A DNA stretch of 64,000 bases from an uncultured Pseudomonadales bacterium (lineage in GTDB: Bacteria; Patescibacteriota; Microgenomatia; UBA1400; PJMF01). The notes beneath the pieces are model-generated. The model was not told the DNA's origin, did no database searches, and was given only the letters and a program-made list of their open reading frames with translations. A program made the position numbers and the translations under genes. Location: positions 75,467 through 139,466 of the forward strand of contig CAYPPX010000003.1 of NCBI GenBank assembly GCA_964412775.1, read 5' to 3'. Within the stretch, counting starts at the first letter, position 1. Every line of letters begins with the position of its first letter. Positions 1 through 64,000 of this stretch are shown one piece after another.

Positions 1-92
1 ATTCCACGGTTATTCATTTCATTACACAGATTATAAGCAATTTTAGCAGCTCCACCCCTGTAATCATGAGTACTGATGAATAATATTTTCAT
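1..92 (-). CDS. Partial CDS, 5' end of a GT4-type glycosyltransferase; continues beyond the window
   Basis: Reverse-complement of 1..92 reads MKILFISTHDYRGGAAKIAYNLCNEMNNRG, a typical GT4 N-terminus. Its ATG overlaps the stop codon of the ORF at 89..874 (ATGA coupling). Confidence 0.5.
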   Translation of the reverse strand, partial: MKILFISTHDYRGGAAKIAYNLCNEMNNRG

Positions 93-874
93 TGGTTTAT
101 TTTGGCTCGATAGTTTAAAAAATATTTTTTTAGTTTTGTTATTTCCATAAGTTTGTTAGCAAATAGTTTACTATTAAATAAGATAAAATATCTTAACGCA
201 GGTAATTTGCCAAAATTATTTAAGATTGAAAGATAGGTTTCAAAGTATGATTTCTTCAAATTAGAACTAGCCCCCTCGCCATTAAAATTACAGATAATTT
301 CATTTGTTTTTAAAGTTGTTAGGTTTTTTTCAGCAAAAATTTTACAAAGCAAATCAAAATCTGCTGCTAAAGTATAATTTTCATCAAACATAAATTTTTC
401 AATAAGTTTTTTCTTAATAAAATATGCTTGTTGGGGTATTTTTTGTCCTCTTTTTAAGTTATTTAGACTTAATTCTTTCTTGATAACATAATTATTTTTT
501 TCATTAGTGTAAGAAACTAAAGTATTACCATAGATAAAATCAGGTTGATTATAATTTTGAATTAATTTTGATAATTTTTTTATGAGATCATTGCTAAAAA
601 ATAAATCGCCAGAATTTAAAAAATAAAGATATTCACCACTAGCAAGCTCAACACCTTTATTCATGGCATTATAGATTCCAGAATCTTTTTCACTTATAAA
701 GTAGTCAATTTTTTTACTAAAAGACTTTATAATTTTTAGAGAGTTATCAGTGGATTTACCATCAATAATGATAAACTCTGCTTTTTTTTCCTGGTTAATA
801 ATACTTTCGATTGTTTTTTTTAAACCAACTTCATTATTTAAGTTTATAGTGATAACAGAAATTAGTGGTTTCAT
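89..874 (-). CDS. Family 2 glycosyltransferase (GT-A fold)
   Basis: N-terminal ISVITINLNNE...IIIDGKSTD with DXD-containing GT2 signature. 4-nt overlap with the next gene. Confidence 0.7.
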   Translation of the reverse strand: MKPLISVITINLNNEVGLKKTIESIINQEKKAEFIIIDGKSTDNSLKIIKSFSKKIDYFISEKDSGIYNAMNKGVELASGEYLYFLNSGDLFFSNDLIKKLSKLIQNYNQPDFIYGNTLVSYTNEKNNYVIKKELSLNNLKRGQKIPQQAYFIKKKLIEKFMFDENYTLAADFDLLCKIFAEKNLTTLKTNEIICNFNGEGASSNLKKSYFETYLSILNNFGKLPALRYFILFNSKLFANKLMEITKLKKYFLNYRAKINQ

Positions 875-1980
875 TTATTTAAGTATTTCTCATAACTTTC
901 TAATAAATTAGAAAAAGAATTTTGTTTTAAAAACTTTTCTTTCTCAATAGTAATCTTTTTTTCTAGACTGGAAAAGTCAATCTTACTATTTTCTATAGAT
1001 TCAAATATTTTTTCTAGGTCTTGATCATTTTTGTAGAAGATATTTGTTTTTTCATCTAAAATAACTTTATTAGCTGACAGATCAGAAGCAATGGTAACTT
1101 TATTTAGTAATAAGTGATGAATCGTTTTTAATCCGGGCTGTTTACCAGAAATTCTTGGTGATAAGCAGGCTAATGCATGACTCAAAAGGTAATTTGATTT
1201 TTTTAAACTAAGTTCACTTATAAACATTATATTTCTATTTTTTTTATATTTTTCAATTAGTTTTTTATCAGCTCTACCAATCAGTACTAAGTCAAACTTT
1301 CTCGTTTTCTGACTATAAATTTTAATAAAATTTTCTATTCCTTGGTATTTTTTAAAGTTACCACTATAGGCTAAATATGGTTTATTAGTCGGAATAGCTA
1401 TTTTTTGTATAGTAGTGTCTGTTTGATCATGAAATAAAATTGTTTTTTTATTTTCAAATAGCTTCTGTTGCTTATACATTGGCCAATTTAAAATAAAAAA
1501 ATTAAATCTTTTAACAATCAATTTTTCTACAAAATTAATAAGATATAATAGAATATTATTTTTATAATTATTTATTTCCAAATTGTCTTTAATTCTGTTG
1601 TGTAAATCATAAACAAAAATTAGTTTGGGATAAAAAAAACTAATAAATAAGCCAATACTAGCTGCTTCAAAATCTTCACAATGGATTACATCATATTTTT
1701 TATTTTTTAGTAAACTTAAGGCTTTTTTTAAAATCAAACAATCTAAATAGATTTTTTTTAGGGTAATTTTTCCTGCTTCTTGATTTAAAAAAATATTTTC
1801 TCCTACTTCAAAAAGGTTTATTTTGTTAAAACTTTCAGTTGTTGACTTGGTTTTATATGAAATTAAATCAATCTGGTGGTTTTGGGAGAGGATATTAGCA
1901 ATACTTTGAATTCTCAAAGTAGAGCCTTTGGCTCCGTAGTATGGGCTAGTAGTAATAATTAAAATTCTTTTTTTAGTCAT
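871..1980 (-). CDS. GT4-type (GT-B fold) glycosyltransferase
   Basis: RILIITTSPYYGAKGSTLRIQSIANIL N-terminus with GT-B organisation. Operon-coupled to both neighbours. Confidence 0.6.
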   Translation of the reverse strand: MTKKRILIITTSPYYGAKGSTLRIQSIANILSQNHQIDLISYKTKSTTESFNKINLFEVGENIFLNQEAGKITLKKIYLDCLILKKALSLLKNKKYDVIHCEDFEAASIGLFISFFYPKLIFVYDLHNRIKDNLEINNYKNNILLYLINFVEKLIVKRFNFFILNWPMYKQQKLFENKKTILFHDQTDTTIQKIAIPTNKPYLAYSGNFKKYQGIENFIKIYSQKTRKFDLVLIGRADKKLIEKYKKNRNIMFISELSLKKSNYLLSHALACLSPRISGKQPGLKTIHHLLLNKVTIASDLSANKVILDEKTNIFYKNDQDLEKIFESIENSKIDFSSLEKKITIEKEKFLKQNSFSNLLESYEKYLNK

Positions 1981-2899
1981 TGAATAAGTATTTTTTTAGG
2001 TTTCTTTTAATTTTTCCTTTAAAAATATCCCAAGAACTAGTTCTATAAATTTTCTTAAAATTATTTAAAATTTCTGCATTTAATATAACTTTATCAGGTA
2101 ATCTCATTTTTTGTGTGAATTTATAATCTAAGTTGTTACTATATTTTTTGTTTTTACTAGAGTGTTCTCCACTCCCATCTTGACCAATATTATCAACTAA
2201 CGGCTTTACTGGATACAGACAATAACCATGATTTTTAAACAAATGGTAAGCAAAACGAATCGCCCATGAATTTATCAAACCTTGCATCTGCATTTCTAAC
2301 ATACTATATAAATCGTTACCCCCTTGATTAAAATTTTTGATTTCAGTTGAATTTTTTTTAAATTTATCAAAATCTATAACTTGCCAATCAACCTTATTCC
2401 ACTTGTTTTTCCAGGTAGCCCAGCCCCAAGAGCTAGGTCTGGAAGTAAAAAAGACATCAAATTGGTAATTAGTTGGAATTTTTAATAATTGATTATCGAA
2501 ACTAAATCCAGAAATGGAAAAAATGTTTTCTTCAGTTTCATATCGTTGAAGCATGGTATTCATGAACTGAAGAAATGATGGATGAGTAACTAAGTCATCT
2601 TCTAGAATAATGACGGTTTTATGGGTTTCTAAGACTTTAGAAACTCCAGTTATTATCGAATTGGCTAAGCCAATGTTTGTTCCTTGGTTATTAATAATGA
2701 CTTTTTTAAATTTACTTTTATAAGAATCAACTACTTCTCTTGTTTTTATTACTTTTTTTGAATTAACATCTTTTTTAGGGCCATCGGCAAAAACGTATAA
2801 AGTGCTTTGATTAGCTAAAGTATTTTTGGCTAAAGAAGCTAAGGTTTGTTTGGTGTGTTCCGGCCTGTTATAGATAAAAAGAGCAATTGGTGAAATCAT
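1973..2899 (-). CDS. GT-A-like glycosyltransferase (family uncertain)
   Basis: IALFIYNRPEHTKQTLASL ... ILEDDLV acidic motif, Rossmann-like GT-A pattern. Confidence 0.45.
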   Translation of the reverse strand: MISPIALFIYNRPEHTKQTLASLAKNTLANQSTLYVFADGPKKDVNSKKVIKTREVVDSYKSKFKKVIINNQGTNIGLANSIITGVSKVLETHKTVIILEDDLVTHPSFLQFMNTMLQRYETEENIFSISGFSFDNQLLKIPTNYQFDVFFTSRPSSWGWATWKNKWNKVDWQVIDFDKFKKNSTEIKNFNQGGNDLYSMLEMQMQGLINSWAIRFAYHLFKNHGYCLYPVKPLVDNIGQDGSGEHSSKNKKYSNNLDYKFTQKMRLPDKVILNAEILNNFKKIYRTSSWDIFKGKIKRNLKKYLFND

Positions 2900-3636
2900 T
2901 TTATTTTCTTTACGAAAGTTACATTTGCTACAGACAAAAGTCTATCTGTTTTAATAAATATGTTTATTAATTTATCTAAGAGTTTAAATATTAAATAAAA
3001 AAATCTCTTAACATAAGGAAATTTATTTTTTTTGTGCCATATGTTTATTATTTTTTCGTTATATTTTGTAAACATCCATGGCTCTAAAACTACTCTTTGT
3101 TTTCTCATTTCTAATAGTTGGTCTGAATATTTATTAATTTCATTAAAAAGCTCATTAGGTTCCCAACAATAAACATGGTGTGGGTCAGTATTCCAAATAA
3201 CAGAATACTTTGAAGGAGATTTAATAATTCCAACACCCCCTGGCTCTAGTACTCTAATAATTTCTTTTACATAAAATTTACCAGTTTTTTTATCTAAATG
3301 TTCTATAACTTGATTCATTAAAACAAAAGAAAAATAATTATCTTTAAACGGTAATTTTTTATTATTTTCTAAAAAAAACTTTTTTACATTAACTTTCTTT
3401 TTGAGCAATGTAGCATAACCATAATTAGATCCTTCTAAGGCATAAACCTTGTAAGGGTAATTTTTAAGAGCTTCAATAAAAGATCCAACACCACTCCCTA
3501 TATCTAATATTCTTTGGAAACTCTTACCTTTATAGTTGATTTTTGCCTCATTTAATATATTTAAATAACTATAAATATTAACATCAGAATAGTATGTTTC
3601 TAATTTTTTCTCTAAAATACCTTTTTTATTTATCAT
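2896..3636 (-). CDS. Class I SAM-dependent methyltransferase
   Basis: ILDIGSGVGSFIEAL glycine-rich SAM-binding motif I, with downstream acidic motif II. Confidence 0.7.
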   Translation of the reverse strand: MINKKGILEKKLETYYSDVNIYSYLNILNEAKINYKGKSFQRILDIGSGVGSFIEALKNYPYKVYALEGSNYGYATLLKKKVNVKKFFLENNKKLPFKDNYFSFVLMNQVIEHLDKKTGKFYVKEIIRVLEPGGVGIIKSPSKYSVIWNTDPHHVYCWEPNELFNEINKYSDQLLEMRKQRVVLEPWMFTKYNEKIINIWHKKNKFPYVKRFFYLIFKLLDKLINIFIKTDRLLSVANVTFVKKIK

Positions 3637-3641
3637 TTTAT

Positions 3642-5783
3642 TTATTCAATTTTACTAATTAACTTATAATGTTCAAAGGTTTTTTTTATTTTTTCATCAT
3701 TTTTCCCATTGGTTACGTTTTCAAACCAAAGTGGGCTAAGTTGAAATCTTTTTATAGAGTAATAGTCATTTCTACCTGTATAAAGTACTTTTGTATTGTT
3801 TAATAAGCTCATAGCTTTAAACCATATATCATCAGCATCTTTACATATTTTTGTAAATTCATATTTATTAAAAACTTCAAGATTCAAGCTACCTGGAGGA
3901 TATAAAATTCCACCTAATCCTGTAGCAAAATTATTAAATGATATAGATTTTACTTTAGCTGGTTTCCAATTGATGTATTTTTCTAAATCATTATCATGAG
4001 TTTTCGTTATTTTGACACATCTATTTGCAATAATTAAATTTGGATTTTTATTGCTTTCATTAATTAAATTTTTTATAAAGTCTTTTTTATATATTGCATC
4101 ATCATCTATAGTAATTATTTTATAATTATTAAACTCTTTTAAACTATATAATAATTTTTTATAAGATTTTAAATTCTCATTAACATATATGATTTCTAGA
4201 CCTCTTTTAATTAATCTTTTTATTTTTTTATCATTTATGTCTTCAGAAAATTCTTCCTTAGAAAGATATAGACGAACTTTTTTAGGTTTATAACTTTGAT
4301 TTAAAATAGACTCAATTACAATATATATATTGTTAAATCTTTTTGGAAAAGTTGTTAAGCTTATTATTACATCACTGGAACTATTAACTCCTGATTTATT
4401 ACTAAATAAATTTACTAATTTTATTTTTACTATTAAAATTTCCAAATAAATGTTTTTAATTATGTAAAATAATCTCAATGACCTGATTAAATTAAAAGAT
4501 TTTAATTGCATATAGAAGCATTCTCTTGTCGACTTAAAAAAGTACAAACTAAAGAAATTAACAAAAAAATAGGAAAATATAGTTGAAAAAGCAGCTGCAA
4601 TTATTCCATATTCTTTGAGGAATATTAAATTTAATACAATATTTATTACTGCACCAATAGAAGTTCTTAATAGGGCATTAATTGTCTTATTTTCAGCTAC
4701 CACCCATTTTGAAGCAATTATTCCTAGAAAAACAAAAACGCCTGACCAAATGTGTACAGAAAGTATTGTAGAAGCATAAGAATATTCATGACCATACAAA
4801 ATATTTATTATTTGTCTTGAAAAAATAAATATTAATATACTTATAAATAAAGAAGCAATTGTTGATACATCAAATAAAAATTGCAATCTGTCTTTGTATA
4901 ATTTTTTACTTTTTTTTCTAGCTGATAATATATATGGAAAAATTGAAGATCCAATTATTGTTGGTATGAAATACCAAGCCTCAGAAAGTTTAACAGCAGA
5001 ATAATAAATCCCAACTTCCTTTGTACCAATCATTGATCCTATTAATATTTGGTCAACTTTCATATAAATAATTGAAGAGAATGCAGATAACATTATTGGC
5101 CAGCTATCAAAAAAAATTTCTTTTGAAATATTAAAATTTATTTTCCATTCAGTTATTTTCAATTTTTCTTTTTTCTTATAAAAATAAATTAAAAGTAGAA
5201 ATGTTATTAAATTCTCAATTAATATGGTAAATACAAAACTTGTAGTGTCTAATTTTATAAATATAAAATAAAATTTGAGTAGTGATACTATGGAAAATGA
5301 TATCAATCGTGATATTACTGGATATTTTGATTTTGTTTTTGATTGAAACCAAAAATCAATAACATCAAAAATTTTAAAATAATAGCTTATAGAAATTAAA
5401 AATATAAATATTTTTATTTTTAACTCTTCAATATTCAGGAAATTTACAAGAATAACTAGGAGGAAAGACATTATTATTGTACTAAGAATTTTTATAAATA
5501 ATGCACTTCCTAAATAATATTTTTCTTTACCTTTTTTATAAATAAAATCTCTTATTAATATATTATCTATACCAAAAGATCCAACCACTGCTGCTATTGA
5601 TACTAATGAAATTGCATAATTCATACTTCCAAATTCATCAGGACCTAAATACCTAGCAACCTGGCTTATTACAAATATTCCTATAAAACCCTTTAAAATA
5701 TTTTCTAGTATTAACCAATTAATATTTTTAAAAATTTTTAAAAATTCTTTGTTATCTATTATTGATTTAAAAATTTTTTTCAT
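3642..5783 (-). CDS. Fusion protein: Wzx/MOP-type oligosaccharide flippase (about 12 TM, N-terminal ~420 aa) plus C-terminal GT-A-like domain with DDD motif
   Basis: N-terminal half is polytopic with Wzx-like topology. C-terminal half is soluble: TTFPKRF...IITIDDDAIY...GLGGILYPPG. Confidence 0.55.
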   Translation of the reverse strand: MKKIFKSIIDNKEFLKIFKNINWLILENILKGFIGIFVISQVARYLGPDEFGSMNYAISLVSIAAVVGSFGIDNILIRDFIYKKGKEKYYLGSALFIKILSTIIMSFLLVILVNFLNIEELKIKIFIFLISISYYFKIFDVIDFWFQSKTKSKYPVISRLISFSIVSLLKFYFIFIKLDTTSFVFTILIENLITFLLLIYFYKKKEKLKITEWKINFNISKEIFFDSWPIMLSAFSSIIYMKVDQILIGSMIGTKEVGIYYSAVKLSEAWYFIPTIIGSSIFPYILSARKKSKKLYKDRLQFLFDVSTIASLFISILIFIFSRQIINILYGHEYSYASTILSVHIWSGVFVFLGIIASKWVVAENKTINALLRTSIGAVINIVLNLIFLKEYGIIAAAFSTIFSYFFVNFFSLYFFKSTRECFYMQLKSFNLIRSLRLFYIIKNIYLEILIVKIKLVNLFSNKSGVNSSSDVIISLTTFPKRFNNIYIVIESILNQSYKPKKVRLYLSKEEFSEDINDKKIKRLIKRGLEIIYVNENLKSYKKLLYSLKEFNNYKIITIDDDAIYKKDFIKNLINESNKNPNLIIANRCVKITKTHDNDLEKYINWKPAKVKSISFNNFATGLGGILYPPGSLNLEVFNKYEFTKICKDADDIWFKAMSLLNNTKVLYTGRNDYYSIKRFQLSPLWFENVTNGKNDEKIKKTFEHYKLISKIE

Positions 5784-5784
5784 A

Positions 5785-6528
5785 CTAATTTAGTAAATAA
5801 ATTTTAAAATTTTGAGTTTCTTTTATTAAGTTGTAATTTATATTTAATTCTAATTGTTCAATATAATTTTTATTATCTATTAAATTTTGTTTTTTACCCT
5901 TAATAATTTCTTCTCTGGTTGATTTATTAAAAATAATTTTAGTCCCATAAATATTAGTGAAGAAGTCCTTGTAGTTATTTTCACTTTTTTCTTGAATAAA
6001 GCAGTTAATATTATATTTTTTGAGTGTATTTTCTAAACCTAAAATATTAACATCTGAAACAAATTCTTTTGATTCTAAGATCTGGTTACCATTAATTTCT
6101 TCTGAATCAATAATTGGTGCGTAATAAGAATATGTATTTATACTATAAATGCATCTATTAAAACTATTAGTATTATTCTTAACGTACTCCTTTATTTCTA
6201 TGTAATTTATTCTATAAAATGACATTATTTCTAGGACTTTTATTTTCGAAATAAATAAAAAATAAGTAGTTATGATAATACTAACAATAAAATAAATATA
6301 GAAACTAACTTTACGGATTTTATTTATTAAAACGTATAGTGATATTAAAATAGGGATAATCAAAAAAATGTTGTAATAATTATGTATATAAATTACTTTA
6401 GAAGCTATTACTAAATAGGATAAAAAAGAACCTAAAATAGAAATTATAAAAATATCAGATTTTTGTTTAATTTCTTTGCTTATTATTATTTTTGTAAATG
6501 AAATAATAGCTAAAAAAAATAAAAACAT
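5785..6528 (-). pseudogene. Probable C-terminal part of the same membrane protein as 6467..7780 (frameshift, or a separate small membrane protein)
   Basis: Start codon is embedded in (A)8T(A)5CAT(A)6. Two TM helices then a ~150 aa soluble domain, matching the layout of the other GT-C/YfhO-like genes here. Confidence 0.3.
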
Positions 6529-7780
6529 AAAAAATTATTGGTTCAACGATAAAAACAAGTAAATTTTTAAATATTTTTTCATACATTGGTAAGTAAAAAA
6601 TTAAGTTTTTACTAGTAAGAAAATCGTCTGCATAAAAGAAAATTTTTTCTTTTAACAAAAATAAAGAAATTGAAGATATAGATATTAAAAATATAGAAAA
6701 GAAATATATAGTTTTTACAGGTAGTTTATTTAATTTTTTAAATAAAAATTCATTTGTAAATTTGTAAATCAAAATTATAGTTATAAACCATATGAAGTTA
6801 TTTAAAATATTTTGATATAGGCTTATTTTTGAATAATTAAAAACCACTAAAACTAGAGGTATAAATTGGCCTAAAGATAAAAATAGAAATATAAAGTTTT
6901 CTATAATTGTTTTTTTATAATTTTTATTATTCTTTAGAAAAGAACTAATAAACACTATTGGATATGTCCATATAAAAATTGAGCTTTTTGTAATTGTTCC
7001 TATTCCTAATGTTATTGCAGATAAAATTAAATATTTAACATTTCTATTTTTTTGATATTTTTCAAATAAAATTAATGATAAAAAAGTAAAAGTAATCAAA
7101 AGCGAATCTATAACAGTAACGTAATGAGAAAAATTTATAATTGGATTAAGTGCTATAACAGAAGTTGCTAGCACGGATGTGAAATAAGAAACTTTTTTAG
7201 ATAAATAAATGTAAATTAGTGTTAGATTTGTTATTAACAATAAGTGTAAAAATATCCTTGTTGCCAGTTCAATAGGTATATTTAAAAAATAATAAGTACT
7301 AGCTAACAACCATTCAAAAATTGGAAAATGATTTAGATCTAATTTTTCACCTTCCAAGTTGGAAACATTATTTAAATAATACTTTTTTTGGTAGTTAAAA
7401 ATATTTTTACTTTTGACAATATAGTTAGCTGGTTCTACGTAAGCGGCATATTTCATTGGGTGGTCAGTAGTAAATGGTGTATTAAAAAATTTAACCCTAA
7501 AAATAGTTAGAAATATAAAGAAAATAATAAGTAAAAAATTACTTATTACTCTTTCTCTTTTTAAAAAAAATTGTTCAATAGTAGATTCTTTTTTATTAGC
7601 TATTAAATATTTAAAATATTTATCAGAAAAAATTAATGTAACTGTTATTAGTGCTAAAAATGTAATTAATTTGAAAAATATTATTTCAACATAAAAGTTG
7701 ATTTTAAAAAAACTTAAAAAACTAATAGATAAACTAATAAAAACTAAAATTTTAATTATTTGTTGTAATTTTTTTTTCAT
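6467..7780 (-). CDS. Polytopic membrane protein, probable N-terminal part of a frameshift-interrupted GT-C-like gene
   Basis: More than 10 predicted TM helices. ORF ends in an A8/T8 homopolymer tract and overlaps the next ORF by 62 nt in another frame. Confidence 0.4.
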   Translation of the reverse strand: MKKKLQQIIKILVFISLSISFLSFFKINFYVEIIFFKLITFLALITVTLIFSDKYFKYLIANKKESTIEQFFLKRERVISNFLLIIFFIFLTIFRVKFFNTPFTTDHPMKYAAYVEPANYIVKSKNIFNYQKKYYLNNVSNLEGEKLDLNHFPIFEWLLASTYYFLNIPIELATRIFLHLLLITNLTLIYIYLSKKVSYFTSVLATSVIALNPIINFSHYVTVIDSLLITFTFLSLILFEKYQKNRNVKYLILSAITLGIGTITKSSIFIWTYPIVFISSFLKNNKNYKKTIIENFIFLFLSLGQFIPLVLVVFNYSKISLYQNILNNFIWFITIILIYKFTNEFLFKKLNKLPVKTIYFFSIFLISISSISLFLLKEKIFFYADDFLTSKNLIFYLPMYEKIFKNLLVFIVEPIIFYVFIFFSYYFIYKNNNKQRN

Positions 7781-8382
7781 TTTACTTCAAAAAACAACAG
7801 GTTTTTTTGTTTATTATCTTTTTTATTTTTTATAAATAATTCTTTTTTACCTTTATCCATCACCGGTACCTCAAAAACCACCTCTTTATCACTCCATTTT
7901 TTTATATTCATTTCTGCACCATCTAAATACACTTTTCCAGGCTCATGAGGCTCACCAAAGTTCTTACCAGTAATTCTCACTAAACTCCCCTGGATTCCCC
8001 AATCATTACTGAGTTTTTTGATTTTGGGGTATTGTTGTAAATCACTGTAAAAATGTGTGTATTGGTTATGAAAAAATAGAGTTATTAAGAATAACCCAAC
8101 AATAAAAAAATTAATTTTTGGCCATTTTATTAGCTGATTTTTAATACTAACAAGTGAAAATATAACTATTAGTAGTAAAAGATAAATAGTTGTGTATTTA
8201 TAATTTAAGCTATCATAAAGCCACCAATACTCAGTAGTTAAATACTGAAAAACATCAACCGTAACTAGAAAAATAGTTAAAATTATTAAACTTAGCAACA
8301 ACTCAGGTAGTAACTTAGACCAACTGAACTCAGTTGTTGTCTGTGGTTTCTTTGATTTCATAAAACTTGGGATTATAGGCAC
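7777..8382 (-). CDS. Small membrane protein (3-4 TM) with C-terminal IPT/TIG-like domain
   Basis: GSLVRITGKNFGEPHEPGKVYLDGAEMNIKKWSDKEVVFEVP matches the IPT/TIG consensus (G..I.G.NF....V.....A......S...I...VP). Confidence 0.5.
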   Translation of the reverse strand: MPIIPSFMKSKKPQTTTEFSWSKLLPELLLSLIILTIFLVTVDVFQYLTTEYWWLYDSLNYKYTTIYLLLLIVIFSLVSIKNQLIKWPKINFFIVGLFLITLFFHNQYTHFYSDLQQYPKIKKLSNDWGIQGSLVRITGKNFGEPHEPGKVYLDGAEMNIKKWSDKEVVFEVPVMDKGKKELFIKNKKDNKQKNLLFFEVK

Positions 8383-9250
8383 GAATAATTAGGTCCATAA
8401 TCAAACCACTAACAAAGATTTGAACACCAAATAACATCATAAACACTGCTACTAAGGGCCACATCCTTGTACCGATACCATGAAATAAAATAAATTTTTC
8501 AATCAGCATCCAAACAGCAATCAGGAAACCAACTCCAAAACTAAAGATACCTAGAGCCCCCAACATATGAAGTGGTCTAGCAGCAAACTTATGAAAAAAC
8601 CACAAAGTCAGCATATCCATGAAGCCTTTGATCGTTCTAGTCAGGTTGTATTTACTCACTCCAGAAAGTCTAGGTCTGTGTTTCACTGGCATCTCACCAA
8701 TCTTAAAACCACGCCACACCAATAGAGCTGGGATAAAACGATGCATTTCCCCTCTCAAAGTCATGCCTGTAAAACACTCTTTTTTGTAAACTCTCAGGGT
8801 ACAACCAGCATCATGAACATGATCTCGAATCAATATTTCTCTAAGGAATTTTGCTCCTCTAGAAATAAATCTCTTGCCCCAACTATCTTGTCTTTTTTGG
8901 CGCCAACCACAAACCACATCCAGCTTTTCTTGTTCCAATTTTGCAATCATCTCTGGGATACTAGCTGGATCATTTTGGAGATCTCCATCCAGAGATACCA
9001 CATACTTACCTTGGCTAGCTTTGAAGCCAGCATCTAGGGCCGCTGTTTGTCCAGAGTTTCTCCGTAGGGTAATTATTTTTAGGGGCTTGAGGGTTTTTAA
9101 AACTGCTGCTGTTCTATCTCTAGAGCCGTCATCAATAAAAATAATCTCGAACTCTTTTTTGAAAGTTTTGGCTACTTTAAGAATTTCTTCATGAAGTTTT
9201 TTGACATTGCCTTCTTCATTAAAAATCGGTACAACAAAGGAAATATACAT
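8330..9250 (-). CDS. Polyprenol-phosphate glycosyltransferase, GtrB/ArnC/DPM1-like GT2 with C-terminal TM helices
   Basis: ISFVVPIFNEEGNV...FIDDGSRDRTAAV...RNSGQTAALDAGF followed by 2 TM helices, the bactoprenol-P sugar transferase architecture. Confidence 0.7.
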   Translation of the reverse strand: MYISFVVPIFNEEGNVKKLHEEILKVAKTFKKEFEIIFIDDGSRDRTAAVLKTLKPLKIITLRRNSGQTAALDAGFKASQGKYVVSLDGDLQNDPASIPEMIAKLEQEKLDVVCGWRQKRQDSWGKRFISRGAKFLREILIRDHVHDAGCTLRVYKKECFTGMTLRGEMHRFIPALLVWRGFKIGEMPVKHRPRLSGVSKYNLTRTIKGFMDMLTLWFFHKFAARPLHMLGALGIFSFGVGFLIAVWMLIEKFILFHGIGTRMWPLVAVFMMLFGVQIFVSGLIMDLIIRAYNPKFYEIKETTDNN

Positions 9251-9295
9251 AGGTGTTACGATTGTAACCCAATTGCTTGTCTTGAGGAAGGGTAA

Positions 9296-10246
9296 TTAGG
9301 TTCTCTGAGCTTTGTACCAGGCTACAAACTTGGTCATACCCTCTTTAAAAGAGGTTTTTGGCTGATAACCCAGTAACTTTTGAGCTTTACTGATATCAGC
9401 ATAGGTTACTTCTACATCTCCAGGTTGCATGGGTAGTTGTTCAAGTTTCATGGTTAAACCAGTAATTTCTTCCAAGGTATGAATAAATTCATTGAGTGAA
9501 ACCGGGCTATTGTTACCCAAATTAATGACTTCAAACTGACTTTCAAGCTTCAGGCTGGCTATTACTCCACTAACAATATCATCGATATAGGTATAGTCAC
9601 GTTTAGTTTCACCATTGCCAAATTTTTTAATTGGTTTACCAGTTAAGATTGCCTCAGTAAATAAGTAAGGTGCCATATCTGGTCTTCCATTGGGCCCATA
9701 GACCGTAAAAAACCTCAGACAAGCTGTTTTAATACCGTATAAATGAGCATAAACATGACAATACATCTCAGCTGATTTTTTAGAAGCAGCGTAAGGGCTA
9801 ATTGGTTCGTTAACCGGATCTGTTTCAGTAAACGGTACCTTAGTTTGGTTACCATAAACTGATGAAGATGAAGCTAAAATAAACCTAGCTACAGCGTATT
9901 TTTTAGCTAAGTCTAGTAAATTTAAAGTACCTTTAGCATTAACTTCTTCATAAAGCACTGGCTCAGCAATCGATGGTCTGACTCCAGCTCTGCCAGCCAA
10001 ATTCATAATGGCATCAAATTTATTTTGCTGAAAAATTGGTTCTAGAGCAGTTAGATCTCTCAGATCGGCTTTCACAAAAGAAAAGTTGGGATGTTTTTCC
10101 AGTCTAGCTAGGTTTTCTTGTTTCCAGGATATATTGTAATAATCATTAATTTCATCCAGACCAATAACTTGGTGACCAGTTGCTAAAAGTCTTTCTGCAG
10201 TGTGTGAAGCGATAAAGCCAGCGACTCCAGTTAAAAGTATTGTCAT
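9296..10246 (-). CDS. NAD-dependent sugar epimerase, UDP-glucuronate 4-epimerase-like
   Basis: TGVAGFIASH Rossmann motif, GLDEINDYY motif typical of UDP-GlcA 4-epimerases, YxxxK catalytic pair. Confidence 0.55.
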   Translation of the reverse strand: MTILLTGVAGFIASHTAERLLATGHQVIGLDEINDYYNISWKQENLARLEKHPNFSFVKADLRDLTALEPIFQQNKFDAIMNLAGRAGVRPSIAEPVLYEEVNAKGTLNLLDLAKKYAVARFILASSSSVYGNQTKVPFTETDPVNEPISPYAASKKSAEMYCHVYAHLYGIKTACLRFFTVYGPNGRPDMAPYLFTEAILTGKPIKKFGNGETKRDYTYIDDIVSGVIASLKLESQFEVINLGNNSPVSLNEFIHTLEEITGLTMKLEQLPMQPGDVEVTYADISKAQKLLGYQPKTSFKEGMTKFVAWYKAQRT

Positions 10247-11178
10247 TTTTTATTTTCCTTATACCACTCAACTGTTTTTATCAAACCATCTTCAAAATTA
10301 ATTTTTGATTCAAACCCAAATTCTTTTTTAGCTCTAGATACATCTAGTTTCCTTCTTGGTTGTCCGTCAGGTTTGTCAGTATTAAAGACTACTTTACCTT
10401 TATAGCTGACTACTTTTTTGATTGTTTGTGCTAGTTCTCTAATCGAGATTTCAAAGCTAGAACCCAAATTTACTGGCTCAGCATTGTTGTATTTTTCTGT
10501 CGCCAAAACAATCGCTCTAGCAGCGTCTTCGACATATAAAAACTCTCGAGTTGGTTTACCGGTACCCCAGATTTCTACACTGGGATAGTTTTTATCTTTA
10601 GCTTCCACAAACTTTCTAATTAAAGCTGGAATGACATGAGATGATTTGGGATCAAAATTATCACCTGGGCCATAAAGATTAACTGGTAATAAGTAAATAG
10701 AGTTAAAGTTATACTGTTGTTTATATGCCTGAGATTGCACTAACAACATTTTTTTGGCTAAGCCATAAGGAGCATTGGTTTCTTCCGGATAGCCATTCCA
10801 TAAATTTTCTTCTTTAAATGGGACTGGCGTAAATTTTGGGTAGGCACAGATAGTACCAATGCCAACAAATTTTTTTACTTTCGCTTTTCTCGCTTCTTCC
10901 ATGAGATGAATACCCATCATCAGGTTGTCATAAAACAATGTTCCAGGGAATTCTTGGTTATAACCAATCCCACCGACATTAGCAGCCAGGTGAATCACAA
11001 TATCAACATTTTTGACTAATTTGGCACAGACTGATTTTTCTCTCAGATCATAGTCTTTTGATCTAGGAACAATGATTTTTTTAGGTTTTTTGGTTTCGAT
11101 TAACTTGACCAAGTGAGAGCCCAAAAAGCCACTGCCACCTGTTACCAAGATAGTTTTATTTTGCCAAAAATTTGTCAT
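10243..11178 (-). CDS. fcl: GDP-L-fucose synthase (GDP-4-keto-6-deoxymannose 3,5-epimerase/4-reductase)
   Basis: ILVTGGSGFLGSH...NLYGPGDNFD...HVIPALIRKF, a characteristic Fcl/WcaG signature. Confidence 0.75.
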   Translation of the reverse strand: MTNFWQNKTILVTGGSGFLGSHLVKLIETKKPKKIIVPRSKDYDLREKSVCAKLVKNVDIVIHLAANVGGIGYNQEFPGTLFYDNLMMGIHLMEEARKAKVKKFVGIGTICAYPKFTPVPFKEENLWNGYPEETNAPYGLAKKMLLVQSQAYKQQYNFNSIYLLPVNLYGPGDNFDPKSSHVIPALIRKFVEAKDKNYPSVEIWGTGKPTREFLYVEDAARAIVLATEKYNNAEPVNLGSSFEISIRELAQTIKKVVSYKGKVVFNTDKPDGQPRRKLDVSRAKKEFGFESKINFEDGLIKTVEWYKENKK

Positions 11179-11197
11179 ATTTATTTAATTTCCAAAT

Positions 11198-13078
11198 TTA
11201 TTTTATTACACTTAGTTTATTCAATCTTGTTTCTAAACCACCATCTCTTATCACCCATTTAATACAAAATTCACTTCGAGTTAATTTTTCTATAGCAAAA
11301 GTTGATCTTTGACTATTATAAACATAGCTATTAAGCTCACTACTAGCACAGAGCTCACTATTAAATATTACATAATAATTTCTACTATCAATAGGTGAAG
11401 CAATAAACTGAGGCAAAACTTGGGTTTTTAGATAAATTTCTTCATACCGATCACTGGCTGTTTTTTCTTTACTACACTCACTGAGGAGTTCTTCTTCCAC
11501 CACTAAGTAACCATCAATATTCTGTTCCAAAACACTACAATCACTCGTCCAAGAGAAGTTTTCAAAGTTGTAATTACTGTAGACACCTTGTTTAAATTCT
11601 GGCACTAACTCAGCTAGTTTTTCTGATTTTAGTTCATCTTGATAAAACAAATAGGCTCTAAAACCTGGATAAGGGTTTTTAGTTAAAACTGTCACCATTT
11701 TTTGATTTTCTTGAGCTAGGTTTAAGTATTTAGCCAGTAATCTTTCTTTAAAAAAGTAATTATCGGCAGAATAGACTGGGTAATTATTTTGAAAAATATA
11801 AAAAAAGTAACCAAAATTAATCAACAGACTCCCAACAGTTATTAATTTCAAAAATGAGCCAAGTAAACCCTGCAGGGAAAATAAGTGGTACCAACCAGTG
11901 GCGATAAAAATTGCTAATAAGGGGAAAATCAGACCAGCTCTCAAAGCTGTTGATGTCCCTTGGTGAAGTGCTGCTGGCAGTGGAGCAACTAATAGTAATG
12001 TTAATAGTAAATAAAAAGTATTTTTATGTTTTTGATGTAAAAACCAGCCACCAATAAAAATCAGTGGTAATTCAATCAAATAAGCATACCCAGTTTGAAA
12101 TAAAGAAAATAAAACTGTTGAATCAGTACCAGTAATAAATAAATTAGTGGGATTAAAAGTAGCCAGATATCTAATACCGATTTCTCTAGCTAACACGGTA
12201 TATTTATTGATTAATAAACTAGTCATTGGTGTCAAAAAGCCTAGTTTACGACTAGAGTTAACTAGTTCCGCCAAAAATTCTTGATCCAAAAAAATTAACT
12301 CGGCTTGACGATCACCATAGCCACTCATTGAAGTTAAAAACTTAATCACCAATAGAAGCATTAAGCCACCAAAGATTAAATATGGCTGGGTAAGTTTTAC
12401 CTTGGTTTTTTTATCGGCAAGCCACCATTGCCAAACGAATGGGATCACTACTAATAATGGCATAATTAATTTATAACCATGATAGGAGTAAAAACCGACA
12501 AAATATGCAAAAAATGAACCAATTGCCAGTAAAATAGCCTGAGAAGTTTTTTTCGTTTCAGCTAAACTTATTAACCAATAAATACCCAAAAGATAAAACA
12601 TTAAAGCATTGGGCGCTTCATAAGCGGTATGAGCAAACAAAATACTCCAAGGACTAAGTGAGAAAACCAAACTACTCAGTAAAGCTAAAGCCTTGTTCTT
12701 GCTGATTTTTTCAACTAATAAACCAATAATCAAAACTGTCAATGAACTAAAAAGCACCGATAGAATCCTGGCATTGAATAAATTCAAGGGCAAAAATTTG
12801 AAAACGAACGCTTGTAAAACTGGAAATAATTCAGAAGTTAAAGTTTCTGTAGCTATCGGTGACAATGAAGTTGGTTGCCAAGTCTGAGTCAAATCAGACC
12901 CAGTCAACGCAATCATTTTGCCATTGAGCACATAATCTAGTTCATCATGGGAAATCGCGACCGGATTGTTAGTTAAATTTAGTAGTCTGAGGCCAAAGGC
13001 AAAAATAATAATTAAGCTCAAAAACATCTTAAAAGACTTACCACTCAATTTTTCATCAAGTCGCACCAACTTTAACAT
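11198..13078 (-). CDS. GT-C fold membrane glycosyltransferase, PMT/ArnT (COG1807)-like
   Basis: About 12 TM helices, first-loop acidic motif (ISHDELDY), C-terminal ~200 aa soluble domain. Paralogous to the other GT-C ORFs in this window. Confidence 0.6.
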   Translation of the reverse strand: MLKLVRLDEKLSGKSFKMFLSLIIIFAFGLRLLNLTNNPVAISHDELDYVLNGKMIALTGSDLTQTWQPTSLSPIATETLTSELFPVLQAFVFKFLPLNLFNARILSVLFSSLTVLIIGLLVEKISKNKALALLSSLVFSLSPWSILFAHTAYEAPNALMFYLLGIYWLISLAETKKTSQAILLAIGSFFAYFVGFYSYHGYKLIMPLLVVIPFVWQWWLADKKTKVKLTQPYLIFGGLMLLLVIKFLTSMSGYGDRQAELIFLDQEFLAELVNSSRKLGFLTPMTSLLINKYTVLAREIGIRYLATFNPTNLFITGTDSTVLFSLFQTGYAYLIELPLIFIGGWFLHQKHKNTFYLLLTLLLVAPLPAALHQGTSTALRAGLIFPLLAIFIATGWYHLFSLQGLLGSFLKLITVGSLLINFGYFFYIFQNNYPVYSADNYFFKERLLAKYLNLAQENQKMVTVLTKNPYPGFRAYLFYQDELKSEKLAELVPEFKQGVYSNYNFENFSWTSDCSVLEQNIDGYLVVEEELLSECSKEKTASDRYEEIYLKTQVLPQFIASPIDSRNYYVIFNSELCASSELNSYVYNSQRSTFAIEKLTRSEFCIKWVIRDGGLETRLNKLSVIK

Positions 13079-13095
13079 TTATTAATTTCTATTTC

Positions 13096-14016
13096 TTAAT
13101 TTTTTGCTTTATACCACTCAGCTACTTTTTTAACGCCTTCTGCAAAACTCACCGTTGGCTCCCAACCGAGTTTTTCTTGAGCTTTTTTATAGCTCAAAGA
13201 ACTAGTTACTTGTTCACCTGGTCTGGCTGGACCATATTCTTTTTCAACTGATAGACCAAGTTCCTTGACCACAGCATCAAACACCTCATTAGTACTAATT
13301 TCCGTAGTAGTCCCAATGTTTAGTTCACCGACAAACTCAGTTTCCAAAGCCAATAAATTAGCTTTAACCACATCAGCCACATAAACATAATCACGAGTAT
13401 GAGTGCCATCGCCATTGATCACTGGCGTTTTACCAGCCATTAACATCTCGGAAAAAATCGCCACCACTCCAGATTCACCGTGAGCATTTTGACGTGGGCC
13501 ATAAACATTGGAGTATCTCAAGGAAACAAATGGAATACCATAAAGTTCATAGTAATAGTTCAAATATAGCTCTCCGGCTCTTTTGGAAATACCATAAGGA
13601 GATAAAGGCTGTTCTTTCATGGTTTCATCAAAAGGGGTTTGCTTATTGCCATACATCGCTCCACCAGTGGCAGCCATAATGATTTTTTTGACACCCACAT
13701 CTTTGGCCGCTTCCATAATGTTAAGCAGACCCAAGATGTTATTTTCGGCATCAAATTGAGGATTTTTGACTGAATAACCCACCTGAATATGAGCAGCATG
13801 ATGATTAATTACATCTGGTTTTTCCGATCTAACGATTTGTTGAATCTTGGCCATATCAGTAATGTCGGCTTTGATAAACTTAGCTTGATCATTCACGTAC
13901 TCAGTTTTGCCGGTAGATAGATTATCCACTACAACCACTTCATGACCAGCTGCCACATAAGCATCAACTACATGAGAGGCAATAAAGCCAGCTCCACCTG
14001 TCACTAAAATTTTCAT
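13096..14016 (-). CDS. NAD-dependent epimerase/dehydratase, GalE-like UDP-sugar 4-epimerase
   Basis: MKILVTGGAGFIASH, YxxxK, short-chain dehydrogenase/epimerase fold. Confidence 0.6.
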   Translation of the reverse strand: MKILVTGGAGFIASHVVDAYVAAGHEVVVVDNLSTGKTEYVNDQAKFIKADITDMAKIQQIVRSEKPDVINHHAAHIQVGYSVKNPQFDAENNILGLLNIMEAAKDVGVKKIIMAATGGAMYGNKQTPFDETMKEQPLSPYGISKRAGELYLNYYYELYGIPFVSLRYSNVYGPRQNAHGESGVVAIFSEMLMAGKTPVINGDGTHTRDYVYVADVVKANLLALETEFVGELNIGTTTEISTNEVFDAVVKELGLSVEKEYGPARPGEQVTSSLSYKKAQEKLGWEPTVSFAEGVKKVAEWYKAKN

Positions 14017-14041
14017 AAACTTCCTTTCATTTCTTATGTAC

Positions 14042-15214
14042 TCAAGCTACCCAATAGCCTTGAATAAACAGCAATGTGTTTATTATAAGCAACAATAGGC
14101 TCAGGGCTAGCAGAGAAAGTTTTTTAGCTTTATTTTCATTTATCCACTCGGCTAATAAATAGTAAATTGGCCAGGCTACCATAATATATCTAGGCATACT
14201 CGAAAATGTGCCAGTCAGAGTAGGCACAGTAATCACTGTTAAAGCAAAAAGCAAATAAGCAAGTCTAATTTTTTTCCAGTTAAATAACAGTATGGCAAAC
14301 GCACCAAGAGAAAAAACAAACTCTTGGAGATAGGCATAAAACTTCCAATCGATCGGTGTCGTGGTAAAAATTTTGAGGTAACGCCAAATGACTTGTGGTA
14401 GCAAAATTAAATCTTCTTGCCTACCAGCACCGAATTCACTTTGCACCTTAAAAAAGTATAGAGGGTCATGGAAAAATTGATTTAAATAAAGCATATAGGT
14501 CAACAAGCCCAAAGTAGAGCTAGAAATAGCTACTACTTCACGCCAGTTAGTTTTTAGTTCTTTAACTAAATTTTGCCGATTTAGTTGGAGGTTTTTACTT
14601 TGCCACCATTCAATTAGTAGAGCTGGCCAAATAGCGATCCCCACCACTCTTGTTGCTGAAGCTAATGCTCCAAATATCCCAGCCAACCACCAATTATTTT
14701 TTTTCGCAAAAAGGAAACTGGTTAAAATTAAACCTAAAAATAAGCCCTCGTTATATAGTGCCGCCAAAAATAAACTATTAGGAAACACTAATAATAAGGT
14801 AATTGTTAACCAGCCAATTTTGGTGGACTTTTTTAGCATGACTGTTACAAAATAAAAAAATAGTAATACTAATAAATAGGTCGTAAAAAATTGCAGTAAT
14901 AAGGTCATCAAGAAAAAATACTGCCCAAATATGGCTTTTAGCAAGCTCAATATCAAGGGAAAAACTGGAAAAAACGCCTGAATTAGGCCAGTTCCCAGAT
15001 AACCTTTGTCAGCAATGGTCAAATAATGGACACCATCAAAATTCGCCCATGAATATAACCAGCGAGCTACATTTAACTTTGCCAAAATTTCACTGCTATA
15101 CGGGAAACTAGGATCATAGTTCAAAAAATGATCAGCAAAAAAACCAACTAAAAATAAAATCAAGCGCCAGCTGATGACTAAGTAAAGTAGTTTTTTCCAA
15201 GGTAAATTTTTCAC
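14042..15214 (-). CDS. Polytopic membrane protein, mannosyltransferase-like (PIG-V/GT-C-like motif)
   Basis: W-x-x-FDGVHYLTIADKGY motif resembling the W..D..Y..IA..GY box of PIG-V-type mannosyltransferases. About 9 TM helices. Confidence 0.4.
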   Translation of the reverse strand: MKNLPWKKLLYLVISWRLILFLVGFFADHFLNYDPSFPYSSEILAKLNVARWLYSWANFDGVHYLTIADKGYLGTGLIQAFFPVFPLILSLLKAIFGQYFFLMTLLLQFFTTYLLVLLFFYFVTVMLKKSTKIGWLTITLLLVFPNSLFLAALYNEGLFLGLILTSFLFAKKNNWWLAGIFGALASATRVVGIAIWPALLIEWWQSKNLQLNRQNLVKELKTNWREVVAISSSTLGLLTYMLYLNQFFHDPLYFFKVQSEFGAGRQEDLILLPQVIWRYLKIFTTTPIDWKFYAYLQEFVFSLGAFAILLFNWKKIRLAYLLFALTVITVPTLTGTFSSMPRYIMVAWPIYYLLAEWINENKAKKLSLLALSLLLLIINTLLFIQGYWVA

Positions 15215-16872
15215 TTTTTGATTTTTAAATTAGCTACTTCGTGTACAACAAACCACAAAATAATTGCTCCAGCCAAAGCACTCAGAGTATTGCCTAAAAT
15301 TCTCGGCCAAGTTCTTTGGGTAAACTCTGTCTGAACTTCATAACTACCTGGTTCTAACCAATAACCAATTCTGCCTTCAGTTTCACTCATCGTCGCATAC
15401 TCAATAGCTTTATTATTGACCGTGGTTTGCCAACCAGCAAAGTAGAAAGTTGGTTCAAAAATCAACGATCTTTCTGTGACAACTAAAGCATAGCTTCGTT
15501 TTGTGCCAGTCCAACTTTCAACAGTTATTTCTGCACTACCAGTCGCAACCCGAGGCGATGGGGACCAATCAACAACCAGTTCTGTCACTGGGGTAACCGC
15601 ATAGCTAAAACCAATCGGCATATTTTCATTCGCGGTACTGGTACTTTGGCTGAACAAATCATAGTCAATGGTGTTGCGATGAAAGTAATCAGCCGGCTGA
15701 AATCTTAAAACAGCCACCAATTGCAGCATAAAAATACCAATGAATAAATAACGTAAACTAACTGCTCGATCTAATAAAACTGTAATCAGGGGTAAAATAA
15801 TCACTACTAAATATAAACTTAATCTCCAAGGGAATTGAATAAACTGGACTAGTGGTAAAGCTTTCCAAAATTGATAACTAAAATTGGTTTGCAAGAAAAA
15901 TAATAACCAACCCATGATCAAACTTAACCATAAATATTTACGTTTTAAAGATGGCTTTCTGATTCTCATAACTAAAATCGTTCCCAAGATTAAACCGACT
16001 AAGCCACTTAAACCAACCGCAAAGCTCAGAGTATCTACTGGAGTGGGAAACGAATAACCGAACTGTAGTGGGGCACTAATTAATTGAGCCAAAGTAGGGA
16101 AGTGTTGACTAAATTGTCCACTTAGATCAGCATTGTCCAAAATTACTTGGTTCTTCTCTGCCAGCGCTGGCAACCAAAACCACAAACTCAACCCCAGAGA
16201 TAAAACTCCTCGCCAAATTAGTCTTCTCCAGCCCACTCTATTTTTACCCAAAATAACTAAACTATAAATTAACCAAAAACTACCACCAAATAATACCGAG
16301 ATATTATGTGATAACAAAAATGTAGTCATTACCCCACTACTCAACCAATAAGGAACTTTTTTATCTTCATGAAATTGATGAGTTAGCCATAATAACCAAG
16401 GAAATAATGCCATCGCCCATAACTCGCCGATATTTCCCCTGACATAAATCAAATTAACTGTAAATGGTGCTAACAACCAACTAACTATCGTCAGTAATCT
16501 GAGCTGCCAATTACCTAGTTTCAACACTGTTAACCACTGATAAATTCCCCAGCAACCCAACAATACAGCACTAATCATTAGGACTTTAAAAGTCAATTCA
16601 TAAGAGATCCCCAAGATACTAAAGGGAACAGATAAAATATTGGCGAGTGGATAGTTGTAGTTAAAAACAGGGTAACCGTAGTGGTTATTCAAATTAGGTG
16701 CAAATCTTGGTGGGAATTGCCCCTCTTTTAGGGCAATTTTGTAGTTTGCAAACCGAGCTAGGTGGTTCTCCCCATCATGGGTATATGGTATGCCGGCATG
16801 AAAATATGGTTTAATCAAAGCATAGATTGGCCAAAATAAAATTAAAATGGTAATTAGTAGAGATTTTTTCAT
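15211..16872 (-). CDS. Large membrane protein, YfhO-like/GT-C-like paralog family A
   Basis: Conserved N-terminal YTHDGENHLARF...GQFPPRF and C-terminal FYFAGWQTT beta-domain shared with 38636..40351 and 43141..45012. Confidence 0.5.
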   Translation of the reverse strand: MKKSLLITILILFWPIYALIKPYFHAGIPYTHDGENHLARFANYKIALKEGQFPPRFAPNLNNHYGYPVFNYNYPLANILSVPFSILGISYELTFKVLMISAVLLGCWGIYQWLTVLKLGNWQLRLLTIVSWLLAPFTVNLIYVRGNIGELWAMALFPWLLWLTHQFHEDKKVPYWLSSGVMTTFLLSHNISVLFGGSFWLIYSLVILGKNRVGWRRLIWRGVLSLGLSLWFWLPALAEKNQVILDNADLSGQFSQHFPTLAQLISAPLQFGYSFPTPVDTLSFAVGLSGLVGLILGTILVMRIRKPSLKRKYLWLSLIMGWLLFFLQTNFSYQFWKALPLVQFIQFPWRLSLYLVVIILPLITVLLDRAVSLRYLFIGIFMLQLVAVLRFQPADYFHRNTIDYDLFSQSTSTANENMPIGFSYAVTPVTELVVDWSPSPRVATGSAEITVESWTGTKRSYALVVTERSLIFEPTFYFAGWQTTVNNKAIEYATMSETEGRIGYWLEPGSYEVQTEFTQRTWPRILGNTLSALAGAIILWFVVHEVANLKIKK

Positions 16873-17936
16873 GATTTAACCATTAGACTTTCATAAACCG
16901 TAATAGTTTCAGTAGCTGTTTTTTCCCAAGTAAAGTTTTTTTCCCATTTACTAGCTGCTGAGATTAATTTATTTCTCTTAGTTTCAGACATTTCTAACAC
17001 TGTCTCAATGTTTTCAGCAAAATCTTCAGCATTAGTGCCACTATAAATTACAAATTCATTACCAACTTCTTTAAGAGAAGAATTTTTACCGCAAATAACT
17101 GGAGTTTTACAGCGCATTGCTTCTAGCAATGGTAAGCCAAAACCCTCATATAAAGATGGTTGAACATAAACCAGAGCCCCAGAGTAAATTGAAGCTAGAG
17201 TTTCATAATCATCAGTCAAAATATTTGGTACAAAATGAACTCGCTCAGTTACATCACTTAACGCCAACTGAGCAGTAATGGCTTGCCACTCTGGAATTTC
17301 TTGTTCAACAAAATTTTTCCCCACACAAACCAAATGAACGTGTCTAGGTAAATATTTAAGTGCCTTGATCAATTGGGGAACATTTTTATTGTAGTTAATA
17401 TCACCTACATACAAAACATAGGTTTTGGGTAAGTTTAACTCTTTACGTACCTCATCAGCATGGTGTTCGGTTACTGGCTCTAAAAATGGATTAGCGGCCA
17501 GATAGACCACATGAATTTTTTCTGCTGGCACGCCTAAATAAAAAATAATATCTTTTTTTGAGGCAAAAGAATCAGTAATGATTGCATCAACTTTTTTTAA
17601 AGCTAGTTTTTGTCTCATAAAATTCAAAGTACCTCGTTTACCTGGAGGATACTGCTTGGGAAAAAGTAGCGGAATTACGTCATGAATAGTCACAACGGTC
17701 TTTCCCCTCTTTAAGAAGGGGAGAGTTGGAAAAAATAAATCAAAAAATGGATAATGAGTAATATCTTGATTTTTAATTTCATCTAAACCGGAACGGAACA
17801 CTTCTATTGTTGGATTTTTTTCCAACGCCTCGGTTAAAAATCTAGTATACATTCCTACCCCACGAACAGCATGGCCAGAAGATAATGGTTGAACATTAAT
17901 CAAAACTTTAGTCATGAATTTTGCTGGAGCTCCCAC
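16869..17936 (-). CDS. GT4-type glycosyltransferase
   Basis: C-terminal EGFGLPLLEAM motif, the GT-B E-X7-E region. Confidence 0.7.
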   Translation of the reverse strand: MGAPAKFMTKVLINVQPLSSGHAVRGVGMYTRFLTEALEKNPTIEVFRSGLDEIKNQDITHYPFFDLFFPTLPFLKRGKTVVTIHDVIPLLFPKQYPPGKRGTLNFMRQKLALKKVDAIITDSFASKKDIIFYLGVPAEKIHVVYLAANPFLEPVTEHHADEVRKELNLPKTYVLYVGDINYNKNVPQLIKALKYLPRHVHLVCVGKNFVEQEIPEWQAITAQLALSDVTERVHFVPNILTDDYETLASIYSGALVYVQPSLYEGFGLPLLEAMRCKTPVICGKNSSLKEVGNEFVIYSGTNAEDFAENIETVLEMSETKRNKLISAASKWEKNFTWEKTATETITVYESLMVKS

Positions 17937-18703
17937 AGCTTAAGATAGGCCACCGTAAAATGTAAACCACTCATCAAGGCGAACACAAAACCTGGATAAC
18001 CATCAATATAACCACGGTGTCTGAAATAGAGTTTGGCAAAAGTCCAAAGCGGTAACCAACCCATATAGTAACAACAAGCTAGAAAATTAACCCTTTTACC
18101 TTGGTCAAACCATTGTTGAGCTTTAAAAGAAGTATAGGTATTAAATTTACGCATGTAATCAGTAAAACTAGGGTTAGAGTAGTGTAACAAATGACCCTCT
18201 GCCCAACCAATTTCACCATCGACTTGCATTTGTTCGTGAACATCTTGTTGTGGTAATTTAGCTTTCCCAGCTAGGTATAAACGAATCACTGCGTCAGGAT
18301 ACTGACCACCTTTAGATAACCATTTACCTAAAAATAAGTTTTTGCGTGGTAACCACCAAGCGACTGCTTTGGTTTCAGTAGTTTTTGCTAATTTTAAAAT
18401 AAATTTTTTAAGATCTTTATCCGCTACTTCATCTGCATCTAGTTGTAAAATTAGTTCACCTGTCGCCTCATCCATGGCTAGCTGTTTATTAATATGGAAA
18501 TTAGGTTTATTGGTAGTCTTAATGACTTTGGCTTGATAATCTTTTTTAGCAATCTCACGAGTAGCATCGGTGGAGCTACCATCAACTACAATAATTTCAT
18601 CTGCGAAGTCTTTTACCGAATCAAGACACCTGGCAATGTTTTTTTCTTCATTAAAAGTTGCTAAAACAACAGAGATTTTTTTCATAAACCAGTTAGCCTC
18701 CAA
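17912..18703 (-). CDS. Family 2 glycosyltransferase
   Basis: ISVVLATFNEEKNI...VVDGSSTD...LDADEV. Paralogous to 31913..32767 and 35393..36298. Confidence 0.7.
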   Translation of the reverse strand: MEANWFMKKISVVLATFNEEKNIARCLDSVKDFADEIIVVDGSSTDATREIAKKDYQAKVIKTTNKPNFHINKQLAMDEATGELILQLDADEVADKDLKKFILKLAKTTETKAVAWWLPRKNLFLGKWLSKGGQYPDAVIRLYLAGKAKLPQQDVHEQMQVDGEIGWAEGHLLHYSNPSFTDYMRKFNTYTSFKAQQWFDQGKRVNFLACCYYMGWLPLWTFAKLYFRHRGYIDGYPGFVFALMSGLHFTVAYLKLWELQQNS

Positions 18704-20283
18704 CCATTAATTCGCCATTCTAATAAGATTTTTTCCGCTGGTACTCGATCACCACTTTTGGCAATAAAATGATAATTGGTTACTTGTTGACCATATCTAA
18801 AACCTATTTTATCTGGAAGTTGGCGAATATTGGTGGCAAAATATTCTTCAGCGGGTATTTTCAAATACCAAGCAAGTAAAACATATTGATAACCGTCTGG
18901 ATCAACAATCGCTACTGCCGTTTTCTGTGGGTTCTGTTTTTCGATTAACTGAATCATGTCATTAAAACCTGGCATAAAAGTTAGTTGATGCTTCGGATAA
19001 ATAATAAATAACTGCTGTAAATGCCATAAAGTTTCAATCCAGATTAATAAACTAAACATCAGCCAAAAAATTTTTTTACTTGGCCAGAAACTTTGTTCAA
19101 ATAACCAACTCATACCTTTGACTGCCCACATCACCCAAAAAATAAAAAATAATAAACTTCTGGTCGCATGTGGCGAATCAACTGTAATCACTGATGGCCC
19201 CAAGGTAGCAATAAATAAAAAGATGTTAGCCAAATTAAACCTGGTTGTTTCTGTTAAATCTTTAAATTTAAGAATTTTTTTCCAACCAGTTTGCCAAAGT
19301 TGTTTAATAGTCAAAATAATACCCAACCACCCAAACCCATAAACCATAAAAGTCAAATGTCCCCAGGTAGGTAACCGATGCCAAGCATGACTGTCACCAT
19401 GAGTAACTAAAAAGTAAGGACTAAAAGATTGCCAGAATCTTGTCCACATCAACCCCAACCAATAAACATATTTGTTGCCTAGTAACCATAGTAAATTAGG
19501 CTGTAAACTCTCGCGATAAGCAATCCAATTACTCCAAACAGTTTCATCAGTAAAAATTGCGATACCACTTTTTTGACCAGTTAGAGAAATAAAAATCTTG
19601 GTGGTAATAATAAAAATTACTGCCACACTAACCATCAGCCACCAAGCTTCTGAATTTCTTTTTTTAGGTTTAGTCGGATAAATTAAATAAAGGTAAACTA
19701 ATAGAAATGGTAATAACAACCAAGGCGTATTGTAAGTAAAAACGGCTAGAGTTAGAACTACAATTAAACTCATGACTAGTTTTGCTTGCCATTTTTGAGT
19801 CAGTAAAGTAATTAGCCATAAAGTTGTAACCATCAAAGTCAAGGCAATATTCGCTTCATAGGCCATTCTGGAGTAAAAAATCGAGACCGGTAATAAGGCA
19901 ATTAACCAAGCTCCGACTAGTGAGAATTTTTCAGTAATTTTTAAAGCTTTTAACCATAAGTAAAAAACTAAAATTAATAAAGTTCCAGCTAAAGCTGAAG
20001 GTAATCTTACGATCAAGTCGGATAAGCCAAAAACCTTGAAAAATGGGATCAAAATCCAAGAATATCCTGGTAATTTGTAGTCACCAAATGATTCCAAAGC
20101 CAGTGGCCAAACTCTGCCCCATTCATCTCTACCAGTTTCGGAAAGTAAATAAGCATTGTAAGCCAGAGCTGCTTCATCACGATTCAAAATCACTGGTAAA
20201 TTTTCTAGCTTGTAAAATCTCAAAGCGAAACCAATGATGATTGCTAACAGTAATAACCAGTGTTGTTTAATTAATTTCATCAT
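18682..20283 (-). CDS. GT-C fold glycosyltransferase, PMT/ArnT-like
   Basis: LNRDEAALAYNAYLL first-loop DE motif, about 12 TM helices. Confidence 0.6.
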   Translation of the reverse strand: MMKLIKQHWLLLLAIIIGFALRFYKLENLPVILNRDEAALAYNAYLLSETGRDEWGRVWPLALESFGDYKLPGYSWILIPFFKVFGLSDLIVRLPSALAGTLLILVFYLWLKALKITEKFSLVGAWLIALLPVSIFYSRMAYEANIALTLMVTTLWLITLLTQKWQAKLVMSLIVVLTLAVFTYNTPWLLLPFLLVYLYLIYPTKPKKRNSEAWWLMVSVAVIFIITTKIFISLTGQKSGIAIFTDETVWSNWIAYRESLQPNLLWLLGNKYVYWLGLMWTRFWQSFSPYFLVTHGDSHAWHRLPTWGHLTFMVYGFGWLGIILTIKQLWQTGWKKILKFKDLTETTRFNLANIFLFIATLGPSVITVDSPHATRSLLFFIFWVMWAVKGMSWLFEQSFWPSKKIFWLMFSLLIWIETLWHLQQLFIIYPKHQLTFMPGFNDMIQLIEKQNPQKTAVAIVDPDGYQYVLLAWYLKIPAEEYFATNIRQLPDKIGFRYGQQVTNYHFIAKSGDRVPAEKILLEWRINGWRLTGL

Positions 20284-21959
20284 TGTTCAAAGTATATAAT
20301 CGCCAATGGCGTTTCGCCATCAACGGTTGTGATTGTTTTATACCAGGTTGGTTGTACTGGAGAAAGACTAAGTTGTTTGTCAACCAATTCCTTTTTACCA
20401 GCTACAATTGTTTTTGGTTCAACAGTTTTAATTTTTGCCCAATCAAACTCATGTAATCTTACATTATCGATCACTTGCGGTTTATAGTTATTAAAAGTTA
20501 TGTCTTGATATGCTGAAACTGGGATTTGATAACCCATTAACCAGAGGTACCAGACATTATCAAAAGGTTCAATCCAAATCATATCAACTTGATTTTTGTT
20601 TTCAGCCACAATCTCAGCCAATTCTTTATAACCAGCTTGCCAGCTAGCCGCTGAGTTTGTTGGATAGACTTTGAATAAGTAATCAGCAAATAAACTAACT
20701 ACTAAAATCACTAAAGAAACTAAGCCTAGGTTCAAAACTAACTTAAATTTTTTCAAAAATTGCCAATTATTTAAGTCTGTAATCAGCCAATAACTACCCC
20801 AAGCAATTACTAAAGATAATGGCACTAAAGCATTTAGAGTTCTCAACGCGTGAGGAGTTGTTTCTGGCACTGAAGCCGGTAGTAAAGCCATTACCCACCA
20901 AATTAAAAATAATAAACCTTGTCGCCAATATTTAGGAAAGAATTTATACCAACCATAAATAAAACTAGGTAAGAAGATCCATAAAAATAGACCGTGTTGA
21001 CCGGTACCATGACGTAAATTAGGATCACCAGCTAAAAATAGGAAATCAGCCGACATGTTATCAGCATAATTTTGCGCTAGTTCACGAGCAATTAAAACAT
21101 AAGGATGATAGGTAATTTTATCTAACAAATTATTGCCAGCAAGTAACTTGTATTGGTTACTCACTACTGGCCAATTTTCTTTATTTAAGACAGAAATAGT
21201 ACTCAGGCGAAATTGATTACTTACTTCGTAAAGAGGAGAGTTGTACATTGGTTTTAAACTCACTAAATAAATAATTAAGGGTAAAACTAAGAAGCCACAG
21301 GTTATCTTGAGATAATCTAAAAGTGATCTTTTTACTTTAAAATCAATAATTAATAACAAAGTTACCGCTATCAGTAGCACTGGCCAAATAAATCTAACCG
21401 AAAAATAAGTATAAGTAGCCAAACCACCAACTAACGCGGCTAAGCTACTCCACTCTCCCCACTTTTGTTTTTTGAGCATCAGCCCAACACTTACCAAAAC
21501 TAAAAATTGAGCCACATGCCCCTCAAAAGCAGTTCTAGAAAACATCACTGACCAGGGGGCAACAGCAATAACAGTTATTACTGCTAAACGTAACCAAGTT
21601 TGGTTTTTGAATTGAGGAAAAAGTTTCTTAATTAGTGAACCAGCTAATAAAATTGTGCTGATACCAGCAATGGCACTTGGTAACCTAACTGCCCATTCAT
21701 TTATCCCAAACAATTTGATGCTCAAACTTGCTAACCAAATATAAACAGGCAGCTTATAGTCGCCATAGGATGGAAAAATAGCCTGCCACATCGAGTTGCC
21801 ATGCATATCCTGACCAGTCTCAGCGATAGCTTTAGCATCAACCAAGATGGCCATTTCATCCCAATATAAAGCCACTGGTACAACTCCAAGTTTGTAAAAT
21901 CTCAAGAAAACAGCCACTAATAGCAAAATTACGGACAGAAAAATCGGCCATTTTTTCAT
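20280..21959 (-). CDS. GT-C fold glycosyltransferase, PMT/ArnT-like
   Basis: ALYWDEMAILVDAKAI DE motif, polytopic, C-terminal soluble domain. Confidence 0.6.
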   Translation of the reverse strand: MKKWPIFLSVILLLVAVFLRFYKLGVVPVALYWDEMAILVDAKAIAETGQDMHGNSMWQAIFPSYGDYKLPVYIWLASLSIKLFGINEWAVRLPSAIAGISTILLAGSLIKKLFPQFKNQTWLRLAVITVIAVAPWSVMFSRTAFEGHVAQFLVLVSVGLMLKKQKWGEWSSLAALVGGLATYTYFSVRFIWPVLLIAVTLLLIIDFKVKRSLLDYLKITCGFLVLPLIIYLVSLKPMYNSPLYEVSNQFRLSTISVLNKENWPVVSNQYKLLAGNNLLDKITYHPYVLIARELAQNYADNMSADFLFLAGDPNLRHGTGQHGLFLWIFLPSFIYGWYKFFPKYWRQGLLFLIWWVMALLPASVPETTPHALRTLNALVPLSLVIAWGSYWLITDLNNWQFLKKFKLVLNLGLVSLVILVVSLFADYLFKVYPTNSAASWQAGYKELAEIVAENKNQVDMIWIEPFDNVWYLWLMGYQIPVSAYQDITFNNYKPQVIDNVRLHEFDWAKIKTVEPKTIVAGKKELVDKQLSLSPVQPTWYKTITTVDGETPLAIIYFEQ

Positions 21960-21983
21960 AACACTATCGTAACAAAAAACTTG

Positions 21984-23819
21984 TTACATTTCCTCTGGTG
22001 TTTGCACACCCAGTAAACCCAAACCATATTCCAAAACATTAGCAGTTGCTTGAGTCAGAACAGTTCTTCTTTCTCTGGCATCAGAGTTTTCAGCATTAAT
22101 AATTTGGTGAGTATTATAAAAAGCATTAAAACGTTGAGCCAATTCAAAAAGGTAACCAGCTAAGTGATGAGGGGCAAACTCAGCGGCTGCTTTTTCTACT
22201 AACTCAACAAAACGATCTAAATGACGAGCTAAATTTAGCTCAACAGCATCTAATTTCCAAGAATCATCACCAAAAGCTGGTGAAAACTCTTCTAGAGCGG
22301 CTTTTCTCAACACACTTTTGGCTCTAACAGCCGCGTATTGAACATAAGGGCCGGAATTACCCTTCATACTGAGAATTTCATCCCAATCAAAAATAATATC
22401 GCGACTGGTTTCACTTTTGAGATCATTCCATTTCAAAGCACCAATGGCCACAGCATCGGTAGAACTCATTAATGAAGAAGGTCTTAATGTTTTTGGTCTA
22501 TTTGATGATCTAGAAATTACTTCTGTGTCTTTAAACTCTAAAGTATGTTTTGACATTAAACGAGCTCGTTTTTTGGCTTCATCAATTACATCTTCCAACC
22601 AAATCACATTACCTTTTCTAGTCGACATTTTTTTGTCTTTAAAGCGGTATAAACCATGTTTTACATGAACTCTTTGGCCTGGTTGATACCAACCCATGAT
22701 TTGTTCGACGGCATAGATCTGTTGAAAATATAAAGCTTGTTCAGCACCGACTTCATTCACAATTAAGTCTGGTTTTTCTTTTTTCAACCTATAGTAATCA
22801 GTGGCAAAATCTCGAGTGGAATACAAAGTAGCGCCATCTTGCTTCAACACCATTAGTGGCGGATATTGATCATTTTCAAAGAAAATTAATTTTGCACCAT
22901 TTTCACCTTCAGCACAATGAGCTCCATTAGTTACTGCATCCTCTGGAGTAAGCTTAGACTCTAGCAATTTAACTACTTCAGTCATTTTATCTTCAAAAAA
23001 TGACTCACCGTAACCTCGACCATTATTTTCTGAAAAAGATACTCCTAATTCACCATAAATTTGTTGAAATTCTTGCCAAGATAAATCAATACACCATTGC
23101 CATAATGCTTTGGCTTCTGGATCACCTTCTTCTAGTTTTTTAAACCAAGCTCGACCAGCATTTTCAATTTCTGGTTCTTTTTCAGCCTCATCATGAAATT
23201 TAACATATAGTTGAACTAACTCTTTAATTGGTCGGTCTGACTTTGCAATTTCTGCTTGTTTACCCCAAGTTTTAATTGCATAGATTAATTTACCGAATTG
23301 AGTACCCCAATCACCAAGATGGTTATCTCTCAAAACCTGCCAACCAATCGCTTCATAAAGATTAGCGATCGCATCACCAATAATTGTCGAACGTAAATGA
23401 CCCACCGTAAACGGCTTAGCAATGTTGGGTGAAGAATACTCAACGATTACTTTCTTGGCTTTATTTTTTGTGGTTAATTCTTTAAATAAAGCTTGAGGTT
23501 TAGTTTCAGCTAGTTTAATTGTCTGGGTGCGAAAATATTCATGAGCCAATTTAAAGTTAATAAAACCTGGTCCAGCAATCTCAATCTGCCAAACTTCAGG
23601 CAATTCAGCTAAATTACTTTTCAATTCACTAACAATCTTTTCGGCTAGGGCTCGAGGATTATTAAAACCTTCAATTTGCTTGCAATATTGTAAAGCAACA
23701 TTAGTGCTCCAATCACCATGATTTTCATCGGCTGGATGTTCTAAGTTAACTCTGGGATTAGTAATCCCTAAGTTTATTAAAACAGCATTGATTTGTTGAT
23801 GTAATGAATTAACTAACAT
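21984..23819 (-). CDS. argS: Arginine--tRNA ligase
   Basis: N-terminal add-1 domain, class I HIGH-region equivalent (PNIAKPFTVGHLRST), DALR anticodon-binding domain at the C-terminus. Confidence 0.85.
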   Translation of the reverse strand: MLVNSLHQQINAVLINLGITNPRVNLEHPADENHGDWSTNVALQYCKQIEGFNNPRALAEKIVSELKSNLAELPEVWQIEIAGPGFINFKLAHEYFRTQTIKLAETKPQALFKELTTKNKAKKVIVEYSSPNIAKPFTVGHLRSTIIGDAIANLYEAIGWQVLRDNHLGDWGTQFGKLIYAIKTWGKQAEIAKSDRPIKELVQLYVKFHDEAEKEPEIENAGRAWFKKLEEGDPEAKALWQWCIDLSWQEFQQIYGELGVSFSENNGRGYGESFFEDKMTEVVKLLESKLTPEDAVTNGAHCAEGENGAKLIFFENDQYPPLMVLKQDGATLYSTRDFATDYYRLKKEKPDLIVNEVGAEQALYFQQIYAVEQIMGWYQPGQRVHVKHGLYRFKDKKMSTRKGNVIWLEDVIDEAKKRARLMSKHTLEFKDTEVISRSSNRPKTLRPSSLMSSTDAVAIGALKWNDLKSETSRDIIFDWDEILSMKGNSGPYVQYAAVRAKSVLRKAALEEFSPAFGDDSWKLDAVELNLARHLDRFVELVEKAAAEFAPHHLAGYLFELAQRFNAFYNTHQIINAENSDARERRTVLTQATANVLEYGLGLLGVQTPEEM

Positions 23820-23982
23820 ACCTACTCAGATTATATCGTCTAAGAGGTCGACAAGAAAGGGTAAAGATAAAAACTTAATTAAATTTTTACCATAATTTAT
23901 GGTAGGAAAAATCTAAAGTTAAAAAGGTTTAAGACGAGAAATAGTTGTTTTTAGACTCTTAAACCCTGGTAAAGCAAACGTG

Positions 23983-24012
23983 AAGGGGAAACAACAGTTG
24001 TGTCTCCCCTTC
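23983..24012 (-). terminator. GC-rich stem-loop, possible terminator of the lipoprotein gene / insulator before the argS promoter
   Basis: GAAGGGGA...TCCCCTTC perfect 8-bp stem, extendable through ACAAC/GTTGT, flanked by A-rich and T-rich tracts. Orientation is ambiguous. Confidence 0.35.
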
Positions 24013-24046
24013 AGTTTTTATTCAATTGTTAGCCAGGAAGAACTGC

Positions 24047-25111
24047 TTATTCAGCAGTCAACCACATGGCCAGCGGTGGCTTGAAACCAGCAGGAGCAAA
24101 CCTTTGGTCGCCAATCCAGATACGGGCAAAGTTGCTAGCTCCACCCTTTTCATTGTCCAGATAGAGCTGACTGGATGGTTTACCCTGCAGGGTTTGGCGG
24201 CTGAACATCAGTTCCAAGTAGGCATTCGCCATACTTACTGCCCAAGCCTCTTTTTCGGTGGCATTACTGCCACGAAGAGAAGTGTAGACATACCCAGAGC
24301 CATTGACCATGCCTGCGGGACAAACCTCGGCGAAGTTAAATTTCTGCCCGGGGTTAACGAACACCTGGAACACACTGCGTTGGTCCTTGATACCGGGGTA
24401 CTCAGGCTTGCCCTTTTCACAGGTAATCATGAATGAAGCAAATTGCGCTTCATCCAGCCAGATAACATCAGGCTGGGTCTCGGCCTTTTCTGCCTCCAGG
24501 ATCATGCCTTTGAGGGAGACGAATGTCGACTGGTACCAATCTGCATTGGCAGTAACATCAGTCCAGGTTCCTAGTGGGGCTGTGTAGTAGCTCCATCCTT
24601 CAGGCAAGCCGCGCTTAACCATTCCAGGCAACATTCCGCTGATTTCCAATGGTGAGTAATACAGCGAATCATTGGGAAATAAATCCGCTGCCGCTGCAAA
24701 AGCGTCGCCACGGTCATCACCAGGCTTCAACTGCACCAAAGTCAATTTGTTGTCCTCGCTAATAGCTGGGGCTTCCAGCTGGTAGTTTGGCGCAACAATG
24801 ACTGTTTTTCCCCCAGCATTCAGTAGCGTCCAGGCATTATAGGGGCCCAAGACGTCATTGAAGTTGTAGGTATTGATGGCGCTGGTTGGAGTTGCTGATG
24901 GAGTTCCAGTTGGCAAATCAGTCGCTGTCAAAGCGACCACCGTCCCCTGTTCCGTTCTGGTGGGTAACGGTGTTGCCACATCTGGCGTTGAAGTAGGCTC
25001 TGGCGTATTGGTAGCCAGACTTGGGGTCTGAGCGCCAAGTTGACAGCCACTCAGACAAACCAGCAACAAAATCGTGATGAAGATGCTGGTTTTGGGGTAG
25101 TTTGTGAACAT
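24047..25111 (-). CDS. Secreted lipoprotein with Pro/Thr-rich linker; compositionally foreign (GC about 50 %)
   Basis: Signal peptide with lipobox LSGC, then TPEPTSTPDVATPLPT...TGTPSATPTS linker. GC is sharply higher than its flanks. Confidence 0.6.
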   Translation of the reverse strand: MFTNYPKTSIFITILLLVCLSGCQLGAQTPSLATNTPEPTSTPDVATPLPTRTEQGTVVALTATDLPTGTPSATPTSAINTYNFNDVLGPYNAWTLLNAGGKTVIVAPNYQLEAPAISEDNKLTLVQLKPGDDRGDAFAAAADLFPNDSLYYSPLEISGMLPGMVKRGLPEGWSYYTAPLGTWTDVTANADWYQSTFVSLKGMILEAEKAETQPDVIWLDEAQFASFMITCEKGKPEYPGIKDQRSVFQVFVNPGQKFNFAEVCPAGMVNGSGYVYTSLRGSNATEKEAWAVSMANAYLELMFSRQTLQGKPSSQLYLDNEKGGASNFARIWIGDQRFAPAGFKPPLAMWLTAE

Positions 25112-25346
25112 AGTTCACCTCTTTCTCCAAAGTTTGAGTCATGAACAAGTCCTGCCCATGCCAGCCACCCTTTGGGAGTGACTAGCTTGGCAAGACTTGA
25201 CTATTTCTCGTCTTGTTAAAGAACTTCACTTGCCCCAAATTAGAACCGCAAAAAAAGAAGGCTCCACTTGAGTAAGTGAAACCTCCATTATATCGCGTCC
25301 TTATAACTTTTTCAACTGGACTATATTTTATAAACTATTTCAATAA

Positions 25347-25640
25347 TTATTCTTTAATAATTTGTTCATCTGGATGAATAACAAATTCTTTCATCATGGC
25401 AGCAATAATACTTAATAATACTGCCATATCGCTTTCAATAGTTTTATCTTCTTTTAATGGAATTAATTCTTCTCTCAGAAAAAAATTGCTTAAACAAACA
25501 ATCATTCCCGGATCATCTAAATCTTCAACTCGATCAACTATGGCCATGAGTGATTCATATTGAGCACTCAGCCCTTTTTCTTTCATGACTCCAGCTAATT
25601 TTTCAGCTGCGGCTCTTAATCCTTGTTCGCTTCCAGGCAT
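25347..25640 (-). CDS. Small acidic hypothetical protein (97 aa)
   Basis: ORF in the same operon as the three upstream small ORFs. No recognisable motif. Confidence 0.4.
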   Translation of the reverse strand: MPGSEQGLRAAAEKLAGVMKEKGLSAQYESLMAIVDRVEDLDDPGMIVCLSNFFLREELIPLKEDKTIESDMAVLLSIIAAMMKEFVIHPDEQIIKE

Positions 25641-25725
25641 AAACGCTCTTTCTCGGCAGGTTAATATTGAGTAATTATACCCCCAAACACAAAATGTTGT
25701 ATATTTTTGAAAAAATTTATAAAAA

Positions 25726-25989
25726 TCAGGTTGTTTCAGCCTGTTTAAGCTTATTTGCCAATTCAGCCATTAAGTCAGCATAAGTATCAGCGTCTATCTC
25801 TTGTAGAACGATAGTCACTTCAGCAATTTCCAAAAAACTGATAAATTCTTGCAAAGAATAAACATTTTCATTGTAGTCAAGCCACCATAAAAAAGTTGTC
25901 AAACTATCAGCCAAATGACGATCAAGTAGTTCTGCAACTAACTTTTCTGTTTTTAATCTTAAACTAGTCTTTTCTCTTGGTTCAATCAT
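25726..25989 (-). CDS. Small acidic hypothetical protein (87 aa)
   Basis: ORF in tandem with the other small acidic ORFs. No recognisable motif. Confidence 0.4.
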   Translation of the reverse strand: MIEPREKTSLRLKTEKLVAELLDRHLADSLTTFLWWLDYNENVYSLQEFISFLEIAEVTIVLQEIDADTYADLMAELANKLKQAETT

Positions 25990-25991
25990 GA

Positions 25992-26408
25992 TTATTTTTT
26001 GGCTGTTGATGTTTCTTCTGCTAAAACATCAGCAACTAATTGTGCAAAAAGCTTATAAGTTTCTTCTAAATTAGCTTTAGCTATTTCATCTTTAACTACA
26101 TCCATTTCAAGCGTAATTTGCAGAACCTGATATAAACGATGGGCAAAATCATAAGAAGCTTTGGTCATTAAACCTTCTAGACAAGTTAAAATCTCGGTCG
26201 ATTCCCTTGTTTTTCCAGCTTTGGCTAAAGCCTCAACTACCGGCACTAACTTAATAGAAACAACCTCTAATTCTTTACTAACTTCTTCTGGAATTCGACC
26301 ATTAATCAGTTCTAAATATAGCATTAAGGTTTCAACACTCTTAAAAATTCCCAAATCACTAAGTAAACTTTCATAACCATCCTTCAAAAGCTGAAGCATG
26401 GCATGCAT
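25992..26408 (-). CDS. Acidic helical hypothetical protein (138 aa)
   Basis: ORF in tandem with the other small acidic ORFs. Its ATG overlaps the stop codon of the unlisted upstream 53-aa ORF (TAAATG). Confidence 0.4.
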   Translation of the reverse strand: MHAMLQLLKDGYESLLSDLGIFKSVETLMLYLELINGRIPEEVSKELEVVSIKLVPVVEALAKAGKTRESTEILTCLEGLMTKASYDFAHRLYQVLQITLEMDVVKDEIAKANLEETYKLFAQLVADVLAEETSTAKK

Positions 26409-26568
26409 TTAGCTTAGAACTAGTTCATCAGTATCAGCAAATTCAACTTGCCAACGCAAGTATTCTGGATTTACTGGCACATCACTCCGACCATCTAAAA
26501 TTCTAGCAATTGATTGAGCTGCAATAATTGCATCTAGTTTAGTTGGTTTTTTATTAGCTTCTGTCATA
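26407..26568 (-). CDS. Unlisted 53-aa ORF (MTEANKKPTKLDAIIAAQSIARILDGRSDVPVNPEYLRWQVEFADTDELVLS), first gene of the small-protein operon
   Basis: Read directly from the reverse strand. Stop codon overlaps the ATG of 25992..26408. Confidence 0.3.
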
Positions 26569-26686
26569 AATTTATCTTCAAGCTTATCTATTGACTTAAT
26601 ATTATAAACATATATATTTTATACCATTTTAGATAAAATGCCAGTATATTTTAATACTATAGGATAATAATTATCAGGTCTTTAAT

Positions 26687-28336
26687 TTATTCTGTCACTT
26701 TAACCAACCAAGTTTCATTTGCAAAATTAGCCGTAATAGCTGGAGTTTTAGTCACTTCATTTAGAGTATTAATAAACTTAATGTTTTTAAATTCTAAAAA
26801 TTCAGCTTGATCTTTTTTAACTACTTGATTGGCGACCTGAACTTCTTCTGGGTCTGTCTTGGTATAAAACCAATAATACATTGCTGGCCTACCCTGTTCT
26901 CTCGTAATATAGACTGGTAAATCAGGATTATCACGCTGAAGTTTAGTTACTGCCTCAACCATTTGTTGATAACCCACTTGCCATTCATGATCATATAACT
27001 TGGGATAAACATTGAGCAAGTGTCTGTAAAATCCACTAAAAACCACTAAATACAAACCAATAAAAACAAAACCTAGTAAGTAGCTTCTTAAATTCCTTAT
27101 TTTTTCATTAAAACAAAAAAACTTACTTGCTAAAAATTCATAAACTTCATATAAACCATAAGTTAATAAAATTATAAAAGCTGGAGCTGTAGGTAAAATT
27201 CTCAAGGCATGAGGTACTGGCTGAGAAATAGCAGCCGGTAATATTCCAATAATTAACCACCATAAAATAAATAATTTTTTATCAAAAGAAAACTTCTTCA
27301 ATAATACCCATGAACCAACAATCAAGAATAGCACTTCAAATGGATAAAACAAACCAAAATATTGTGAGGAATGACGAGCAATAGCATCACCACTAATAAA
27401 CAAAAAATTAGTTGAAAAATGAGCAAAAAACTGGCTAATAATTAATTTAGCAAAAAACCAATAACGATGGAAAACCAATCTTGTCCACCAATCATTATGG
27501 TATAAACTTTGGAAATAATTACTTTCACTAATAATTTCTAAATTAGAAAAAATCGTGGTTTCAGCTATTCTTTGGCCAAGCACCGGTGAACCCAAAACCT
27601 TAATAAATGGCAACAATAAAAGTATTAAAATTGAAAATATAAAACCAATTTGAAAAAATAATGGTTTTAAAGTTTTGTTAATATTTAGATAGGTTATTAA
27701 ATACCTAAAACCTAAAAATAAACCCAACATTGGGCCAATTAGTCTGGCCGAGTGATAAATATATATTGATAAAACTAAAAAAATTACACTCCAAATAAGA
27801 CTTTTAAAATCATGGTATTTATTTTTTAAATCAAAACTTTTCCAACCAAAAGTCACACCCAATAAAATAAAAAAAGTAGCCAAGTTAACCTCCCAACCAG
27901 CTCTAGAAAATTGAATTAACCAGGGAGAAATGCTTGCCAGTAACATACCAATCAAAGAAAGTTTTTGTCTAGCTTTTTCAGGTAAATAATCAGTTAATAA
28001 ATAAATCAACCAACCCAGCACTAAAACAATTAAAGTCCCAGCAATTACCGAAGGCAATCTGACTGCTAAAACATTCAGACCAACTAATTTTATAAACGGC
28101 ACAATTGCATAAAAATACCCAGCTGGCTTCCAATCACCAAATGACTCAAAAGCCACTAATGGATACGAATTACCATGATGATCTTTACCAGTTTCTAAAA
28201 TTGAATAAGCATCATAACCTAGAGCCACCTCTTCCCAGTATGGAGCTGGTGGGGAACTAGTTACTTGATAAACACGAATAACCAAAGCCAAGGTTGTAAT
28301 CAAAATAATGCTAATAATAAATTTAAATTTTGACAT
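26687..28336 (-). CDS. GT-C fold glycosyltransferase, PMT/ArnT-like
   Basis: APYWEEVALGYDAYSIL acidic first-loop motif, polytopic. Confidence 0.6.
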   Translation of the reverse strand: MSKFKFIISIILITTLALVIRVYQVTSSPPAPYWEEVALGYDAYSILETGKDHHGNSYPLVAFESFGDWKPAGYFYAIVPFIKLVGLNVLAVRLPSVIAGTLIVLVLGWLIYLLTDYLPEKARQKLSLIGMLLASISPWLIQFSRAGWEVNLATFFILLGVTFGWKSFDLKNKYHDFKSLIWSVIFLVLSIYIYHSARLIGPMLGLFLGFRYLITYLNINKTLKPLFFQIGFIFSILILLLLPFIKVLGSPVLGQRIAETTIFSNLEIISESNYFQSLYHNDWWTRLVFHRYWFFAKLIISQFFAHFSTNFLFISGDAIARHSSQYFGLFYPFEVLFLIVGSWVLLKKFSFDKKLFILWWLIIGILPAAISQPVPHALRILPTAPAFIILLTYGLYEVYEFLASKFFCFNEKIRNLRSYLLGFVFIGLYLVVFSGFYRHLLNVYPKLYDHEWQVGYQQMVEAVTKLQRDNPDLPVYITREQGRPAMYYWFYTKTDPEEVQVANQVVKKDQAEFLEFKNIKFINTLNEVTKTPAITANFANETWLVKVTE

Positions 28337-28349
28337 TTTTTAGATAGTA

Positions 28350-29975
28350 CTAGTTACTTAAATTTAAATAAATTCTAAACCTTTCACTACCATCACTTCC
28401 ATAAATAATTTTGTCAGCCTGATCATTTTTACTCAATAAATCATCAGTTTCACTTGCTACGACAATCGTATTTTCTCTCTCCAAATCACCAATCGTTACT
28501 TCATCTTTAAATTCATATTTAATTAAAGAACCACCCTGGTACCAAATTGGATTAGTTTTTCTGGCAAATAGTGCATAAATATATGGTTGTCCATAATCGG
28601 CAGTAAAAATAATTTTATCAACTGGTTTTTTATTATCCAAAGTTTTTTCATAGGGAATTACAAACTCAAATGCAGCTAAATAACCATCTTGAAAATCTGT
28701 TGCACTAGCTTTAGCAAAATTAGTGTAATAACTAAACAAATAACTACTAAATAAGATTAAGTGGGCAACTATAAACATTAAAAACACTACTATTTTGTCT
28801 TTAAAATTAGCTAACAACTGTTTCAAGCCCAAGGTTGCTAATAGTAAAAACCCAGGTATAGCCAAAATTCCTCGATTACTATGTGGTACTTCAGTACCTA
28901 AAATAGCTGGCAATAAACCCAAGATAATGAAAGTTAAAGCAAAACCAGTCAACTTATCGCGTTTATTTAGCCAATTAAATAAAGCCACTAAAGCCACTAA
29001 ACCAGTAGTTAAAAATAAAACCCCCCAACGGCCATCACCATGTCGTAAAGTTGTTGTCTGGCCAAAAAATAAAAACTGTGGCGTAAAATGAGCAAAAGTT
29101 TGAACAATAATTACTCTAATCAACTCAAAAAAACTTAGACTTTGAGAAAAAATTAGTGTACCTGCACGTTCTAAACCTTTACCAAATAATGAATCATAAA
29201 CAAAAGGAGCTAAACTAATTAAACCTAAAATTATTGGTGTAATAAATCTTTGCCAATATTTTAATAACTCTGTCTTTCTCTGCCAAACCAACCATAAACC
29301 AACTAACGGAACTACTAATTTAGCACTGTGATAACTGTAAATAGCAGCAACGAAAGCAAAGATAAAAAGAATTAACCAATAGTTTTTCTTAGTTTTAATA
29401 TTCTCCCAAAACTTTAACCAAAAAAATAATCCCCAAATTAAAAAACCCAAAGCCAAACCAGATTCAAAACCAGTTCTAGAATAGTGTAAATGCCATGGAG
29501 ATAACGTTATTAAACCACCAGCTACAACAGACCAAAAATTAGCTAATTCCTCTTTTTCTCCCGCTTCTTTGAATAAAGCTTTAACTAATAACATCAGACC
29601 TAAAACTGTTAACACCCCGAAGAAAGCAAAAGGAAATCTTACTCCAAATAAATTTAGACCAAAAATAAAAGTGAAGAAACCATTTAAATAAATGGCCAAA
29701 GGAGCTTTGTAATCACCAAACGACCAAAAAGAAATTGGCAACTTTTTTAACCATTCATCTCGACGTGTAGTAAAAATAGCATAACCATTATAACCAATAG
29801 CAGCCTCATCCCAAGTCATACCGTGAGGCACAACTCCCAATTTATAAAACCTCAATACTGTAGCAATCAATAAAATAATCAATACACTCCAAAAAAATTG
29901 GCGTTTAGTTAAAGAAAAATTAAAATTCAATAGTTTTTTCATGAATTCATTACTAATAACCAGTATGGTTTCCAT
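28350..29975 (-). CDS. GT-C fold glycosyltransferase, PMT/ArnT-like
   Basis: GMTWDEAAIGYNGYAI DE motif. The likely true start is the internal Met (MKKLLNF), which is ATGA-coupled to the upstream gene. Confidence 0.6.
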   Translation of the reverse strand: METILVISNEFMKKLLNFNFSLTKRQFFWSVLIILLIATVLRFYKLGVVPHGMTWDEAAIGYNGYAIFTTRRDEWLKKLPISFWSFGDYKAPLAIYLNGFFTFIFGLNLFGVRFPFAFFGVLTVLGLMLLVKALFKEAGEKEELANFWSVVAGGLITLSPWHLHYSRTGFESGLALGFLIWGLFFWLKFWENIKTKKNYWLILFIFAFVAAIYSYHSAKLVVPLVGLWLVWQRKTELLKYWQRFITPIILGLISLAPFVYDSLFGKGLERAGTLIFSQSLSFFELIRVIIVQTFAHFTPQFLFFGQTTTLRHGDGRWGVLFLTTGLVALVALFNWLNKRDKLTGFALTFIILGLLPAILGTEVPHSNRGILAIPGFLLLATLGLKQLLANFKDKIVVFLMFIVAHLILFSSYLFSYYTNFAKASATDFQDGYLAAFEFVIPYEKTLDNKKPVDKIIFTADYGQPYIYALFARKTNPIWYQGGSLIKYEFKDEVTIGDLERENTIVVASETDDLLSKNDQADKIIYGSDGSERFRIYLNLSN

Positions 29976-30790
29976 AAAATATGGGCCACTTTTTGCCAGA
30001 AATTAGCATTTTTCCAAACGAACTTATTAGCATTAGTCCAGCTCATTTTTTCCATTTTTCGCTTACCAAAAACTGAAACATTGGTGGTCTCATGGTTATG
30101 ATCAACTACTGCCTTTTCTTCAAAAATAACTTGCCAGCCTTTTTTTCTAGCTTGAAAAGACAAATCAATATCTTCCCAATAAGCTGGATAATATAAATGA
30201 TCAAAACCACCCAACTCTAAAAATTTTTGTTTATCAAATAAACCACTCCCACCACTAACCCAAGCAGTTGGCCCTGTTTTGAGGTCATCACCCGCTGAAT
30301 GAATAAACATGCCTCGTTCAAACCAAAGCTTATTTTTACCTTTTTTTTCACCATGCTCTATTTCTAAAGGCCCAACAGCAAAAACGTTTTTATCTTTAAA
30401 ATGAGGTAATAAATTGTTGACACATTCTTTGTGTGGAGCTACATCATTATTAATTAAAAAAATCAAATCATGTTTGGCTACTTTGACTCCACGATTAGAA
30501 TTTTCTGCAAAACGTTGATTCTCATGGTTGTATAACAACACCACATCAATTTTCTTTTTACCTTTAGAAAAGTAACCATGATAGGCATCTACTCCAGCCA
30601 TTGGCGCTTGAGTTTTTTTCATGGAAAATTCTTTTCTCATCCAAGGTACTGTGTCATCTGGTCCAGTATCTTCAACCACCACTAACTCATCACCTGTCTC
30701 TAAATTATCAAACAAAGCTGGTAAATACATTTCCATTAATCTTTTACCATTGTAAGTTGGAATTACTGCTGAGATACCAGGTCTTTTCAT
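29939..30790 (-). CDS. Family 2 glycosyltransferase
   Basis: ISAVIPTYNGKRL...VVVEDTGPDDT DXD region. Confidence 0.65.
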   Translation of the reverse strand: MKRPGISAVIPTYNGKRLMEMYLPALFDNLETGDELVVVEDTGPDDTVPWMRKEFSMKKTQAPMAGVDAYHGYFSKGKKKIDVVLLYNHENQRFAENSNRGVKVAKHDLIFLINNDVAPHKECVNNLLPHFKDKNVFAVGPLEIEHGEKKGKNKLWFERGMFIHSAGDDLKTGPTAWVSGGSGLFDKQKFLELGGFDHLYYPAYWEDIDLSFQARKKGWQVIFEEKAVVDHNHETTNVSVFGKRKMEKMSWTNANKFVWKNANFWQKVAHILWKPYWLLVMNS

Positions 30791-30801
30791 AAATTACCTC
30801 C

Positions 30802-31911
30802 TTAAAAGTTGATCTCGGTCAACATCTTGCTAATATTCTTGGAAAAATTAGCTTGATCAAAATCATGAATTTTTTTCGTAGCTTGATAAGCTACGGACTT
30901 TCTTAAGCCCTCATTATTAATAAGTCTAACAGTCTTTTCAAGGCAATCTTTTTTGTCTAACCATAACCATTCGGTCAATTCTTTACCCAAAACTTCTGGT
31001 TGACCACCAGCCTTAATTACAACCGGAACGGCTCCACCAGCCATCGCTTCACCAGTAGAAATTCCAAAGTGTTCCATTCTTTCTGGATACTGATATTGGT
31101 CAAAACCAAAACCAGTAGCATGCCAATAAATCGAAGCTTTGGCATACCAATTGTTTAAATCTGAGCGACTAATTTTATGAATCAAGTTAATTGGTAAACC
31201 CTTAGCCTTATTTGCCACCTCTTTGGCATAACTTTCATCTTCAACTGAACCAATTAGAACCAGTTGCCAACCTTTAGTTTCTTTTGGATAACTTTTAATT
31301 AAATCAGCAAAAAATTCAACTAAAACATCTTGTCTTTTACTGTGAAGCTGACGAAAAAATCGACCGACATGCAAAATTACTTTTTCTTTTTTAATTGTTT
31401 GTTGTAAGATTTCAATCTCAGCTACATCCACCATCGGATGATGAACTGCATCGACTTTAACTTGCCAAAAATTCTCAACAATTTTCTTAGTAAAACTTGA
31501 ATTAGTATTAATAAAATCCCAATTAAAAAGCTTTAAACGATCAATCAATGAGACAGGTTGTCTCATTAAAGGTGTTTGAATATGTAAAATGTTTTTTTTA
31601 GCTAAAGTTGGAAAAAAACTCCCATCAGTAAAAGCATAAAGTAAATCAAATTGTTTTGTCCAAAGTAGCTTTTCTGTAAAACTACTGGTTGTCCCCAATG
31701 GAGACTTAATTAGTTTTAAATCTTTAATCTCTCGACCAAGAAATTTCTTATAGCGATCATAAATCACTTCAGAACTATCTTTTTCACCCTTTTGAACTGC
31801 CAAAGAAACTTCACCATATTTAGCCAATTCAGTCGCCACATCCAAAAAATATTTTTCCCCACCACCGATGTGTTTTGGAAAATATGGAGAGTAAAGACAG
31901 ATTTTTTTCAT
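30802..31911 (-). CDS. GT4-type glycosyltransferase (start trimmed to internal Met MKKICLYSPYF)
   Basis: GT-B architecture with a C-terminal GEAMAGG-like nucleotide-sugar binding region. The trimmed start removes the 110-nt overlap with the upstream gene. Confidence 0.6.
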   Translation of the reverse strand: MKKICLYSPYFPKHIGGGEKYFLDVATELAKYGEVSLAVQKGEKDSSEVIYDRYKKFLGREIKDLKLIKSPLGTTSSFTEKLLWTKQFDLLYAFTDGSFFPTLAKKNILHIQTPLMRQPVSLIDRLKLFNWDFINTNSSFTKKIVENFWQVKVDAVHHPMVDVAEIEILQQTIKKEKVILHVGRFFRQLHSKRQDVLVEFFADLIKSYPKETKGWQLVLIGSVEDESYAKEVANKAKGLPINLIHKISRSDLNNWYAKASIYWHATGFGFDQYQYPERMEHFGISTGEAMAGGAVPVVIKAGGQPEVLGKELTEWLWLDKKDCLEKTVRLINNEGLRKSVAYQATKKIHDFDQANFSKNISKMLTEINF

Positions 31912-31912
31912 T

Positions 31913-32767
31913 TTATAAATCTTTTTCTTGACTCCAAAGTTTTTTAAGTTCCTCTTCTTTTTTAGCATAACGATCAACCAAAGACGGTTTTTGTTGCAAC
32001 TCCCAAACCTGAATATAAACAATCATTCGATTAATAGCTTGAACCACTGCTTCTACCAAGCCAGCCATGCCATCTTTATAACCCTTTTTACTGATAGCTC
32101 GACGGAAAAACTCCATCAGCCCTTTCCTAAAAAGGGTCAACAAAGTAACTGGTTTTTCACCAGCTTTATAGAGTAATTCTGCTTCTAACTTAGTCCATTC
32201 AGCAGATTTTCTGAGATTATCTTCAGTACTACGATGAGTTAAATGGACCAGTGGTGAATGTAATTTAATTACTTCGCCAGTAAAAACTGGGCTTTCATGA
32301 ATTTGACCAATCCACTCTTTTAGAGCAGTTTTATGGAAAATCCTGGTAACCAAATCATTTTCCCAACCTCCATATTTAAACTCAAAACCGTAGCAAATAT
32401 TTTCTCGATCAGCTTGCAAAACTTTTGCATTACTAGTTTCTAGTTGAACCATTACTTCTTTAGCAAAAGTGGGTGTTACTCGTTCATCAGCATCAATGTA
32501 AAAAAGCCAATCATTTTTGGCGTGTTTCAAAGCTTCATTCCTTTTACGAGCAAAAGACGGATGAGAAAAATTAATTACTCTCGCACCCAAGTTTTCCGCC
32601 ACAGTAACTGTGTCATCAATTGAACCATTATCAATTAGTAAAATTTCATTACACCAAGAAAGTGAATTAATACAACCAGCCAACATATTGGCTTCATTTT
32701 TAGTCAAAATTACGGCAGTAATTGGCGCTTTTTTATTCATATTATTAGGCAATCGGTTGCTTGCCAA
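31913..32767 (-). CDS. Family 2 glycosyltransferase
   Basis: ITAVILTKNEANML...LLIDNGSIDDT...IDADERV. Confidence 0.7.
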   Translation of the reverse strand: MASNRLPNNMNKKAPITAVILTKNEANMLAGCINSLSWCNEILLIDNGSIDDTVTVAENLGARVINFSHPSFARKRNEALKHAKNDWLFYIDADERVTPTFAKEVMVQLETSNAKVLQADRENICYGFEFKYGGWENDLVTRIFHKTALKEWIGQIHESPVFTGEVIKLHSPLVHLTHRSTEDNLRKSAEWTKLEAELLYKAGEKPVTLLTLFRKGLMEFFRRAISKKGYKDGMAGLVEAVVQAINRMIVYIQVWELQQKPSLVDRYAKKEEELKKLWSQEKDL

Positions 32768-33713
32768 AACGCATTAGATAAAAATCCAATACCCCTTTGC
32801 GCTCAGCATCATTTCCCTTTAAAAAAGTTTGCACAGAGAATCTCAGGGCAGTCAATTTATTTTTCAAACTACCGTAACGCATTGAGATTAAAATTCTATT
32901 TCTTGTCTGATAGTACTGTTGTAACTTGGAACCAGCTCCCCCCGCGACCGAACCACCATTCATATGCCAAACAATTGACTTTGGCACAAAAACAATCTTA
33001 TAACCAGCTTTTCTTGCTTTTAGACTAAAATCAACATCTTCTGAATAAAGAAAAAACTTTTTATCTAGAATGCCAATGTGTTCAGTGACAACTCTTTTGA
33101 CAAATAAGGCACAACCAGTAGCAAAGTCACAAGTTATTTGATGATCAAATTGACCACGATCAATCTCATCTACACCTCGGTGATAAGCTACCAAGTTATC
33201 TAAATCAACACTTCCTCCGGCATACCACAAAACTTTGCCTTTTTCAGTTCTAGCATAACTTCGACGATGAAACTCAAGTCCTGGAGTAAAATAAATCTTA
33301 GAAACAGCAATCCCAGCTTTTGGATCGTCTTTAATGGCATCATAAAGAGCTTGAATACCATCTTTTTCTACCTCAGCATCTGAATTTAACAGAAAAAAAT
33401 AATCAGTATGATAATGCTTAACCGCATGGCTCATCCCCAAATTGTTACCACCAGTAAAACCCAGGTTGGCTTCACTACGAATTAGCTCAACTCCAGCTTT
33501 TTCCAAATCTTTAGCCAACTTAAAAGGTTCTTTAGAACCATTATCAATCACAATTACTTGGTGGTTAAAACCATTAGCCTTAGCATTCACAGCTGATCTA
33601 ATCGCTAACTCAGTTTCCTTTTGTGTGTTGTAATTAACAATAAGTGTTGTAACGTGTTCCATAGTAACTCCATTATACCCCGAATAATTTGCTAAAAATG
33701 CTCGTATTGCCAA
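32745..33713 (-). CDS. Family 2 glycosyltransferase (rhamnosyl/galactosyl-transferase-like)
   Basis: TTLIVNYNTQKETELAIRS...VIVIDNGSKEP...NSDAEVE. Confidence 0.65.
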   Translation of the reverse strand: MAIRAFLANYSGYNGVTMEHVTTLIVNYNTQKETELAIRSAVNAKANGFNHQVIVIDNGSKEPFKLAKDLEKAGVELIRSEANLGFTGGNNLGMSHAVKHYHTDYFFLLNSDAEVEKDGIQALYDAIKDDPKAGIAVSKIYFTPGLEFHRRSYARTEKGKVLWYAGGSVDLDNLVAYHRGVDEIDRGQFDHQITCDFATGCALFVKRVVTEHIGILDKKFFLYSEDVDFSLKARKAGYKIVFVPKSIVWHMNGGSVAGGAGSKLQQYYQTRNRILISMRYGSLKNKLTALRFSVQTFLKGNDAERKGVLDFYLMRFGKQPIA

Positions 33714-35392
33714 AACTCAATTTGTTGATCAACCTGGTCATTTGCTAATTTGTTTAATAATTTAAATCTTGCATGAGTTTGATTGTAACTAGGAATTTCA
33801 CCACTACTAACTACAAACAACCGATCTTCATCTAGATAATCATCAATATTCCAATTAACCCTTTCAAAATAAATGTTATCCAACCTTTTAACATGTCTAA
33901 AACCTTCCTTATCAGCTGGGTAATATTCAAGTCTATTAGCCAAAGTAGCTGGATCAATCTTTAAATGAAATAGGAAATAGATATAGGGTGAAGATTGTTC
34001 TCCCTCAACGATAACTTTATCATAATTATCTTTCAAAAAATCTACTTGAAAAGCCAATGGCTTCATTTGCCATGACCAACGCTTAGCATCCAGACTCGGA
34101 AAAATAAAATAGTAATGGAATAAAAATTTATAAATAAAATAAAAAAAGCCTATAGCTATAATTAATAATATTGCTAAAAATATTTTTCTAGATATTTTTT
34201 GCTTTAAATAACTAAAAATTTCAAACCAACCATAGGCCGATAATATTTCAATGGCAATAAAAGCTGGAGAAAATCTAATCGTGTGATTAGCTTGAAAAGT
34301 AATCATTGGGGCTACCATAGCCACTAACAACCATATTCCTAACAAATTTAAGTTTCCAAAACCCATAAATATTTGTACAAGACCAACTACCAGACCAAAA
34401 AATACTAGAGGATAAAAATTTCCGAAACCTGTAATATTGTGGGCACCATTATCACCACCTTTCATAAATAAAAACTCAGGAGAAATCATCAAGAAAAAAT
34501 TACTGGTAACTTGATCGATAAAGCCAGTAAATTTATTTAAAGATAATGTCACAAAAAAATTATTTGGATCAGACAAAATAAAGCGTTTTTTGGCGATTGG
34601 TTGGACATAAGCTTCAAGACTAAAAATCGACAAACCACTAAATTTAGTTGAGTTTGCTCCACTAACGCCACTCAAAATTAAAACAATACCAGTTATCATA
34701 AATGGGATCGCTACTAAAACTAATTCTTTCCTTAAATTTTTTCCAGAAAAAAACTTTAGCCAAAAATCTTTGTATAACCAAGCAAAACCAAGTAAAAATA
34801 AAGGTATAAAAACTTGATAAGCATGGTAACCAAGCATGGTAATTAATAAGCTAGAAATTGAGGCAATTAGTAAACCAATTTTTTTAAGTTTTTGTTCTAA
34901 AAATAAAGTCTTAACTTTTAACAACCCCAACAAACCCAGTAGAAAGAAAAACATTGACAGGTGTGCTTCATAAGCAATATGAGAAAAATGGATTGACCAT
35001 GGCGAAACAGCGACAAATAAAGCTGTAGTCAAAGCCAAATTATCAACCAATTTGTATTTTTTGAATAACTCTTTAACCAAAAAATAAACCAACCAAACAA
35101 TACCCACTCCAGCCAACATTGAAGGCAATCTCACCACCCATATTTCCAAACCAAATACCTTAATAAATGGAATTAAACTATAAACATATAAGGGTAATTT
35201 CCAATCACCAAAAGACTCAATTTGAATCGGCCAATATTGACCATGTTCTTCATGACCAGTCAATAAAATTGAGTAAGCAGTGTAACCTAATGAAGCTTCA
35301 TCACGATTCATCTCTGCAGGCGCTAAACCTAATTTAAAAAATCTTAAAAAAAATGCCAACAAGACTACAAAATAAAAAAGTTTCTGTTTCAT
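33692..35392 (-). CDS. GT-C fold glycosyltransferase, PMT/ArnT-like
   Basis: EMNRDEASLGYTAYSIL DE motif, polytopic. Confidence 0.6.
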   Translation of the reverse strand: MKQKLFYFVVLLAFFLRFFKLGLAPAEMNRDEASLGYTAYSILLTGHEEHGQYWPIQIESFGDWKLPLYVYSLIPFIKVFGLEIWVVRLPSMLAGVGIVWLVYFLVKELFKKYKLVDNLALTTALFVAVSPWSIHFSHIAYEAHLSMFFFLLGLLGLLKVKTLFLEQKLKKIGLLIASISSLLITMLGYHAYQVFIPLFLLGFAWLYKDFWLKFFSGKNLRKELVLVAIPFMITGIVLILSGVSGANSTKFSGLSIFSLEAYVQPIAKKRFILSDPNNFFVTLSLNKFTGFIDQVTSNFFLMISPEFLFMKGGDNGAHNITGFGNFYPLVFFGLVVGLVQIFMGFGNLNLLGIWLLVAMVAPMITFQANHTIRFSPAFIAIEILSAYGWFEIFSYLKQKISRKIFLAILLIIAIGFFYFIYKFLFHYYFIFPSLDAKRWSWQMKPLAFQVDFLKDNYDKVIVEGEQSSPYIYFLFHLKIDPATLANRLEYYPADKEGFRHVKRLDNIYFERVNWNIDDYLDEDRLFVVSSGEIPSYNQTHARFKLLNKLANDQVDQQIEFWQYEHF

Positions 35393-36298
35393 TTAAACTT
35401 TTAACTTTCTTCTGATTTGCCAATAAATTTTGCTTAAACCCCTATTATGCCTAACCTGGTAATCAGCCCACCAATAACGCCAAATTTGTTGCATCTTATC
35501 AAGTATTTTAGCAAAATCCTCTGGCTTGGTTTCTTTATAACCTAATTCACCCCACTGCTTAAGATAAATTACTGCTTCATAGTTAGCTTGTAAAAGTGAT
35601 AAAGAAACTCCATGCAAACCTTCTTCAAAACCATTCATCATCAAAGATCTTTTAGCTAATTCATTAGCAAAAACTTCAAATAATTCACTAGAGGAAAAAT
35701 CATCTTTAGGTGAACTTGCCAAACGCTCTTTAGCCTGAATAGACGTGTAGTGGTTCAATTTAGTTAAAAAATGAGCGATATCAGTATAGTTAGCATGTTC
35801 CAAAGCATATTTTTCTTCTGCAGGAAATTTTGCCTGAGTTCCAACCATATCAGGTAAACGGTGAACTCCAACTTGCCATGATACAGCCCCTTTTTTAAAA
35901 AGTCTTGGTTGATAATCAGGCCACCAGCCAGTTTTCATGATCCATTTACCAAAAACATAATTTTTTCTTGGCAAATGGTAAATATCAGCACTATGGTCAT
36001 CATTGATCGTCTTCAGGATTATTTCTTTAAGTTCAGCCTTTACAACCTCATCAGCATCAACCACCAAAATCCAGTCATACTGAGCCTTTGAGATTGCAAA
36101 ATTCCGTGCCGGATCAGCATAACCCAAATCCTCATAGTGATAGATTTTAGTTTTATATTTTTTGGCAATCGCTAAAGTTTCATCAGTGCTTGCCATATCC
36201 ACCACAATCACTTCATCAGCAAATTGAACAGATTTGAGAGTTTTGGCCAAAGTTTCAGCAACGTTCTTGGTATGAATTAAAACAGATAATTTTGACAT
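35393..36298 (-). CDS. Family 2 glycosyltransferase
   Basis: LSVLIHTKNVAETL...VIVVDMASTDET...VVDADEVV. Confidence 0.7.
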   Translation of the reverse strand: MSKLSVLIHTKNVAETLAKTLKSVQFADEVIVVDMASTDETLAIAKKYKTKIYHYEDLGYADPARNFAISKAQYDWILVVDADEVVKAELKEIILKTINDDHSADIYHLPRKNYVFGKWIMKTGWWPDYQPRLFKKGAVSWQVGVHRLPDMVGTQAKFPAEEKYALEHANYTDIAHFLTKLNHYTSIQAKERLASSPKDDFSSSELFEVFANELAKRSLMMNGFEEGLHGVSLSLLQANYEAVIYLKQWGELGYKETKPEDFAKILDKMQQIWRYWWADYQVRHNRGLSKIYWQIRRKLKV

Positions 36299-36369
36299 TA
36301 CAGTTACATTGTACCTGTTATCAGAAATGGTGACAATTATTTGAGTAAAACAACATTTGTTACTGAATA

Positions 36370-36600
36370 TTAATCATTTTTAAGTTTTGCTTTTTTCTTT
36401 TCAGCTTTTTCGCTTTTTTCTCTTCTTCTAAGATGGCGATCACTATCATGTCTAAGCAGTGATTTTAATAAAATAGTTAATAGGCCTTCTCGACCATATT
36501 CATTAATTAACTGATCTTCAGTTCTCTTTTCTAATGGGGTTCGACTAAGAGACTTTTTTTCCTTCATGGAAAAATGAATTATACCAAGATCTAAAAACAA
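36370..36600 (-). CDS. Small basic hypothetical protein with Lys/Arg-rich C-terminal tail
   Basis: ORF only, no recognisable motif. Divergent from the surface-protein gene. Confidence 0.3.
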   Translation of the reverse strand: MFLDLGIIHFSMKEKKSLSRTPLEKRTEDQLINEYGREGLLTILLKSLLRHDSDRHLRRREKSEKAEKKKAKLKND

Positions 36601-36656
36601 TAGTTTACAAGAAGCAACCTGACGTATTATTCTATCTAAAGCGAAAGTTTTTAATT

Positions 36657-37547
36657 ATGATTAATATTGCTACTAACCAACCACCAACTAGTACTACTAG
36701 TGTCCCTCCACAACAACCAATGATGAGCGCCCCTCCTGTACAAGAAGCTTCAGCTCAACAACCTCAACCACCCTTGCCTTCAGAAAAAAAGAAAAGTAAT
36801 TTTCTACTAATTGGTGGAATTATCTTGGCTATTTTAGCTATTGGTGGTCTTGCCAGTATGTTCTTGGTTCAACAACCTCAAGAAATTCGTCAACAAGCCA
36901 CCCAGTGTCAAGAGCAATGTCCAGGTAATGATGGAGTTCTAAGAAACTGTACTCCACCAGAATCAGATGGGTCATCCCAAGATAGTACTTGTAATGTCAA
37001 AGGTAGAGTTGAGTCGTGTGGTGGCAGAGAGTATTGTTGTCCTTCTCCAGGTGGTGCTTGGACAACCAATATGACTGCTTGTGCTACCCCAACCCCAGAA
37101 CCAAGTCCAACAGAAATACCTGGTTTATGTTCTAGTGACTCTGTAGCTGACTGTCGTTCTCTTGACCCAGGTGATTATTGTAATAACGGTGCTGGTGAAT
37201 GTACAACCGATGGCACTAAAGGTGCTGACGATAAAGATGTTTGTACCTGTCAAGCAGAGCCAACCCCCACAACAGAGCCTACTTCTGCTCCAACCACTGC
37301 ACCTACTACTGCCCCAACAACCTCTCCAACGACTGCTCCAACGACTGCGCCTACTACTTCAGCAACTACAGCCCCGACCGTTGCTCCAACAACAGCCCCT
37401 ACCACCGCTGTAGCAGCTACCACTGCTCCAACTCAGCCACCATTGCCTTCTCAGCTGCCAGAGACAGGCCCAGCTGACTGGCTAAGAAACCTATCAATTG
37501 GTCTTGGTGCATTAGGTGCTGGAGCATTACTATTCTTGTTCTTATAA
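36657..37547 (+). CDS. Cys-rich, Pro/Thr-repeat cell-surface protein with C-terminal LPETG plus hydrophobic segment (sortase-type anchor signal)
   Basis: N-terminal TM/signal anchor, about 20 Cys in the central domain, (A/S)PTT tandem repeats. LPETG is followed by a 20-aa hydrophobic stretch at the extreme C-terminus. Confidence 0.6.
   Translation: MINIATNQPPTSTTSVPPQQPMMSAPPVQEASAQQPQPPLPSEKKKSNFLLIGGIILAILAIGGLASMFLVQQPQEIRQQATQCQEQCPGNDGVLRNCTPPESDGSSQDSTCNVKGRVESCGGREYCCPSPGGAWTTNMTACATPTPEPSPTEIPGLCSSDSVADCRSLDPGDYCNNGAGECTTDGTKGADDKDVCTCQAEPTPTTEPTSAPTTAPTTAPTTSPTTAPTTAPTTSATTAPTVAPTTAPTTAVAATTAPTQPPLPSQLPETGPADWLRNLSIGLGALGAGALLFLFL
37270..37430 (+). repeat. Imperfect tandem 12-bp repeat encoding (A/S)PTT
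   Basis: Visible as repeating ccaacNactgcNcc units. It spawns spurious alternative-frame ORFs (37162..37413, 37241..37477). Confidence 0.7.
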
Positions 37548-37554
37548 GCTAACA

Positions 37555-38655
37555 ATGAATCAAGCTGGACTTGCCACAATAAATACTCTTAAAAGTAAGT
37601 TGATTTTTGGACTATTGCTTACTCTTATTTTAGCAATTATTTATAAAGATAAGATTTTTACCAGCTTGGATCAAACTTCTGTAGCCGATTTATATAGCCA
37701 ATCTCAATATATTCTTGGTGATAGTGCCATTAATAAAATTGATGACGCCACCCTTTATCAATATGCTGGAATCGCTTATCTTAGAGGGGAGGACCCAACT
37801 ACTATTAATTTTGAACATCCACCCTTGGGAAAATATTTTTTTGGGCTATCTACAGTCATTACTGGTAACCCATTAATTATTAATCTGCTATTTTTTTATG
37901 GAATTTTATTGTTATTAGTTTTATTGATGAATAAATTCTCAGTTTCTGCTCCACTGCAATATTTATTTATCACTTATTTTGCTATTTTTAGTTCACTCAA
38001 AAATCATTTGTTTACCTCTCTACTTGATTTACAAACTCTTTTTTGGTCATTACTTTACTTTGTCCTACTATTTAGCAACAAAGAAAGTTGGGCCAAATAT
38101 TTAGCTATTGGTTTAACCTTGGGTTTATTTATTAGTACTAAATACTTTTTCCCAATAATTTTTCTCTATCTACTAACGCTTTTTATTTGGAGTTTCAAGA
38201 AAAAAACACTTATTAAAGCCAGTGTCGCATCTTTATTGATGTTAATTATTTATTTACTAGGATACGTTGTTTTTTTTACCAACCATAACTTGGTAGATTT
38301 TATTAAGTTCGAATGGTATAGATTCAAATGGTGGACGGGCAATAGAACCATTCCTAAATTTATTATTTTAAATACCCTCTTTACTGGTCAATACCCCGCC
38401 TGGTGGGAAAAATCTGGAACAATGATGCGTGATGGCGATTGGAATATCTCCTGGCCAGTTCTATTTGCTTCCTATCTCGTCAGCCTTTTTAAACAAAAAT
38501 ATGACCTAAAAAAAACAATTGTTTTAATATTTTCATTAGCCTTAATGATTATCTTTTTATTTGGTTCAGCAGTTTATGGAAGATATTTATTACAATTAAT
38601 GCCATTCTGGTTAATTAGTCTTGCTGGAATAAAGTATGCTAAAAAAAGTAACTAA
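37555..38655 (+). CDS. PMT-family (GT39-like) membrane glycosyltransferase, short form (start trimmed to internal Met)
   Basis: FEHPPLGKYFFGL motif (the HPPLGK box of Pmt-type O-mannosyltransferases), polytopic. Confidence 0.5.
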   Translation: MNQAGLATINTLKSKLIFGLLLTLILAIIYKDKIFTSLDQTSVADLYSQSQYILGDSAINKIDDATLYQYAGIAYLRGEDPTTINFEHPPLGKYFFGLSTVITGNPLIINLLFFYGILLLLVLLMNKFSVSAPLQYLFITYFAIFSSLKNHLFTSLLDLQTLFWSLLYFVLLFSNKESWAKYLAIGLTLGLFISTKYFFPIIFLYLLTLFIWSFKKKTLIKASVASLLMLIIYLLGYVVFFTNHNLVDFIKFEWYRFKWWTGNRTIPKFIILNTLFTGQYPAWWEKSGTMMRDGDWNISWPVLFASYLVSLFKQKYDLKKTIVLIFSLALMIIFLFGSAVYGRYLLQLMPFWLISLAGIKYAKKSN

Positions 38656-40351
38656 ACTAATTCCTTGGCTACTAAGTTTCGGAGTAATTTTGGTGGTAAT
38701 TTCAAGATTAATTATTCCAACCAAGATAAACCAAGGCATGTGGTATATCTTTGATGATGTTCATACCGTTAGAACTAATGAAATGGTTAATGAACTAAAA
38801 AATGGTCAATTCCCAGTTCGTTATCTAGGAAATCTAGCCTTTAAAAGGGGCTACCTGTTATTTAATTTTTATTCTCCCTTAGTTTATTACTTGACTAGTG
38901 CTTTAGTTTTCATTGGTAAATCACCACTCAATGCAGTTAAAAATGTTTTTCAGCTTAGCTATCTAATTGCTGGAAGTGGCATGTTCTTGTTACTAAAACA
39001 CTATTTTCCCAAAAAATGGTTTTTGCCAATTTTAGGCAGTATCCTACTGATTAGTAGCCCCTACTTTAATTACAATATCTACACTAGAGGTGCTCTTGCA
39101 GAAGTTTGGGGCTTTGCCTTAATCCCTTGGCTATTTCTTGCTTATGAATTAATTAAAAAACACAAAAGTAATTTAGCAATTGTTCTCTTCTCAGTTATAG
39201 CCAGCTTGATGTTTTACGTTCATGCCATCAGCGCTTTTATTGCCATTCCTTTATTATTAGTCAAATTTTTGATCGAATGGCAAATAACTAAACAAATAAG
39301 TAAAGAGATTTTTAAAAGGTACTTTTTGAGTTCGATTATTGGTTTTGCTCTGAGTGCTAGCTACTTACTGCCAGTTATTTTCGAAAAAAACCAAGTTATC
39401 TACTCAAATGTTGAGTTTGTAGTCAGTGGTTTTAAAACTGGTTTTGTAAACTTCAATGAACTAATTGGCTTGAGTAAAAACGCTGATCCGAAAATTATTC
39501 CTATTACTCTCGGTAAAACTTTAGCCATCTCAACCTTGATCTCCATAATCATTGTTTTTTATAAACTAGTAAAAAAATCACAACTAAAACTAAAAAACGA
39601 GTTTACTACTAATTTAATACTAATAGTTATTACTAGCTTTATTTTGCTTAAGCCAAGTAGTTTTATTTGGGAAAACAATCCTCTCTTACAAATGACTCAA
39701 TTTCCCTATAGATTCATGATTTTGCTAACTTTTTTAAGTGTTCTCTTCATTATCATAACCTTAAATTTAGTTAAAAATAATTTTCTAAAAATAATTTTTG
39801 GCTTAGTGATTCTACTTAGTAGTTTTTATGGTAATAAAATTTTCTATCAACCTAGTGGCTACTACTTTGCTGGTAACTTTGAAGCAGCAGATCTTTGTGC
39901 CACTACAACCTGGCAAGCAGAATACTTGCCAAAATGGGCCACTAACTGTGCTACTTTGAACTCACCTAAACAAGAAATCAGAGTAAACACTGGAGAAATT
40001 GAGGTGACTAATTCAAGGTTTAATTCCAACAATCTAGAAGTTGAAATTGAAACCAACGGTAAAAGTGGTACTTTGGAAGTTGATCGTTACTTTTATCCTG
40101 GCTGGCAAGCTAAAACTTTTGAAAAAAACCTAACTATTAAACCGGTCGATAATCTGGGTATTATCAAAATTGAAGTACCTGAAAATACCAACTTTATTAA
40201 GCTAACGTTTCAAGATACTTTAATTAGAAAAATTGGTAATTTATTAACTTTAAGTTCAATCATCAGCATCTTGATCATTGCTTTAATTGAAATTATTAAA
40301 TACAAAAAAATTTATCTAAGTGGGTTATTCACATCAAAAAAAGCAGCCTGA
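38636..40351 (+). CDS. Large membrane protein, YfhO-like paralog family A
   Basis: DDVHTVRTNEMVNELKNGQFPVRYLGNL N-terminal motif and C-terminal RYFYPGWQA beta-domain. Confidence 0.5.
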   Translation: MLKKVTKLIPWLLSFGVILVVISRLIIPTKINQGMWYIFDDVHTVRTNEMVNELKNGQFPVRYLGNLAFKRGYLLFNFYSPLVYYLTSALVFIGKSPLNAVKNVFQLSYLIAGSGMFLLLKHYFPKKWFLPILGSILLISSPYFNYNIYTRGALAEVWGFALIPWLFLAYELIKKHKSNLAIVLFSVIASLMFYVHAISAFIAIPLLLVKFLIEWQITKQISKEIFKRYFLSSIIGFALSASYLLPVIFEKNQVIYSNVEFVVSGFKTGFVNFNELIGLSKNADPKIIPITLGKTLAISTLISIIIVFYKLVKKSQLKLKNEFTTNLILIVITSFILLKPSSFIWENNPLLQMTQFPYRFMILLTFLSVLFIIITLNLVKNNFLKIIFGLVILLSSFYGNKIFYQPSGYYFAGNFEAADLCATTTWQAEYLPKWATNCATLNSPKQEIRVNTGEIEVTNSRFNSNNLEVEIETNGKSGTLEVDRYFYPGWQAKTFEKNLTIKPVDNLGIIKIEVPENTNFIKLTFQDTLIRKIGNLLTLSSIISILIIALIEIIKYKKIYLSGLFTSKKAA

Positions 40352-41658
40352 TTCCAATAAGTAGTTGCGTCCATGGTTAAAGCTACAAAAATGTTGGTGA
40401 CAATTAGTAATAACAAAATTAAAAAATAAATAAATTTACTTATTTTCTTTAGATTTAGGCTCTCAAACAAAACTGGTAAAAAACCAACTGAAAAAATGCC
40501 TCTCATTGACCAAATAGATAAAGATTCTAGTAAGTTTAGTTTCAAAAAAGCTAAATTGAATAGCGGTAACAATAATAACCATGTCATTCCAGCCAGTAAC
40601 CAAAGCCTTTTTTCTTGAATTAATTTAATTAACTCAACCAGATTGATAATTAAAGTTGGCCACAATAAATAATCATACCAGCCATGATAAGTTGTCCCTC
40701 CTACAGAAAACAAGATAAAAACTAAGTTAATTAAAAATGTAATATTTAAAAATAAATATTTTTTATCTTTGTTAGCAAGCATAAGAATTGAAGCAAAAAA
40801 ACCTAAAATTTTCCAACCATCAAATAATAAGTGTCTGATCACCACCGGATGAATAAATAGCCGATTTTGGAGGGTTACAAAACTTAAATCCCTGGTAGAT
40901 TGACTTGAAAGTAACTTCAAAAATAATGAAAAATCATAAATTGCTCCATAAATAAAAAATAAACTAATGCCTACCAGTAAACCAAATAAACTTGCTTTGA
41001 ATAATTTCCAATTTTTTTCTAAAAAAGCATAAGCCAAAATTGAAACTGGAATCACTAAACCAGCAACTTTTGTCAAAACTGCTAGCAAACTTAAGATAAA
41101 AACTAATTTAATCGACCATTTTTTGTCTAAATTAAACACTGCACAATAGGCTAAAATTGTCCAAGTAACTAATAAATTTTCAGCCACCACTAACCGGCTA
41201 CCAAAAACCAATGTTGGAATAGTGATAAACAAAGTCGTTGCTAATAAAGAAAATCTTTTCTTGCTAAAAAATTTATCAACCACTAACCAAAATAAACCAA
41301 CATTTAGTGCTCCCAATAAAATCATCGGGAAACGAACTAATTTAGCCGAAGGAAAATCTAACCAATGAGCTTTTAAACTTTGAGCTAATCCTGGTAACAA
41401 AGAAAACAATGGTGGATGATCAAAAGCTGGTCTAACAACTGGTGCATCATAAACTCCAGTTTTGTAAATGTATTTATCTTCATAATCAGTAAAATATGAC
41501 CAAGAGGCAGGAACTTTTTCTTGAATTAACGAAGCACCAAGCATCGTCCAAGCCCATTCATCAGCTGTTTCACCAAAAACAGGAAAGTGATAATAATTAT
41601 AAACTCTAATTAAAAATCCTATGATTACCAACAATAAAAAAATAGCTATTTTCTTCAT
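40312..41658 (-). CDS. PMT-family (GT39-like) membrane glycosyltransferase
   Basis: PAFDHPPLFSLLPGL motif, polytopic. Confidence 0.5.
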   Translation of the reverse strand: MKKIAIFLLLVIIGFLIRVYNYYHFPVFGETADEWAWTMLGASLIQEKVPASWSYFTDYEDKYIYKTGVYDAPVVRPAFDHPPLFSLLPGLAQSLKAHWLDFPSAKLVRFPMILLGALNVGLFWLVVDKFFSKKRFSLLATTLFITIPTLVFGSRLVVAENLLVTWTILAYCAVFNLDKKWSIKLVFILSLLAVLTKVAGLVIPVSILAYAFLEKNWKLFKASLFGLLVGISLFFIYGAIYDFSLFLKLLSSQSTRDLSFVTLQNRLFIHPVVIRHLLFDGWKILGFFASILMLANKDKKYLFLNITFLINLVFILFSVGGTTYHGWYDYLLWPTLIINLVELIKLIQEKRLWLLAGMTWLLLLPLFNLAFLKLNLLESLSIWSMRGIFSVGFLPVLFESLNLKKISKFIYFLILLLLIVTNIFVALTMDATTYWNQAAFFDVNNPLR

Positions 41659-43148
41659 TTATTAAGTAAATTTTTTACTTCTCTGAAAATTCGTTGGTGC
41701 CCTACTAACAAAATTACCACCAAATAAACAAAAGAGGTTACAAACATGCCAAGCAACATTGTTCTCAAACTAGTTGCCCAATAATTTAGTTGCCAGCAAC
41801 CAACCAAGGTCATCATCGCTACTCCAACTGTTGCTTCCTTAATTTGAGGTAAGATTTCTAATGGAATATATTTTTTAACCATTTGCACCGAAAAAATTGA
41901 AGTAAAAGAAATCAAAAAAGCTGCCAAAGCTACACCGTTGAAACCTAGCCACCACATCATGATTGGGGTCAAAATCCAAGTCAAAACAGTCCACATCACC
42001 ATCAATTTTAAAGTTTGATTAATATGACCAATCGCATTGAGAGTATTAACTAGTGGCGTTGATAAAGCTGCCCAACCAATGCTCAAGGCAAAGAAAATAA
42101 AACTAAAAATGGCTGGTTCCCACTTGGCATATTTATCGACAACTTGAGTAAGTGGCCAAATAAAGATACTCATTCCTGCTAGGATCGGAAAAATTGCTAA
42201 AGAAATAAAGAAAATTGATTTTTCAATCGCTTTTTTTAGTAAATCTTGGTGATTTTGCAATCTAGAATAAGTTGGGAAAGTAATAGCCATAACATTTTGC
42301 ACAGTTAAATTATATGGATACATAGACCAATTTTTTGCCCATTGAATATAACCGAATTGATCTAATGGTAAAAATGCACCCAAACCCAGATAAAAAAGTT
42401 GATCTTTTATCCTGGCTAAAAAATCGTTTAACTGAAATTTTAAACCGAAGTTCAACATTGATTTTAAAACATTACTACTCCAAAAAAAGCCAATCTCTTT
42501 CCAAGGTTCAATCAGCCACATTACCACTACACCAATTAACGATCTAGCAATAATTGCATAAGCATAAGCCATCACCCCAAAACCTTTTAAAGCTAAAACA
42601 ATCAACAAACCATAAAAAACAATTTGTTCAAAAATTTGGGGAATAACTAGCCTTTGAAACAATAATTTTCTCTCCAATTTGATTGAAGAAACAGTTTTTA
42701 GGGTAGCTAGAGGAAAAGAAATCGCCAAACTTAATAAAACCCAAACACCAGCTTGACCTACTTTGGCTTGAATAAAACCAAAACTTAATAAGCTCAAGAT
42801 TACTGCCACAATCACCCAAGACAATAACCACTGTAAAGTAAAAGCAACTCGATATTCTTCATTTTTAGGATCATTTTTTTGCTGAACGAGTGAGGCTGCT
42901 AAACCAATATCAGAGAAAAAAATCAATAAACCAATAATTTGCGTCACATAACCATAAACACCAAAATCACTTGGTGAAAAAAATGCACTCAAAATAAAAG
43001 CAGCAACTAACCCAATTCCTTGTAAAAAAGCAGTTCTAAAAAAATATGAAATAACTCCAGAAACAGATTTTCTTTTTATTTCTGCTACTTCATCAGTCAT
43101 TAGTTCTTCAAGCTCATCGGTTGTATCGGCTACTGTTTGATTAATCAT
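41655..43148 (-). CDS. Wzx/MOP-superfamily oligosaccharide flippase
   Basis: About 12-14 TM helices and the length and topology of polysaccharide biosynthesis (PST/Wzx) proteins. Confidence 0.6.
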   Translation of the reverse strand: MINQTVADTTDELEELMTDEVAEIKRKSVSGVISYFFRTAFLQGIGLVAAFILSAFFSPSDFGVYGYVTQIIGLLIFFSDIGLAASLVQQKNDPKNEEYRVAFTLQWLLSWVIVAVILSLLSFGFIQAKVGQAGVWVLLSLAISFPLATLKTVSSIKLERKLLFQRLVIPQIFEQIVFYGLLIVLALKGFGVMAYAYAIIARSLIGVVVMWLIEPWKEIGFFWSSNVLKSMLNFGLKFQLNDFLARIKDQLFYLGLGAFLPLDQFGYIQWAKNWSMYPYNLTVQNVMAITFPTYSRLQNHQDLLKKAIEKSIFFISLAIFPILAGMSIFIWPLTQVVDKYAKWEPAIFSFIFFALSIGWAALSTPLVNTLNAIGHINQTLKLMVMWTVLTWILTPIMMWWLGFNGVALAAFLISFTSIFSVQMVKKYIPLEILPQIKEATVGVAMMTLVGCWQLNYWATSLRTMLLGMFVTSFVYLVVILLVGHQRIFREVKNLLNK

Positions 43149-45012
43149 ATTGTTCTCTTGGTTGCTTAGTAACTATTTTTTTAGGGAAGATCAAATAAAT
43201 AAAAATTAACCAACTTAACAAGCTAAGGTAATCAGCGATTGTTCTTAAATTAGTCCCTTCAAACCTTAAACTAATCAAATGACTACCCGCTGGTACTGCC
43301 AATAAAATATTACCATTTTCAGCTTTGTCCTTATTCCACCACTGACCATCAATCTCTGCTCTCCAACCAGGATAAGTTGCAACTGCTAACTCTAAATCAG
43401 TAGTCTCAGCAAAATTAGTTTTAATCAGTTTTTCTTGAGTCCGGTCTACCAAAACTTCAAAACTATCAGTGTCATTATTTATATTCATCACTAATTTTTC
43501 AGGTATCACGGTTGGCTTTTCAAGCATATCTGCAGAAATGTAATCTGGCAAAATACTGCTTAATTGGTGACGAATTTTTAATGAGTCAGTGTAATAAAAA
43601 TCAGTTGAATCAACTAAATATTTTTCTGGTCTAAAATAAATAGCTGAGCCAAAAACAGTAATTACCACTAATAAACCAGTTAACCATACTCTAACAATTT
43701 TGTTTTTAACTAGCCACACTAAACTAGCCAGTAGTAATGCCAAAAAAACAATGGTTATCCCTAACCATCTCCAAGGAAACTGAATAAACTTGAATAACTC
43801 AATCTTATCCCACAAAAACTGAGTTTTTAGTAAACTCATTAAGCTGGTAGTTAAAAATAAGCCAGCAAATAAACTAGTAAAAAAGAATTTTTGTTGAGTA
43901 ATTGGTTGAGCTTGGTTGAAAAATTTTCGCAATATAGACATCAACCAAAGCAAAACTAAAACTACCAAAGCTAAAAGCTGCCCCCAACCAAAGAAAAAAG
44001 AAATTTGATCTTCTGTCCCCCAACCACTTCCACCATAACCCCAGTTCGGAATAAAAAATTGACGAATATATAAAAAGTGCAAGTGATAATCAAAATATGG
44101 GGTCAAGATGATTTTTTCCACTTGAGTATAATTTTTTTCTAAAAAGGCTGGTAATAAATAAAAACTAGCAGCGCCAACAGCCAACAAACCACTACTAGCT
44201 ATTTGCCAACCAATTCTTATCAAGTTCCTCAATCTAAATCTCCCTTTTCTAAAAAGTTCTGGAGCCTGTTGCCAAACCATCCATAAACCATAACTACCAG
44301 CAAATACCAACAAAACTGGTAAAAAGATCATTGTTGTAATATTGTGTGACAAGAACAGTCCCACTAAAGACAAGAAAAAAATCTGCCAACCAGCTTTTTC
44401 TTGATGAAAAAGTTTAATTAATCCCAAAAGAATCCATGGTAAAAACATAATTCCCCAAGCTTCATTTAAAGCACCCCTAGCAAATAAATTCATTGCCCGA
44501 TATGGAGCTAAGGTTAGAAAAGCTGCTACCAATAATCCACCAGCCTGGCCAAAAAACTTTTTACCCAAAAAATAGCCACCAAGCATGGTGCCAAGGTTAG
44601 TGAGCAAATAGAGAAATTTAATACTAATAATGACATTATTTGAAATGATAAAGACTATTGCTCCCAGATAAAATGGTAATGGGCCATAAAACTCAAAAAG
44701 AGGCATCCCATAACCATAACCAAAGTTTGCTGTCCATCTAACCGGGAAATGGCCATCTTGGAGAGCTCTAGCCATTTCAGCAATCCTACCTGCTTGAGTA
44801 AAATCATGCACCCTGAAAAATTGATTGGTCACTAATAAAGACCAGGAAGAGGCCAAAAAAATTAACAACAAAAAAGATAATACAAACCACTGTTTGAATC
44901 TCTGCACAAGCTTATTGTAGCTTAAGATTAGAGAAATGCCTACAATTTTTCTCTTTAAAAAAAATCGTATACAATAGCTGATGTTCATGAAAAAGAAAAA
45001 ACCATTAAACAA
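43141..45012 (-). CDS. Large membrane protein, YfhO-like paralog family A
   Basis: FRVHDFTQAGRIAEMARALQDGHFPVRW N-terminal motif and C-terminal TYPGWRAEIDGQ beta-domain. Confidence 0.5.
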   Translation of the reverse strand: MFNGFFFFMNISYCIRFFLKRKIVGISLILSYNKLVQRFKQWFVLSFLLLIFLASSWSLLVTNQFFRVHDFTQAGRIAEMARALQDGHFPVRWTANFGYGYGMPLFEFYGPLPFYLGAIVFIISNNVIISIKFLYLLTNLGTMLGGYFLGKKFFGQAGGLLVAAFLTLAPYRAMNLFARGALNEAWGIMFLPWILLGLIKLFHQEKAGWQIFFLSLVGLFLSHNITTMIFLPVLLVFAGSYGLWMVWQQAPELFRKGRFRLRNLIRIGWQIASSGLLAVGAASFYLLPAFLEKNYTQVEKIILTPYFDYHLHFLYIRQFFIPNWGYGGSGWGTEDQISFFFGWGQLLALVVLVLLWLMSILRKFFNQAQPITQQKFFFTSLFAGLFLTTSLMSLLKTQFLWDKIELFKFIQFPWRWLGITIVFLALLLASLVWLVKNKIVRVWLTGLLVVITVFGSAIYFRPEKYLVDSTDFYYTDSLKIRHQLSSILPDYISADMLEKPTVIPEKLVMNINNDTDSFEVLVDRTQEKLIKTNFAETTDLELAVATYPGWRAEIDGQWWNKDKAENGNILLAVPAGSHLISLRFEGTNLRTIADYLSLLSWLIFIYLIFPKKIVTKQPREQYD

Positions 45013-46138
45013 AGAAATAAAACCGGAGTTAATCGCTGATGAAACAGCTGAACAAAAATCAGACTACTCGAGTAATTTATTTTATTTATTTCTAAAAACC
45101 AACCTGTTAGCCTTATTTTTTGCCAGCATCATGTTATTTATGACTGCTATTGCCATTGGTATCTGGGGATATAGCAAATATCAAAGATTTGCTAATACTG
45201 CAGAAATAAATATCATCGAACTAAGAAAAACTCTAGAAAAAGGCTGGACCCAAGAACCTATGGCCACCAATGGTTATAAAAATATTCTACTACTCGGTGT
45301 TGATTCACTGACTGGCCGAGGTAATGTCCCACCATTGACCGATACTATGATGTTATTAACTATTAATTTAAAAACTGGTCAAGTTAATACTTTACCTTTC
45401 CCTAGAGATTTATGGTCAGAAAAATACCAAACCAAGATTAATGCCCTCTATTTTTATGGTCAAGAGCGTTTTCCCAATAAACCAGAACAATTTACCGAAG
45501 AAACTTTAGAAGAATTGACTGGTATAGAGATTCACCACACTCTAGTCGTTTCGCTAGATAAACTAGAAGAATTAATTGATACTGTCGGTGGAGTGACTAT
45601 CGATATTCCAGTTGGTTTTACAGATGATGAATTTCCTCGGCCAAACATTGATGTCACTATAGAAAGAGATCCTAAAATTCTTTACCAAACCGTTACTTTT
45701 GAACCTGGTAACCAAACTCTGTCTGGAGAAAGAGCCTTACAATATATTAGAAGTCGTCATAGTGAAGGTGATGAGGGTACAGACATCTCTCGTGGAGCAA
45801 GACAACAACTAGTAATTAAAGCTCTAGTTGCTCAGCTTATGAATTTTGATCAATACCTCAAACAACCAGAACTAGCTGGAGAGCTTTACAAGTTTTATGA
45901 TGAAAACTTTGCTTCCGCTTTTTCTTTAGAAGAAGCTATCGCCACAGCTAAAAAACTTTTACCAGTTAGAGATCAAATTGAGCTTCAAAGTCATCAATTT
46001 TCTACTACCAAAGAAGACCCAACCAATGGCTTACTAGACAATCCCAGGCCATCTTATCTGTACCAAAATCAATGGGTTTATACCATCAAAAATGAAGCCA
46101 ATTTTAAGTTAGCAGTTCAAGAAATGTTGTTCCAATGA
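44981..46138 (+). CDS. LytR-CpsA-Psr (LCP) family glycopolymer phosphotransferase
   Basis: N-terminal TM, then NILLLGVDS...R.DTMMLLTINLKTGQVNTLPFPRDLW, the classic LCP core. Confidence 0.8.
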   Translation: MFMKKKKPLNKEIKPELIADETAEQKSDYSSNLFYLFLKTNLLALFFASIMLFMTAIAIGIWGYSKYQRFANTAEINIIELRKTLEKGWTQEPMATNGYKNILLLGVDSLTGRGNVPPLTDTMMLLTINLKTGQVNTLPFPRDLWSEKYQTKINALYFYGQERFPNKPEQFTEETLEELTGIEIHHTLVVSLDKLEELIDTVGGVTIDIPVGFTDDEFPRPNIDVTIERDPKILYQTVTFEPGNQTLSGERALQYIRSRHSEGDEGTDISRGARQQLVIKALVAQLMNFDQYLKQPELAGELYKFYDENFASAFSLEEAIATAKKLLPVRDQIELQSHQFSTTKEDPTNGLLDNPRPSYLYQNQWVYTIKNEANFKLAVQEMLFQ

Positions 46139-46353
46139 AAACTATCTTTGTAAAAGTCAAACCAAATAGCCGAAAAAATGAAATCAAAGAAGTTCATGGC
46201 TTATTAGTCGTCTACCTAACCAAATCACCAGAGCAAGGTAAAGCAAATAAACAACTTTTAACCATGTTGGCTAACTACTATGGAGTAAAACTTTCCCAAG
46301 TTTTACTCTTAAGTGGTGAGACTTCAGCTGACAAAAAAATCGGAATTTTATAA
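46135..46353 (+). CDS. DUF167/YggU-family small protein
   Basis: VKVKPNSRKNEI...GKANKQLLTMLANYYGV...LLSGETSADKKIGI matches the YggU consensus including the GKAN motif. Translationally coupled to the LCP gene. Confidence 0.6.
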   Translation: MKTIFVKVKPNSRKNEIKEVHGLLVVYLTKSPEQGKANKQLLTMLANYYGVKLSQVLLLSGETSADKKIGIL

Positions 46354-46382
46354 AAGTTAGTTTATACTTTAAATATTAAACT

Positions 46383-46574
46383 ATGAAAAAAATCTTTACC
46401 CAAACTCTGCCACAACCACTCTCCCCTAAAGTTATTATTCGGGTACTGCTGGTGGTAATTATTGGTTTGGCTTATTTGGCTGGTTACTACCACTCTCTAT
46501 GGCAGTTACAAAATAAAAAAATAGACAACTTAGAAAATAACCAATACAATTGCGAAATAGTTGATAATTATTAA
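46383..46574 (+). CDS. Small single-TM membrane protein
   Basis: ORF with one hydrophobic helix (IIRVLLVVIIGLAYLAGYY). Confidence 0.35.
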   Translation: MKKIFTQTLPQPLSPKVIIRVLLVVIIGLAYLAGYYHSLWQLQNKKIDNLENNQYNCEIVDNY

Positions 46575-46588
46575 GTTAAGGAAAGAAT

Positions 46589-47602
46589 ATGGCAAAAACT
46601 TTGTTAGTCACTGGTGGAGCTGGTTTTATTGGCTCTAACTTTGTACTTTATTGGTTGAAAAACCATCCAGAAGATAAGATCATTAACCTCGATAAGCTCA
46701 CCTATGCTGGCAACTTAGCCAACCTAACTACAGTTGAAAACCAACCCAATTACACTTTTATTAGAGGCGACATTGGTGATAAAGAATTAGTTGATAAAAT
46801 CATGGATGACGTTGATGTGGTGGTTCACTTCGCGGCTGAATCTCATGTTGATCGTTCAATTAAGAATCCAGAATTATTTTTGGAAACAAATATCATTGGT
46901 ACTCAAGTTTTACTTGATTCAGCTCTCAAAAATAAAATTGAAAGATTTCACCATATTTCTACTGATGAGGTTTTTGGTGCTTTGGAATTAAATACTAAAG
47001 AAAAATTCTCTCATGATACCGCTTACAATCCTCATAGCCCATACTCTGCTAGCAAAGCTGCTTCTGATCATTTAGTGAGAGCTTACGGCACCACTTATGG
47101 CTTACCATACACCATTACCAACTGTTCAAACAATTATGGTGAATATCAATTTCCAGAAAAGTTCTTACCATTAACTATTACTAATCTGCTGGAAAATAAA
47201 ACTATCCCAGTTTATGGCGATGGTCTTTATGTCCGTGACTGGCTTTATGTCCAAGATCACTGTACTGCCATTGATAAAGTTTTGACTGATGGTAAGTTAA
47301 AAGAAACTTACCTAATTGGTGGCTTGACTGAAGATGTTTCTAACTTAGAAATTTCTAAAATGATTATTAAACTAATGGGTAAATCAGAAGATAGCATTGA
47401 ATATGTCCAAGATCGTCCTGGTCATGATCGACGCTATGCTGTTGACTGGACCAAAATCAATCAAGAGCTTGGCTGGGAACCTAGTGTCTCATTAGAAGAA
47501 GGTATCCAAAAAACAATTGATTGGTATAAAAATAATCAAGCTTGGTGGCAAACCCTCAAAAATAATCAACAAGCATACTTTTCAGAACAATACAAAAAAT
47601 AA
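46589..47602 (+). CDS. rfbB: dTDP-glucose 4,6-dehydratase
   Basis: LLVTGGAGFIGSNFV, DKLTYAGNL, YSASKAASDH (YxxxK), extended SDR of the RmlB type. Confidence 0.8.
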   Translation: MAKTLLVTGGAGFIGSNFVLYWLKNHPEDKIINLDKLTYAGNLANLTTVENQPNYTFIRGDIGDKELVDKIMDDVDVVVHFAAESHVDRSIKNPELFLETNIIGTQVLLDSALKNKIERFHHISTDEVFGALELNTKEKFSHDTAYNPHSPYSASKAASDHLVRAYGTTYGLPYTITNCSNNYGEYQFPEKFLPLTITNLLENKTIPVYGDGLYVRDWLYVQDHCTAIDKVLTDGKLKETYLIGGLTEDVSNLEISKMIIKLMGKSEDSIEYVQDRPGHDRRYAVDWTKINQELGWEPSVSLEEGIQKTIDWYKNNQAWWQTLKNNQQAYFSEQYKK

Positions 47603-47614
47603 AGAAAGACTTGC

Positions 47615-48487
47615 ATGAAAACATTACTTACTACTGGATTAAATGGCTTAGTTGGTTCTAAGTTTGCTGAAGATTTTAAAAATAGTTATCAATTTGATAA
47701 CCTTGACTTACGTGATCCCAGTCAACCAACCGACATAACTAAATATGATCAGGTATTAGCTAAATTCCAACAGTCTGATGCCACTCACACAATTCATTTA
47801 GCTGCCTATACTGATGTCACTGGAGCTTGGCAACAAACTGACGATACTAATGGTATTGCCTATCAAGTTAATGTCATTGGAACTGAAAATGTTGTTAAAG
47901 CCGCTGAAGCAACTGGTAAACATTTAATCTATGTCTCCACAGCATATGTTTTTGATGGTGAGAAAAAAGAACACTACACTGAAACAGATAGTCCAAACCC
48001 AATTGAATGGTATGGTAAAACCAAGTTTTTAGCTGAAGAAATAGTCAAAAAAGCGCAATGTCCATGGACTATCTTGAGAATTGATCAACCTTTCCGTTCT
48101 GATGAGTTTGAAAAAGTTGATACAGCACATAGAATTATTAATGGTATCAAGGCTGGTTCTTTATATCCACAATTTACCAATCACTATTTTGGCCCAACCT
48201 TCGTTGATGACTTCGCTAAAGTATTAGACTTTACTGTGAGAACTAGCCCAACTGGTATTTACCATGCTTCCAGTGGTGAATCATGGACTGATTATGACTT
48301 CGCTGTTGCGATCAATGAAGCCCTTAATTTGGGAGCTGAGATTGGTAAAGGTGACTTAGAAGCATATTTGGCCAGTTCTGCTCGTCCATACCAAAGAAAT
48401 ACAGCCATGAGCAATCAAAAGCTCTTAGCCATCTTAGATTTTGAGCCAAAAACCATTAAACAAGCTTTAAGTGAAATAAAAATCTAA
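47615..48487 (+). CDS. rfbD: dTDP-4-dehydrorhamnose reductase-like
   Basis: RmlD-like substrate-binding domain: AAYTDVT...YVSTAYVFDG...YGKTK. Confidence 0.6.
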   Translation: MKTLLTTGLNGLVGSKFAEDFKNSYQFDNLDLRDPSQPTDITKYDQVLAKFQQSDATHTIHLAAYTDVTGAWQQTDDTNGIAYQVNVIGTENVVKAAEATGKHLIYVSTAYVFDGEKKEHYTETDSPNPIEWYGKTKFLAEEIVKKAQCPWTILRIDQPFRSDEFEKVDTAHRIINGIKAGSLYPQFTNHYFGPTFVDDFAKVLDFTVRTSPTGIYHASSGESWTDYDFAVAINEALNLGAEIGKGDLEAYLASSARPYQRNTAMSNQKLLAILDFEPKTIKQALSEIKI

Positions 48488-49137
48488 GTAGATTTTTTTC
48501 GATTGGTTTCTCTCCAAGCTACAATTTTTTTATGGTCACCTGTGAGTAAAACTTCTGGCACAGACCAATTTTTGTAAACTTCAGGCCGAGTATACTGAGG
48601 AAAACCTAATTGACCTGGTTGGTTGTGTGATTCGCCTTGATTACTAGCTTCATTACCCAACACACCAGGTAATAATCTAGCGACACTGTCAGCGATAACC
48701 ACGGCAGCTGGTTCACCGCCGGTCATTACATAATCACCAATTCTTAACTCTTCATCGATTAAGTAATCAGTAATTCGCTCATCTACCCCTTCATAATGGC
48801 CACAAATAATCGCCATTCGCTTCAACTGAGCAAAATTTTTAGCAGTTTCCTGAGTATAAACACCACCTTGAGCCGAAGTTAGAATAATTTTTTCATCAAC
48901 AGTCCCCTTTTTAAAACTATGTGCAGATAATGCCAAATCAATTGGCTCAACTTTCATCACCATACCTGGACCTCCACCATATGGTCGATCATCAGTAACT
49001 TTATGCTTATCAGTTGCAAAATCACGAATATTTACTACTTTAAGCAGTTGTTTTTCAGTATTGGCTTTTCCCAAAATAGAAGCCTCAAATGGACCTTTAA
49101 AAAATTCCGGGAATAAAGTAAAAATAACAATCTCCAT
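48484..49137 (-). CDS. trmD: tRNA (guanine37-N1)-methyltransferase
   Basis: IFTLFPEFF...DDRPYGGGPGMVM...SPOUT knot motifs. Start set at the internal Met that aligns with TrmD N-termini. Confidence 0.85.
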   Translation of the reverse strand: MEIVIFTLFPEFFKGPFEASILGKANTEKQLLKVVNIRDFATDKHKVTDDRPYGGGPGMVMKVEPIDLALSAHSFKKGTVDEKIILTSAQGGVYTQETAKNFAQLKRMAIICGHYEGVDERITDYLIDEELRIGDYVMTGGEPAAVVIADSVARLLPGVLGNEASNQGESHNQPGQLGFPQYTRPEVYKNWSVPEVLLTGDHKKIVAWRETNRKKST

Positions 49138-49197
49138 AATGCAATTATATAATGATATACTTGCCAAGTAAGATATAAATTTTTTAGGAAAAATATC

Positions 49198-50499
49198 ATG
49201 AATGTGACTTTTATTGGAACAGGTTTTGTCGGCGTTGTTAGTGCTGCCGTTTACGCTTCTTTTGGTAATGAAGTAATTGGTTTAGATGTTGATGAGAAAA
49301 AAATTGCTTTACTAAAAAACAGCAAAGTGCCTTTTTTTGAACCTGGCCTAGAAGAACTCCTCAAAGCTCAACAAAAAAATGGCAATTTAACTTTTACAAC
49401 TGATTACAAACAAGCTATTGGCAATGCTGAAGTAATTATGATTGCTGTCGGCACTCCATCTGCTCCAGATGGTCAGGCTGACCTTAAATATGTCTTTGCT
49501 AGCGCTAAATCATTAGCTCCATATCTCAAGAAAAATACCATTGTGGCTATTAAATCCACTGTCCCACCTGGAACTTTAGCCAAAGTTGAGGCAATTATTA
49601 AAGAGGAAACAACCACTAAATTTTTTACAGCTTCAGTACCAGAATTTTTGAAAGAAGGTAGCGCGGTTCATGATACTTTGCATCCAGACAGAATTGTGAT
49701 TGGAGCTACAGAACTTGAAGTCTTTACTAAACTAGAAGAACTACACCAACCACTCAATGCTCCAATCATCAAGGTTAAGCCAGAATCTGCTCAAATGGCT
49801 AAATATTCAGCTAATGCTTATCTGGCCACCAGAATTACTTTTATCAACCAAATTGCTGACTTATGTGAAAAAAATGGTGCTGATGTTAATGATATTGTCA
49901 AAGCAATTGGCTTTGATAAAAGAATTGGCCAACATTACTGGTATCCAGGTTTAGGCTATGGTGGCTCATGCTTTCCTAAAGACGTTAAAGAACTAGCCGC
50001 TTACTCCAGAGCTGTAGGTGAAAGTGATAATTTGTTTAATAAAGTTAATGAGCTCAATGAAAATAGAATTCCTAAACTTCTTAGAAAATTTGAAGAAAAA
50101 GTCGGTGGTTGGGAAAACAAAAAAATTGCGGTCTTGGGCATTGCTTTTAAACCAAATACTGATGATATGAGAGAAGCCCCTGCTACTAAAATTATTCCAA
50201 TTTTATTGAGTAAAGGAGCCATTGTTAATAGTTATGATCCCATGGCCTCCTGGCAAGAATTCTTTAGACTAGAAACTTTAGAAGAAAATCATACTCAAGT
50301 TAAATCAATCGAAACTGCAGTCAAAGAAGCAGATGTGATTATCTCTTTAATTGAATGGCCAGAAATTACTCAGTTTGATTTCTCAAAGACTAAAGAGACT
50401 GATAAAATGCAATGGTTTATTGATGCAAGAAACCAATTCTCTGAAAAAACACTCAAACAACAAAAATATCGATATTTAGGCATTGGAAAATTAAATTAA
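49198..50499 (+). CDS. ugd: UDP-glucose 6-dehydrogenase (UDP-glucose/GDP-mannose dehydrogenase family)
   Basis: VTFIGTGFVGVVSAAV Rossmann motif, catalytic GGSCFPKD box. Confidence 0.8.
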   Translation: MNVTFIGTGFVGVVSAAVYASFGNEVIGLDVDEKKIALLKNSKVPFFEPGLEELLKAQQKNGNLTFTTDYKQAIGNAEVIMIAVGTPSAPDGQADLKYVFASAKSLAPYLKKNTIVAIKSTVPPGTLAKVEAIIKEETTTKFFTASVPEFLKEGSAVHDTLHPDRIVIGATELEVFTKLEELHQPLNAPIIKVKPESAQMAKYSANAYLATRITFINQIADLCEKNGADVNDIVKAIGFDKRIGQHYWYPGLGYGGSCFPKDVKELAAYSRAVGESDNLFNKVNELNENRIPKLLRKFEEKVGGWENKKIAVLGIAFKPNTDDMREAPATKIIPILLSKGAIVNSYDPMASWQEFFRLETLEENHTQVKSIETAVKEADVIISLIEWPEITQFDFSKTKETDKMQWFIDARNQFSEKTLKQQKYRYLGIGKLN

Positions 50500-50512
50500 A
50501 AAGGATTTAAAA

Positions 50513-51460
50513 GTGACAGAAAACATTTTAATTACTGGTGGCACGGGTTTTGTTGGAACTCATTTAGTCAAAGAACTTATTAATCAAGGCACTGACCCCA
50601 AACAAATTCACGTTACGACTTTGAAAAAAAGCGCTCCTCATTATTTGGGTAATTTAATTCCAAACTCTAATTTTCATGAAGCTGATCTAACTAAATCTGA
50701 TGTCGTAATGAATTTATTCAACTCACTTCGTCCTGCATTTATTTATAACTTGGCTGGGTTTTCTTCTCAAGGAGCTAGTTTAGAAAAAAAAAGTTTAACT
50801 TTATCAGTCAACACCATGATTCAACTTAATGCTTTAGAAGCTATGGTTGCCTTTACCCCGAACTCAAGACTCCTTTCAATTGGCAGTGGCACTGAATACG
50901 CTCCATCAAACAAGCCACTCAAAGAAACTGACCCACTTGGCCCGAGTAATCCTTATGCTATTTCTAAAGTTACTCAAGATATGTTGGCTGGTAGTTATGC
51001 TGCTCAAGGTTTAGACATTGTCAGAGTTAGACCGTTTAACCATATTGGAGAATACCAAGAAAGAGGTTTTGTTGTGGCCGATTTTGCCTACCAAATTACT
51101 CAAGAAATAGAAAAAGGTCTAAAAGATAACATCAACGTTGGTAACCTTGATGTTAGAAGAGATTTCACTGATGTTATTGATATTGTTAAAGGTTATATAT
51201 TGTTAATGAAGGTAGCTAAATCTGGAGAAATCTACAATCTAGGTAGCGGTAAAGATATCTCAATTTTAGAACTTTTAAAAAAACTTCAAGACCTTTCAAC
51301 GGTAGAGTTTCAAATTAATATTGATGATAGTAAAAAACGAAAAAATGAAAATGATCTAAGTGTGGCTGATATTTCCAAAATTAAACAACTAGGCTGGGAA
51401 CCAACAATCCCACTCGACATCACCCTAGAAAGAATAGTAAAGTGGTGGAGAGAAAAATAG
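50513..51460 (+). CDS. NAD-dependent epimerase/dehydratase, GDP-4-keto-6-deoxy-D-mannose reductase (Rmd)-like
   Basis: ILITGGTGFVGTHL, YAISK (YxxxK), RPFNHIGEYQ. Sits immediately upstream of gmd. Confidence 0.5.
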   Translation: MTENILITGGTGFVGTHLVKELINQGTDPKQIHVTTLKKSAPHYLGNLIPNSNFHEADLTKSDVVMNLFNSLRPAFIYNLAGFSSQGASLEKKSLTLSVNTMIQLNALEAMVAFTPNSRLLSIGSGTEYAPSNKPLKETDPLGPSNPYAISKVTQDMLAGSYAAQGLDIVRVRPFNHIGEYQERGFVVADFAYQITQEIEKGLKDNINVGNLDVRRDFTDVIDIVKGYILLMKVAKSGEIYNLGSGKDISILELLKKLQDLSTVEFQINIDDSKKRKNENDLSVADISKIKQLGWEPTIPLDITLERIVKWWREK

Positions 51461-51472
51461 AGAGGTATTTTT

Positions 51473-52450
51473 ATGAAAAAAGCTTTTATTACTGGTATTA
51501 CTGGCCAAGATGGCTCTTACTTGGCTGAGTTATTACTCGAAAAAGGTTATCAAGTCTACGGTTTAACTAGAAGAACTAGTACCCAAACTTTTTCTAGAAT
51601 TAAACACATTGTTCATGACCCTAATCTCAAATTGATTTCTGGTGATTTAGTTGACCAACACTCACTTACTTTTGCTTTAAAAGAAATCCAACCAGATGAA
51701 ATTTATAACTTAGCTGCTCAATCATTTGTTCAGGCTTCTTGGGAACAACCGGTTTTAACTGGTGAATTTACTGGTCTGGGTGTCACCAGAATGTTAGAAG
51801 CCATGAGACTTGCCGCACCAAATGCCAAGTTCTACCAAGCTAGCTCGAGTGAAATGTTTGGTAAAGTTAGAGAAACACCCCAAACAGAAATGACTCCGTT
51901 CTATCCAAGATCACCATATGGTGTCGCTAAAGTTTATGGCCATTGGATCACCGTTAATTATCGTGAATCTTATGACATGTTTGCTGTTTCTGGTATTTTA
52001 TTTAATCACGAGTCACCCCGCAGAGGTTTAGAATTTGTTACTAGAAAAATTGCTAACGGTGTTGCCAGGGTTAAACTTGGCAAACAACCACATATTGAGC
52101 TTGGTAATTTAGATGCCAAACGCGACTGGGGGTATGCTAAGGATTATGTTAAGGCAATGTGGTTGATGCTCCAACAAACTGAGCCAGATGACTTCGTAGT
52201 CGCTACTGGAGAAACCCACTCTGTTAGAGAGTTTTTACAACTGGCTTGTAAAGCTGCAAATTTACCAGATTGGGAAGCTGTTTATAAACATAACCCACTT
52301 TATGATCGGCCAGCTGAAGTTGATTTGCTGATTGGTGACCCAAGCAAAGCCAAAGAAAAACTTGGTTGGGAGCCATCAATTGATTTCGAAGAACTAGTAA
52401 AAATTATGGTTCAATCTGAACTTGAGGAAGAAAGTAAAATCAAAGACTAA
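51473..52450 (+). CDS. gmd: GDP-mannose 4,6-dehydratase
   Basis: [48 protein letters not shown], a textbook Gmd signature. Confidence 0.85.
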
Positions 52451-52452
52451 CA

Positions 52453-53619
52453 ATGACTCAAAAAAAAGCTTTCGTGATTATCCCAACTTACAATGAACGG
52501 GATAATATCGAAAAAACCCTGACCCATGTTTTTGAGAACCTAGCTAAAGTGAAAGATTGGCACACTGGTGTTTTAGTAGTTGATGATACTTCTCCAGATA
52601 AAACCTATGAGTTGGTCAAAAATCTTCAGCAAAAATTTAAAAACCTAGAACTTTTGATCAATAAAAATAAAGCAGGCCTGGGAGGTGCTTATCTGAAAGG
52701 CATGGACTATGCTTTTAACCAGCTCAAAGCTGATTTAGTTTTTGAGTTTGATGCTGACCTATCCCACGATCCAGAAAAATTGCCGTTATTTTTCAACCAA
52801 ATTGACGCTGGTAAAGATATGGTGCTTGGCTCTAGATATATTCCAGGTGGTAGTATTCCAGCTGATTGGGGTATCCACCGCAAATTTTTGAGTGTTGTCG
52901 GCAACATCGTAATCATGATTATCCTAACTAATTTTTCAATCAGAGACTGGACTACTGGTTATAGAGCGATTACTAAAAAAGTTTGGCAATCAGTCCATGA
53001 GGAGCTAAATAGTGAAAGATTCTCTGGTTATACTTTTCAAATTGGCTTCCTTCACAAAGCTGTGCAAAAAGGGTTTAAAATTGGAGAAGTGCCTTTTCAT
53101 TTTAAGGACAGAACTTTTGGTAAAAGTAAAATAGGACCTGAGTACATCAAAAATACTCTTGAATACATTATGAAAGTACGAATCAAAGATTTATTAAAAA
53201 ATAGAATTTTTAGATTTGCTATAGTTGGTGGAATTGGCGCTTTAACCCAATTAACTACTTTGCAACTTTGGCGAGCCATATTTCCTTATCAGCTAGCCTT
53301 TTTCTTGGCTATTGAATGTGCCGTCTTAATGAACTTTACCCTTAGTAATTTGTGGACTTTTGCTGATAGAAAACTCAAACCCACTCAATATCCTGCTAAG
53401 TTTATTCAATTTAACTTGGCCTCATCTGGCTCAATTATTATTCAGCAATTAGTGGCTTTTTTGGGTGAGAATTTTGTCGGTTTATTTGCTCTATTTACTC
53501 TCCCAATCATCAAGCTGACTATTGATACCGGCATGATGTATGCTGTTGCTGGTATTTTGATCGGCATGTTCTGGAATTTTTTTGCCTACAATACTTTTAT
53601 TTGGAAAAAGAAAAAATAA
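52453..53619 (+). CDS. Polyprenol-phosphate mannose/hexose synthase (DPM1/Ppm1-like GT2) fused to C-terminal GtrA-like 4-TM domain
   Basis: AFVIIPTYNERDNI...VVDDTSPDKT...EFDADLSHDP. C-terminal FRFAIVGGIGALTQLTTLQLW is a GtrA-family signature. Confidence 0.7.
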   Translation: MTQKKAFVIIPTYNERDNIEKTLTHVFENLAKVKDWHTGVLVVDDTSPDKTYELVKNLQQKFKNLELLINKNKAGLGGAYLKGMDYAFNQLKADLVFEFDADLSHDPEKLPLFFNQIDAGKDMVLGSRYIPGGSIPADWGIHRKFLSVVGNIVIMIILTNFSIRDWTTGYRAITKKVWQSVHEELNSERFSGYTFQIGFLHKAVQKGFKIGEVPFHFKDRTFGKSKIGPEYIKNTLEYIMKVRIKDLLKNRIFRFAIVGGIGALTQLTTLQLWRAIFPYQLAFFLAIECAVLMNFTLSNLWTFADRKLKPTQYPAKFIQFNLASSGSIIIQQLVAFLGENFVGLFALFTLPIIKLTIDTGMMYAVAGILIGMFWNFFAYNTFIWKKKK

Positions 53620-53625
53620 ATAAAT

Positions 53626-55200
53626 ATGAGCTTATTACCTGCCAATCCCCTCAAAAAGGTATTGTTAGTTGTAATCTTAGCAATTGCTCTATTTTTTCGC
53701 TTCTATAACTTGGAAGGTTCATTACAATTTCAAGGTGACCAGGGAAGAGATGCCATTATTGTTGCTGACATTTTTCGCCTAAAAGACCTAGTTTTTATCG
53801 GTCCGGTTACTAGTGTCGGAAATATGTATTTGGGACCTTTCTACTATTATTTTATGTTGCCATTTTTATGGCTCAGTTATCCAAGTCCAATGGGTCCAGT
53901 TTATGCTGTAGCAATTCTCGGCTTTATTACTGTTTACCTAGTTTACTATTTGGGTAAAAAACTAATTGGTGAAAATGGAGCAATTATTGCTAGCTTTTTT
54001 TATGCTCTTTCAGCAGTAGTCAGCCAAAACACAAGATTTAGTTGGAATCCTAATCCTGCACCATTATTGTCGCTACTAATGCTTTACTTTTCTTACACAG
54101 CTTGGAAAAAAAATCCCAAACACTGGCTATTGGTAGCTGGGTGTTTTAGCTTATTAATCCAGCTCCATTATCTTACTCTCCTCACTTTACCAGCTGCTGG
54201 TTTAATCTGGTTATTAGCTTATAGAGATCAATGGCAAAACAGTAAAAATGATCACAAAAAAAACCTCTGGCAAAAACTATCACCACTGTTGACCCCTAGT
54301 TTCATGGCTATTGGTATCTTTCTATTATCACTAACACCATTAGTCCTTTTTGACCTAAAACATAATGGTAACAATTTAATGGCTTTCCAAAACCTAGTTG
54401 GTAACGAAGACAACTTTAAGTATGCCCCTCAAGAATCAATTGTGACTAAGTTTTTTTCAACGATTAAAGAAAATGAGGGGAGAAGCTTACATATTTTATT
54501 TGAAACTATGATTGGAAAAAATCGAACTCTCAATATTACTCTCCTCTACTTTACTCTCTTTTTTCTTACTGGATTAGTAATCTGGAAAAAAAAGCAAAAA
54601 CAAAATCTAGCTCCACTAACTGTAATCTTGATTTACCTTGTAGTTGGCATTGTCGGTACTTCACTTTATGAACACACTATTTTTGACCACTATATTTCTT
54701 ACCTTTTCCCGATAACTGCTTTAATTTATGGTTTAGTTTTTAGTAACCTTAGACCAAAATTTTTGGGAATAATTGGTTTAATTGCCTTTACTAGCTATTT
54801 TTTCCCTTATAACTGGCAGAAAATGCCAATTAAAACCATGGGTTGGACAGTTAATGATATTAAACTTACCAGTGAAGAAATTCTTAAACATCTTCAACCA
54901 GGAGAAAAATATAACTTAGTTTTACTCTCAGAAAGTAGGGATATTGATGGTCAAAACTATCGCTATTTCTTAACCACCGGTCATACTCGTCCAGTATTTA
55001 CTGAAGAACGAGGTAATGTTGATACCTTAGTAATCATTAATGAAGAAAAAAAACTTGTTGATGTTGTCAGCAATTCACCAATTTATGAGATTGCAACCTT
55101 CCCTAATAAACACATTGCTGAATTTTTTACTATTGCTAACGGACCAGAAATAACTATTCTAAGGAGAACTACACAACCACCTCCAGAAGGTTTAGAATAG
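53626..55200 (+). CDS. GT-C fold glycosyltransferase, PMT/ArnT-like
   Basis: Polytopic, acidic first-loop motif (QGDQGRDAI), C-terminal soluble domain. Confidence 0.55.
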   Translation: MSLLPANPLKKVLLVVILAIALFFRFYNLEGSLQFQGDQGRDAIIVADIFRLKDLVFIGPVTSVGNMYLGPFYYYFMLPFLWLSYPSPMGPVYAVAILGFITVYLVYYLGKKLIGENGAIIASFFYALSAVVSQNTRFSWNPNPAPLLSLLMLYFSYTAWKKNPKHWLLVAGCFSLLIQLHYLTLLTLPAAGLIWLLAYRDQWQNSKNDHKKNLWQKLSPLLTPSFMAIGIFLLSLTPLVLFDLKHNGNNLMAFQNLVGNEDNFKYAPQESIVTKFFSTIKENEGRSLHILFETMIGKNRTLNITLLYFTLFFLTGLVIWKKKQKQNLAPLTVILIYLVVGIVGTSLYEHTIFDHYISYLFPITALIYGLVFSNLRPKFLGIIGLIAFTSYFFPYNWQKMPIKTMGWTVNDIKLTSEEILKHLQPGEKYNLVLLSESRDIDGQNYRYFLTTGHTRPVFTEERGNVDTLVIINEEKKLVDVVSNSPIYEIATFPNKHIAEFFTIANGPEITILRRTTQPPPEGLE

Positions 55201-55210
55201 AAAAATATTT

Positions 55211-55963
55211 ATGAATAAGCCATATTTATCAGTCGTCATTCCCTCATATAATGAAAAAAGTAACCTTGAAAGAAATGTTTTAGATGAAGTCTTGGATTTC
55301 CTCAATAATCAAGATTTTGTTTGGGAGATTATTTTGAGTGATGATGGTAGTACTGATGGCACAGTTGATGAATTAAAAAATTTTGCTAAAAAATCAACAC
55401 AAATTAAAGTTTTAGCTAATAAACATGCTGGCAAAGGACCTACCGTAAAAGCTGGAATGTTAGCAGCCACTGGTGAATGGAGATTATTTACTGACTTTGA
55501 CCAATCTACTCCGCTAACTGAAGTAACCAAACTCCTTAAATACACAAATCAGTATCAAGTCATCTTTGGTTCAAGAGAAATTGCTGGAGCTAGAAGAGAT
55601 AAAGAACCTTTTTATCGTCACTTAATGGGCAGAGGCTTTAACTTATTAGTACAAATCTTGGCAGTTCGTGGAGTTAAAGATACTCAATGTGGCTTCAAAA
55701 TGTTCTCGGCAGAAACAACCGAAAAACTATTTAATAACCTTTATGTTTACGGTGGAAATGAAATTAGAACCGATGCTTTTACTGGCGCTTTTGACGTCGA
55801 ATTACTATTCTTGGCCCGAAAATTTAAAATTCCCTACAAAGAAGTCCCAATTCTTTGGAAACATCATAAAACCGACCGAGTCAGCCCAATTAAAGACTCA
55901 TTAAGAATGTTGAGAGACATCCTAAAAATTAGGCTTGCTTATCTAACTGGTAAGTATCACTAG
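55211..55963 (+). CDS. Soluble GT2, dolichyl/polyprenyl-phosphate hexosyltransferase-like
   Basis: LSVVIPSYNEKSNL...ILSDDGSTDGT...TDFDQSTP, an Alg5/DPM1-like core without a TM region. Confidence 0.6.
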   Translation: MNKPYLSVVIPSYNEKSNLERNVLDEVLDFLNNQDFVWEIILSDDGSTDGTVDELKNFAKKSTQIKVLANKHAGKGPTVKAGMLAATGEWRLFTDFDQSTPLTEVTKLLKYTNQYQVIFGSREIAGARRDKEPFYRHLMGRGFNLLVQILAVRGVKDTQCGFKMFSAETTEKLFNNLYVYGGNEIRTDAFTGAFDVELLFLARKFKIPYKEVPILWKHHKTDRVSPIKDSLRMLRDILKIRLAYLTGKYH

Positions 55964-55967
55964 CTAA

Positions 55968-57203
55968 ATGAAAAAAAACAACTCTTTGTCCAACTTTCCT
56001 TTTGTTTTGCTGTTTTTGGTAAGTGCTCTTTATACTATCTTTTCCTACTCTTTAACTGACCCAAATTTAATTATTAGCTCTTGGAAACCATACTGGTCGT
56101 TTCAGCTATGGATGTGGCAAACCTTTTTTAATAATGCTCAACTACTCAGTTACTCCTTCTTAGCTATTATTAGTTTATTTTTTACAATCTATTTAATTGG
56201 TCTCAATAAAATTAATGGCGAAATCAGTAAAGATTTTATTTTTAAAGTTATTTTGTCGGTTTCACCGTTGTTTTTTAGCTACAATGCCTTGTCTCACGAT
56301 GTTTTTAATTATATGTTTAATGCCAAAATGGTCACCTTATTTCAAGCTGATCCACATATCAAGACTGCTCTAGATTTTTACTACGACGACTGGACAAGAT
56401 TTATGCATAACACCCATACACCAGCCCCATATGGTTATGGTTGGACTATTTTTTCTGTTTTTCCTTATTTACTCGGTTTCCATAAGTTTCTACCAACCTG
56501 GATTATCTTCAAATTACTAGCTTGGTTGAGCTATTATTTACTCTTTCTAGCAACTAAAAGTCTAGTTTTAAAAATCACTAATAAACAACTTACTAACCGT
56601 ACTGCATGGTTAATTTTCGCTAATCCATTAATAATTATTGAAATCCTTTCTAATCTACATAATGATTTATGGATGCTAGTACCAGCAGTGGTTTCATTAA
56701 ACTTAATTATTAAAAAACCAAAAAAATTTCTGGTTTCAACAATTATTCTTTCACTTTTGTTACTAGCCTTTTCGATTACTACCAAGTTAGCCACAATTGT
56801 CTTGGTTCCTTTTTGGTTTTATTGGTTTATTAAATTATTTTTGAACCAGCATAAATTATTTAAAATTTTTGAACCACTCGAAAAGTACCTACCTTTATTA
56901 ATCTCAATTGGCTTGTTTTTACCCCTACTCACTAGTAGATCACAACAATTTCTTCCTTGGTACCTGACTTGGTCAATGATTTGGTTAGTAGTGATTAAAA
57001 GATCTGATTGGAAACATTGGCTTATAGCTTTAAGTTTTACTTCGCTACTTAGATATCTACCTTGGCTACAAACAGGCGGTTTTGAGGGCAGTGTGATTCA
57101 AAACCAAAAACTAATTACTTTTGGTGGAGGCTTAATTATCTTTTTTATTATTCAGCTTGGTTCTTTTTTTAAAACAAAAACTAGCACAAAAGCTGCTCAC
57201 TAG
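55968..57203 (+). CDS. Polytopic membrane protein, possible GT-C-like mannosyltransferase
   Basis: About 10 TM helices. DFYYDDWTRFMH...PAPYGYGW loop motif loosely resembling that of 14042..15214. Confidence 0.35.
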   Translation: MKKNNSLSNFPFVLLFLVSALYTIFSYSLTDPNLIISSWKPYWSFQLWMWQTFFNNAQLLSYSFLAIISLFFTIYLIGLNKINGEISKDFIFKVILSVSPLFFSYNALSHDVFNYMFNAKMVTLFQADPHIKTALDFYYDDWTRFMHNTHTPAPYGYGWTIFSVFPYLLGFHKFLPTWIIFKLLAWLSYYLLFLATKSLVLKITNKQLTNRTAWLIFANPLIIIEILSNLHNDLWMLVPAVVSLNLIIKKPKKFLVSTIILSLLLLAFSITTKLATIVLVPFWFYWFIKLFLNQHKLFKIFEPLEKYLPLLISIGLFLPLLTSRSQQFLPWYLTWSMIWLVVIKRSDWKHWLIALSFTSLLRYLPWLQTGGFEGSVIQNQKLITFGGGLIIFFIIQLGSFFKTKTSTKAAH

Positions 57204-57212
57204 TTACAATAA

Positions 57213-58778
57213 TTGATGATGGAGAAAAAAATAAATAATAGCTTCTGGAAAATCATGATTTTCTTGGTCGTTGGGATTTATTTTTTAACTCACATAACTG
57301 CTTTAACTTTATTACCAGTTTTTGCTGATGAAGCTATTTATATTCGTTGGGCGCAACTGATTATTGATGATTGGCAAAGATACTTATTTTTCTCAATGAA
57401 TGATGGTAAAACTCCCCTGTTTATTTGGTTACTAAATATCGCTTTAAAACTTTGGGATGACCCACTTTACGCCGGTAGAATGGTCTCTGTCCTAGCTGGC
57501 TTAGCTCAATTATTTGTCACTTTAAAATTAGTCAAAAAACTTGGTGGTGGTTTGGTCGCAAAAACTTTAGCTATTTTTTCCGTAATGTTTTTACCATATT
57601 GGTACTTTCATCATCGGATGGCTTTAATGGATAGTTTTTTAACCTTACTTTTATCTACTTCACTTTATTATTTATTAACCAGCTTTACCAGTAAAAAACC
57701 GAAAGATTTACTCTTAGCTGGTGTGTTTTTAGGCCTATCATTATGGACCAAAATTCCCGCTATCTTATTTTTCCCAACAATTATTTTGGCAACTTTGTTA
57801 CCCAACAAAAAAACTCCTTTAGCTAAAAAATTACAACTGAGTGGCTTAGTCATTATTTTAGGAATTAGCTTGTTTGCTACATTAAAACTTAGCCCAACTT
57901 TCCCTCAGCTTTTTAGCAGAGGTGGTGATTTTCTCTACTCAATTCCAGAGCTATTAGAAAAAGGCATTTTTACAATATTTTGGGCTAATAGCCAAAGAAT
58001 TTTTCAAGGTCTATTTAGTTATCTATCATGGCCAATCATGCTATTGCCATTTTTTGGCTTATTCCAAGAAAAACTTAGAAAAACTCATACAGTACTAATC
58101 CTTAGCTTCTTAGGTTTTACCTTGCCAATTTTATTACTGGGTAAAACTATCTACCCCAGATATATTTTACCCAGTATTCTGCCTTTAACCCTATCTGCTG
58201 TCTTATCACTGGAATACATCATTCAGAAAGCTCAAGCAAACATTAACAAACCACTGACTTTTTTCTTACAAACTACTGCCATTATCGTTATCCTCACCAG
58301 TATCGTTCAAATGGCAGTTACCTTTACCTTAATCTCTTGGAAAAACCCTAATTATTTGCCACTTGTACCAATCGATACTTACCAATATCTAGCAGATTGG
58401 GGAGCTGGTAATGGCATTAAAGAAAGCACAGAACTAATGCTTGCCGAAATAAACAAAGGCCACTCTGTAGCTGTTGCTACTGAAGGGCACTTCGGCACTT
58501 TACCTGATGGTGTTTTAATGTATTTGCACAACAAAAATGTCAATAATCTCTTGGTTGAAGGTATTGGACAACCAATCTACAAACTAGAAACAGAGTTTCT
58601 GAACAAATCAAATAATTATGAACAAACCTGGTTATTAGTTAATTCACATCGCCAAGAACTCAAGCTTAAAGAAAACCACCCAAACCTGCTAAAAGCAGAG
58701 TTTTGTAGAATCAAAAATGCACCTTGTTTAGAGTTGTGGGATATTACCACCATCAAAAACGATTTACCAAATAAATAA
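57213..58778 (+). CDS. GT-C fold glycosyltransferase, ArnT/PMT-like
   Basis: LLPVFADEAIYIRWAQ DE motif, polytopic, C-terminal soluble domain. Confidence 0.6.
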   Translation: MMMEKKINNSFWKIMIFLVVGIYFLTHITALTLLPVFADEAIYIRWAQLIIDDWQRYLFFSMNDGKTPLFIWLLNIALKLWDDPLYAGRMVSVLAGLAQLFVTLKLVKKLGGGLVAKTLAIFSVMFLPYWYFHHRMALMDSFLTLLLSTSLYYLLTSFTSKKPKDLLLAGVFLGLSLWTKIPAILFFPTIILATLLPNKKTPLAKKLQLSGLVIILGISLFATLKLSPTFPQLFSRGGDFLYSIPELLEKGIFTIFWANSQRIFQGLFSYLSWPIMLLPFFGLFQEKLRKTHTVLILSFLGFTLPILLLGKTIYPRYILPSILPLTLSAVLSLEYIIQKAQANINKPLTFFLQTTAIIVILTSIVQMAVTFTLISWKNPNYLPLVPIDTYQYLADWGAGNGIKESTELMLAEINKGHSVAVATEGHFGTLPDGVLMYLHNKNVNNLLVEGIGQPIYKLETEFLNKSNNYEQTWLLVNSHRQELKLKENHPNLLKAEFCRIKNAPCLELWDITTIKNDLPNK

Positions 58779-58821
58779 AATTTCAGTTTTTTTTCAGCTT
58801 TGGTCACTATATTAGTGATAT

Positions 58822-59475
58822 ATGCAAACAAAGTTGTTCTCTACTACTCCAATTATTAAACATAGTTTGGCCACCCCTTTAACTAATATTATTTTTAACT
58901 CAGAATTAGCCATAGAAAATCTCAATAAACAACACCATTATTGTCCAAAAAACGAGATTAATAGTGTCAAACTCAATGCCGAATATATCAAATCGGTTTT
59001 ATACCTCAGTGAAAAAAAACAAACTTATATTTTTTCTCCAGAAAAAGCTATCGCTGAGATTATTATGATGAATGACGGTAGTAAGTTAAAGCAAAGCCTA
59101 GTTAGTCGAATATCTCTCCCTTTAAAAAAACACTTATTGGGTAATAAACTCCTTTTTCAAGAAGTAATCGTTTGTTTAATTAATAATGCTTATGAAAGTT
59201 ATCAAAAAAATATTAAAAACAAGCTAGTTTTTCTTAGCGCCATCAGTAAAAATGATTGCTGTGCTATCTCAATTGTTGATGCTGGTAAAGGTATGTCCTG
59301 GTGGGAAAAAAATTTAGCTCAGCTACCTTTTTCTTCAAAAAAGCCACATCACTCTGGCCTGGGTTTATTTTTTGTTAAACAAACCATTGAAAAAGAGTTT
59401 GCCGGAAAAATCCTGATCAACTCAATAAAAAATAAAGGCACTACAATTGAACTAAAAATTCCGTTCTATAACTAA
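58822..59475 (+). CDS. Cytoplasmic sensor-less histidine kinase (HisKA H-box plus HATPase_c)
   Basis: IKHSLATPLTNI H-box. N-box (LINNAYES), G1 (VDAGKGM) and G2 (GLGLFFV) boxes. No TM or sensor domain. Confidence 0.65.
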   Translation: MQTKLFSTTPIIKHSLATPLTNIIFNSELAIENLNKQHHYCPKNEINSVKLNAEYIKSVLYLSEKKQTYIFSPEKAIAEIIMMNDGSKLKQSLVSRISLPLKKHLLGNKLLFQEVIVCLINNAYESYQKNIKNKLVFLSAISKNDCCAISIVDAGKGMSWWEKNLAQLPFSSKKPHHSGLGLFFVKQTIEKEFAGKILINSIKNKGTTIELKIPFYN

Positions 59476-60132
59476 CTGATAACCAAAACCCCGTCTAGTT
59501 TTGATAATTGAATGATACCTGCCTAATTTTTTTCTCAATCTTTTGATATAGACATCAATAGTATTAATCTTAGTTTCACTTTCTGGTTGCCAAAGTTTAG
59601 TAATTAAAGCTTGTTTTGAAACAATACTGCCAGCCGCTCTAAACAAATGCAGGACTAACTCAGTTTCTTTTTTTCTCAGACTGATCTCACCATCAGGAGT
59701 AACCAATAAACCTTTTTCAGGAAAAAAATTGATCTTACCTAGCTCAAACTGTTGATCATTGGTTTGTAACTGAGTTAATTTCAAGATATTTTTTACCTTA
59801 ACTCTTAATTCTGCCAAAGAAAATGGTTTAGTTAAATAATCAATGGCCCCTTTTTCTAAACAAGCAATTTTTTCAAGAAGTTTTTTTTGTTGGGTCAAAA
59901 AAAGGTAATGACAATCTGGTAATAAATCAAGCAAATAATCAAGTAATTCTAATGAGTCTCCATCTGGTAACATTCGATCTAAAATACATAAATCAACTTT
60001 TTGTTTTTCAATAAAACCACAACAACTCTTAATATCACTAAACCAAAAAATCTTTCTACCTTTGGCCTTTAAAGCCTTAATTAGCGTATTGGCTAACTCT
60101 TGGTTATCTTCCAAAATAAGGATTTTTATCAT
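59452..60132 (-). CDS. OmpR-family response regulator (REC plus winged-helix)
   Basis: KILILEDN...DLCILDRMLPDGDS receiver domain. C-terminal ...IKTRRGFGYQL wing motif. Confidence 0.8.
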   Translation of the reverse strand: MIKILILEDNQELANTLIKALKAKGRKIFWFSDIKSCCGFIEKQKVDLCILDRMLPDGDSLELLDYLLDLLPDCHYLFLTQQKKLLEKIACLEKGAIDYLTKPFSLAELRVKVKNILKLTQLQTNDQQFELGKINFFPEKGLLVTPDGEISLRKKETELVLHLFRAAGSIVSKQALITKLWQPESETKINTIDVYIKRLRKKLGRYHSIIKTRRGFGYQLVIERNF

Positions 60133-60148
60133 CGTGATTCCTCTGGTA

Positions 60149-60175
60149 TACTATGTACTTGCTCTTTACATAGTA
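60149..60175. promoter_or_regulatory. Perfect 9-bp inverted repeat TACTATGTA-N9-TACATAGTA upstream of the response-regulator gene
   Basis: Read directly from the sequence. Lies between the regulator start (60132) and tRNA-Gln. Candidate operator. Confidence 0.35.
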
Positions 60176-60208
60176 AGCTTAAAACATAAAGCTGAAAAAA
60201 AGCTGAAA

Positions 60209-60280
60209 TCCCGGGTAGTGAAGTGGCATCACCACAGGTTCTGACCCTGTTATCCTAGGTTCGAATCCTAGCCCGGGATC
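60209..60280 (+). tRNA. tRNA-Gln (anticodon CUG)
   Basis: Hand-folded cloverleaf: 7-bp acceptor stem (TCCCGGG/CCCGGGA with U1-A72, as in bacterial tRNA-Gln), 4-bp D stem, 5-bp anticodon stem. Loop TTCTGAC has U33 and A37. T-arm CTAGG-TTCGAAT-CCTAG. CCA is not encoded. Confidence 0.8.
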
Positions 60281-60391
60281 AAAAAAATAATTAGCCAAAC
60301 TTGGTTAATACATCTAATGATAATTAAATTTTCCAGCAAGAAAAACCTCGAATTATAACCTAAACTCATTTTTATTAAAAATAAAAAACAA

Positions 60392-60429
60392 CCTATAATA
60401 TATACTTATTAGACTAAATATGCTATAAT
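60392..60429 (+). promoter_or_regulatory. Candidate sigma70-type promoter (extended -10 TGCTATAAT) for the downstream lipoprotein gene
   Basis: TGnTATAAT at 60421..60429, with an additional TATAAT at 60394..60399 in AT-rich DNA. Confidence 0.35.
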
Positions 60430-60512
60430 TAAGGGTTATTTCTTCTCTGGAAGAATGAAACATTTTTCATTTATTTCGCAGAAAAATAATAGCACCTTAA
60501 CACGCAGTATCT

Positions 60513-60562
60513 TTGCGACACCAATCATTGTTTATTTTTTTGAGCAATGACTGGTGTCGCAA
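60513..60562 (+). promoter_or_regulatory. 18-bp imperfect inverted repeat (TTGCGACACCAATCATTG-N14-CAATGACTGGTGTCGCAA) in the 5' leader of the lipoprotein gene
   Basis: One mismatch in 18 bp. Ends 17 nt before the ATG. No U-tract follows, so it is not a terminator. Confidence 0.45.
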
Positions 60563-60578
60563 CCAATTGGTGATAACT

Positions 60579-61646
60579 ATGAAAAGACTCATACCAGTGA
60601 TTATCACTATTGCTATCCTCATAGCCGCCTGTGGTGGCAGTGACGGTGAGCAAGAAAATATCACTCAAGTAAGAGAATGTACACAAACCATCGTGTACGC
60701 AGTTTCTGACTCAGCAAACAATCTGGTTCAGAAATATGTAAGTCCAGAGCTTCATTCCCGCTGGGCCTGGAACTATGAAGAACAAAACTGGCAGTGGGAA
60801 AAGGTGAATGTTGAAGATTGGGATGCTTTTTTTGATCCCATCAATGCTGATATCGCTGAGGCTGAAGCGATGTTGGGCAAAATTTACGTAGATAACGAAC
60901 TAATTGATGGGCCGTATTTCTACAATGCCGACTATGGCTACTATTCTGGATACGACTCATTCGCAGAAACTACCTGTCCAGACTCTGACAGCCCGAACGT
61001 AGACTTAAGCAAGAACAACTACGACGATATCAAATGGACAGAACTCTATGTTCAGTATCCACGACAAAACTGTGAAGAAGTAGTTGACGACTACTGCACC
61101 AACATCACAAAAACAAGTACGGTAACCTACGTCAAGGTTACAACCCCAGGTGGTAGCCAAGTAAGTTATAGCTACCCCACACCTTGGATTGACCAGATTG
61201 TTTGGGCCGCCTTTGCTAATGGCCCTGCATTCGAATTTAATCCTGAATTCACCGACCCAAAGACTACCCTTGATGAGGAAGCCTATGCAACAGCCCTCCT
61301 CGACAGCTTGACCACTGATGCCTACCGAGAAGTAGCACAAGTCAACCTCAATTTTGCAGATTTTGAGGGACGTCAAGAAATCAAGGGAGTAATCATGCGC
61401 GCTCTAGAAGTTGCCGCAGTCGAAGAAGGCAAGCCTGCCTTCATGACAATTAAAGGCATGATGAGCAGTGGACAAACCTCCGTTGCTCATATTTCAGCCA
61501 CACGCAATGATATTCGTATCAGTGGCTGGATGTTTCTGGGTATGGGTGGTCTATCTGGTTCTGGTGGTGGTGGACAGTTGGAAATGGACTACTCCTCTAC
61601 CTTTGAGGATGTCGTCCGCGGGTCAATCTACATCATTGCCCCGTAA
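60579..61646 (+). CDS. Secreted lipoprotein, compositionally foreign (GC about 48 %); start trimmed to MKRLIPV
   Basis: Signal peptide with lipobox IAAC, Gly/Ser-rich C-terminus. GC is markedly above that of its flanks. Confidence 0.6.
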   Translation: MKRLIPVIITIAILIAACGGSDGEQENITQVRECTQTIVYAVSDSANNLVQKYVSPELHSRWAWNYEEQNWQWEKVNVEDWDAFFDPINADIAEAEAMLGKIYVDNELIDGPYFYNADYGYYSGYDSFAETTCPDSDSPNVDLSKNNYDDIKWTELYVQYPRQNCEEVVDDYCTNITKTSTVTYVKVTTPGGSQVSYSYPTPWIDQIVWAAFANGPAFEFNPEFTDPKTTLDEEAYATALLDSLTTDAYREVAQVNLNFADFEGRQEIKGVIMRALEVAAVEEGKPAFMTIKGMMSSGQTSVAHISATRNDIRISGWMFLGMGGLSGSGGGGQLEMDYSSTFEDVVRGSIYIIAP

Positions 61647-61664
61647 TAGCGTGTTAAGTTAACC

Positions 61665-61705
61665 AAAACCCCTCGAGTATCTTGCGACACTCTCGAGGGG
61701 TTTTT
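61665..61705. terminator. Bidirectional rho-independent terminator
   Basis: AAAA-CCCCTCGAG-N14-CTCGAGGGG-TTTTT, a perfect 9-bp GC-rich stem flanked by A and T runs between convergent genes. Confidence 0.85.
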
Positions 61706-61723
61706 ATACTCAAATAGCTAACA

Positions 61724-62440
61724 TCATTCTTCTAGAAACTCAAAAAAATCGACAGCTAAATTTTCAGAATAACCAAACTTTCTCAACTGCCTTTTTAAAA
61801 TTGGCATAACCTCTGGTGAACATAAAATATTTATTAACTGCTGATCATTTAAACTTAAACTAGGAATTGTAGGAGCCCCATCATATACATTAGATCCGGG
61901 ATCAATAACAAAAATACACCCTAATGGTAAAAATTTATCCTTAATATTAATATAATCTCTAATACTGACTCCTATAGACTCTTTATCAGTTACAGAAATA
62001 TGTCCTGACATATCATAGCTAGTTCTACCCAAGCCTTGCTCTTGTGAAGAAACAAGTTGTCCAGATTTTAAAATTTCTATAACGTGTAATAGTGATGTTC
62101 CATGAAATTTAATCCTTTTATCAATTTTTCTTACATCAACCAAAAACTCCGTAACTAATCTTTTCCGATAATCAACATCTCCTCTTACTTCTTTTCTTAA
62201 AAGTATTTTTTCTGCTTCTAACAAATATCTTAATTGAGCCAATTTAGCAACATCACTTTTGGCATTTTCTATTCCTTGTTGAAGAACATAATTAAATCTA
62301 GAACCTTGTTCTGATTCTAATTCTTGAAGCCTTCTTTCTGCCTCTGCAAGGTTATCTATAGCAGATTTCAATAAACGTTCATTCCTAGATTTTCTTGCAT
62401 TAAAACCTTCTGGTAAATTTAAAATTTCAACCATAACCAC
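61724..62440 (-). CDS. Hypothetical protein with N-terminal coiled-coil and C-terminal KptA/Tpt1-like (ADP-ribosyltransferase-fold) NAD-binding lobe motif
   Basis: FHGTSLLHVIEILKSGQL...GHISVTD aligns with the KptA [30 protein letters not shown] region (HGT[AS] plus [DE]EILKxG box). Confidence 0.35.
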   Translation of the reverse strand: MVMVEILNLPEGFNARKSRNERLLKSAIDNLAEAERRLQELESEQGSRFNYVLQQGIENAKSDVAKLAQLRYLLEAEKILLRKEVRGDVDYRKRLVTEFLVDVRKIDKRIKFHGTSLLHVIEILKSGQLVSSQEQGLGRTSYDMSGHISVTDKESIGVSIRDYINIKDKFLPLGCIFVIDPGSNVYDGAPTIPSLSLNDQQLINILCSPEVMPILKRQLRKFGYSENLAVDFFEFLEE

Positions 62441-62492
62441 CTAAGTATAGATAGTTTATTGAACTTAAAACAATATTTAAAAATAAAATTTG

Positions 62493-62954
62493 TTATTTTT
62501 TTAAATCAAAAATTGATCTTAAATCATCTAACCATTTGGGCTTCTCATCCATCGAAGCTATTCTTGCTGCACCTATTTTTATCAGTAATGTCATTATGGC
62601 CACAGCCAATAGGTCATAGTGATCTTTACCCACATCCTCATCTGCTTCTACAATTGCTGTTCCCCCAAAACCAATAGTTTTAGTTTTTAATTTTTTTTCT
62701 TTGATTAGTTTAATTAACTCTTTGGCATCTTGATTATGTTCACCAGCTATTCTTCCTTTTTTACGTTTTAAACTGCCATCTAAAATAGCAATATCATAAA
62801 CTCCAGTCATCAATAACTTAGCAGCTTGCTCAAAAGAAGTAGTAATACTCAAAGTTGCCCCAATTTCTGTAACTACATCTTTAACTGCTCCATGCCAATC
62901 TAGATTATCTTCAGCTAATAAAATCTTAATTTGGTTTAACTCTTGGTTAGACAT
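62493..62954 (-). CDS. Stand-alone receiver (REC) domain protein, paralog 1 of 3
   Basis: KILLAEDN acidic pair, DIAILDG phospho-acceptor Asp position, TIGFGG, and K near the C-terminus. Confidence 0.5.
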   Translation of the reverse strand: MSNQELNQIKILLAEDNLDWHGAVKDVVTEIGATLSITTSFEQAAKLLMTGVYDIAILDGSLKRKKGRIAGEHNQDAKELIKLIKEKKLKTKTIGFGGTAIVEADEDVGKDHYDLLAVAIMTLLIKIGAARIASMDEKPKWLDDLRSIFDLKK

Positions 62955-62955
62955 A

Positions 62956-63378
62956 CTAAACTTCTTCCCCAGCCATCAAAGCTAAAATTGCTGGAGCTAA
63001 ATCTTGGTAACGCCATTTTGGAATATCTTTATCAACATATTCACCCAATCTACTTTGGGCATCACCAGAAAAAGCAACTGTTTTTATTTTATTTAGCCTG
63101 GGATTTTTAATTTGCTCTCTAAGCAACAAAATTAAAATAGCTAAAGAATCAGGTCCCCCCGGTTGATAACTTTCATCCAAACTCCCGCCTAAAATAATCA
63201 AATCAATTTTTAATTCTTCAATTTTAGACATTATTTCTATAGCTGATTCCAAAGTTGTGGCTGTCTTAACTAAAACACCACCAATTTCATCAATCATTTT
63301 ACTTAACTCAGTAATCCAATCTTGGTTATCTTCAGCTAAAAACACTCTAAATTTTTCTCGACTAGTGTTATCTATCAT
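62956..63378 (-). CDS. Stand-alone receiver-like domain protein, paralog 2 of 3 (canonical Asp replaced by Gly: LIILGGSLDE)
   Basis: FRVFLAEDN and TVAFSG conserved, but the phospho-acceptor position aligns to Gly. Confidence 0.45.
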   Translation of the reverse strand: MIDNTSREKFRVFLAEDNQDWITELSKMIDEIGGVLVKTATTLESAIEIMSKIEELKIDLIILGGSLDESYQPGGPDSLAILILLLREQIKNPRLNKIKTVAFSGDAQSRLGEYVDKDIPKWRYQDLAPAILALMAGEEV

Positions 63379-63379
63379 A

Positions 63380-63796
63380 TTAGGTTTGTTGTTGAACTAA
63401 TTTTAAAATTGTTGGTTTAAGCTCTTCTGACTGAACCTTATCAACAACTGCATCAGCCCCTGCATTTTTAAATCCTTGAACATATGAAGAAAAACCAATT
63501 ACTTTAATTTCAGGAAATAACTCTTTAATTTTTTTCAATAAAGCCAAACCTTCTAGACCATCATGCTTATCTGGAGTAATATTGCCATCAAGAATAGCAA
63601 TATCTACTTTAAGTTCTGCTAATTTTGCTACTAATTGCATAGCAGCCTCAAAATCAGCAACAATCGGTACAACTAATTCTGCCTCTAAACTTTTAACAAC
63701 GCTTTTAATTAGTCTTTGCCAGGTTTGAACATCATCCTCAACCGCAAAAATTCTAATTGGTCTTTTTTCTACCATCTTAGATGAGTATTTTATCAC
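63380..63796 (-). CDS. Stand-alone receiver (REC) domain protein, paralog 3 of 3
   Basis: IRIFAVEDD, DIAILDGNI, VIGFSS, DAVVDK. All canonical CheY-like positions are present. Confidence 0.55.
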   Translation of the reverse strand: MIKYSSKMVEKRPIRIFAVEDDVQTWQRLIKSVVKSLEAELVVPIVADFEAAMQLVAKLAELKVDIAILDGNITPDKHDGLEGLALLKKIKELFPEIKVIGFSSYVQGFKNAGADAVVDKVQSEELKPTILKLVQQQT

Positions 63797-64000
63797 AAAT
63801 AGGTCAATAAGTATAAAAATATAAAATAAAATATCACTAAAAATATTTCAATAAATCATTTTTAAAAAAAATTATTAATGCTAACTACAACCAATTTTTT
63901 ATTGACTAGTTTTATGTTAAAGTAACCCCATGCCTGATAAATATTCCGCAGTCTGGGTTTCCCATTCATCTATTTCTGACTTTCAACAGTGCCCCAGAGC

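Follow-up and report, generated by a model that had tools for sequence, protein, structure and literature searches.

Several described groups of small helical proteins resemble the acidic proteins A, B and C encoded at this locus of a 64-kb window (the whole stretch of DNA that was analysed). Class IIa-type bacteriocin immunity proteins such as PedB (2ip6) and LciA (8hfs_B) are likewise cytoplasmic four-helix bundles of about 90-110 aa, but the scanned ORFs here included no gene for a bacteriocin, man-PTS or ABC exporter, and no Pfam immunity match was obtained. WXG100/Esx proteins, at about 90-100 aa, are likewise acidic, helical and encoded by tandem genes, and protein B has a Trp pair; its motif, however, is LWW(x)E/D rather than W-x-G, C was modelled as a single-chain bundle rather than a hairpin, and the scanned window ORFs yielded neither an FtsK-type T7SS ATPase (EssC/EccC) nor a Pfam WXG100 match. 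Class I T3SS chaperones combine alpha and beta elements in their fold, whereas the models of A and C are all-alpha and the scanned window ORFs included no secretion-system genes. The only structural matches to the models of A and C were generic up-down four-helix bundles, namely designed bundles, single-chain ROP and the Avd/'S23 ribosomal protein' family (4dwl, 2rld, 2gsc), at 4-13% identity and with no sequence-profile match, a correspondence of fold class and not of family. Avd is basic and adjoins a reverse transcriptase in diversity-generating retroelements, whereas C is acidic (pI 4.5), has no Pfam match and has no reverse transcriptase among the Pfam-scanned ORFs of its window. Clade-restricted, Pfam-less families in CPR genomes are themselves well documented: the AGNOSTOS study assigned to Patescibacteria 54,343 lineage-specific unknown clusters (283,874 genes), most of them at the species or genus level (PMC9132574). 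A, B and C resemble those clusters in both respects, but for them the genomic slot, mosaic content, promoters and, for A and C, fold class are worked out here.

The window is an envelope-glycan island carrying GT2, GT4 and many GT-C (PMT_2, PTPS_related) genes together with two flippases, a LytR-CpsA-Psr protein, NDP-sugar enzymes and a DPM-synthase-like GT2; the island also encloses argS, trmD and two-component genes. The ORFs of interest sit between a lipoprotein gene of foreign composition (24047-25111, 51% GC) and a GT-C gene (26687-28336), in agreement with the initial annotation, which had placed them between an acquired lipoprotein gene and GT-C genes. That annotation described a four-gene operon of 53, 138, 87 and 97 aa. 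Four consecutive minus-strand ORFs do exist and the last three have those lengths, but the first ORF encodes 52 aa (26409-26567) and the end coordinate given, 26568, falls one base past its start codon. The features of the locus, in the direction of transcription, are as follows.

26601-26624, minus strand: conserved promoter-like block 5' of gene A, GTATAAAAT...TGTTTATAAT, from an upstream alignment of nine loci including distant ones
26409-26567, minus strand: 5' fragment of gene A, codons 1-52 (52 aa), ending at an in-frame TAA
26409-26411, minus strand: nonsense codon TAA within gene A, from the codon context in four sequences
25992-26408, minus strand: 3' fragment of gene A, codons 54-191 (138 aa), whose starting Met abuts the TAA and which carries the confidently modelled four-helix bundle (residues ~94-184 of intact A)
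25726-25989, minus strand: gene B, 87 aa, pI 4.38, fast-evolving, with a conserved LWW motif
25674-25703, minus strand: gene C promoter TATACA-18-TATAAT, with the -10 TATAAT at 25679-25674
25641-25673, minus strand: gene C 5' leader TTAATATTAACCTGCCRAGAAAGRGCGTTT, 33 nt, with a Shine-Dalgarno-like AAGAAAGG, from an alignment of relatives
25347-25640, minus strand: gene C, 97 aa, pI 4.51, a compact helical bundle in its model
25287-25315, minus strand: conserved promoter TTGAAA-17-TATAAT of the lipoprotein gene, downstream of gene C
25250-25286, minus strand: terminator-like 13-bp hairpin followed by U7, from per-sequence folding

The ORFs of 52 and 138 aa share one reading frame and are contiguous, so that 25992-26567 translates as ...DELVLS*MHAMLQ..., interrupted by one stop only. 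Used as a query, the 138-aa ORF found homologous proteins of 191 and 187 aa that extend over the 52-aa ORF as well, and gene A relatives elsewhere are single proteins of 187-198 aa. At the position of the window's TAA the closest relative, the Candidatus Pacebacteria MAG GCA_020849455.1 (L006; 95.5% DNA identity here, 92.7% further downstream), has TCA (Ser), while L005 and L002 have TCT; in all three the gene reads through this position as one gene of 191 or 187 aa. Codon 53 is a three-way difference between the window, L005 and L006, the two closest relatives covering the codon (about 95-96% nucleotide identity), in both of which gene A is intact. A fourth sequence, L004, likewise has a sense codon at this site, but carries a separate frameshift in a poly-A run near its 5' end. 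The N-terminal fragment retains the family-conserved motifs AA..NI...L and P(V/I)NPEY(L/I)R. By this alignment the two ORFs are one gene A of ~190 aa, interrupted by a TCA>TAA nonsense change (a single C>A), and the four genes annotated initially become three. The TAA was seen in one assembly, the only other contig of the same strain (L001, 100% identical) starting one base past it. Reassignment of the stop codon was rejected because gene A's own terminator and other genes of the locus also use TAA.

Polarisation of the gene A substitutions with L005 and L006 assigned to the window lineage 6 nonsynonymous changes plus the nonsense change vs 5 synonymous, compared with 1 nonsynonymous vs 11 synonymous in the L005 and L006 lineages together (Fisher p = 0.027). 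The pattern fits a relaxation of constraint in the window lineage after, or around, the disruption. The window's copy of gene A may be decaying, or it may yield two separate products, translation possibly re-initiating at the ATG that abuts the stop.

The stop/start overlaps (TAAATG) described initially held for the first junction only, which is not a gene boundary. Gene B starts 2 nt after the gene A stop (TAAtcATG), and wherever both genes occur the start of B lies 2-13 nt past the end of A; genes B and C are separated by an 85-nt intergenic gap. Upstream of gene A, promoter-like scan matches extend over 26616-26698 in addition to the aligned block listed above. The gap before gene C contains the conserved promoter and leader, which runs counter to the single operon described initially: the -10 element is kept in 6/7 aligned loci, and the leader hardly differs between lineages that have diverged to a coding dS of about 1. 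Downstream of gene C the hairpin begins directly after the -10 of the lipoprotein gene promoter. All five of the loci with the lipoprotein gene keep this promoter-hairpin element, and loci lacking the gene lack it too, the hairpin having been destroyed by a deletion in L002 and being absent in L011. Genes A and B are probably co-transcribed as a bicistron, and we infer that the hairpin ends the gene C transcript. Transcripts initiated at the embedded lipoprotein promoter would lack the 5' arm of the hairpin and would therefore read on into the lipoprotein gene. Under this arrangement the promoter of A would drive A-B and that of C would drive C up to the terminator, with the lipoprotein gene as the next module, and the three genes would form two transcription units at the least, or three.

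As the initial annotation had indicated, all of the products are acidic, with pI values of 4.56 (52-aa ORF), 4.81 (138-aa ORF), 4.38 (B) and 4.51 (C), whereas most other window ORFs have values of ~9. The nucleotide composition of genes A, B and C (GC 0.34, GC3 0.19-0.25) is native, like that of their neighbours. Their highest 19-residue hydropathy was 1.3-1.6, from which no membrane segment is predicted, and with no signal peptide either the three proteins are predicted to be cytoplasmic. None displays conserved catalytic-looking residues, although the N-terminal half of A, in which PxNPEYxR is strongly conserved, may hold an unrecognised activity. Family members of B are ~80-87 aa long and share the motif LWW[LTVA][DE], with the conserved Trp pair near the middle of the protein.

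Selection was assessed by pairwise Nei-Gojobori estimates of dN/dS against orthologues, which are kept across lineages at dS 0.8-1.8. Values were 0.13-0.29 for gene A, 0.09-0.39 for gene C and 0.39-0.77 for gene B, and on this evidence A, B and C are real, selected coding genes. Comparison with L002 set these rates against those of neighbouring genes: dN/dS and amino acid identity were 0.07 and 92% for ArgRS, 0.06-0.08 and 89-96% for three other glycosyltransferase genes, and 0.137 and 78% for the adjacent GT-C (549 aa), compared with 0.136 and 81% for gene A, 0.26 and 68% for gene C, and 0.48 and 38% for gene B. With 38% identity to its L002 orthologue vs 78-96% in five neighbouring genes, gene B is, by this measure, strikingly fast-evolving.

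The description of the products as helical stood for A and C, which are all-alpha in AlphaFold models; B has no Gly, a single Pro and 54% helix-forming residues. The model of an intact A protein (P0001), built from a shallow alignment, had a mean pLDDT of 64.5, its N-terminal half being helical but of low confidence and its C-terminal part forming four long helices at ~94-184 with pLDDT 85-91 over ~101-180. C was modelled as a compact all-alpha four-helix bundle with pLDDT 81.4.

Searches bore out the earlier statement that the proteins match no recognised family. For the window proteins and their diverged orthologues, Pfam, NCBIfam and PADLOC gave nothing below E of about 0.01 and no match that recurred across members; PHROGs gave no match better than E = 0.03; searches of PDB by sequence and by profile, from the small as well as the enlarged alignments, returned no significant match; and clear homology to housekeeping proteins was not found. 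The 2.9 million contigs of IMG/VR contained no relative of A, B or C, and a BFVD fold search with the C model returned no match at E<1. The initial annotation had also suggested a check for mutual similarity, as in a paralog array, and hhalign comparisons between A, B and C, run at both alignment sizes, yielded probabilities of only 0.1-0.7%, which contradicts that suggestion. The family alignments are shallow (3-7 sequences), and A, B and C appear to be undescribed families in the libraries searched, to which very remote homology is possible.

The Pfam scan covered 37 window proteins, including 30 larger ORFs; about half of the ORFs of at least 100 aa were scanned directly, and the unscanned segments at ~7.8-21 kb and 30-36 kb have, for most of their length, Pfam-annotated glycosyltransferase counterparts in relatives. 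Neither the scanned window ORFs nor the genes called in syntenic loci included toxin, secretion-system, recombinase or phage genes, or Rhs, LXG, CDI, bacteriocin or mobile-element genes, and no integrase, repeat or tRNA was found at the slot. The linked toxin or secretion genes that might have accompanied immunity proteins or secretion chaperones, two of the roles proposed initially, were thus not seen in either set, which consisted almost entirely of glycan-synthesis or housekeeping genes.

All loci with sufficient flanking sequence have the same architecture, in which a GT-C gene (~550 aa) is followed by the slot and then by argS, inside a long glycosyltransferase array. L006, for example, has an intact 191-aa gene, then genes of 87, 97 and 354 aa, then argS. 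The content of the slot varied, while its order was invariably A, then B, then C. The arrangement A-B-C-lipoprotein was found in the window and L006; D-A-B-C plus a lipoprotein remnant in L002, where D is an ORF of 116-118 aa on the opposite strand; A-C in L004; B-C-lipoprotein in L007-9 and L025; C-lipoprotein in L023; C only in L011 and L012; D-A only in L013; A-B in L014-16 and L017; and, in L018/19, A and B with a 38-aa remnant of a second A copy between them. Gene C was present in most of the relatives sampled and starts ~35 nt past the GT-C stop codon in L011 and L023. Decay was recurrent, comprising the nonsense change in the window, the frameshift in L004, the A remnant in L018 and a ~960-bp deletion of the lipoprotein gene in L002. 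The lipoprotein (354 aa) has no recognisable domain, and its gene is absent from some loci that keep gene C. Where present, this gene of foreign composition always follows C.

With an HMMER profile, an exhaustive search through 1.84 billion protein representatives recovered seven clusters for gene A, six of them true; the seventh, P0009, was a spurious low-complexity repeat protein. Gene C was found at two loci among 185,579 species-representative genomes, and gene B at three metagenome loci, two of which were already among the known loci. Neither the genome scan with C nor the metagenome scan with B revealed a context for A, B or C outside the slot. A literature search on Pacebacteria with glycosyltransferase found no paper. 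The three families appear to be restricted to a narrow group of Pacebacteria-like CPR bacteria, and the interval between GT-C and argS behaves as a gene-turnover slot in which relatives gain and lose A, B and C freely.

Taking together what was observed (the structure of the genes, the selection on them, their distribution, the fold class of A and C and the lack of known relatives), we favour, with moderate confidence, the reading that A, B and C are three unrelated, dispensable, clade-specific acidic proteins that bind rather than catalyse, housed in a gene-turnover slot and with a helical-bundle fold modelled for A and C. The fold class, together with the absence of catalytic motifs, suggests a binding role, in which the proteins would act stoichiometrically, as adaptor- or inhibitor-type binding proteins and not as enzymes, and they would be dispensable for the surrounding glycan machinery. 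As to the nature of the partner, a role in conflict or specific to a niche, as an immunity-like protein or an inhibitor, is a tentative possibility on the unlikely side, and modulation of the neighbouring envelope-glycan machinery is less likely still, the remainder falling to something else. An origin as spurious ORFs in AT-rich intergenic DNA might be suspected from their short length and their lack of a database family match, but it had already been refuted by the dN/dS values, which lie well below 1 for orthologues conserved at dS 0.8-1.8; the conserved promoters and leaders and the confident cores of the A and C models also oppose it, and its probability is practically negligible. Cargo of a phage or other mobile element, such as anti-defence proteins or DNA mimics, is very improbable. 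Small size and strong acidity are usual among DNA mimics and anti-restriction proteins, and the slot is variable, but the negative searches of PHROGs (E<0.03), IMG/VR (2.9 million contigs) and, for the C model, BFVD (E<1) largely refute a phage origin, including the phage-derived module proposed initially; the native composition of the genes and the absence of an integrase, repeat or tRNA at the slot likewise oppose it.

The genes might instead encode cytoplasmic accessory or regulatory subunits of envelope-glycan assembly, for example adaptors for GT-C enzymes or flippases. They are co-oriented within the same glycosyltransferase island in every locus with known flanks, and C lies close behind the GT-C stop codon in L011 and L023, as noted above. 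This co-location, however, is inherited synteny within one clade, in which argS and trmD share the array, and is therefore not independent evidence for a glycan role. Moreover, conserved promoters of their own precede A and C, the three proteins contain no glycan-related motif, and relatives with the same glycosyltransferase complement lack differing subsets of A, B and C, so that the machinery works without them; we regard the glycan-subunit proposal as unlikely. Slightly less likely still, in our estimate, is that A, B and C are orphan immunity or antitoxin-like proteins directed against toxins encoded elsewhere in the same genome or by competitors, the slot being a small immunity island. 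The mosaic presence and absence of the genes, their decay and the paralog remnant, the evolution of gene B at a rate much above that of its neighbours, and the uptake by the slot of a gene of foreign composition all speak for such a role. It is weakened because no toxin or secretion gene was found in the scanned ORFs or syntenic loci, where Rhs, LXG, CDI, bacteriocin, recombinase and mobile-element genes were also lacking; there was, in addition, no PADLOC or Pfam immunity-family match, the fold matches were generic, the locus and gene order are fixed where flanks are known, and gene A is as constrained as the adjacent GT-C (dN/dS 0.136 vs 0.137). A more specific version, which we consider distinctly improbable, is that the slot is a vertically maintained conflict island of this Pacebacteria clade, with A, B and C as three new toxin- or effector-neutralising families that have no linked toxin and the lipoprotein as an exported effector or a target; if true, genes for conflict with other bacteria or with a host would be glimpsed for the first time in these CPR bacteria.

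On the reading that we favour, of dispensable binding proteins in a turnover slot, the finding is real but fairly ordinary, with the commonest helical fold and no system-level feature, and the three small orphan families add to a Patescibacteria catalogue that already lists lineage-specific unknowns by the tens of thousands (PMC9132574). The gain for annotation is a corrected model of the locus, with three genes, of which A is split here by a nonsense codon, and with two or three transcription units. Should the proteins prove to be of the immunity type or to regulate glycan assembly, they would represent families new to such a role in CPR bacteria. The close relatives, which have the same flanks and differing subsets of A, B, C and the lipoprotein gene, constitute a natural experiment whose comparison could reveal the function of these genes.

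The window (1-64000) is nearly all one envelope-glycan island, in which at least seven ORFs matched Pfam families of GT-C type, PMT_2 or PTPS_related, and similar-looking ORFs of ~550 aa adjoin these matches. Over approximately 36 kb (89-36298) the genes all run along the minus strand, and two genes of other types are embedded in the island:

Window 21984-23819, minus strand: argS
Window 48484-49167: trmD

From its first in-frame ATG the argS ORF of the window encodes 611 aa, compared with 587-588 aa as called in relatives, and the true start is probably a later ATG near 23750.

The slot between the GT-C gene and argS, which holds the small acidic genes A, B and C together with a lipoprotein gene, varied among the related loci (L numbers) in both gene content and the integrity of A. 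The variants affecting D and A were located as follows:

L002 9485-9835 and L013 366-722, minus strand: gene D, between the GT-C gene and A
L018 8599-8715: 38-aa ORF between A and B, the N-terminal remnant of a second A paralog resembling family member P0006
L004 ~185-215: frameshift in the A orthologue, within the poly-A stretch of codons 5-7

Gene D (116-118 aa, on the opposite strand) was present in these two relatives and had no counterpart in the window; no Pfam match was found for it, and it is a further orphan gene. The P0006-like remnant in L018 shows that A was formerly duplicated or replaced in the slot. Because of the frameshift in L004, only a 131-aa ORF (P0003) was called for the A orthologue of that locus; either A was disrupted independently a second time, or the frameshift is a homopolymer error of a contig with low coverage. 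L001 (Logan SRR5011273_261537), the only other contig from the window's strain, starts at window 26408, exactly one base past the TAA codon that splits A, and a C/A polymorphism at the variant site in that population could be why the contig breaks so close by. Locus L012 (CAYSQA010000003.1) carries the label 'uncultured Pseudomonadales bacterium', but its gene arrangement (GT2, GT-C, GT-C, C) is that of the Patescibacteria MAG L011 and the C proteins of the two are nearly identical; L012 was probably mis-binned or mislabelled.

Downstream of A and B, the following features were compared across loci:

Window 25250-25315, minus strand: TTGAAA-17-TATAAT promoter with a 13-bp hairpin and U7 immediately after it, between C and the lipoprotein gene
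Window 24047-25111, minus strand: lipoprotein gene (354 aa) of foreign-like base composition
L006 1912-2976, L023 8001-9068 and L025 802-1821: lipoprotein orthologues, in positions matching the window's
L002 11180-11230: deletion junction, versus window 25268 and 24309

The promoter-hairpin element, which matched no Rfam family, was kept in all five loci retaining the lipoprotein gene, with some stem bases changed. Transcription of C probably ends at the hairpin, whose 5' arm would be absent from transcripts begun at the embedded promoter. In L002 a loss of ~960 bp, from the hairpin interior to codon ~268, reduced the lipoprotein gene to a 60-aa ORF remnant, with TCAA(G)TGG microhomology at the junction.

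The lipoprotein family is rare (three clusters), and no Pfam domain was found in it. The window's gene has a GC of 0.51 and a GC3 of 0.55, against GC3 values of 0.19-0.25 in neighbouring genes, and the orthologues of diverged relatives, only 57-63% identical and in equivalent position, kept a high GC (0.47-0.54; GC3 0.45-0.65). The gene was therefore acquired before the clade diverged and has undergone no amelioration since.

Follow-up and report, generated by a model that had tools for sequence, protein, structure and literature searches.

In this study we describe a gene for a Cys-rich surface protein with a Thr/Pro-rich stalk and a C-terminal LPETG tail, which lies among glycosylation genes in a window of 64,000 nucleotides (the whole stretch of DNA that was analysed). 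The ORF occupies positions 36657..37547 of the forward strand and encodes 296 aa plus a stop codon, according to the ORF listing and its translation. A conspecific Pacebacteria MAG shares 96.1% nucleotide identity with the window across 10.2 kb, and between the two copies of the ORF we counted 33 synonymous versus 5 non-synonymous differences, which are scattered across all parts of the protein, the stalk and the tail included. Hence the ORF is real and under purifying selection; a reading as a pseudogene or as non-coding DNA is ruled out by this ratio. Full-length orthologues are 50-71% identical to the target.

The protein begins with a P/Q/S/T-rich region of 48 residues ending in KKKSN (36657..36800, +), which is predicted to be cytoplasmic by the positive-inside rule. 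It is followed by one Gly-rich hydrophobic segment, F49-V71 (36801..36869, +), that is visible in the sequence and may act as a signal anchor or as an uncleaved signal peptide. This segment is directly preceded by KKK and takes the conserved form ...GGIILAILAIGGLASLFLV in the alignment of orthologues and paralogues; the MIN(I/V) start and the basic cluster ahead of it are kept in the orthologues and also in paralogues with other ectodomains. Next comes the juxtamembrane motif QQPQEIRQQA (36870..36899, +), with RQQA 10 residues beyond the segment. The motif is conserved in the lineage and corresponds to a module (class 1, ...QD[ILV]RQQA) that is common to many Cys-rich proteins of the same lineage which are otherwise unrelated. 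No AxA-type cleavage site was seen after the hydrophobic segment of the target, and it might be possible that the protein remains membrane-anchored via its N-terminus. An earlier sequence-only reading of this DNA had proposed an N-terminal signal or transmembrane anchor, and F49-V71 agrees with that proposal.

The same reading described a domain of about 20 Cys. The region is indeed Cys-rich, the count is lower: there are 14 Cys, divided into an 8-Cys and a 6-Cys module. The first, domain A, spans 59 aa from C84 to C142 (36906..37082, +) with the pattern C-x3-CP-x8-C-xPPExDG-x6-C-x8-CG-x4-CCP-x5-WTTxMxxC, and it always starts 1-4 residues past the conserved Ala of the RQQA motif. A short Pro/Thr/Glu linker, ATPTPEPSPTEIPGL (37083..37127, +), is conserved in close orthologues; its codon 153 is TAA in the conspecific MAG. 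The second module, domain B, was delimited in the orthologue alignment and spans 41 aa from C158 to C198 (37128..37250, +). The two modules can be rearranged: domain B lies upstream of domain A in P0007 and P0009, P0014 has domain B but no domain A, and the L052 orthologue carries a different Cys module in its place. A DNA-pattern scan of metagenomes for domain A gave 67 loci, and a profile search of a word-indexed database gave 2 matches only. Domain A is combined with the tail described below, with a dockerin or with a plain signal peptide, and proteins at unrelated loci carry it together with a dockerin or other surface anchors. Because domain A is reused with different anchors we regard it as a candidate binding head, as this reuse suggests; both Cys modules may bind ligands. 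The target gave no match in Pfam, among NCBIfam assembly components, to PDB sequences or by fold; the 8-Cys module matched no Pfam family and no solved structure, and no fold match was obtained for the small Cys-rich modules of the ectodomain.

A conserved C-terminal tail around LPETG

Residues 267-271 are LPETG (37455..37469, +), within ~35 residues of the C-terminus. The 25 residues that follow comprise PADWLRNLS and a Gly-zipper-like hydrophobic end, IGLGALGAGALLFLFL-COOH, of fixed length and without a basic tail (37470..37544, +). Their hydrophobic membrane-spanning segment, WLRNLSIGLGALGAGALLFLFL, reaches the C-terminus at ...ALLFLFL-COOH, and there is no K/R among the last 15 residues, in keeping with the earlier description of LPETG plus a hydrophobic tail that lacks basic residues. 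No part of the protein is conserved better than LPxTG and the tail, in orthologues as well as in paralogues with different ectodomains. The sequence-only reading had named an absence of the motif from orthologues as one of two refuting conditions; we found it in every orthologue, as LPETG, LPATG or LPQTG, which removes this condition. Judged from the sequences compared, the C-terminal LPETG is not a chance match.

We found the tail domain, QPxLPxxLPx[TS]GPEDW...LLLFL-COOH, on 53 ORFs at loci of Pacebacteria, Woesebacteria and other Patescibacteria. Of 45 unique tails, 44 have a spacing of exactly 30 residues between the L of LPxTG and the C-terminus, and none of the 45 has K/R in its last 15 residues. 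All 44 tails with this spacing keep L, P and G, with T, S or A at position 4 and a free position 3, a pattern that fits the logic of sortase recognition. A phmmer search with the tail returned 48 matching clusters among 1.84 billion representatives, with the match at the extreme C-terminus in 46 of them. The other carriers are Cys-rich and have DUF11 or fn3 repeats, and they resemble surface proteins. They share one of two conserved N-terminal modules, and several of them are found per genome, often in tandem.

How does this tail compare with curated sorting signals? The LPXTG_anchor model TIGR01167 (34 positions, curated cutoff 15.9 bits) gave 10.9 bits for the whole target protein and 8.7 bits for its tail alone, both under the cutoff, whereas sister tails scored 15.3, 18.0 and 22.1 bits, the latter two above it; the matches end at model position 27-29 of 34. 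In an NCBIfam scan (E <= 10) LPXTG_anchor was the sole match for the target tail. It also matched five of six sister tails, one of which had a further weak match to another LPXTG/sortase-dependent family, and the sixth tail, LPASG...KYKN, matched no family. None of the PEP-CTERM, PGF-CTERM and GlyGly-CTERM models of NCBIfam matched the target tail or the six sister tails.

Is the tail cleaved at all, or does it simply stay in the membrane? The C-terminal segment could be a permanent, uncleaved transmembrane anchor, making the protein a hairpin held at both ends with the Cys modules as its loop and with the LPxTGPEDW box acting in structure or interactions at the surface of the membrane. Classical sorting signals are defined in part by a basic tail (PMC8225981). 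Without it the target lacks the classical retention element that buys sortase time, and the tail pattern G-x-G-x-x-G-x-G resembles a helix-packing motif; the apparently uncleaved N-terminal anchor and the failure to find a sortase near any of ~120 related genes point the same way. However, a hydrophobic stretch of 18-22 residues whose end coincides exactly with the carboxyl terminus, leaving no residue in the cytoplasm, would make a poor stable anchor. The invariance of L, P and G, the T/S at position 4 and the free position 3 form a sortase recognition pattern, and sister tails clear the LPXTG_anchor threshold. The S/T/P stalk just upstream of the motif also speaks against a permanent anchor, as it resembles the S/T/P wall-spanning region that directly precedes the motif in known LPXTG proteins. 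We consider a permanent anchor unlikely.

If the tail is a sorting signal, an enzyme that reads it should be encoded somewhere. No sortase was found in the 64-kb window, either by Pfam (sortase family PF04203) on the ORFs of 138-411 aa, by the TLxTC motif or by phmmer with S. aureus SrtA, which bears out the earlier statement that there is no sortase gene in the window; the longer ORFs matched other Pfam families or are multi-pass membrane proteins. Nor did TLxTC-type patterns and phmmer with SrtA, applied to all ORFs of 113 related loci, reveal a sortase, a result that speaks only to the absence of close linkage since a single distant SrtA query may miss divergent CPR sortases. Genes for exosortase, archaeosortase or rhombosortase were not seen in the neighbourhood either, and the target does not look like a sortase-assembled pilin, which would have a pilin motif or E-box within CnaB/Ig-like domains and a pilus-specific sortase beside it: the target has no Pfam domain match, its ectodomains are small Cys-rich modules without a fold match, and no adjacent sortase was found.

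A second alternative is that the tail is read not by a sortase but by a distinct, undescribed Microgenomates sorting machine, to which the two conserved N-terminal modules may belong as well; the likeness to LPXTG signals would then be convergent or distant. The tail resembles a homology domain in its fixed length and its ~38 conserved positions, the QPxLP box included, whereas classical LPXTG signals vary in the hydrophobic part. In addition, the target tail is under the TIGR01167 cutoff and carriers share one of the two N-terminal modules. Instead of a sortase, genes for a MacB-type ABC transporter, an HlyD-like protein and a VirD4-like ATPase cluster with many carriers; these and housekeeping genes recur as neighbours of tail genes, as do additional Cys-rich proteins that have the N-terminal module in common with the carriers. 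Yet our survey of neighbour families gave no candidate for a dedicated protease or transpeptidase that recurs beside tail-bearing genes, and no other curated C-terminal sorting model matches the target tail. The sortase family has been reported as near-ubiquitous in Microgenomates (PMC6744442) and hence offers the simplest candidate. A separate machine seems to us quite improbable.

The Thr/Pro stalk and the glycosylation island

Domain B and LPETG are separated by a Thr/Pro/Ala stalk, residues 199-266 (37251..37454, +), which ends in the conserved TQPPLPSQ. Its 68 aa include 26 Thr and 4 Ser, and P, T, A and S together make up 88%. The stalk region contains a degenerate 12-bp (A/S)PTT repeat at 37278-37409, for which Tandem Repeats Finder gave a 12-bp period at 37281-37369 and related periods of 24 and 48 bp. 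With 72% matches at period 12 and a longest exact repeat of 13 bp, it is not a slippage-prone perfect array. Of the 12-bp tandem repeat described from the sequence the period therefore stands, and the regularity does not. A variable copy number had been suspected as well and is borne out: the conspecific MAG has exactly one additional 12-bp APTT unit, and orthologues have stalks of 42 to 68 aa. Across these orthologues the stalk shifts in sequence from PT repeats to poly-Ser while remaining S/T/P-rich.

Immediately downstream, the ATG of a 366-aa multi-pass membrane protein (37555..38655, +) lies 7 nt past the target stop. This start is also annotated in the conspecific MAG, and the orthologous gene follows the target in L009 and L010. 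A 571-aa GT-C-like membrane protein (PTPS_related, PF10131, 56.5 bits; 38636..40351, +) comes next and overlaps the 366-aa gene by 20 nt. Given the 7-nt gap and the fact that no terminator-like site was found between the target and the 366-aa gene, the target looks co-transcribed with these two GT-C-like genes. The 366-aa protein contains a stretch, DD...EHPPLGK, that is reminiscent of PMT; we do not claim the protein as a PMT homologue, as PMT_2 scored only 8.8 bits (E = 2.3, not significant) and no PDB sequence matched.

There are glycosylation genes to the left and to the right of the ORF, in keeping with the sequence-only reading, which had placed it next to the glycosylation machinery. 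On the right are a PMT_2 GT-C gene (40312-41658, -), a Wzx-type flippase (41655-43148, -), a GT-C-like gene (43141-45012, -) and a LytR-CpsA-Psr (LCP) gene (44981-46138, +), all assigned by Pfam, and this flank (40312..46138) has the identical order beside every orthologue. On the left, a 65-aa basic ORF without Pfam match is divergent from the target (36370..36567, -) and keeps its position relative to it elsewhere (tblastn identity 70% in L009 and L010, 57% in L001 and 38% in L004); beyond it lie a GT2 gene (35393-36298, -; Pfam) and a GT-C-like gene (33692-35392, -) with 22.7 bits to PMT_2, under the cutoff. The window also holds a PMT-family GT-C gene at 57213-58778 (PF02366 28.2 bits, cutoff 22.7; PMT_2 51.7 bits), a DPMS-like GT2 gene with a GtrA/DPMS_TM domain at 52453-53619 (Pfam), many PMT_2-type GT-C genes and rhamnose/NDP-sugar genes. 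An Rfam scan of the window gave a tRNA-Gln only.

This setting is conserved. At least 9 related genomes have the orthogroup inside a GT-C/flippase/LCP island, and the island position was seen in L001-L004, L009, L010, L047, L050, L052, L059 and L112. The target keeps its place there, with gains and losses of GT-C genes directly beside it. The syntenic genomes are close relatives (E-values of 1e-160 to 1e-300 between neighbour genes), and their shared ancestry could explain the common gene order. Outside the close-orthologue set (L001-L004, L009, L010, L047) we compared 38 domain-A loci. Glycosyltransferase neighbours occur at 3 of them, all three being target orthologues, and we reject the idea that domain A as such is linked to glycosyltransferases.

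What might the protein do in such an island? One idea is that it is itself a component of glycan assembly, for example a membrane-tethered scaffold or an acceptor or primer for polymer assembly. Its conserved position in the middle of the island, its apparent co-transcription with membrane glycosyltransferase-like genes and anchors at both ends would suit such a role. We regard this role as very improbable all the same, given that the target has no similarity to known assembly components in Pfam, NCBIfam, PDB sequences or by fold, and that the occurrence of domain A with dockerin or other anchors at unrelated loci better suits a displayed binding module.

Another idea is that the stalk is a substrate of the island. 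Actinobacterial GT39 enzymes heavily mannosylate Ser/Thr-rich linkers (PMC11727336). From its genomic setting it is plausible that the Thr-rich stalk of the target is O-glycosylated, and the island could equally serve the synthesis of a wall glycopolymer, given its flippase and LCP genes. The protein might be of the sortase type and have an unglycosylated stalk as a bare spacer, with a position inherited within an island that makes wall-linked glycopolymers. The Wzx-type flippase, the LytR-CpsA-Psr gene and the rhamnose/NDP-sugar genes are hallmarks of glycopolymer synthesis; all syntenic genomes are closely related; domain-A proteins elsewhere have no glycosyltransferase neighbours; and Pro/Thr-rich wall-spanning regions occur in non-glycosylated LPXTG proteins too. 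Several observations speak against a bare stalk: the target keeps its place although GT-C genes to either side of it come and go, two GT-C-like genes seem to belong to its operon, the window holds a PMT-family enzyme and a DPMS-like polyprenol-phosphate-sugar synthase, and the stalks of orthologues remain S/T-rich although their sequence is replaced. We take the bare stalk as a serious competitor and place it somewhat below even odds.

Proposed surface display and comparison with known systems

The explanation we prefer, with a probability of roughly 0.6, is that the target is a wall-linked, sortase-type surface protein of Pacebacteria whose Thr-rich stalk is plausibly O-glycosylated. The protein would enter the membrane through its long N-terminal signal anchor, and its 8-Cys and 6-Cys modules would fold outside the cell with disulfide bonds, perched on a stalk of ~68 aa that would cross the wall zone. 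The last 38 residues would act as a lineage-specific LPXTG sorting signal, QPxLPxxLPxTG-PxDW plus the Gly-rich hydrophobic end, and retain the C-terminus in the membrane until it is processed by a transpeptidase of the sortase type, whose gene would lie outside the window. The putative substrate peptide is ...PSQLPETGPADWLR..., which would be cut after Thr, that is between T270 and G271, and then linked to peptidoglycan. Stalk Thr would probably be O-glycosylated by a neighbouring GT-C enzyme; such enzymes would use lipid-linked sugars and be oriented towards the cell exterior, like PMT in the O-mannosylation of actinobacteria.

On a wider scale, it might be possible that Microgenomates (Pacebacteria, Woesebacteria and relatives) have a surface-sorting code of their own, within which the target would be the member assigned to a PMT-like GT-C pathway of O-glycosylation outside Actinobacteria. 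We offer this as a tentative and still doubtful extension. The code may consist of the ~38-aa QPxLPxxLPx[TS]GPEDW...GLxxLGxGAxLLLxL-COOH with 30-residue spacing and no basic tail, paired with one of two N-terminal modules, MIN...KKK-TM-QDxRQQA or MLKKITEPQA...TM...PVAPNAPxSxPxA.

CPR bacteria (Patescibacteria) make up a large share of bacterial diversity, and the majority presumably live attached to other cells; to our knowledge their surface proteins and the sorting of these are almost uncharacterised. The target provides a clean example of how they may sort, and perhaps glycosylate, such proteins. The sorting signal is compact, conserved and directly searchable, and a search with it would yield an inventory of displayed proteins across Microgenomates genomes. 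Should the code be read by a dedicated CPR sortase, it would define a displayed, Cys-rich and partly glycosylated surfaceome of ultra-small, probably host-dependent bacteria, and if a sortase processes these signals a basic tail would not be universally required as retention element. As a concrete candidate substrate amid GT-C glycosyltransferase genes, with which it is probably co-transcribed, the target also makes protein O-glycosylation in CPR bacteria directly testable through its neighbourhood; if our reading is true, target and GT-C enzyme could be tested as substrate and enzyme of bacterial GT-C protein glycosylation in this group.

Several known systems share parts of this arrangement. 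The serine-rich repeat glycoproteins of Firmicutes (GspB, Fap1, SraP) likewise start with an unusually long leader whose hydrophobic core is Gly-rich, carry a repetitive stalk of hydroxy amino acids, end in an LPXTG-type C-terminus and are encoded amid glycosyltransferase genes. However, the repeats of the target are (A/S)PTT and not SxSx, the protein is about ten times smaller and the neighbouring transferases are extracytoplasmic GT-C instead of cytoplasmic GT-B enzymes; a Pfam scan of the window ORFs gave no SecA2/SecY2/Asp and no GtfA/GtfB-type genes.

In the Pmt (GT39)/Ppm1 system, Ser/Thr-rich linkers are O-mannosylated, for example in glycoproteins of Cellulomonas and Streptomyces (PMC5882110, PMC11727336). 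The Thr/Pro-rich linker of the target is a comparable candidate acceptor, and the PMT-family GT-C (57213-58778) and the GtrA/DPMS GT2 (52453-53619) would be the corresponding enzymes in the window. In contrast to that system, the GT-C genes adjoining the target are only of PMT_2/PTPS_related type or sub-threshold and not clear GT39, the host is a CPR bacterium and not an actinobacterium, and the island also includes a flippase and LCP.

The PEP-CTERM/exosortase, PGF-CTERM/archaeosortase and GlyGly-CTERM/rhombosortase systems resemble the target in having a lineage-restricted C-terminal homology domain, a motif followed by a transmembrane segment, on many otherwise unrelated secreted proteins. 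The signature of the target is LPxTG and not PEP, PGF or GG, and those signals end in a basic cluster whereas the target tail does not.

Compared with classical LPXTG proteins (sortase A/F type, TIGR01167), the tail family of the target is without a positively charged end (0 of 45 unique tails) and has a fixed tail of 30 residues with a conserved PEDW box, GLGALGxGA, an LLLFL end and an upstream QPxLP box, while the N-terminus is a long signal anchor and not a canonical signal peptide. Both have LPxTG ahead of a hydrophobic segment that forms the very C-terminus, with an S/T/P-rich stalk suited to span the wall just upstream and the functional domains N-terminal of it, and the host lineage of the target is monoderm and reported to encode sortase.

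Architecture of the Cys-rich protein and its copy in a related genome

The open reading frame at 36657-37547 (+) is present and encodes a product of 296 aa. Its first 48 aa are rich in Pro, Gln, Ser and Thr and close with KKKSN; they are followed by a single Gly-rich hydrophobic segment (F49-V71) and a conserved juxtamembrane motif (QQPQEIRQQA). Then come two Cys modules, one with eight Cys (domain A, C84-C142, 59 aa) and one with six (domain B, C158-C198, 41 aa), which are joined by the short linker PTPEPSPTE. The stalk behind them comprises 68 aa (88% P/T/A/S, 26 Thr), and the C-terminus reads TQPPLPSQ-LPETG-PADWLRNLSIGLGALGAGALLFLFL-COOH. This is the architecture described in the sequence-only reading, but two of its details have to be corrected: we counted 14 Cys where about 20 had been claimed, and the 12-bp DNA tandem repeat of the stalk does exist but is degenerate (in Tandem Repeats Finder the period of 12 has 72% matches, and no exact repeat is longer than 13 bp). 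Pfam and NCBIfam returned no above-threshold match for the protein; the sole sub-threshold match was that of its C-terminus to TIGR01167 LPXTG_anchor (10.9 bits vs a cutoff of 15.9). We read the product as a displayed surface protein (probability about 0.9). As such it is probably a sortase-type, wall-linked protein of a Pacebacteria bacterium, with two small disulfide-rich heads that have no Pfam or PDB match carried on a Thr/Pro stalk.

Positions 36886-47105 of the window share 96.1% DNA identity with a contig from the 'Candidatus Pacebacteria bacterium' MAG GCA_020849455.1, and hence represent the same species. Pacebacteria are part of Microgenomates/OP11 within the CPR, and the record now stands under the phylum Minisyncoccota (NCBI). 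Between window and MAG the gene has accumulated 33 synonymous and 5 non-synonymous substitutions across Cys modules, stalk and tail, counts from which strong purifying selection over the entire reading frame is evident. The repeat had been proposed to vary in copy number, and indeed the two copies differ by a one-unit (12-bp) indel, the MAG having exactly one additional unit (APTT). Codon 153 is GAA in the window (37113-37115) and TAA in the MAG (locus L047:226-228). Since the MAG sequence 3' of this stop differs from the window by 25 synonymous and only 3 non-synonymous changes, the TAA would be either a very recent or polymorphic knockout or an assembly/consensus error.

Cys modules and N-terminal modules

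Judged from sequence, the extracellular domain A is a mobile module. Its 22 unique copies share 19 invariant positions, and a metagenome scan yielded 67 further loci. It occurs together with the target-type tail, with other LPxTG-like tails (LPETGILDF..., IPVTG..., LPDAG... and LPASG...KYKN, the last with a basic end), with a dockerin, or without any anchor. In the homologue P0008 (306 aa, on a 228-kb NCBI contig) and in L049:4005-4754, one or two copies of domain A precede a C-terminal dockerin-type repeat (DLNHDG...), so the same head is also carried on a cohesin-dockerin style anchor instead of an LPxTG tail. This reuse with different anchors suggests that domain A is a putative displayed binding head. 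It has no sequence match in the PDB; an AlphaFold2 model predicts, with confidence (pLDDT 84.3), a small fold built from four short strands and a short helix. According to published work, CPR are enriched in MdbA-like oxidoreductases and VKOR (PMC6744442), hence extracellular disulfide formation would be possible.

The tail-bearing proteins, compared on the ORFs of L005-L046, begin with one of two conserved modules, both with a long leader predicted to be cytoplasmic. The target belongs to class 1, which consists of MIN..., 30-70 P/Q-rich residues, a K-rich stretch, a transmembrane segment and [SN]QD[ILV]RQQA; this module was also seen on Cys-rich proteins without the tail. Class 2 consists of MLKKITEPQA.Y.K..., a transmembrane segment and AQ[RK]Q...PVAPNAP.S.P.A. 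Domain A always starts 1-4 residues past a conserved Ala, and in the short homologue P0065 it directly follows an ordinary signal peptide.

Glycosylation genes around the target

Nearly from end to end (1-64000), the window is a glycosylation island of exceptional density. Seven PMT_2 and two PTPS_related multi-pass glycosyltransferases (GT-C) pass the Pfam cutoffs, about seven further GT-C-like multi-pass proteins stay below threshold, and 57213-58778 is a true PMT-family match (PF02366). A GT2 is fused to a GtrA/DPMS transmembrane domain (52453-53619), and there are at least 10 GT2 genes, 3 GT1 genes, two flippases, one LytR-CpsA-Psr (LCP) gene and eight NDP-sugar enzymes. Such a density is remarkable for a CPR genome of ~1 Mb. 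The first part of the window (1-8000; GT2, GT1, methyltransferase, flippase-fusion and GT-C genes) has a GC content of 0.21-0.26 vs 0.31-0.37 in the remainder, and might have been acquired separately, as a cassette for glycan variation. A GC-rich patch (24000-26600, 0.435) contains a lipoprotein-like ORF (24047-25111, -) that has the lipobox LSGC and a Pro/Thr-rich linker of its own, and whose product could be a further target of O-glycosylation. After it come four small, acidic, helical ORFs without family match. Further along lie a histidine-kinase ATPase-domain protein (58822-59475), in which no sensor or transmembrane region is obvious, an OmpR-type response regulator (59452-60132) and, at the window end (62493-63796), a tandem of three small ORFs (138-153 aa), of which a single one passes the Response_reg threshold.

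Only 7 nt separate the stop of the target from the ATG of a gene for a 366-aa multi-pass protein, and this gene shares 20 nt with an overlapping PTPS_related GT-C gene. No terminator-like site was found between the three, and by their arrangement they likely form one operon. Gene order is kept in L001-L004, L009, L010, L047, L050, L052, L059 and L112 (target 50-71% identical): small conserved ORF (-), target (+), PMT_2 GT-C (-), flippase (-), GT-C (-), LCP (+), RmlB, RmlD. These genomes are close relatives (E-values between 1e-160 and 1e-300 for the neighbouring genes), and GT-C genes have been gained and lost directly on both sides of the target. Beyond the close-orthologue set (L001-L004, L009, L010, L047), a glycosyltransferase lies within 5 kb at 3 of 38 domain-A loci, and all three hold further target orthologues; the glycosyltransferase link, which rests on genomic context, is thus specific to the target orthogroup. 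Divergent from the target lies a basic 65-aa ORF (36370-36567, -) without Pfam match, found at the same position in L001, L004, L009 and L010 (38-70% identity), that may be a small regulator or partner.

Throughout the orthologues the stalk is Ser/Thr/Pro-rich, though its sequence shifts from (A/S)PTT to AQPT repeats or poly-Ser. Actinobacterial GT39 enzymes heavily mannosylate such Ser/Thr-rich linkers, one of 69 aa carrying as many as 65 hexoses (PMC11727336); their donor is polyprenol-phosphate-mannose made by Ppm1 (PMC5882110). The mechanistic analogy is sound, with the Thr/Pro stalk as the putative acceptor. Plausibly, the neighbouring GT-C enzymes would O-glycosylate it, and we give glycosylation of the stalk even to slightly better than even odds.

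A probable C-terminal sorting signal

Full-length orthologues (50-71% identity) all keep LP[EAQ]TGPE[DN]WL...LFL, and in an alignment with paralogues, some with the Cys modules in reverse order and some lacking one, the final ~38 residues are the most conserved portion of the protein. Scanning one genome per species for LP[EQ][TS]GP[EA][DE]W and G[AI]GALL[FL]LFL gave 38 loci, every one from MAGs of Pacebacteria, Woesebacteria or other Patescibacteria. A few of the 38 are titled 'Pseudomonadales' in their records, apparently by mislabelling; several MAGs titled 'uncultured Pseudomonadales bacterium' (L010, L018, L020, L024, L025 and others) have loci syntenic with Pacebacteria and ~70-77% identical to the window, and their titles look taxonomically wrong.

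In the window and L001-L046 the tail ends 53 ORFs of 218-939 aa, mostly Cys-rich, several per genome and often in tandem. From the Leu of LPxTG to the C-terminus there are exactly 30 residues in 44 of 45 unique tails. L, P and G of the motif are invariant, position 3 varies (Q/E/K/V) and position 4 is T (33), S (10) or A (1); PEDW, G16, L20, G21, G23 and the LLL[LF]L end hardly vary, and K/R is absent from the last 15 residues of all 45. We searched 1.84 billion representative proteins exhaustively by phmmer, using the 41-residue tail as query (E <= 1e-3); of the 48 clusters matched, 46 have the match at the extreme C-terminus. LPXTG_anchor was the only NCBIfam match on the tails: sister tails reach 15.3, 18.0 and 22.1 bits, aligning to positions 1 to 27-29 of the 34 in the model and leaving the basic-tail portion unmatched. 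Other carriers (L011-L046, e.g. L019:6086-13939 and L015:9719-17090) are large and rich in Cys, with as many as 72 of them, and contain DUF11 and fn3 repeats, as surface proteins typically do. The conserved cluster to which they belong in Pacebacteria and Woesebacteria also encodes a MacB-type ABC transporter (ABC_tran plus MacB_PCD/FtsX), an HlyD-like protein, a secreted protein of 104-142 aa and a VirD4/TraG-like ATPase.

Conservation, fixed length and the exclusive match to LPXTG_anchor argue that the tail is a lineage-specific signal of LPXTG type, rigid in length and sequence. Probably it is processed, and we lean towards a sortase as the processing enzyme. As noted from the sequence, the window has no sortase gene (Pfam, motif and phmmer checks of its ORFs gave no match), nor was one detected in 113 related loci, which speaks only against close linkage. 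In Microgenomates a sortase family is reportedly near-ubiquitous (PMC6744442), and one complete Microgenomates genome is reported to encode a sortase (PMC7143001). The most interesting extension, if true, would be that the tail defines a Microgenomates-specific code for surface-protein sorting. According to reviews a charged tail is part of the classical LPXTG signal (PMC8225981), whereas the target-type tail has none. What is known in this signal is therefore the LPXTG logic; what is new is the lack of a basic tail, the fixed length, the strong conservation and the pairing with conserved N-terminal modules.
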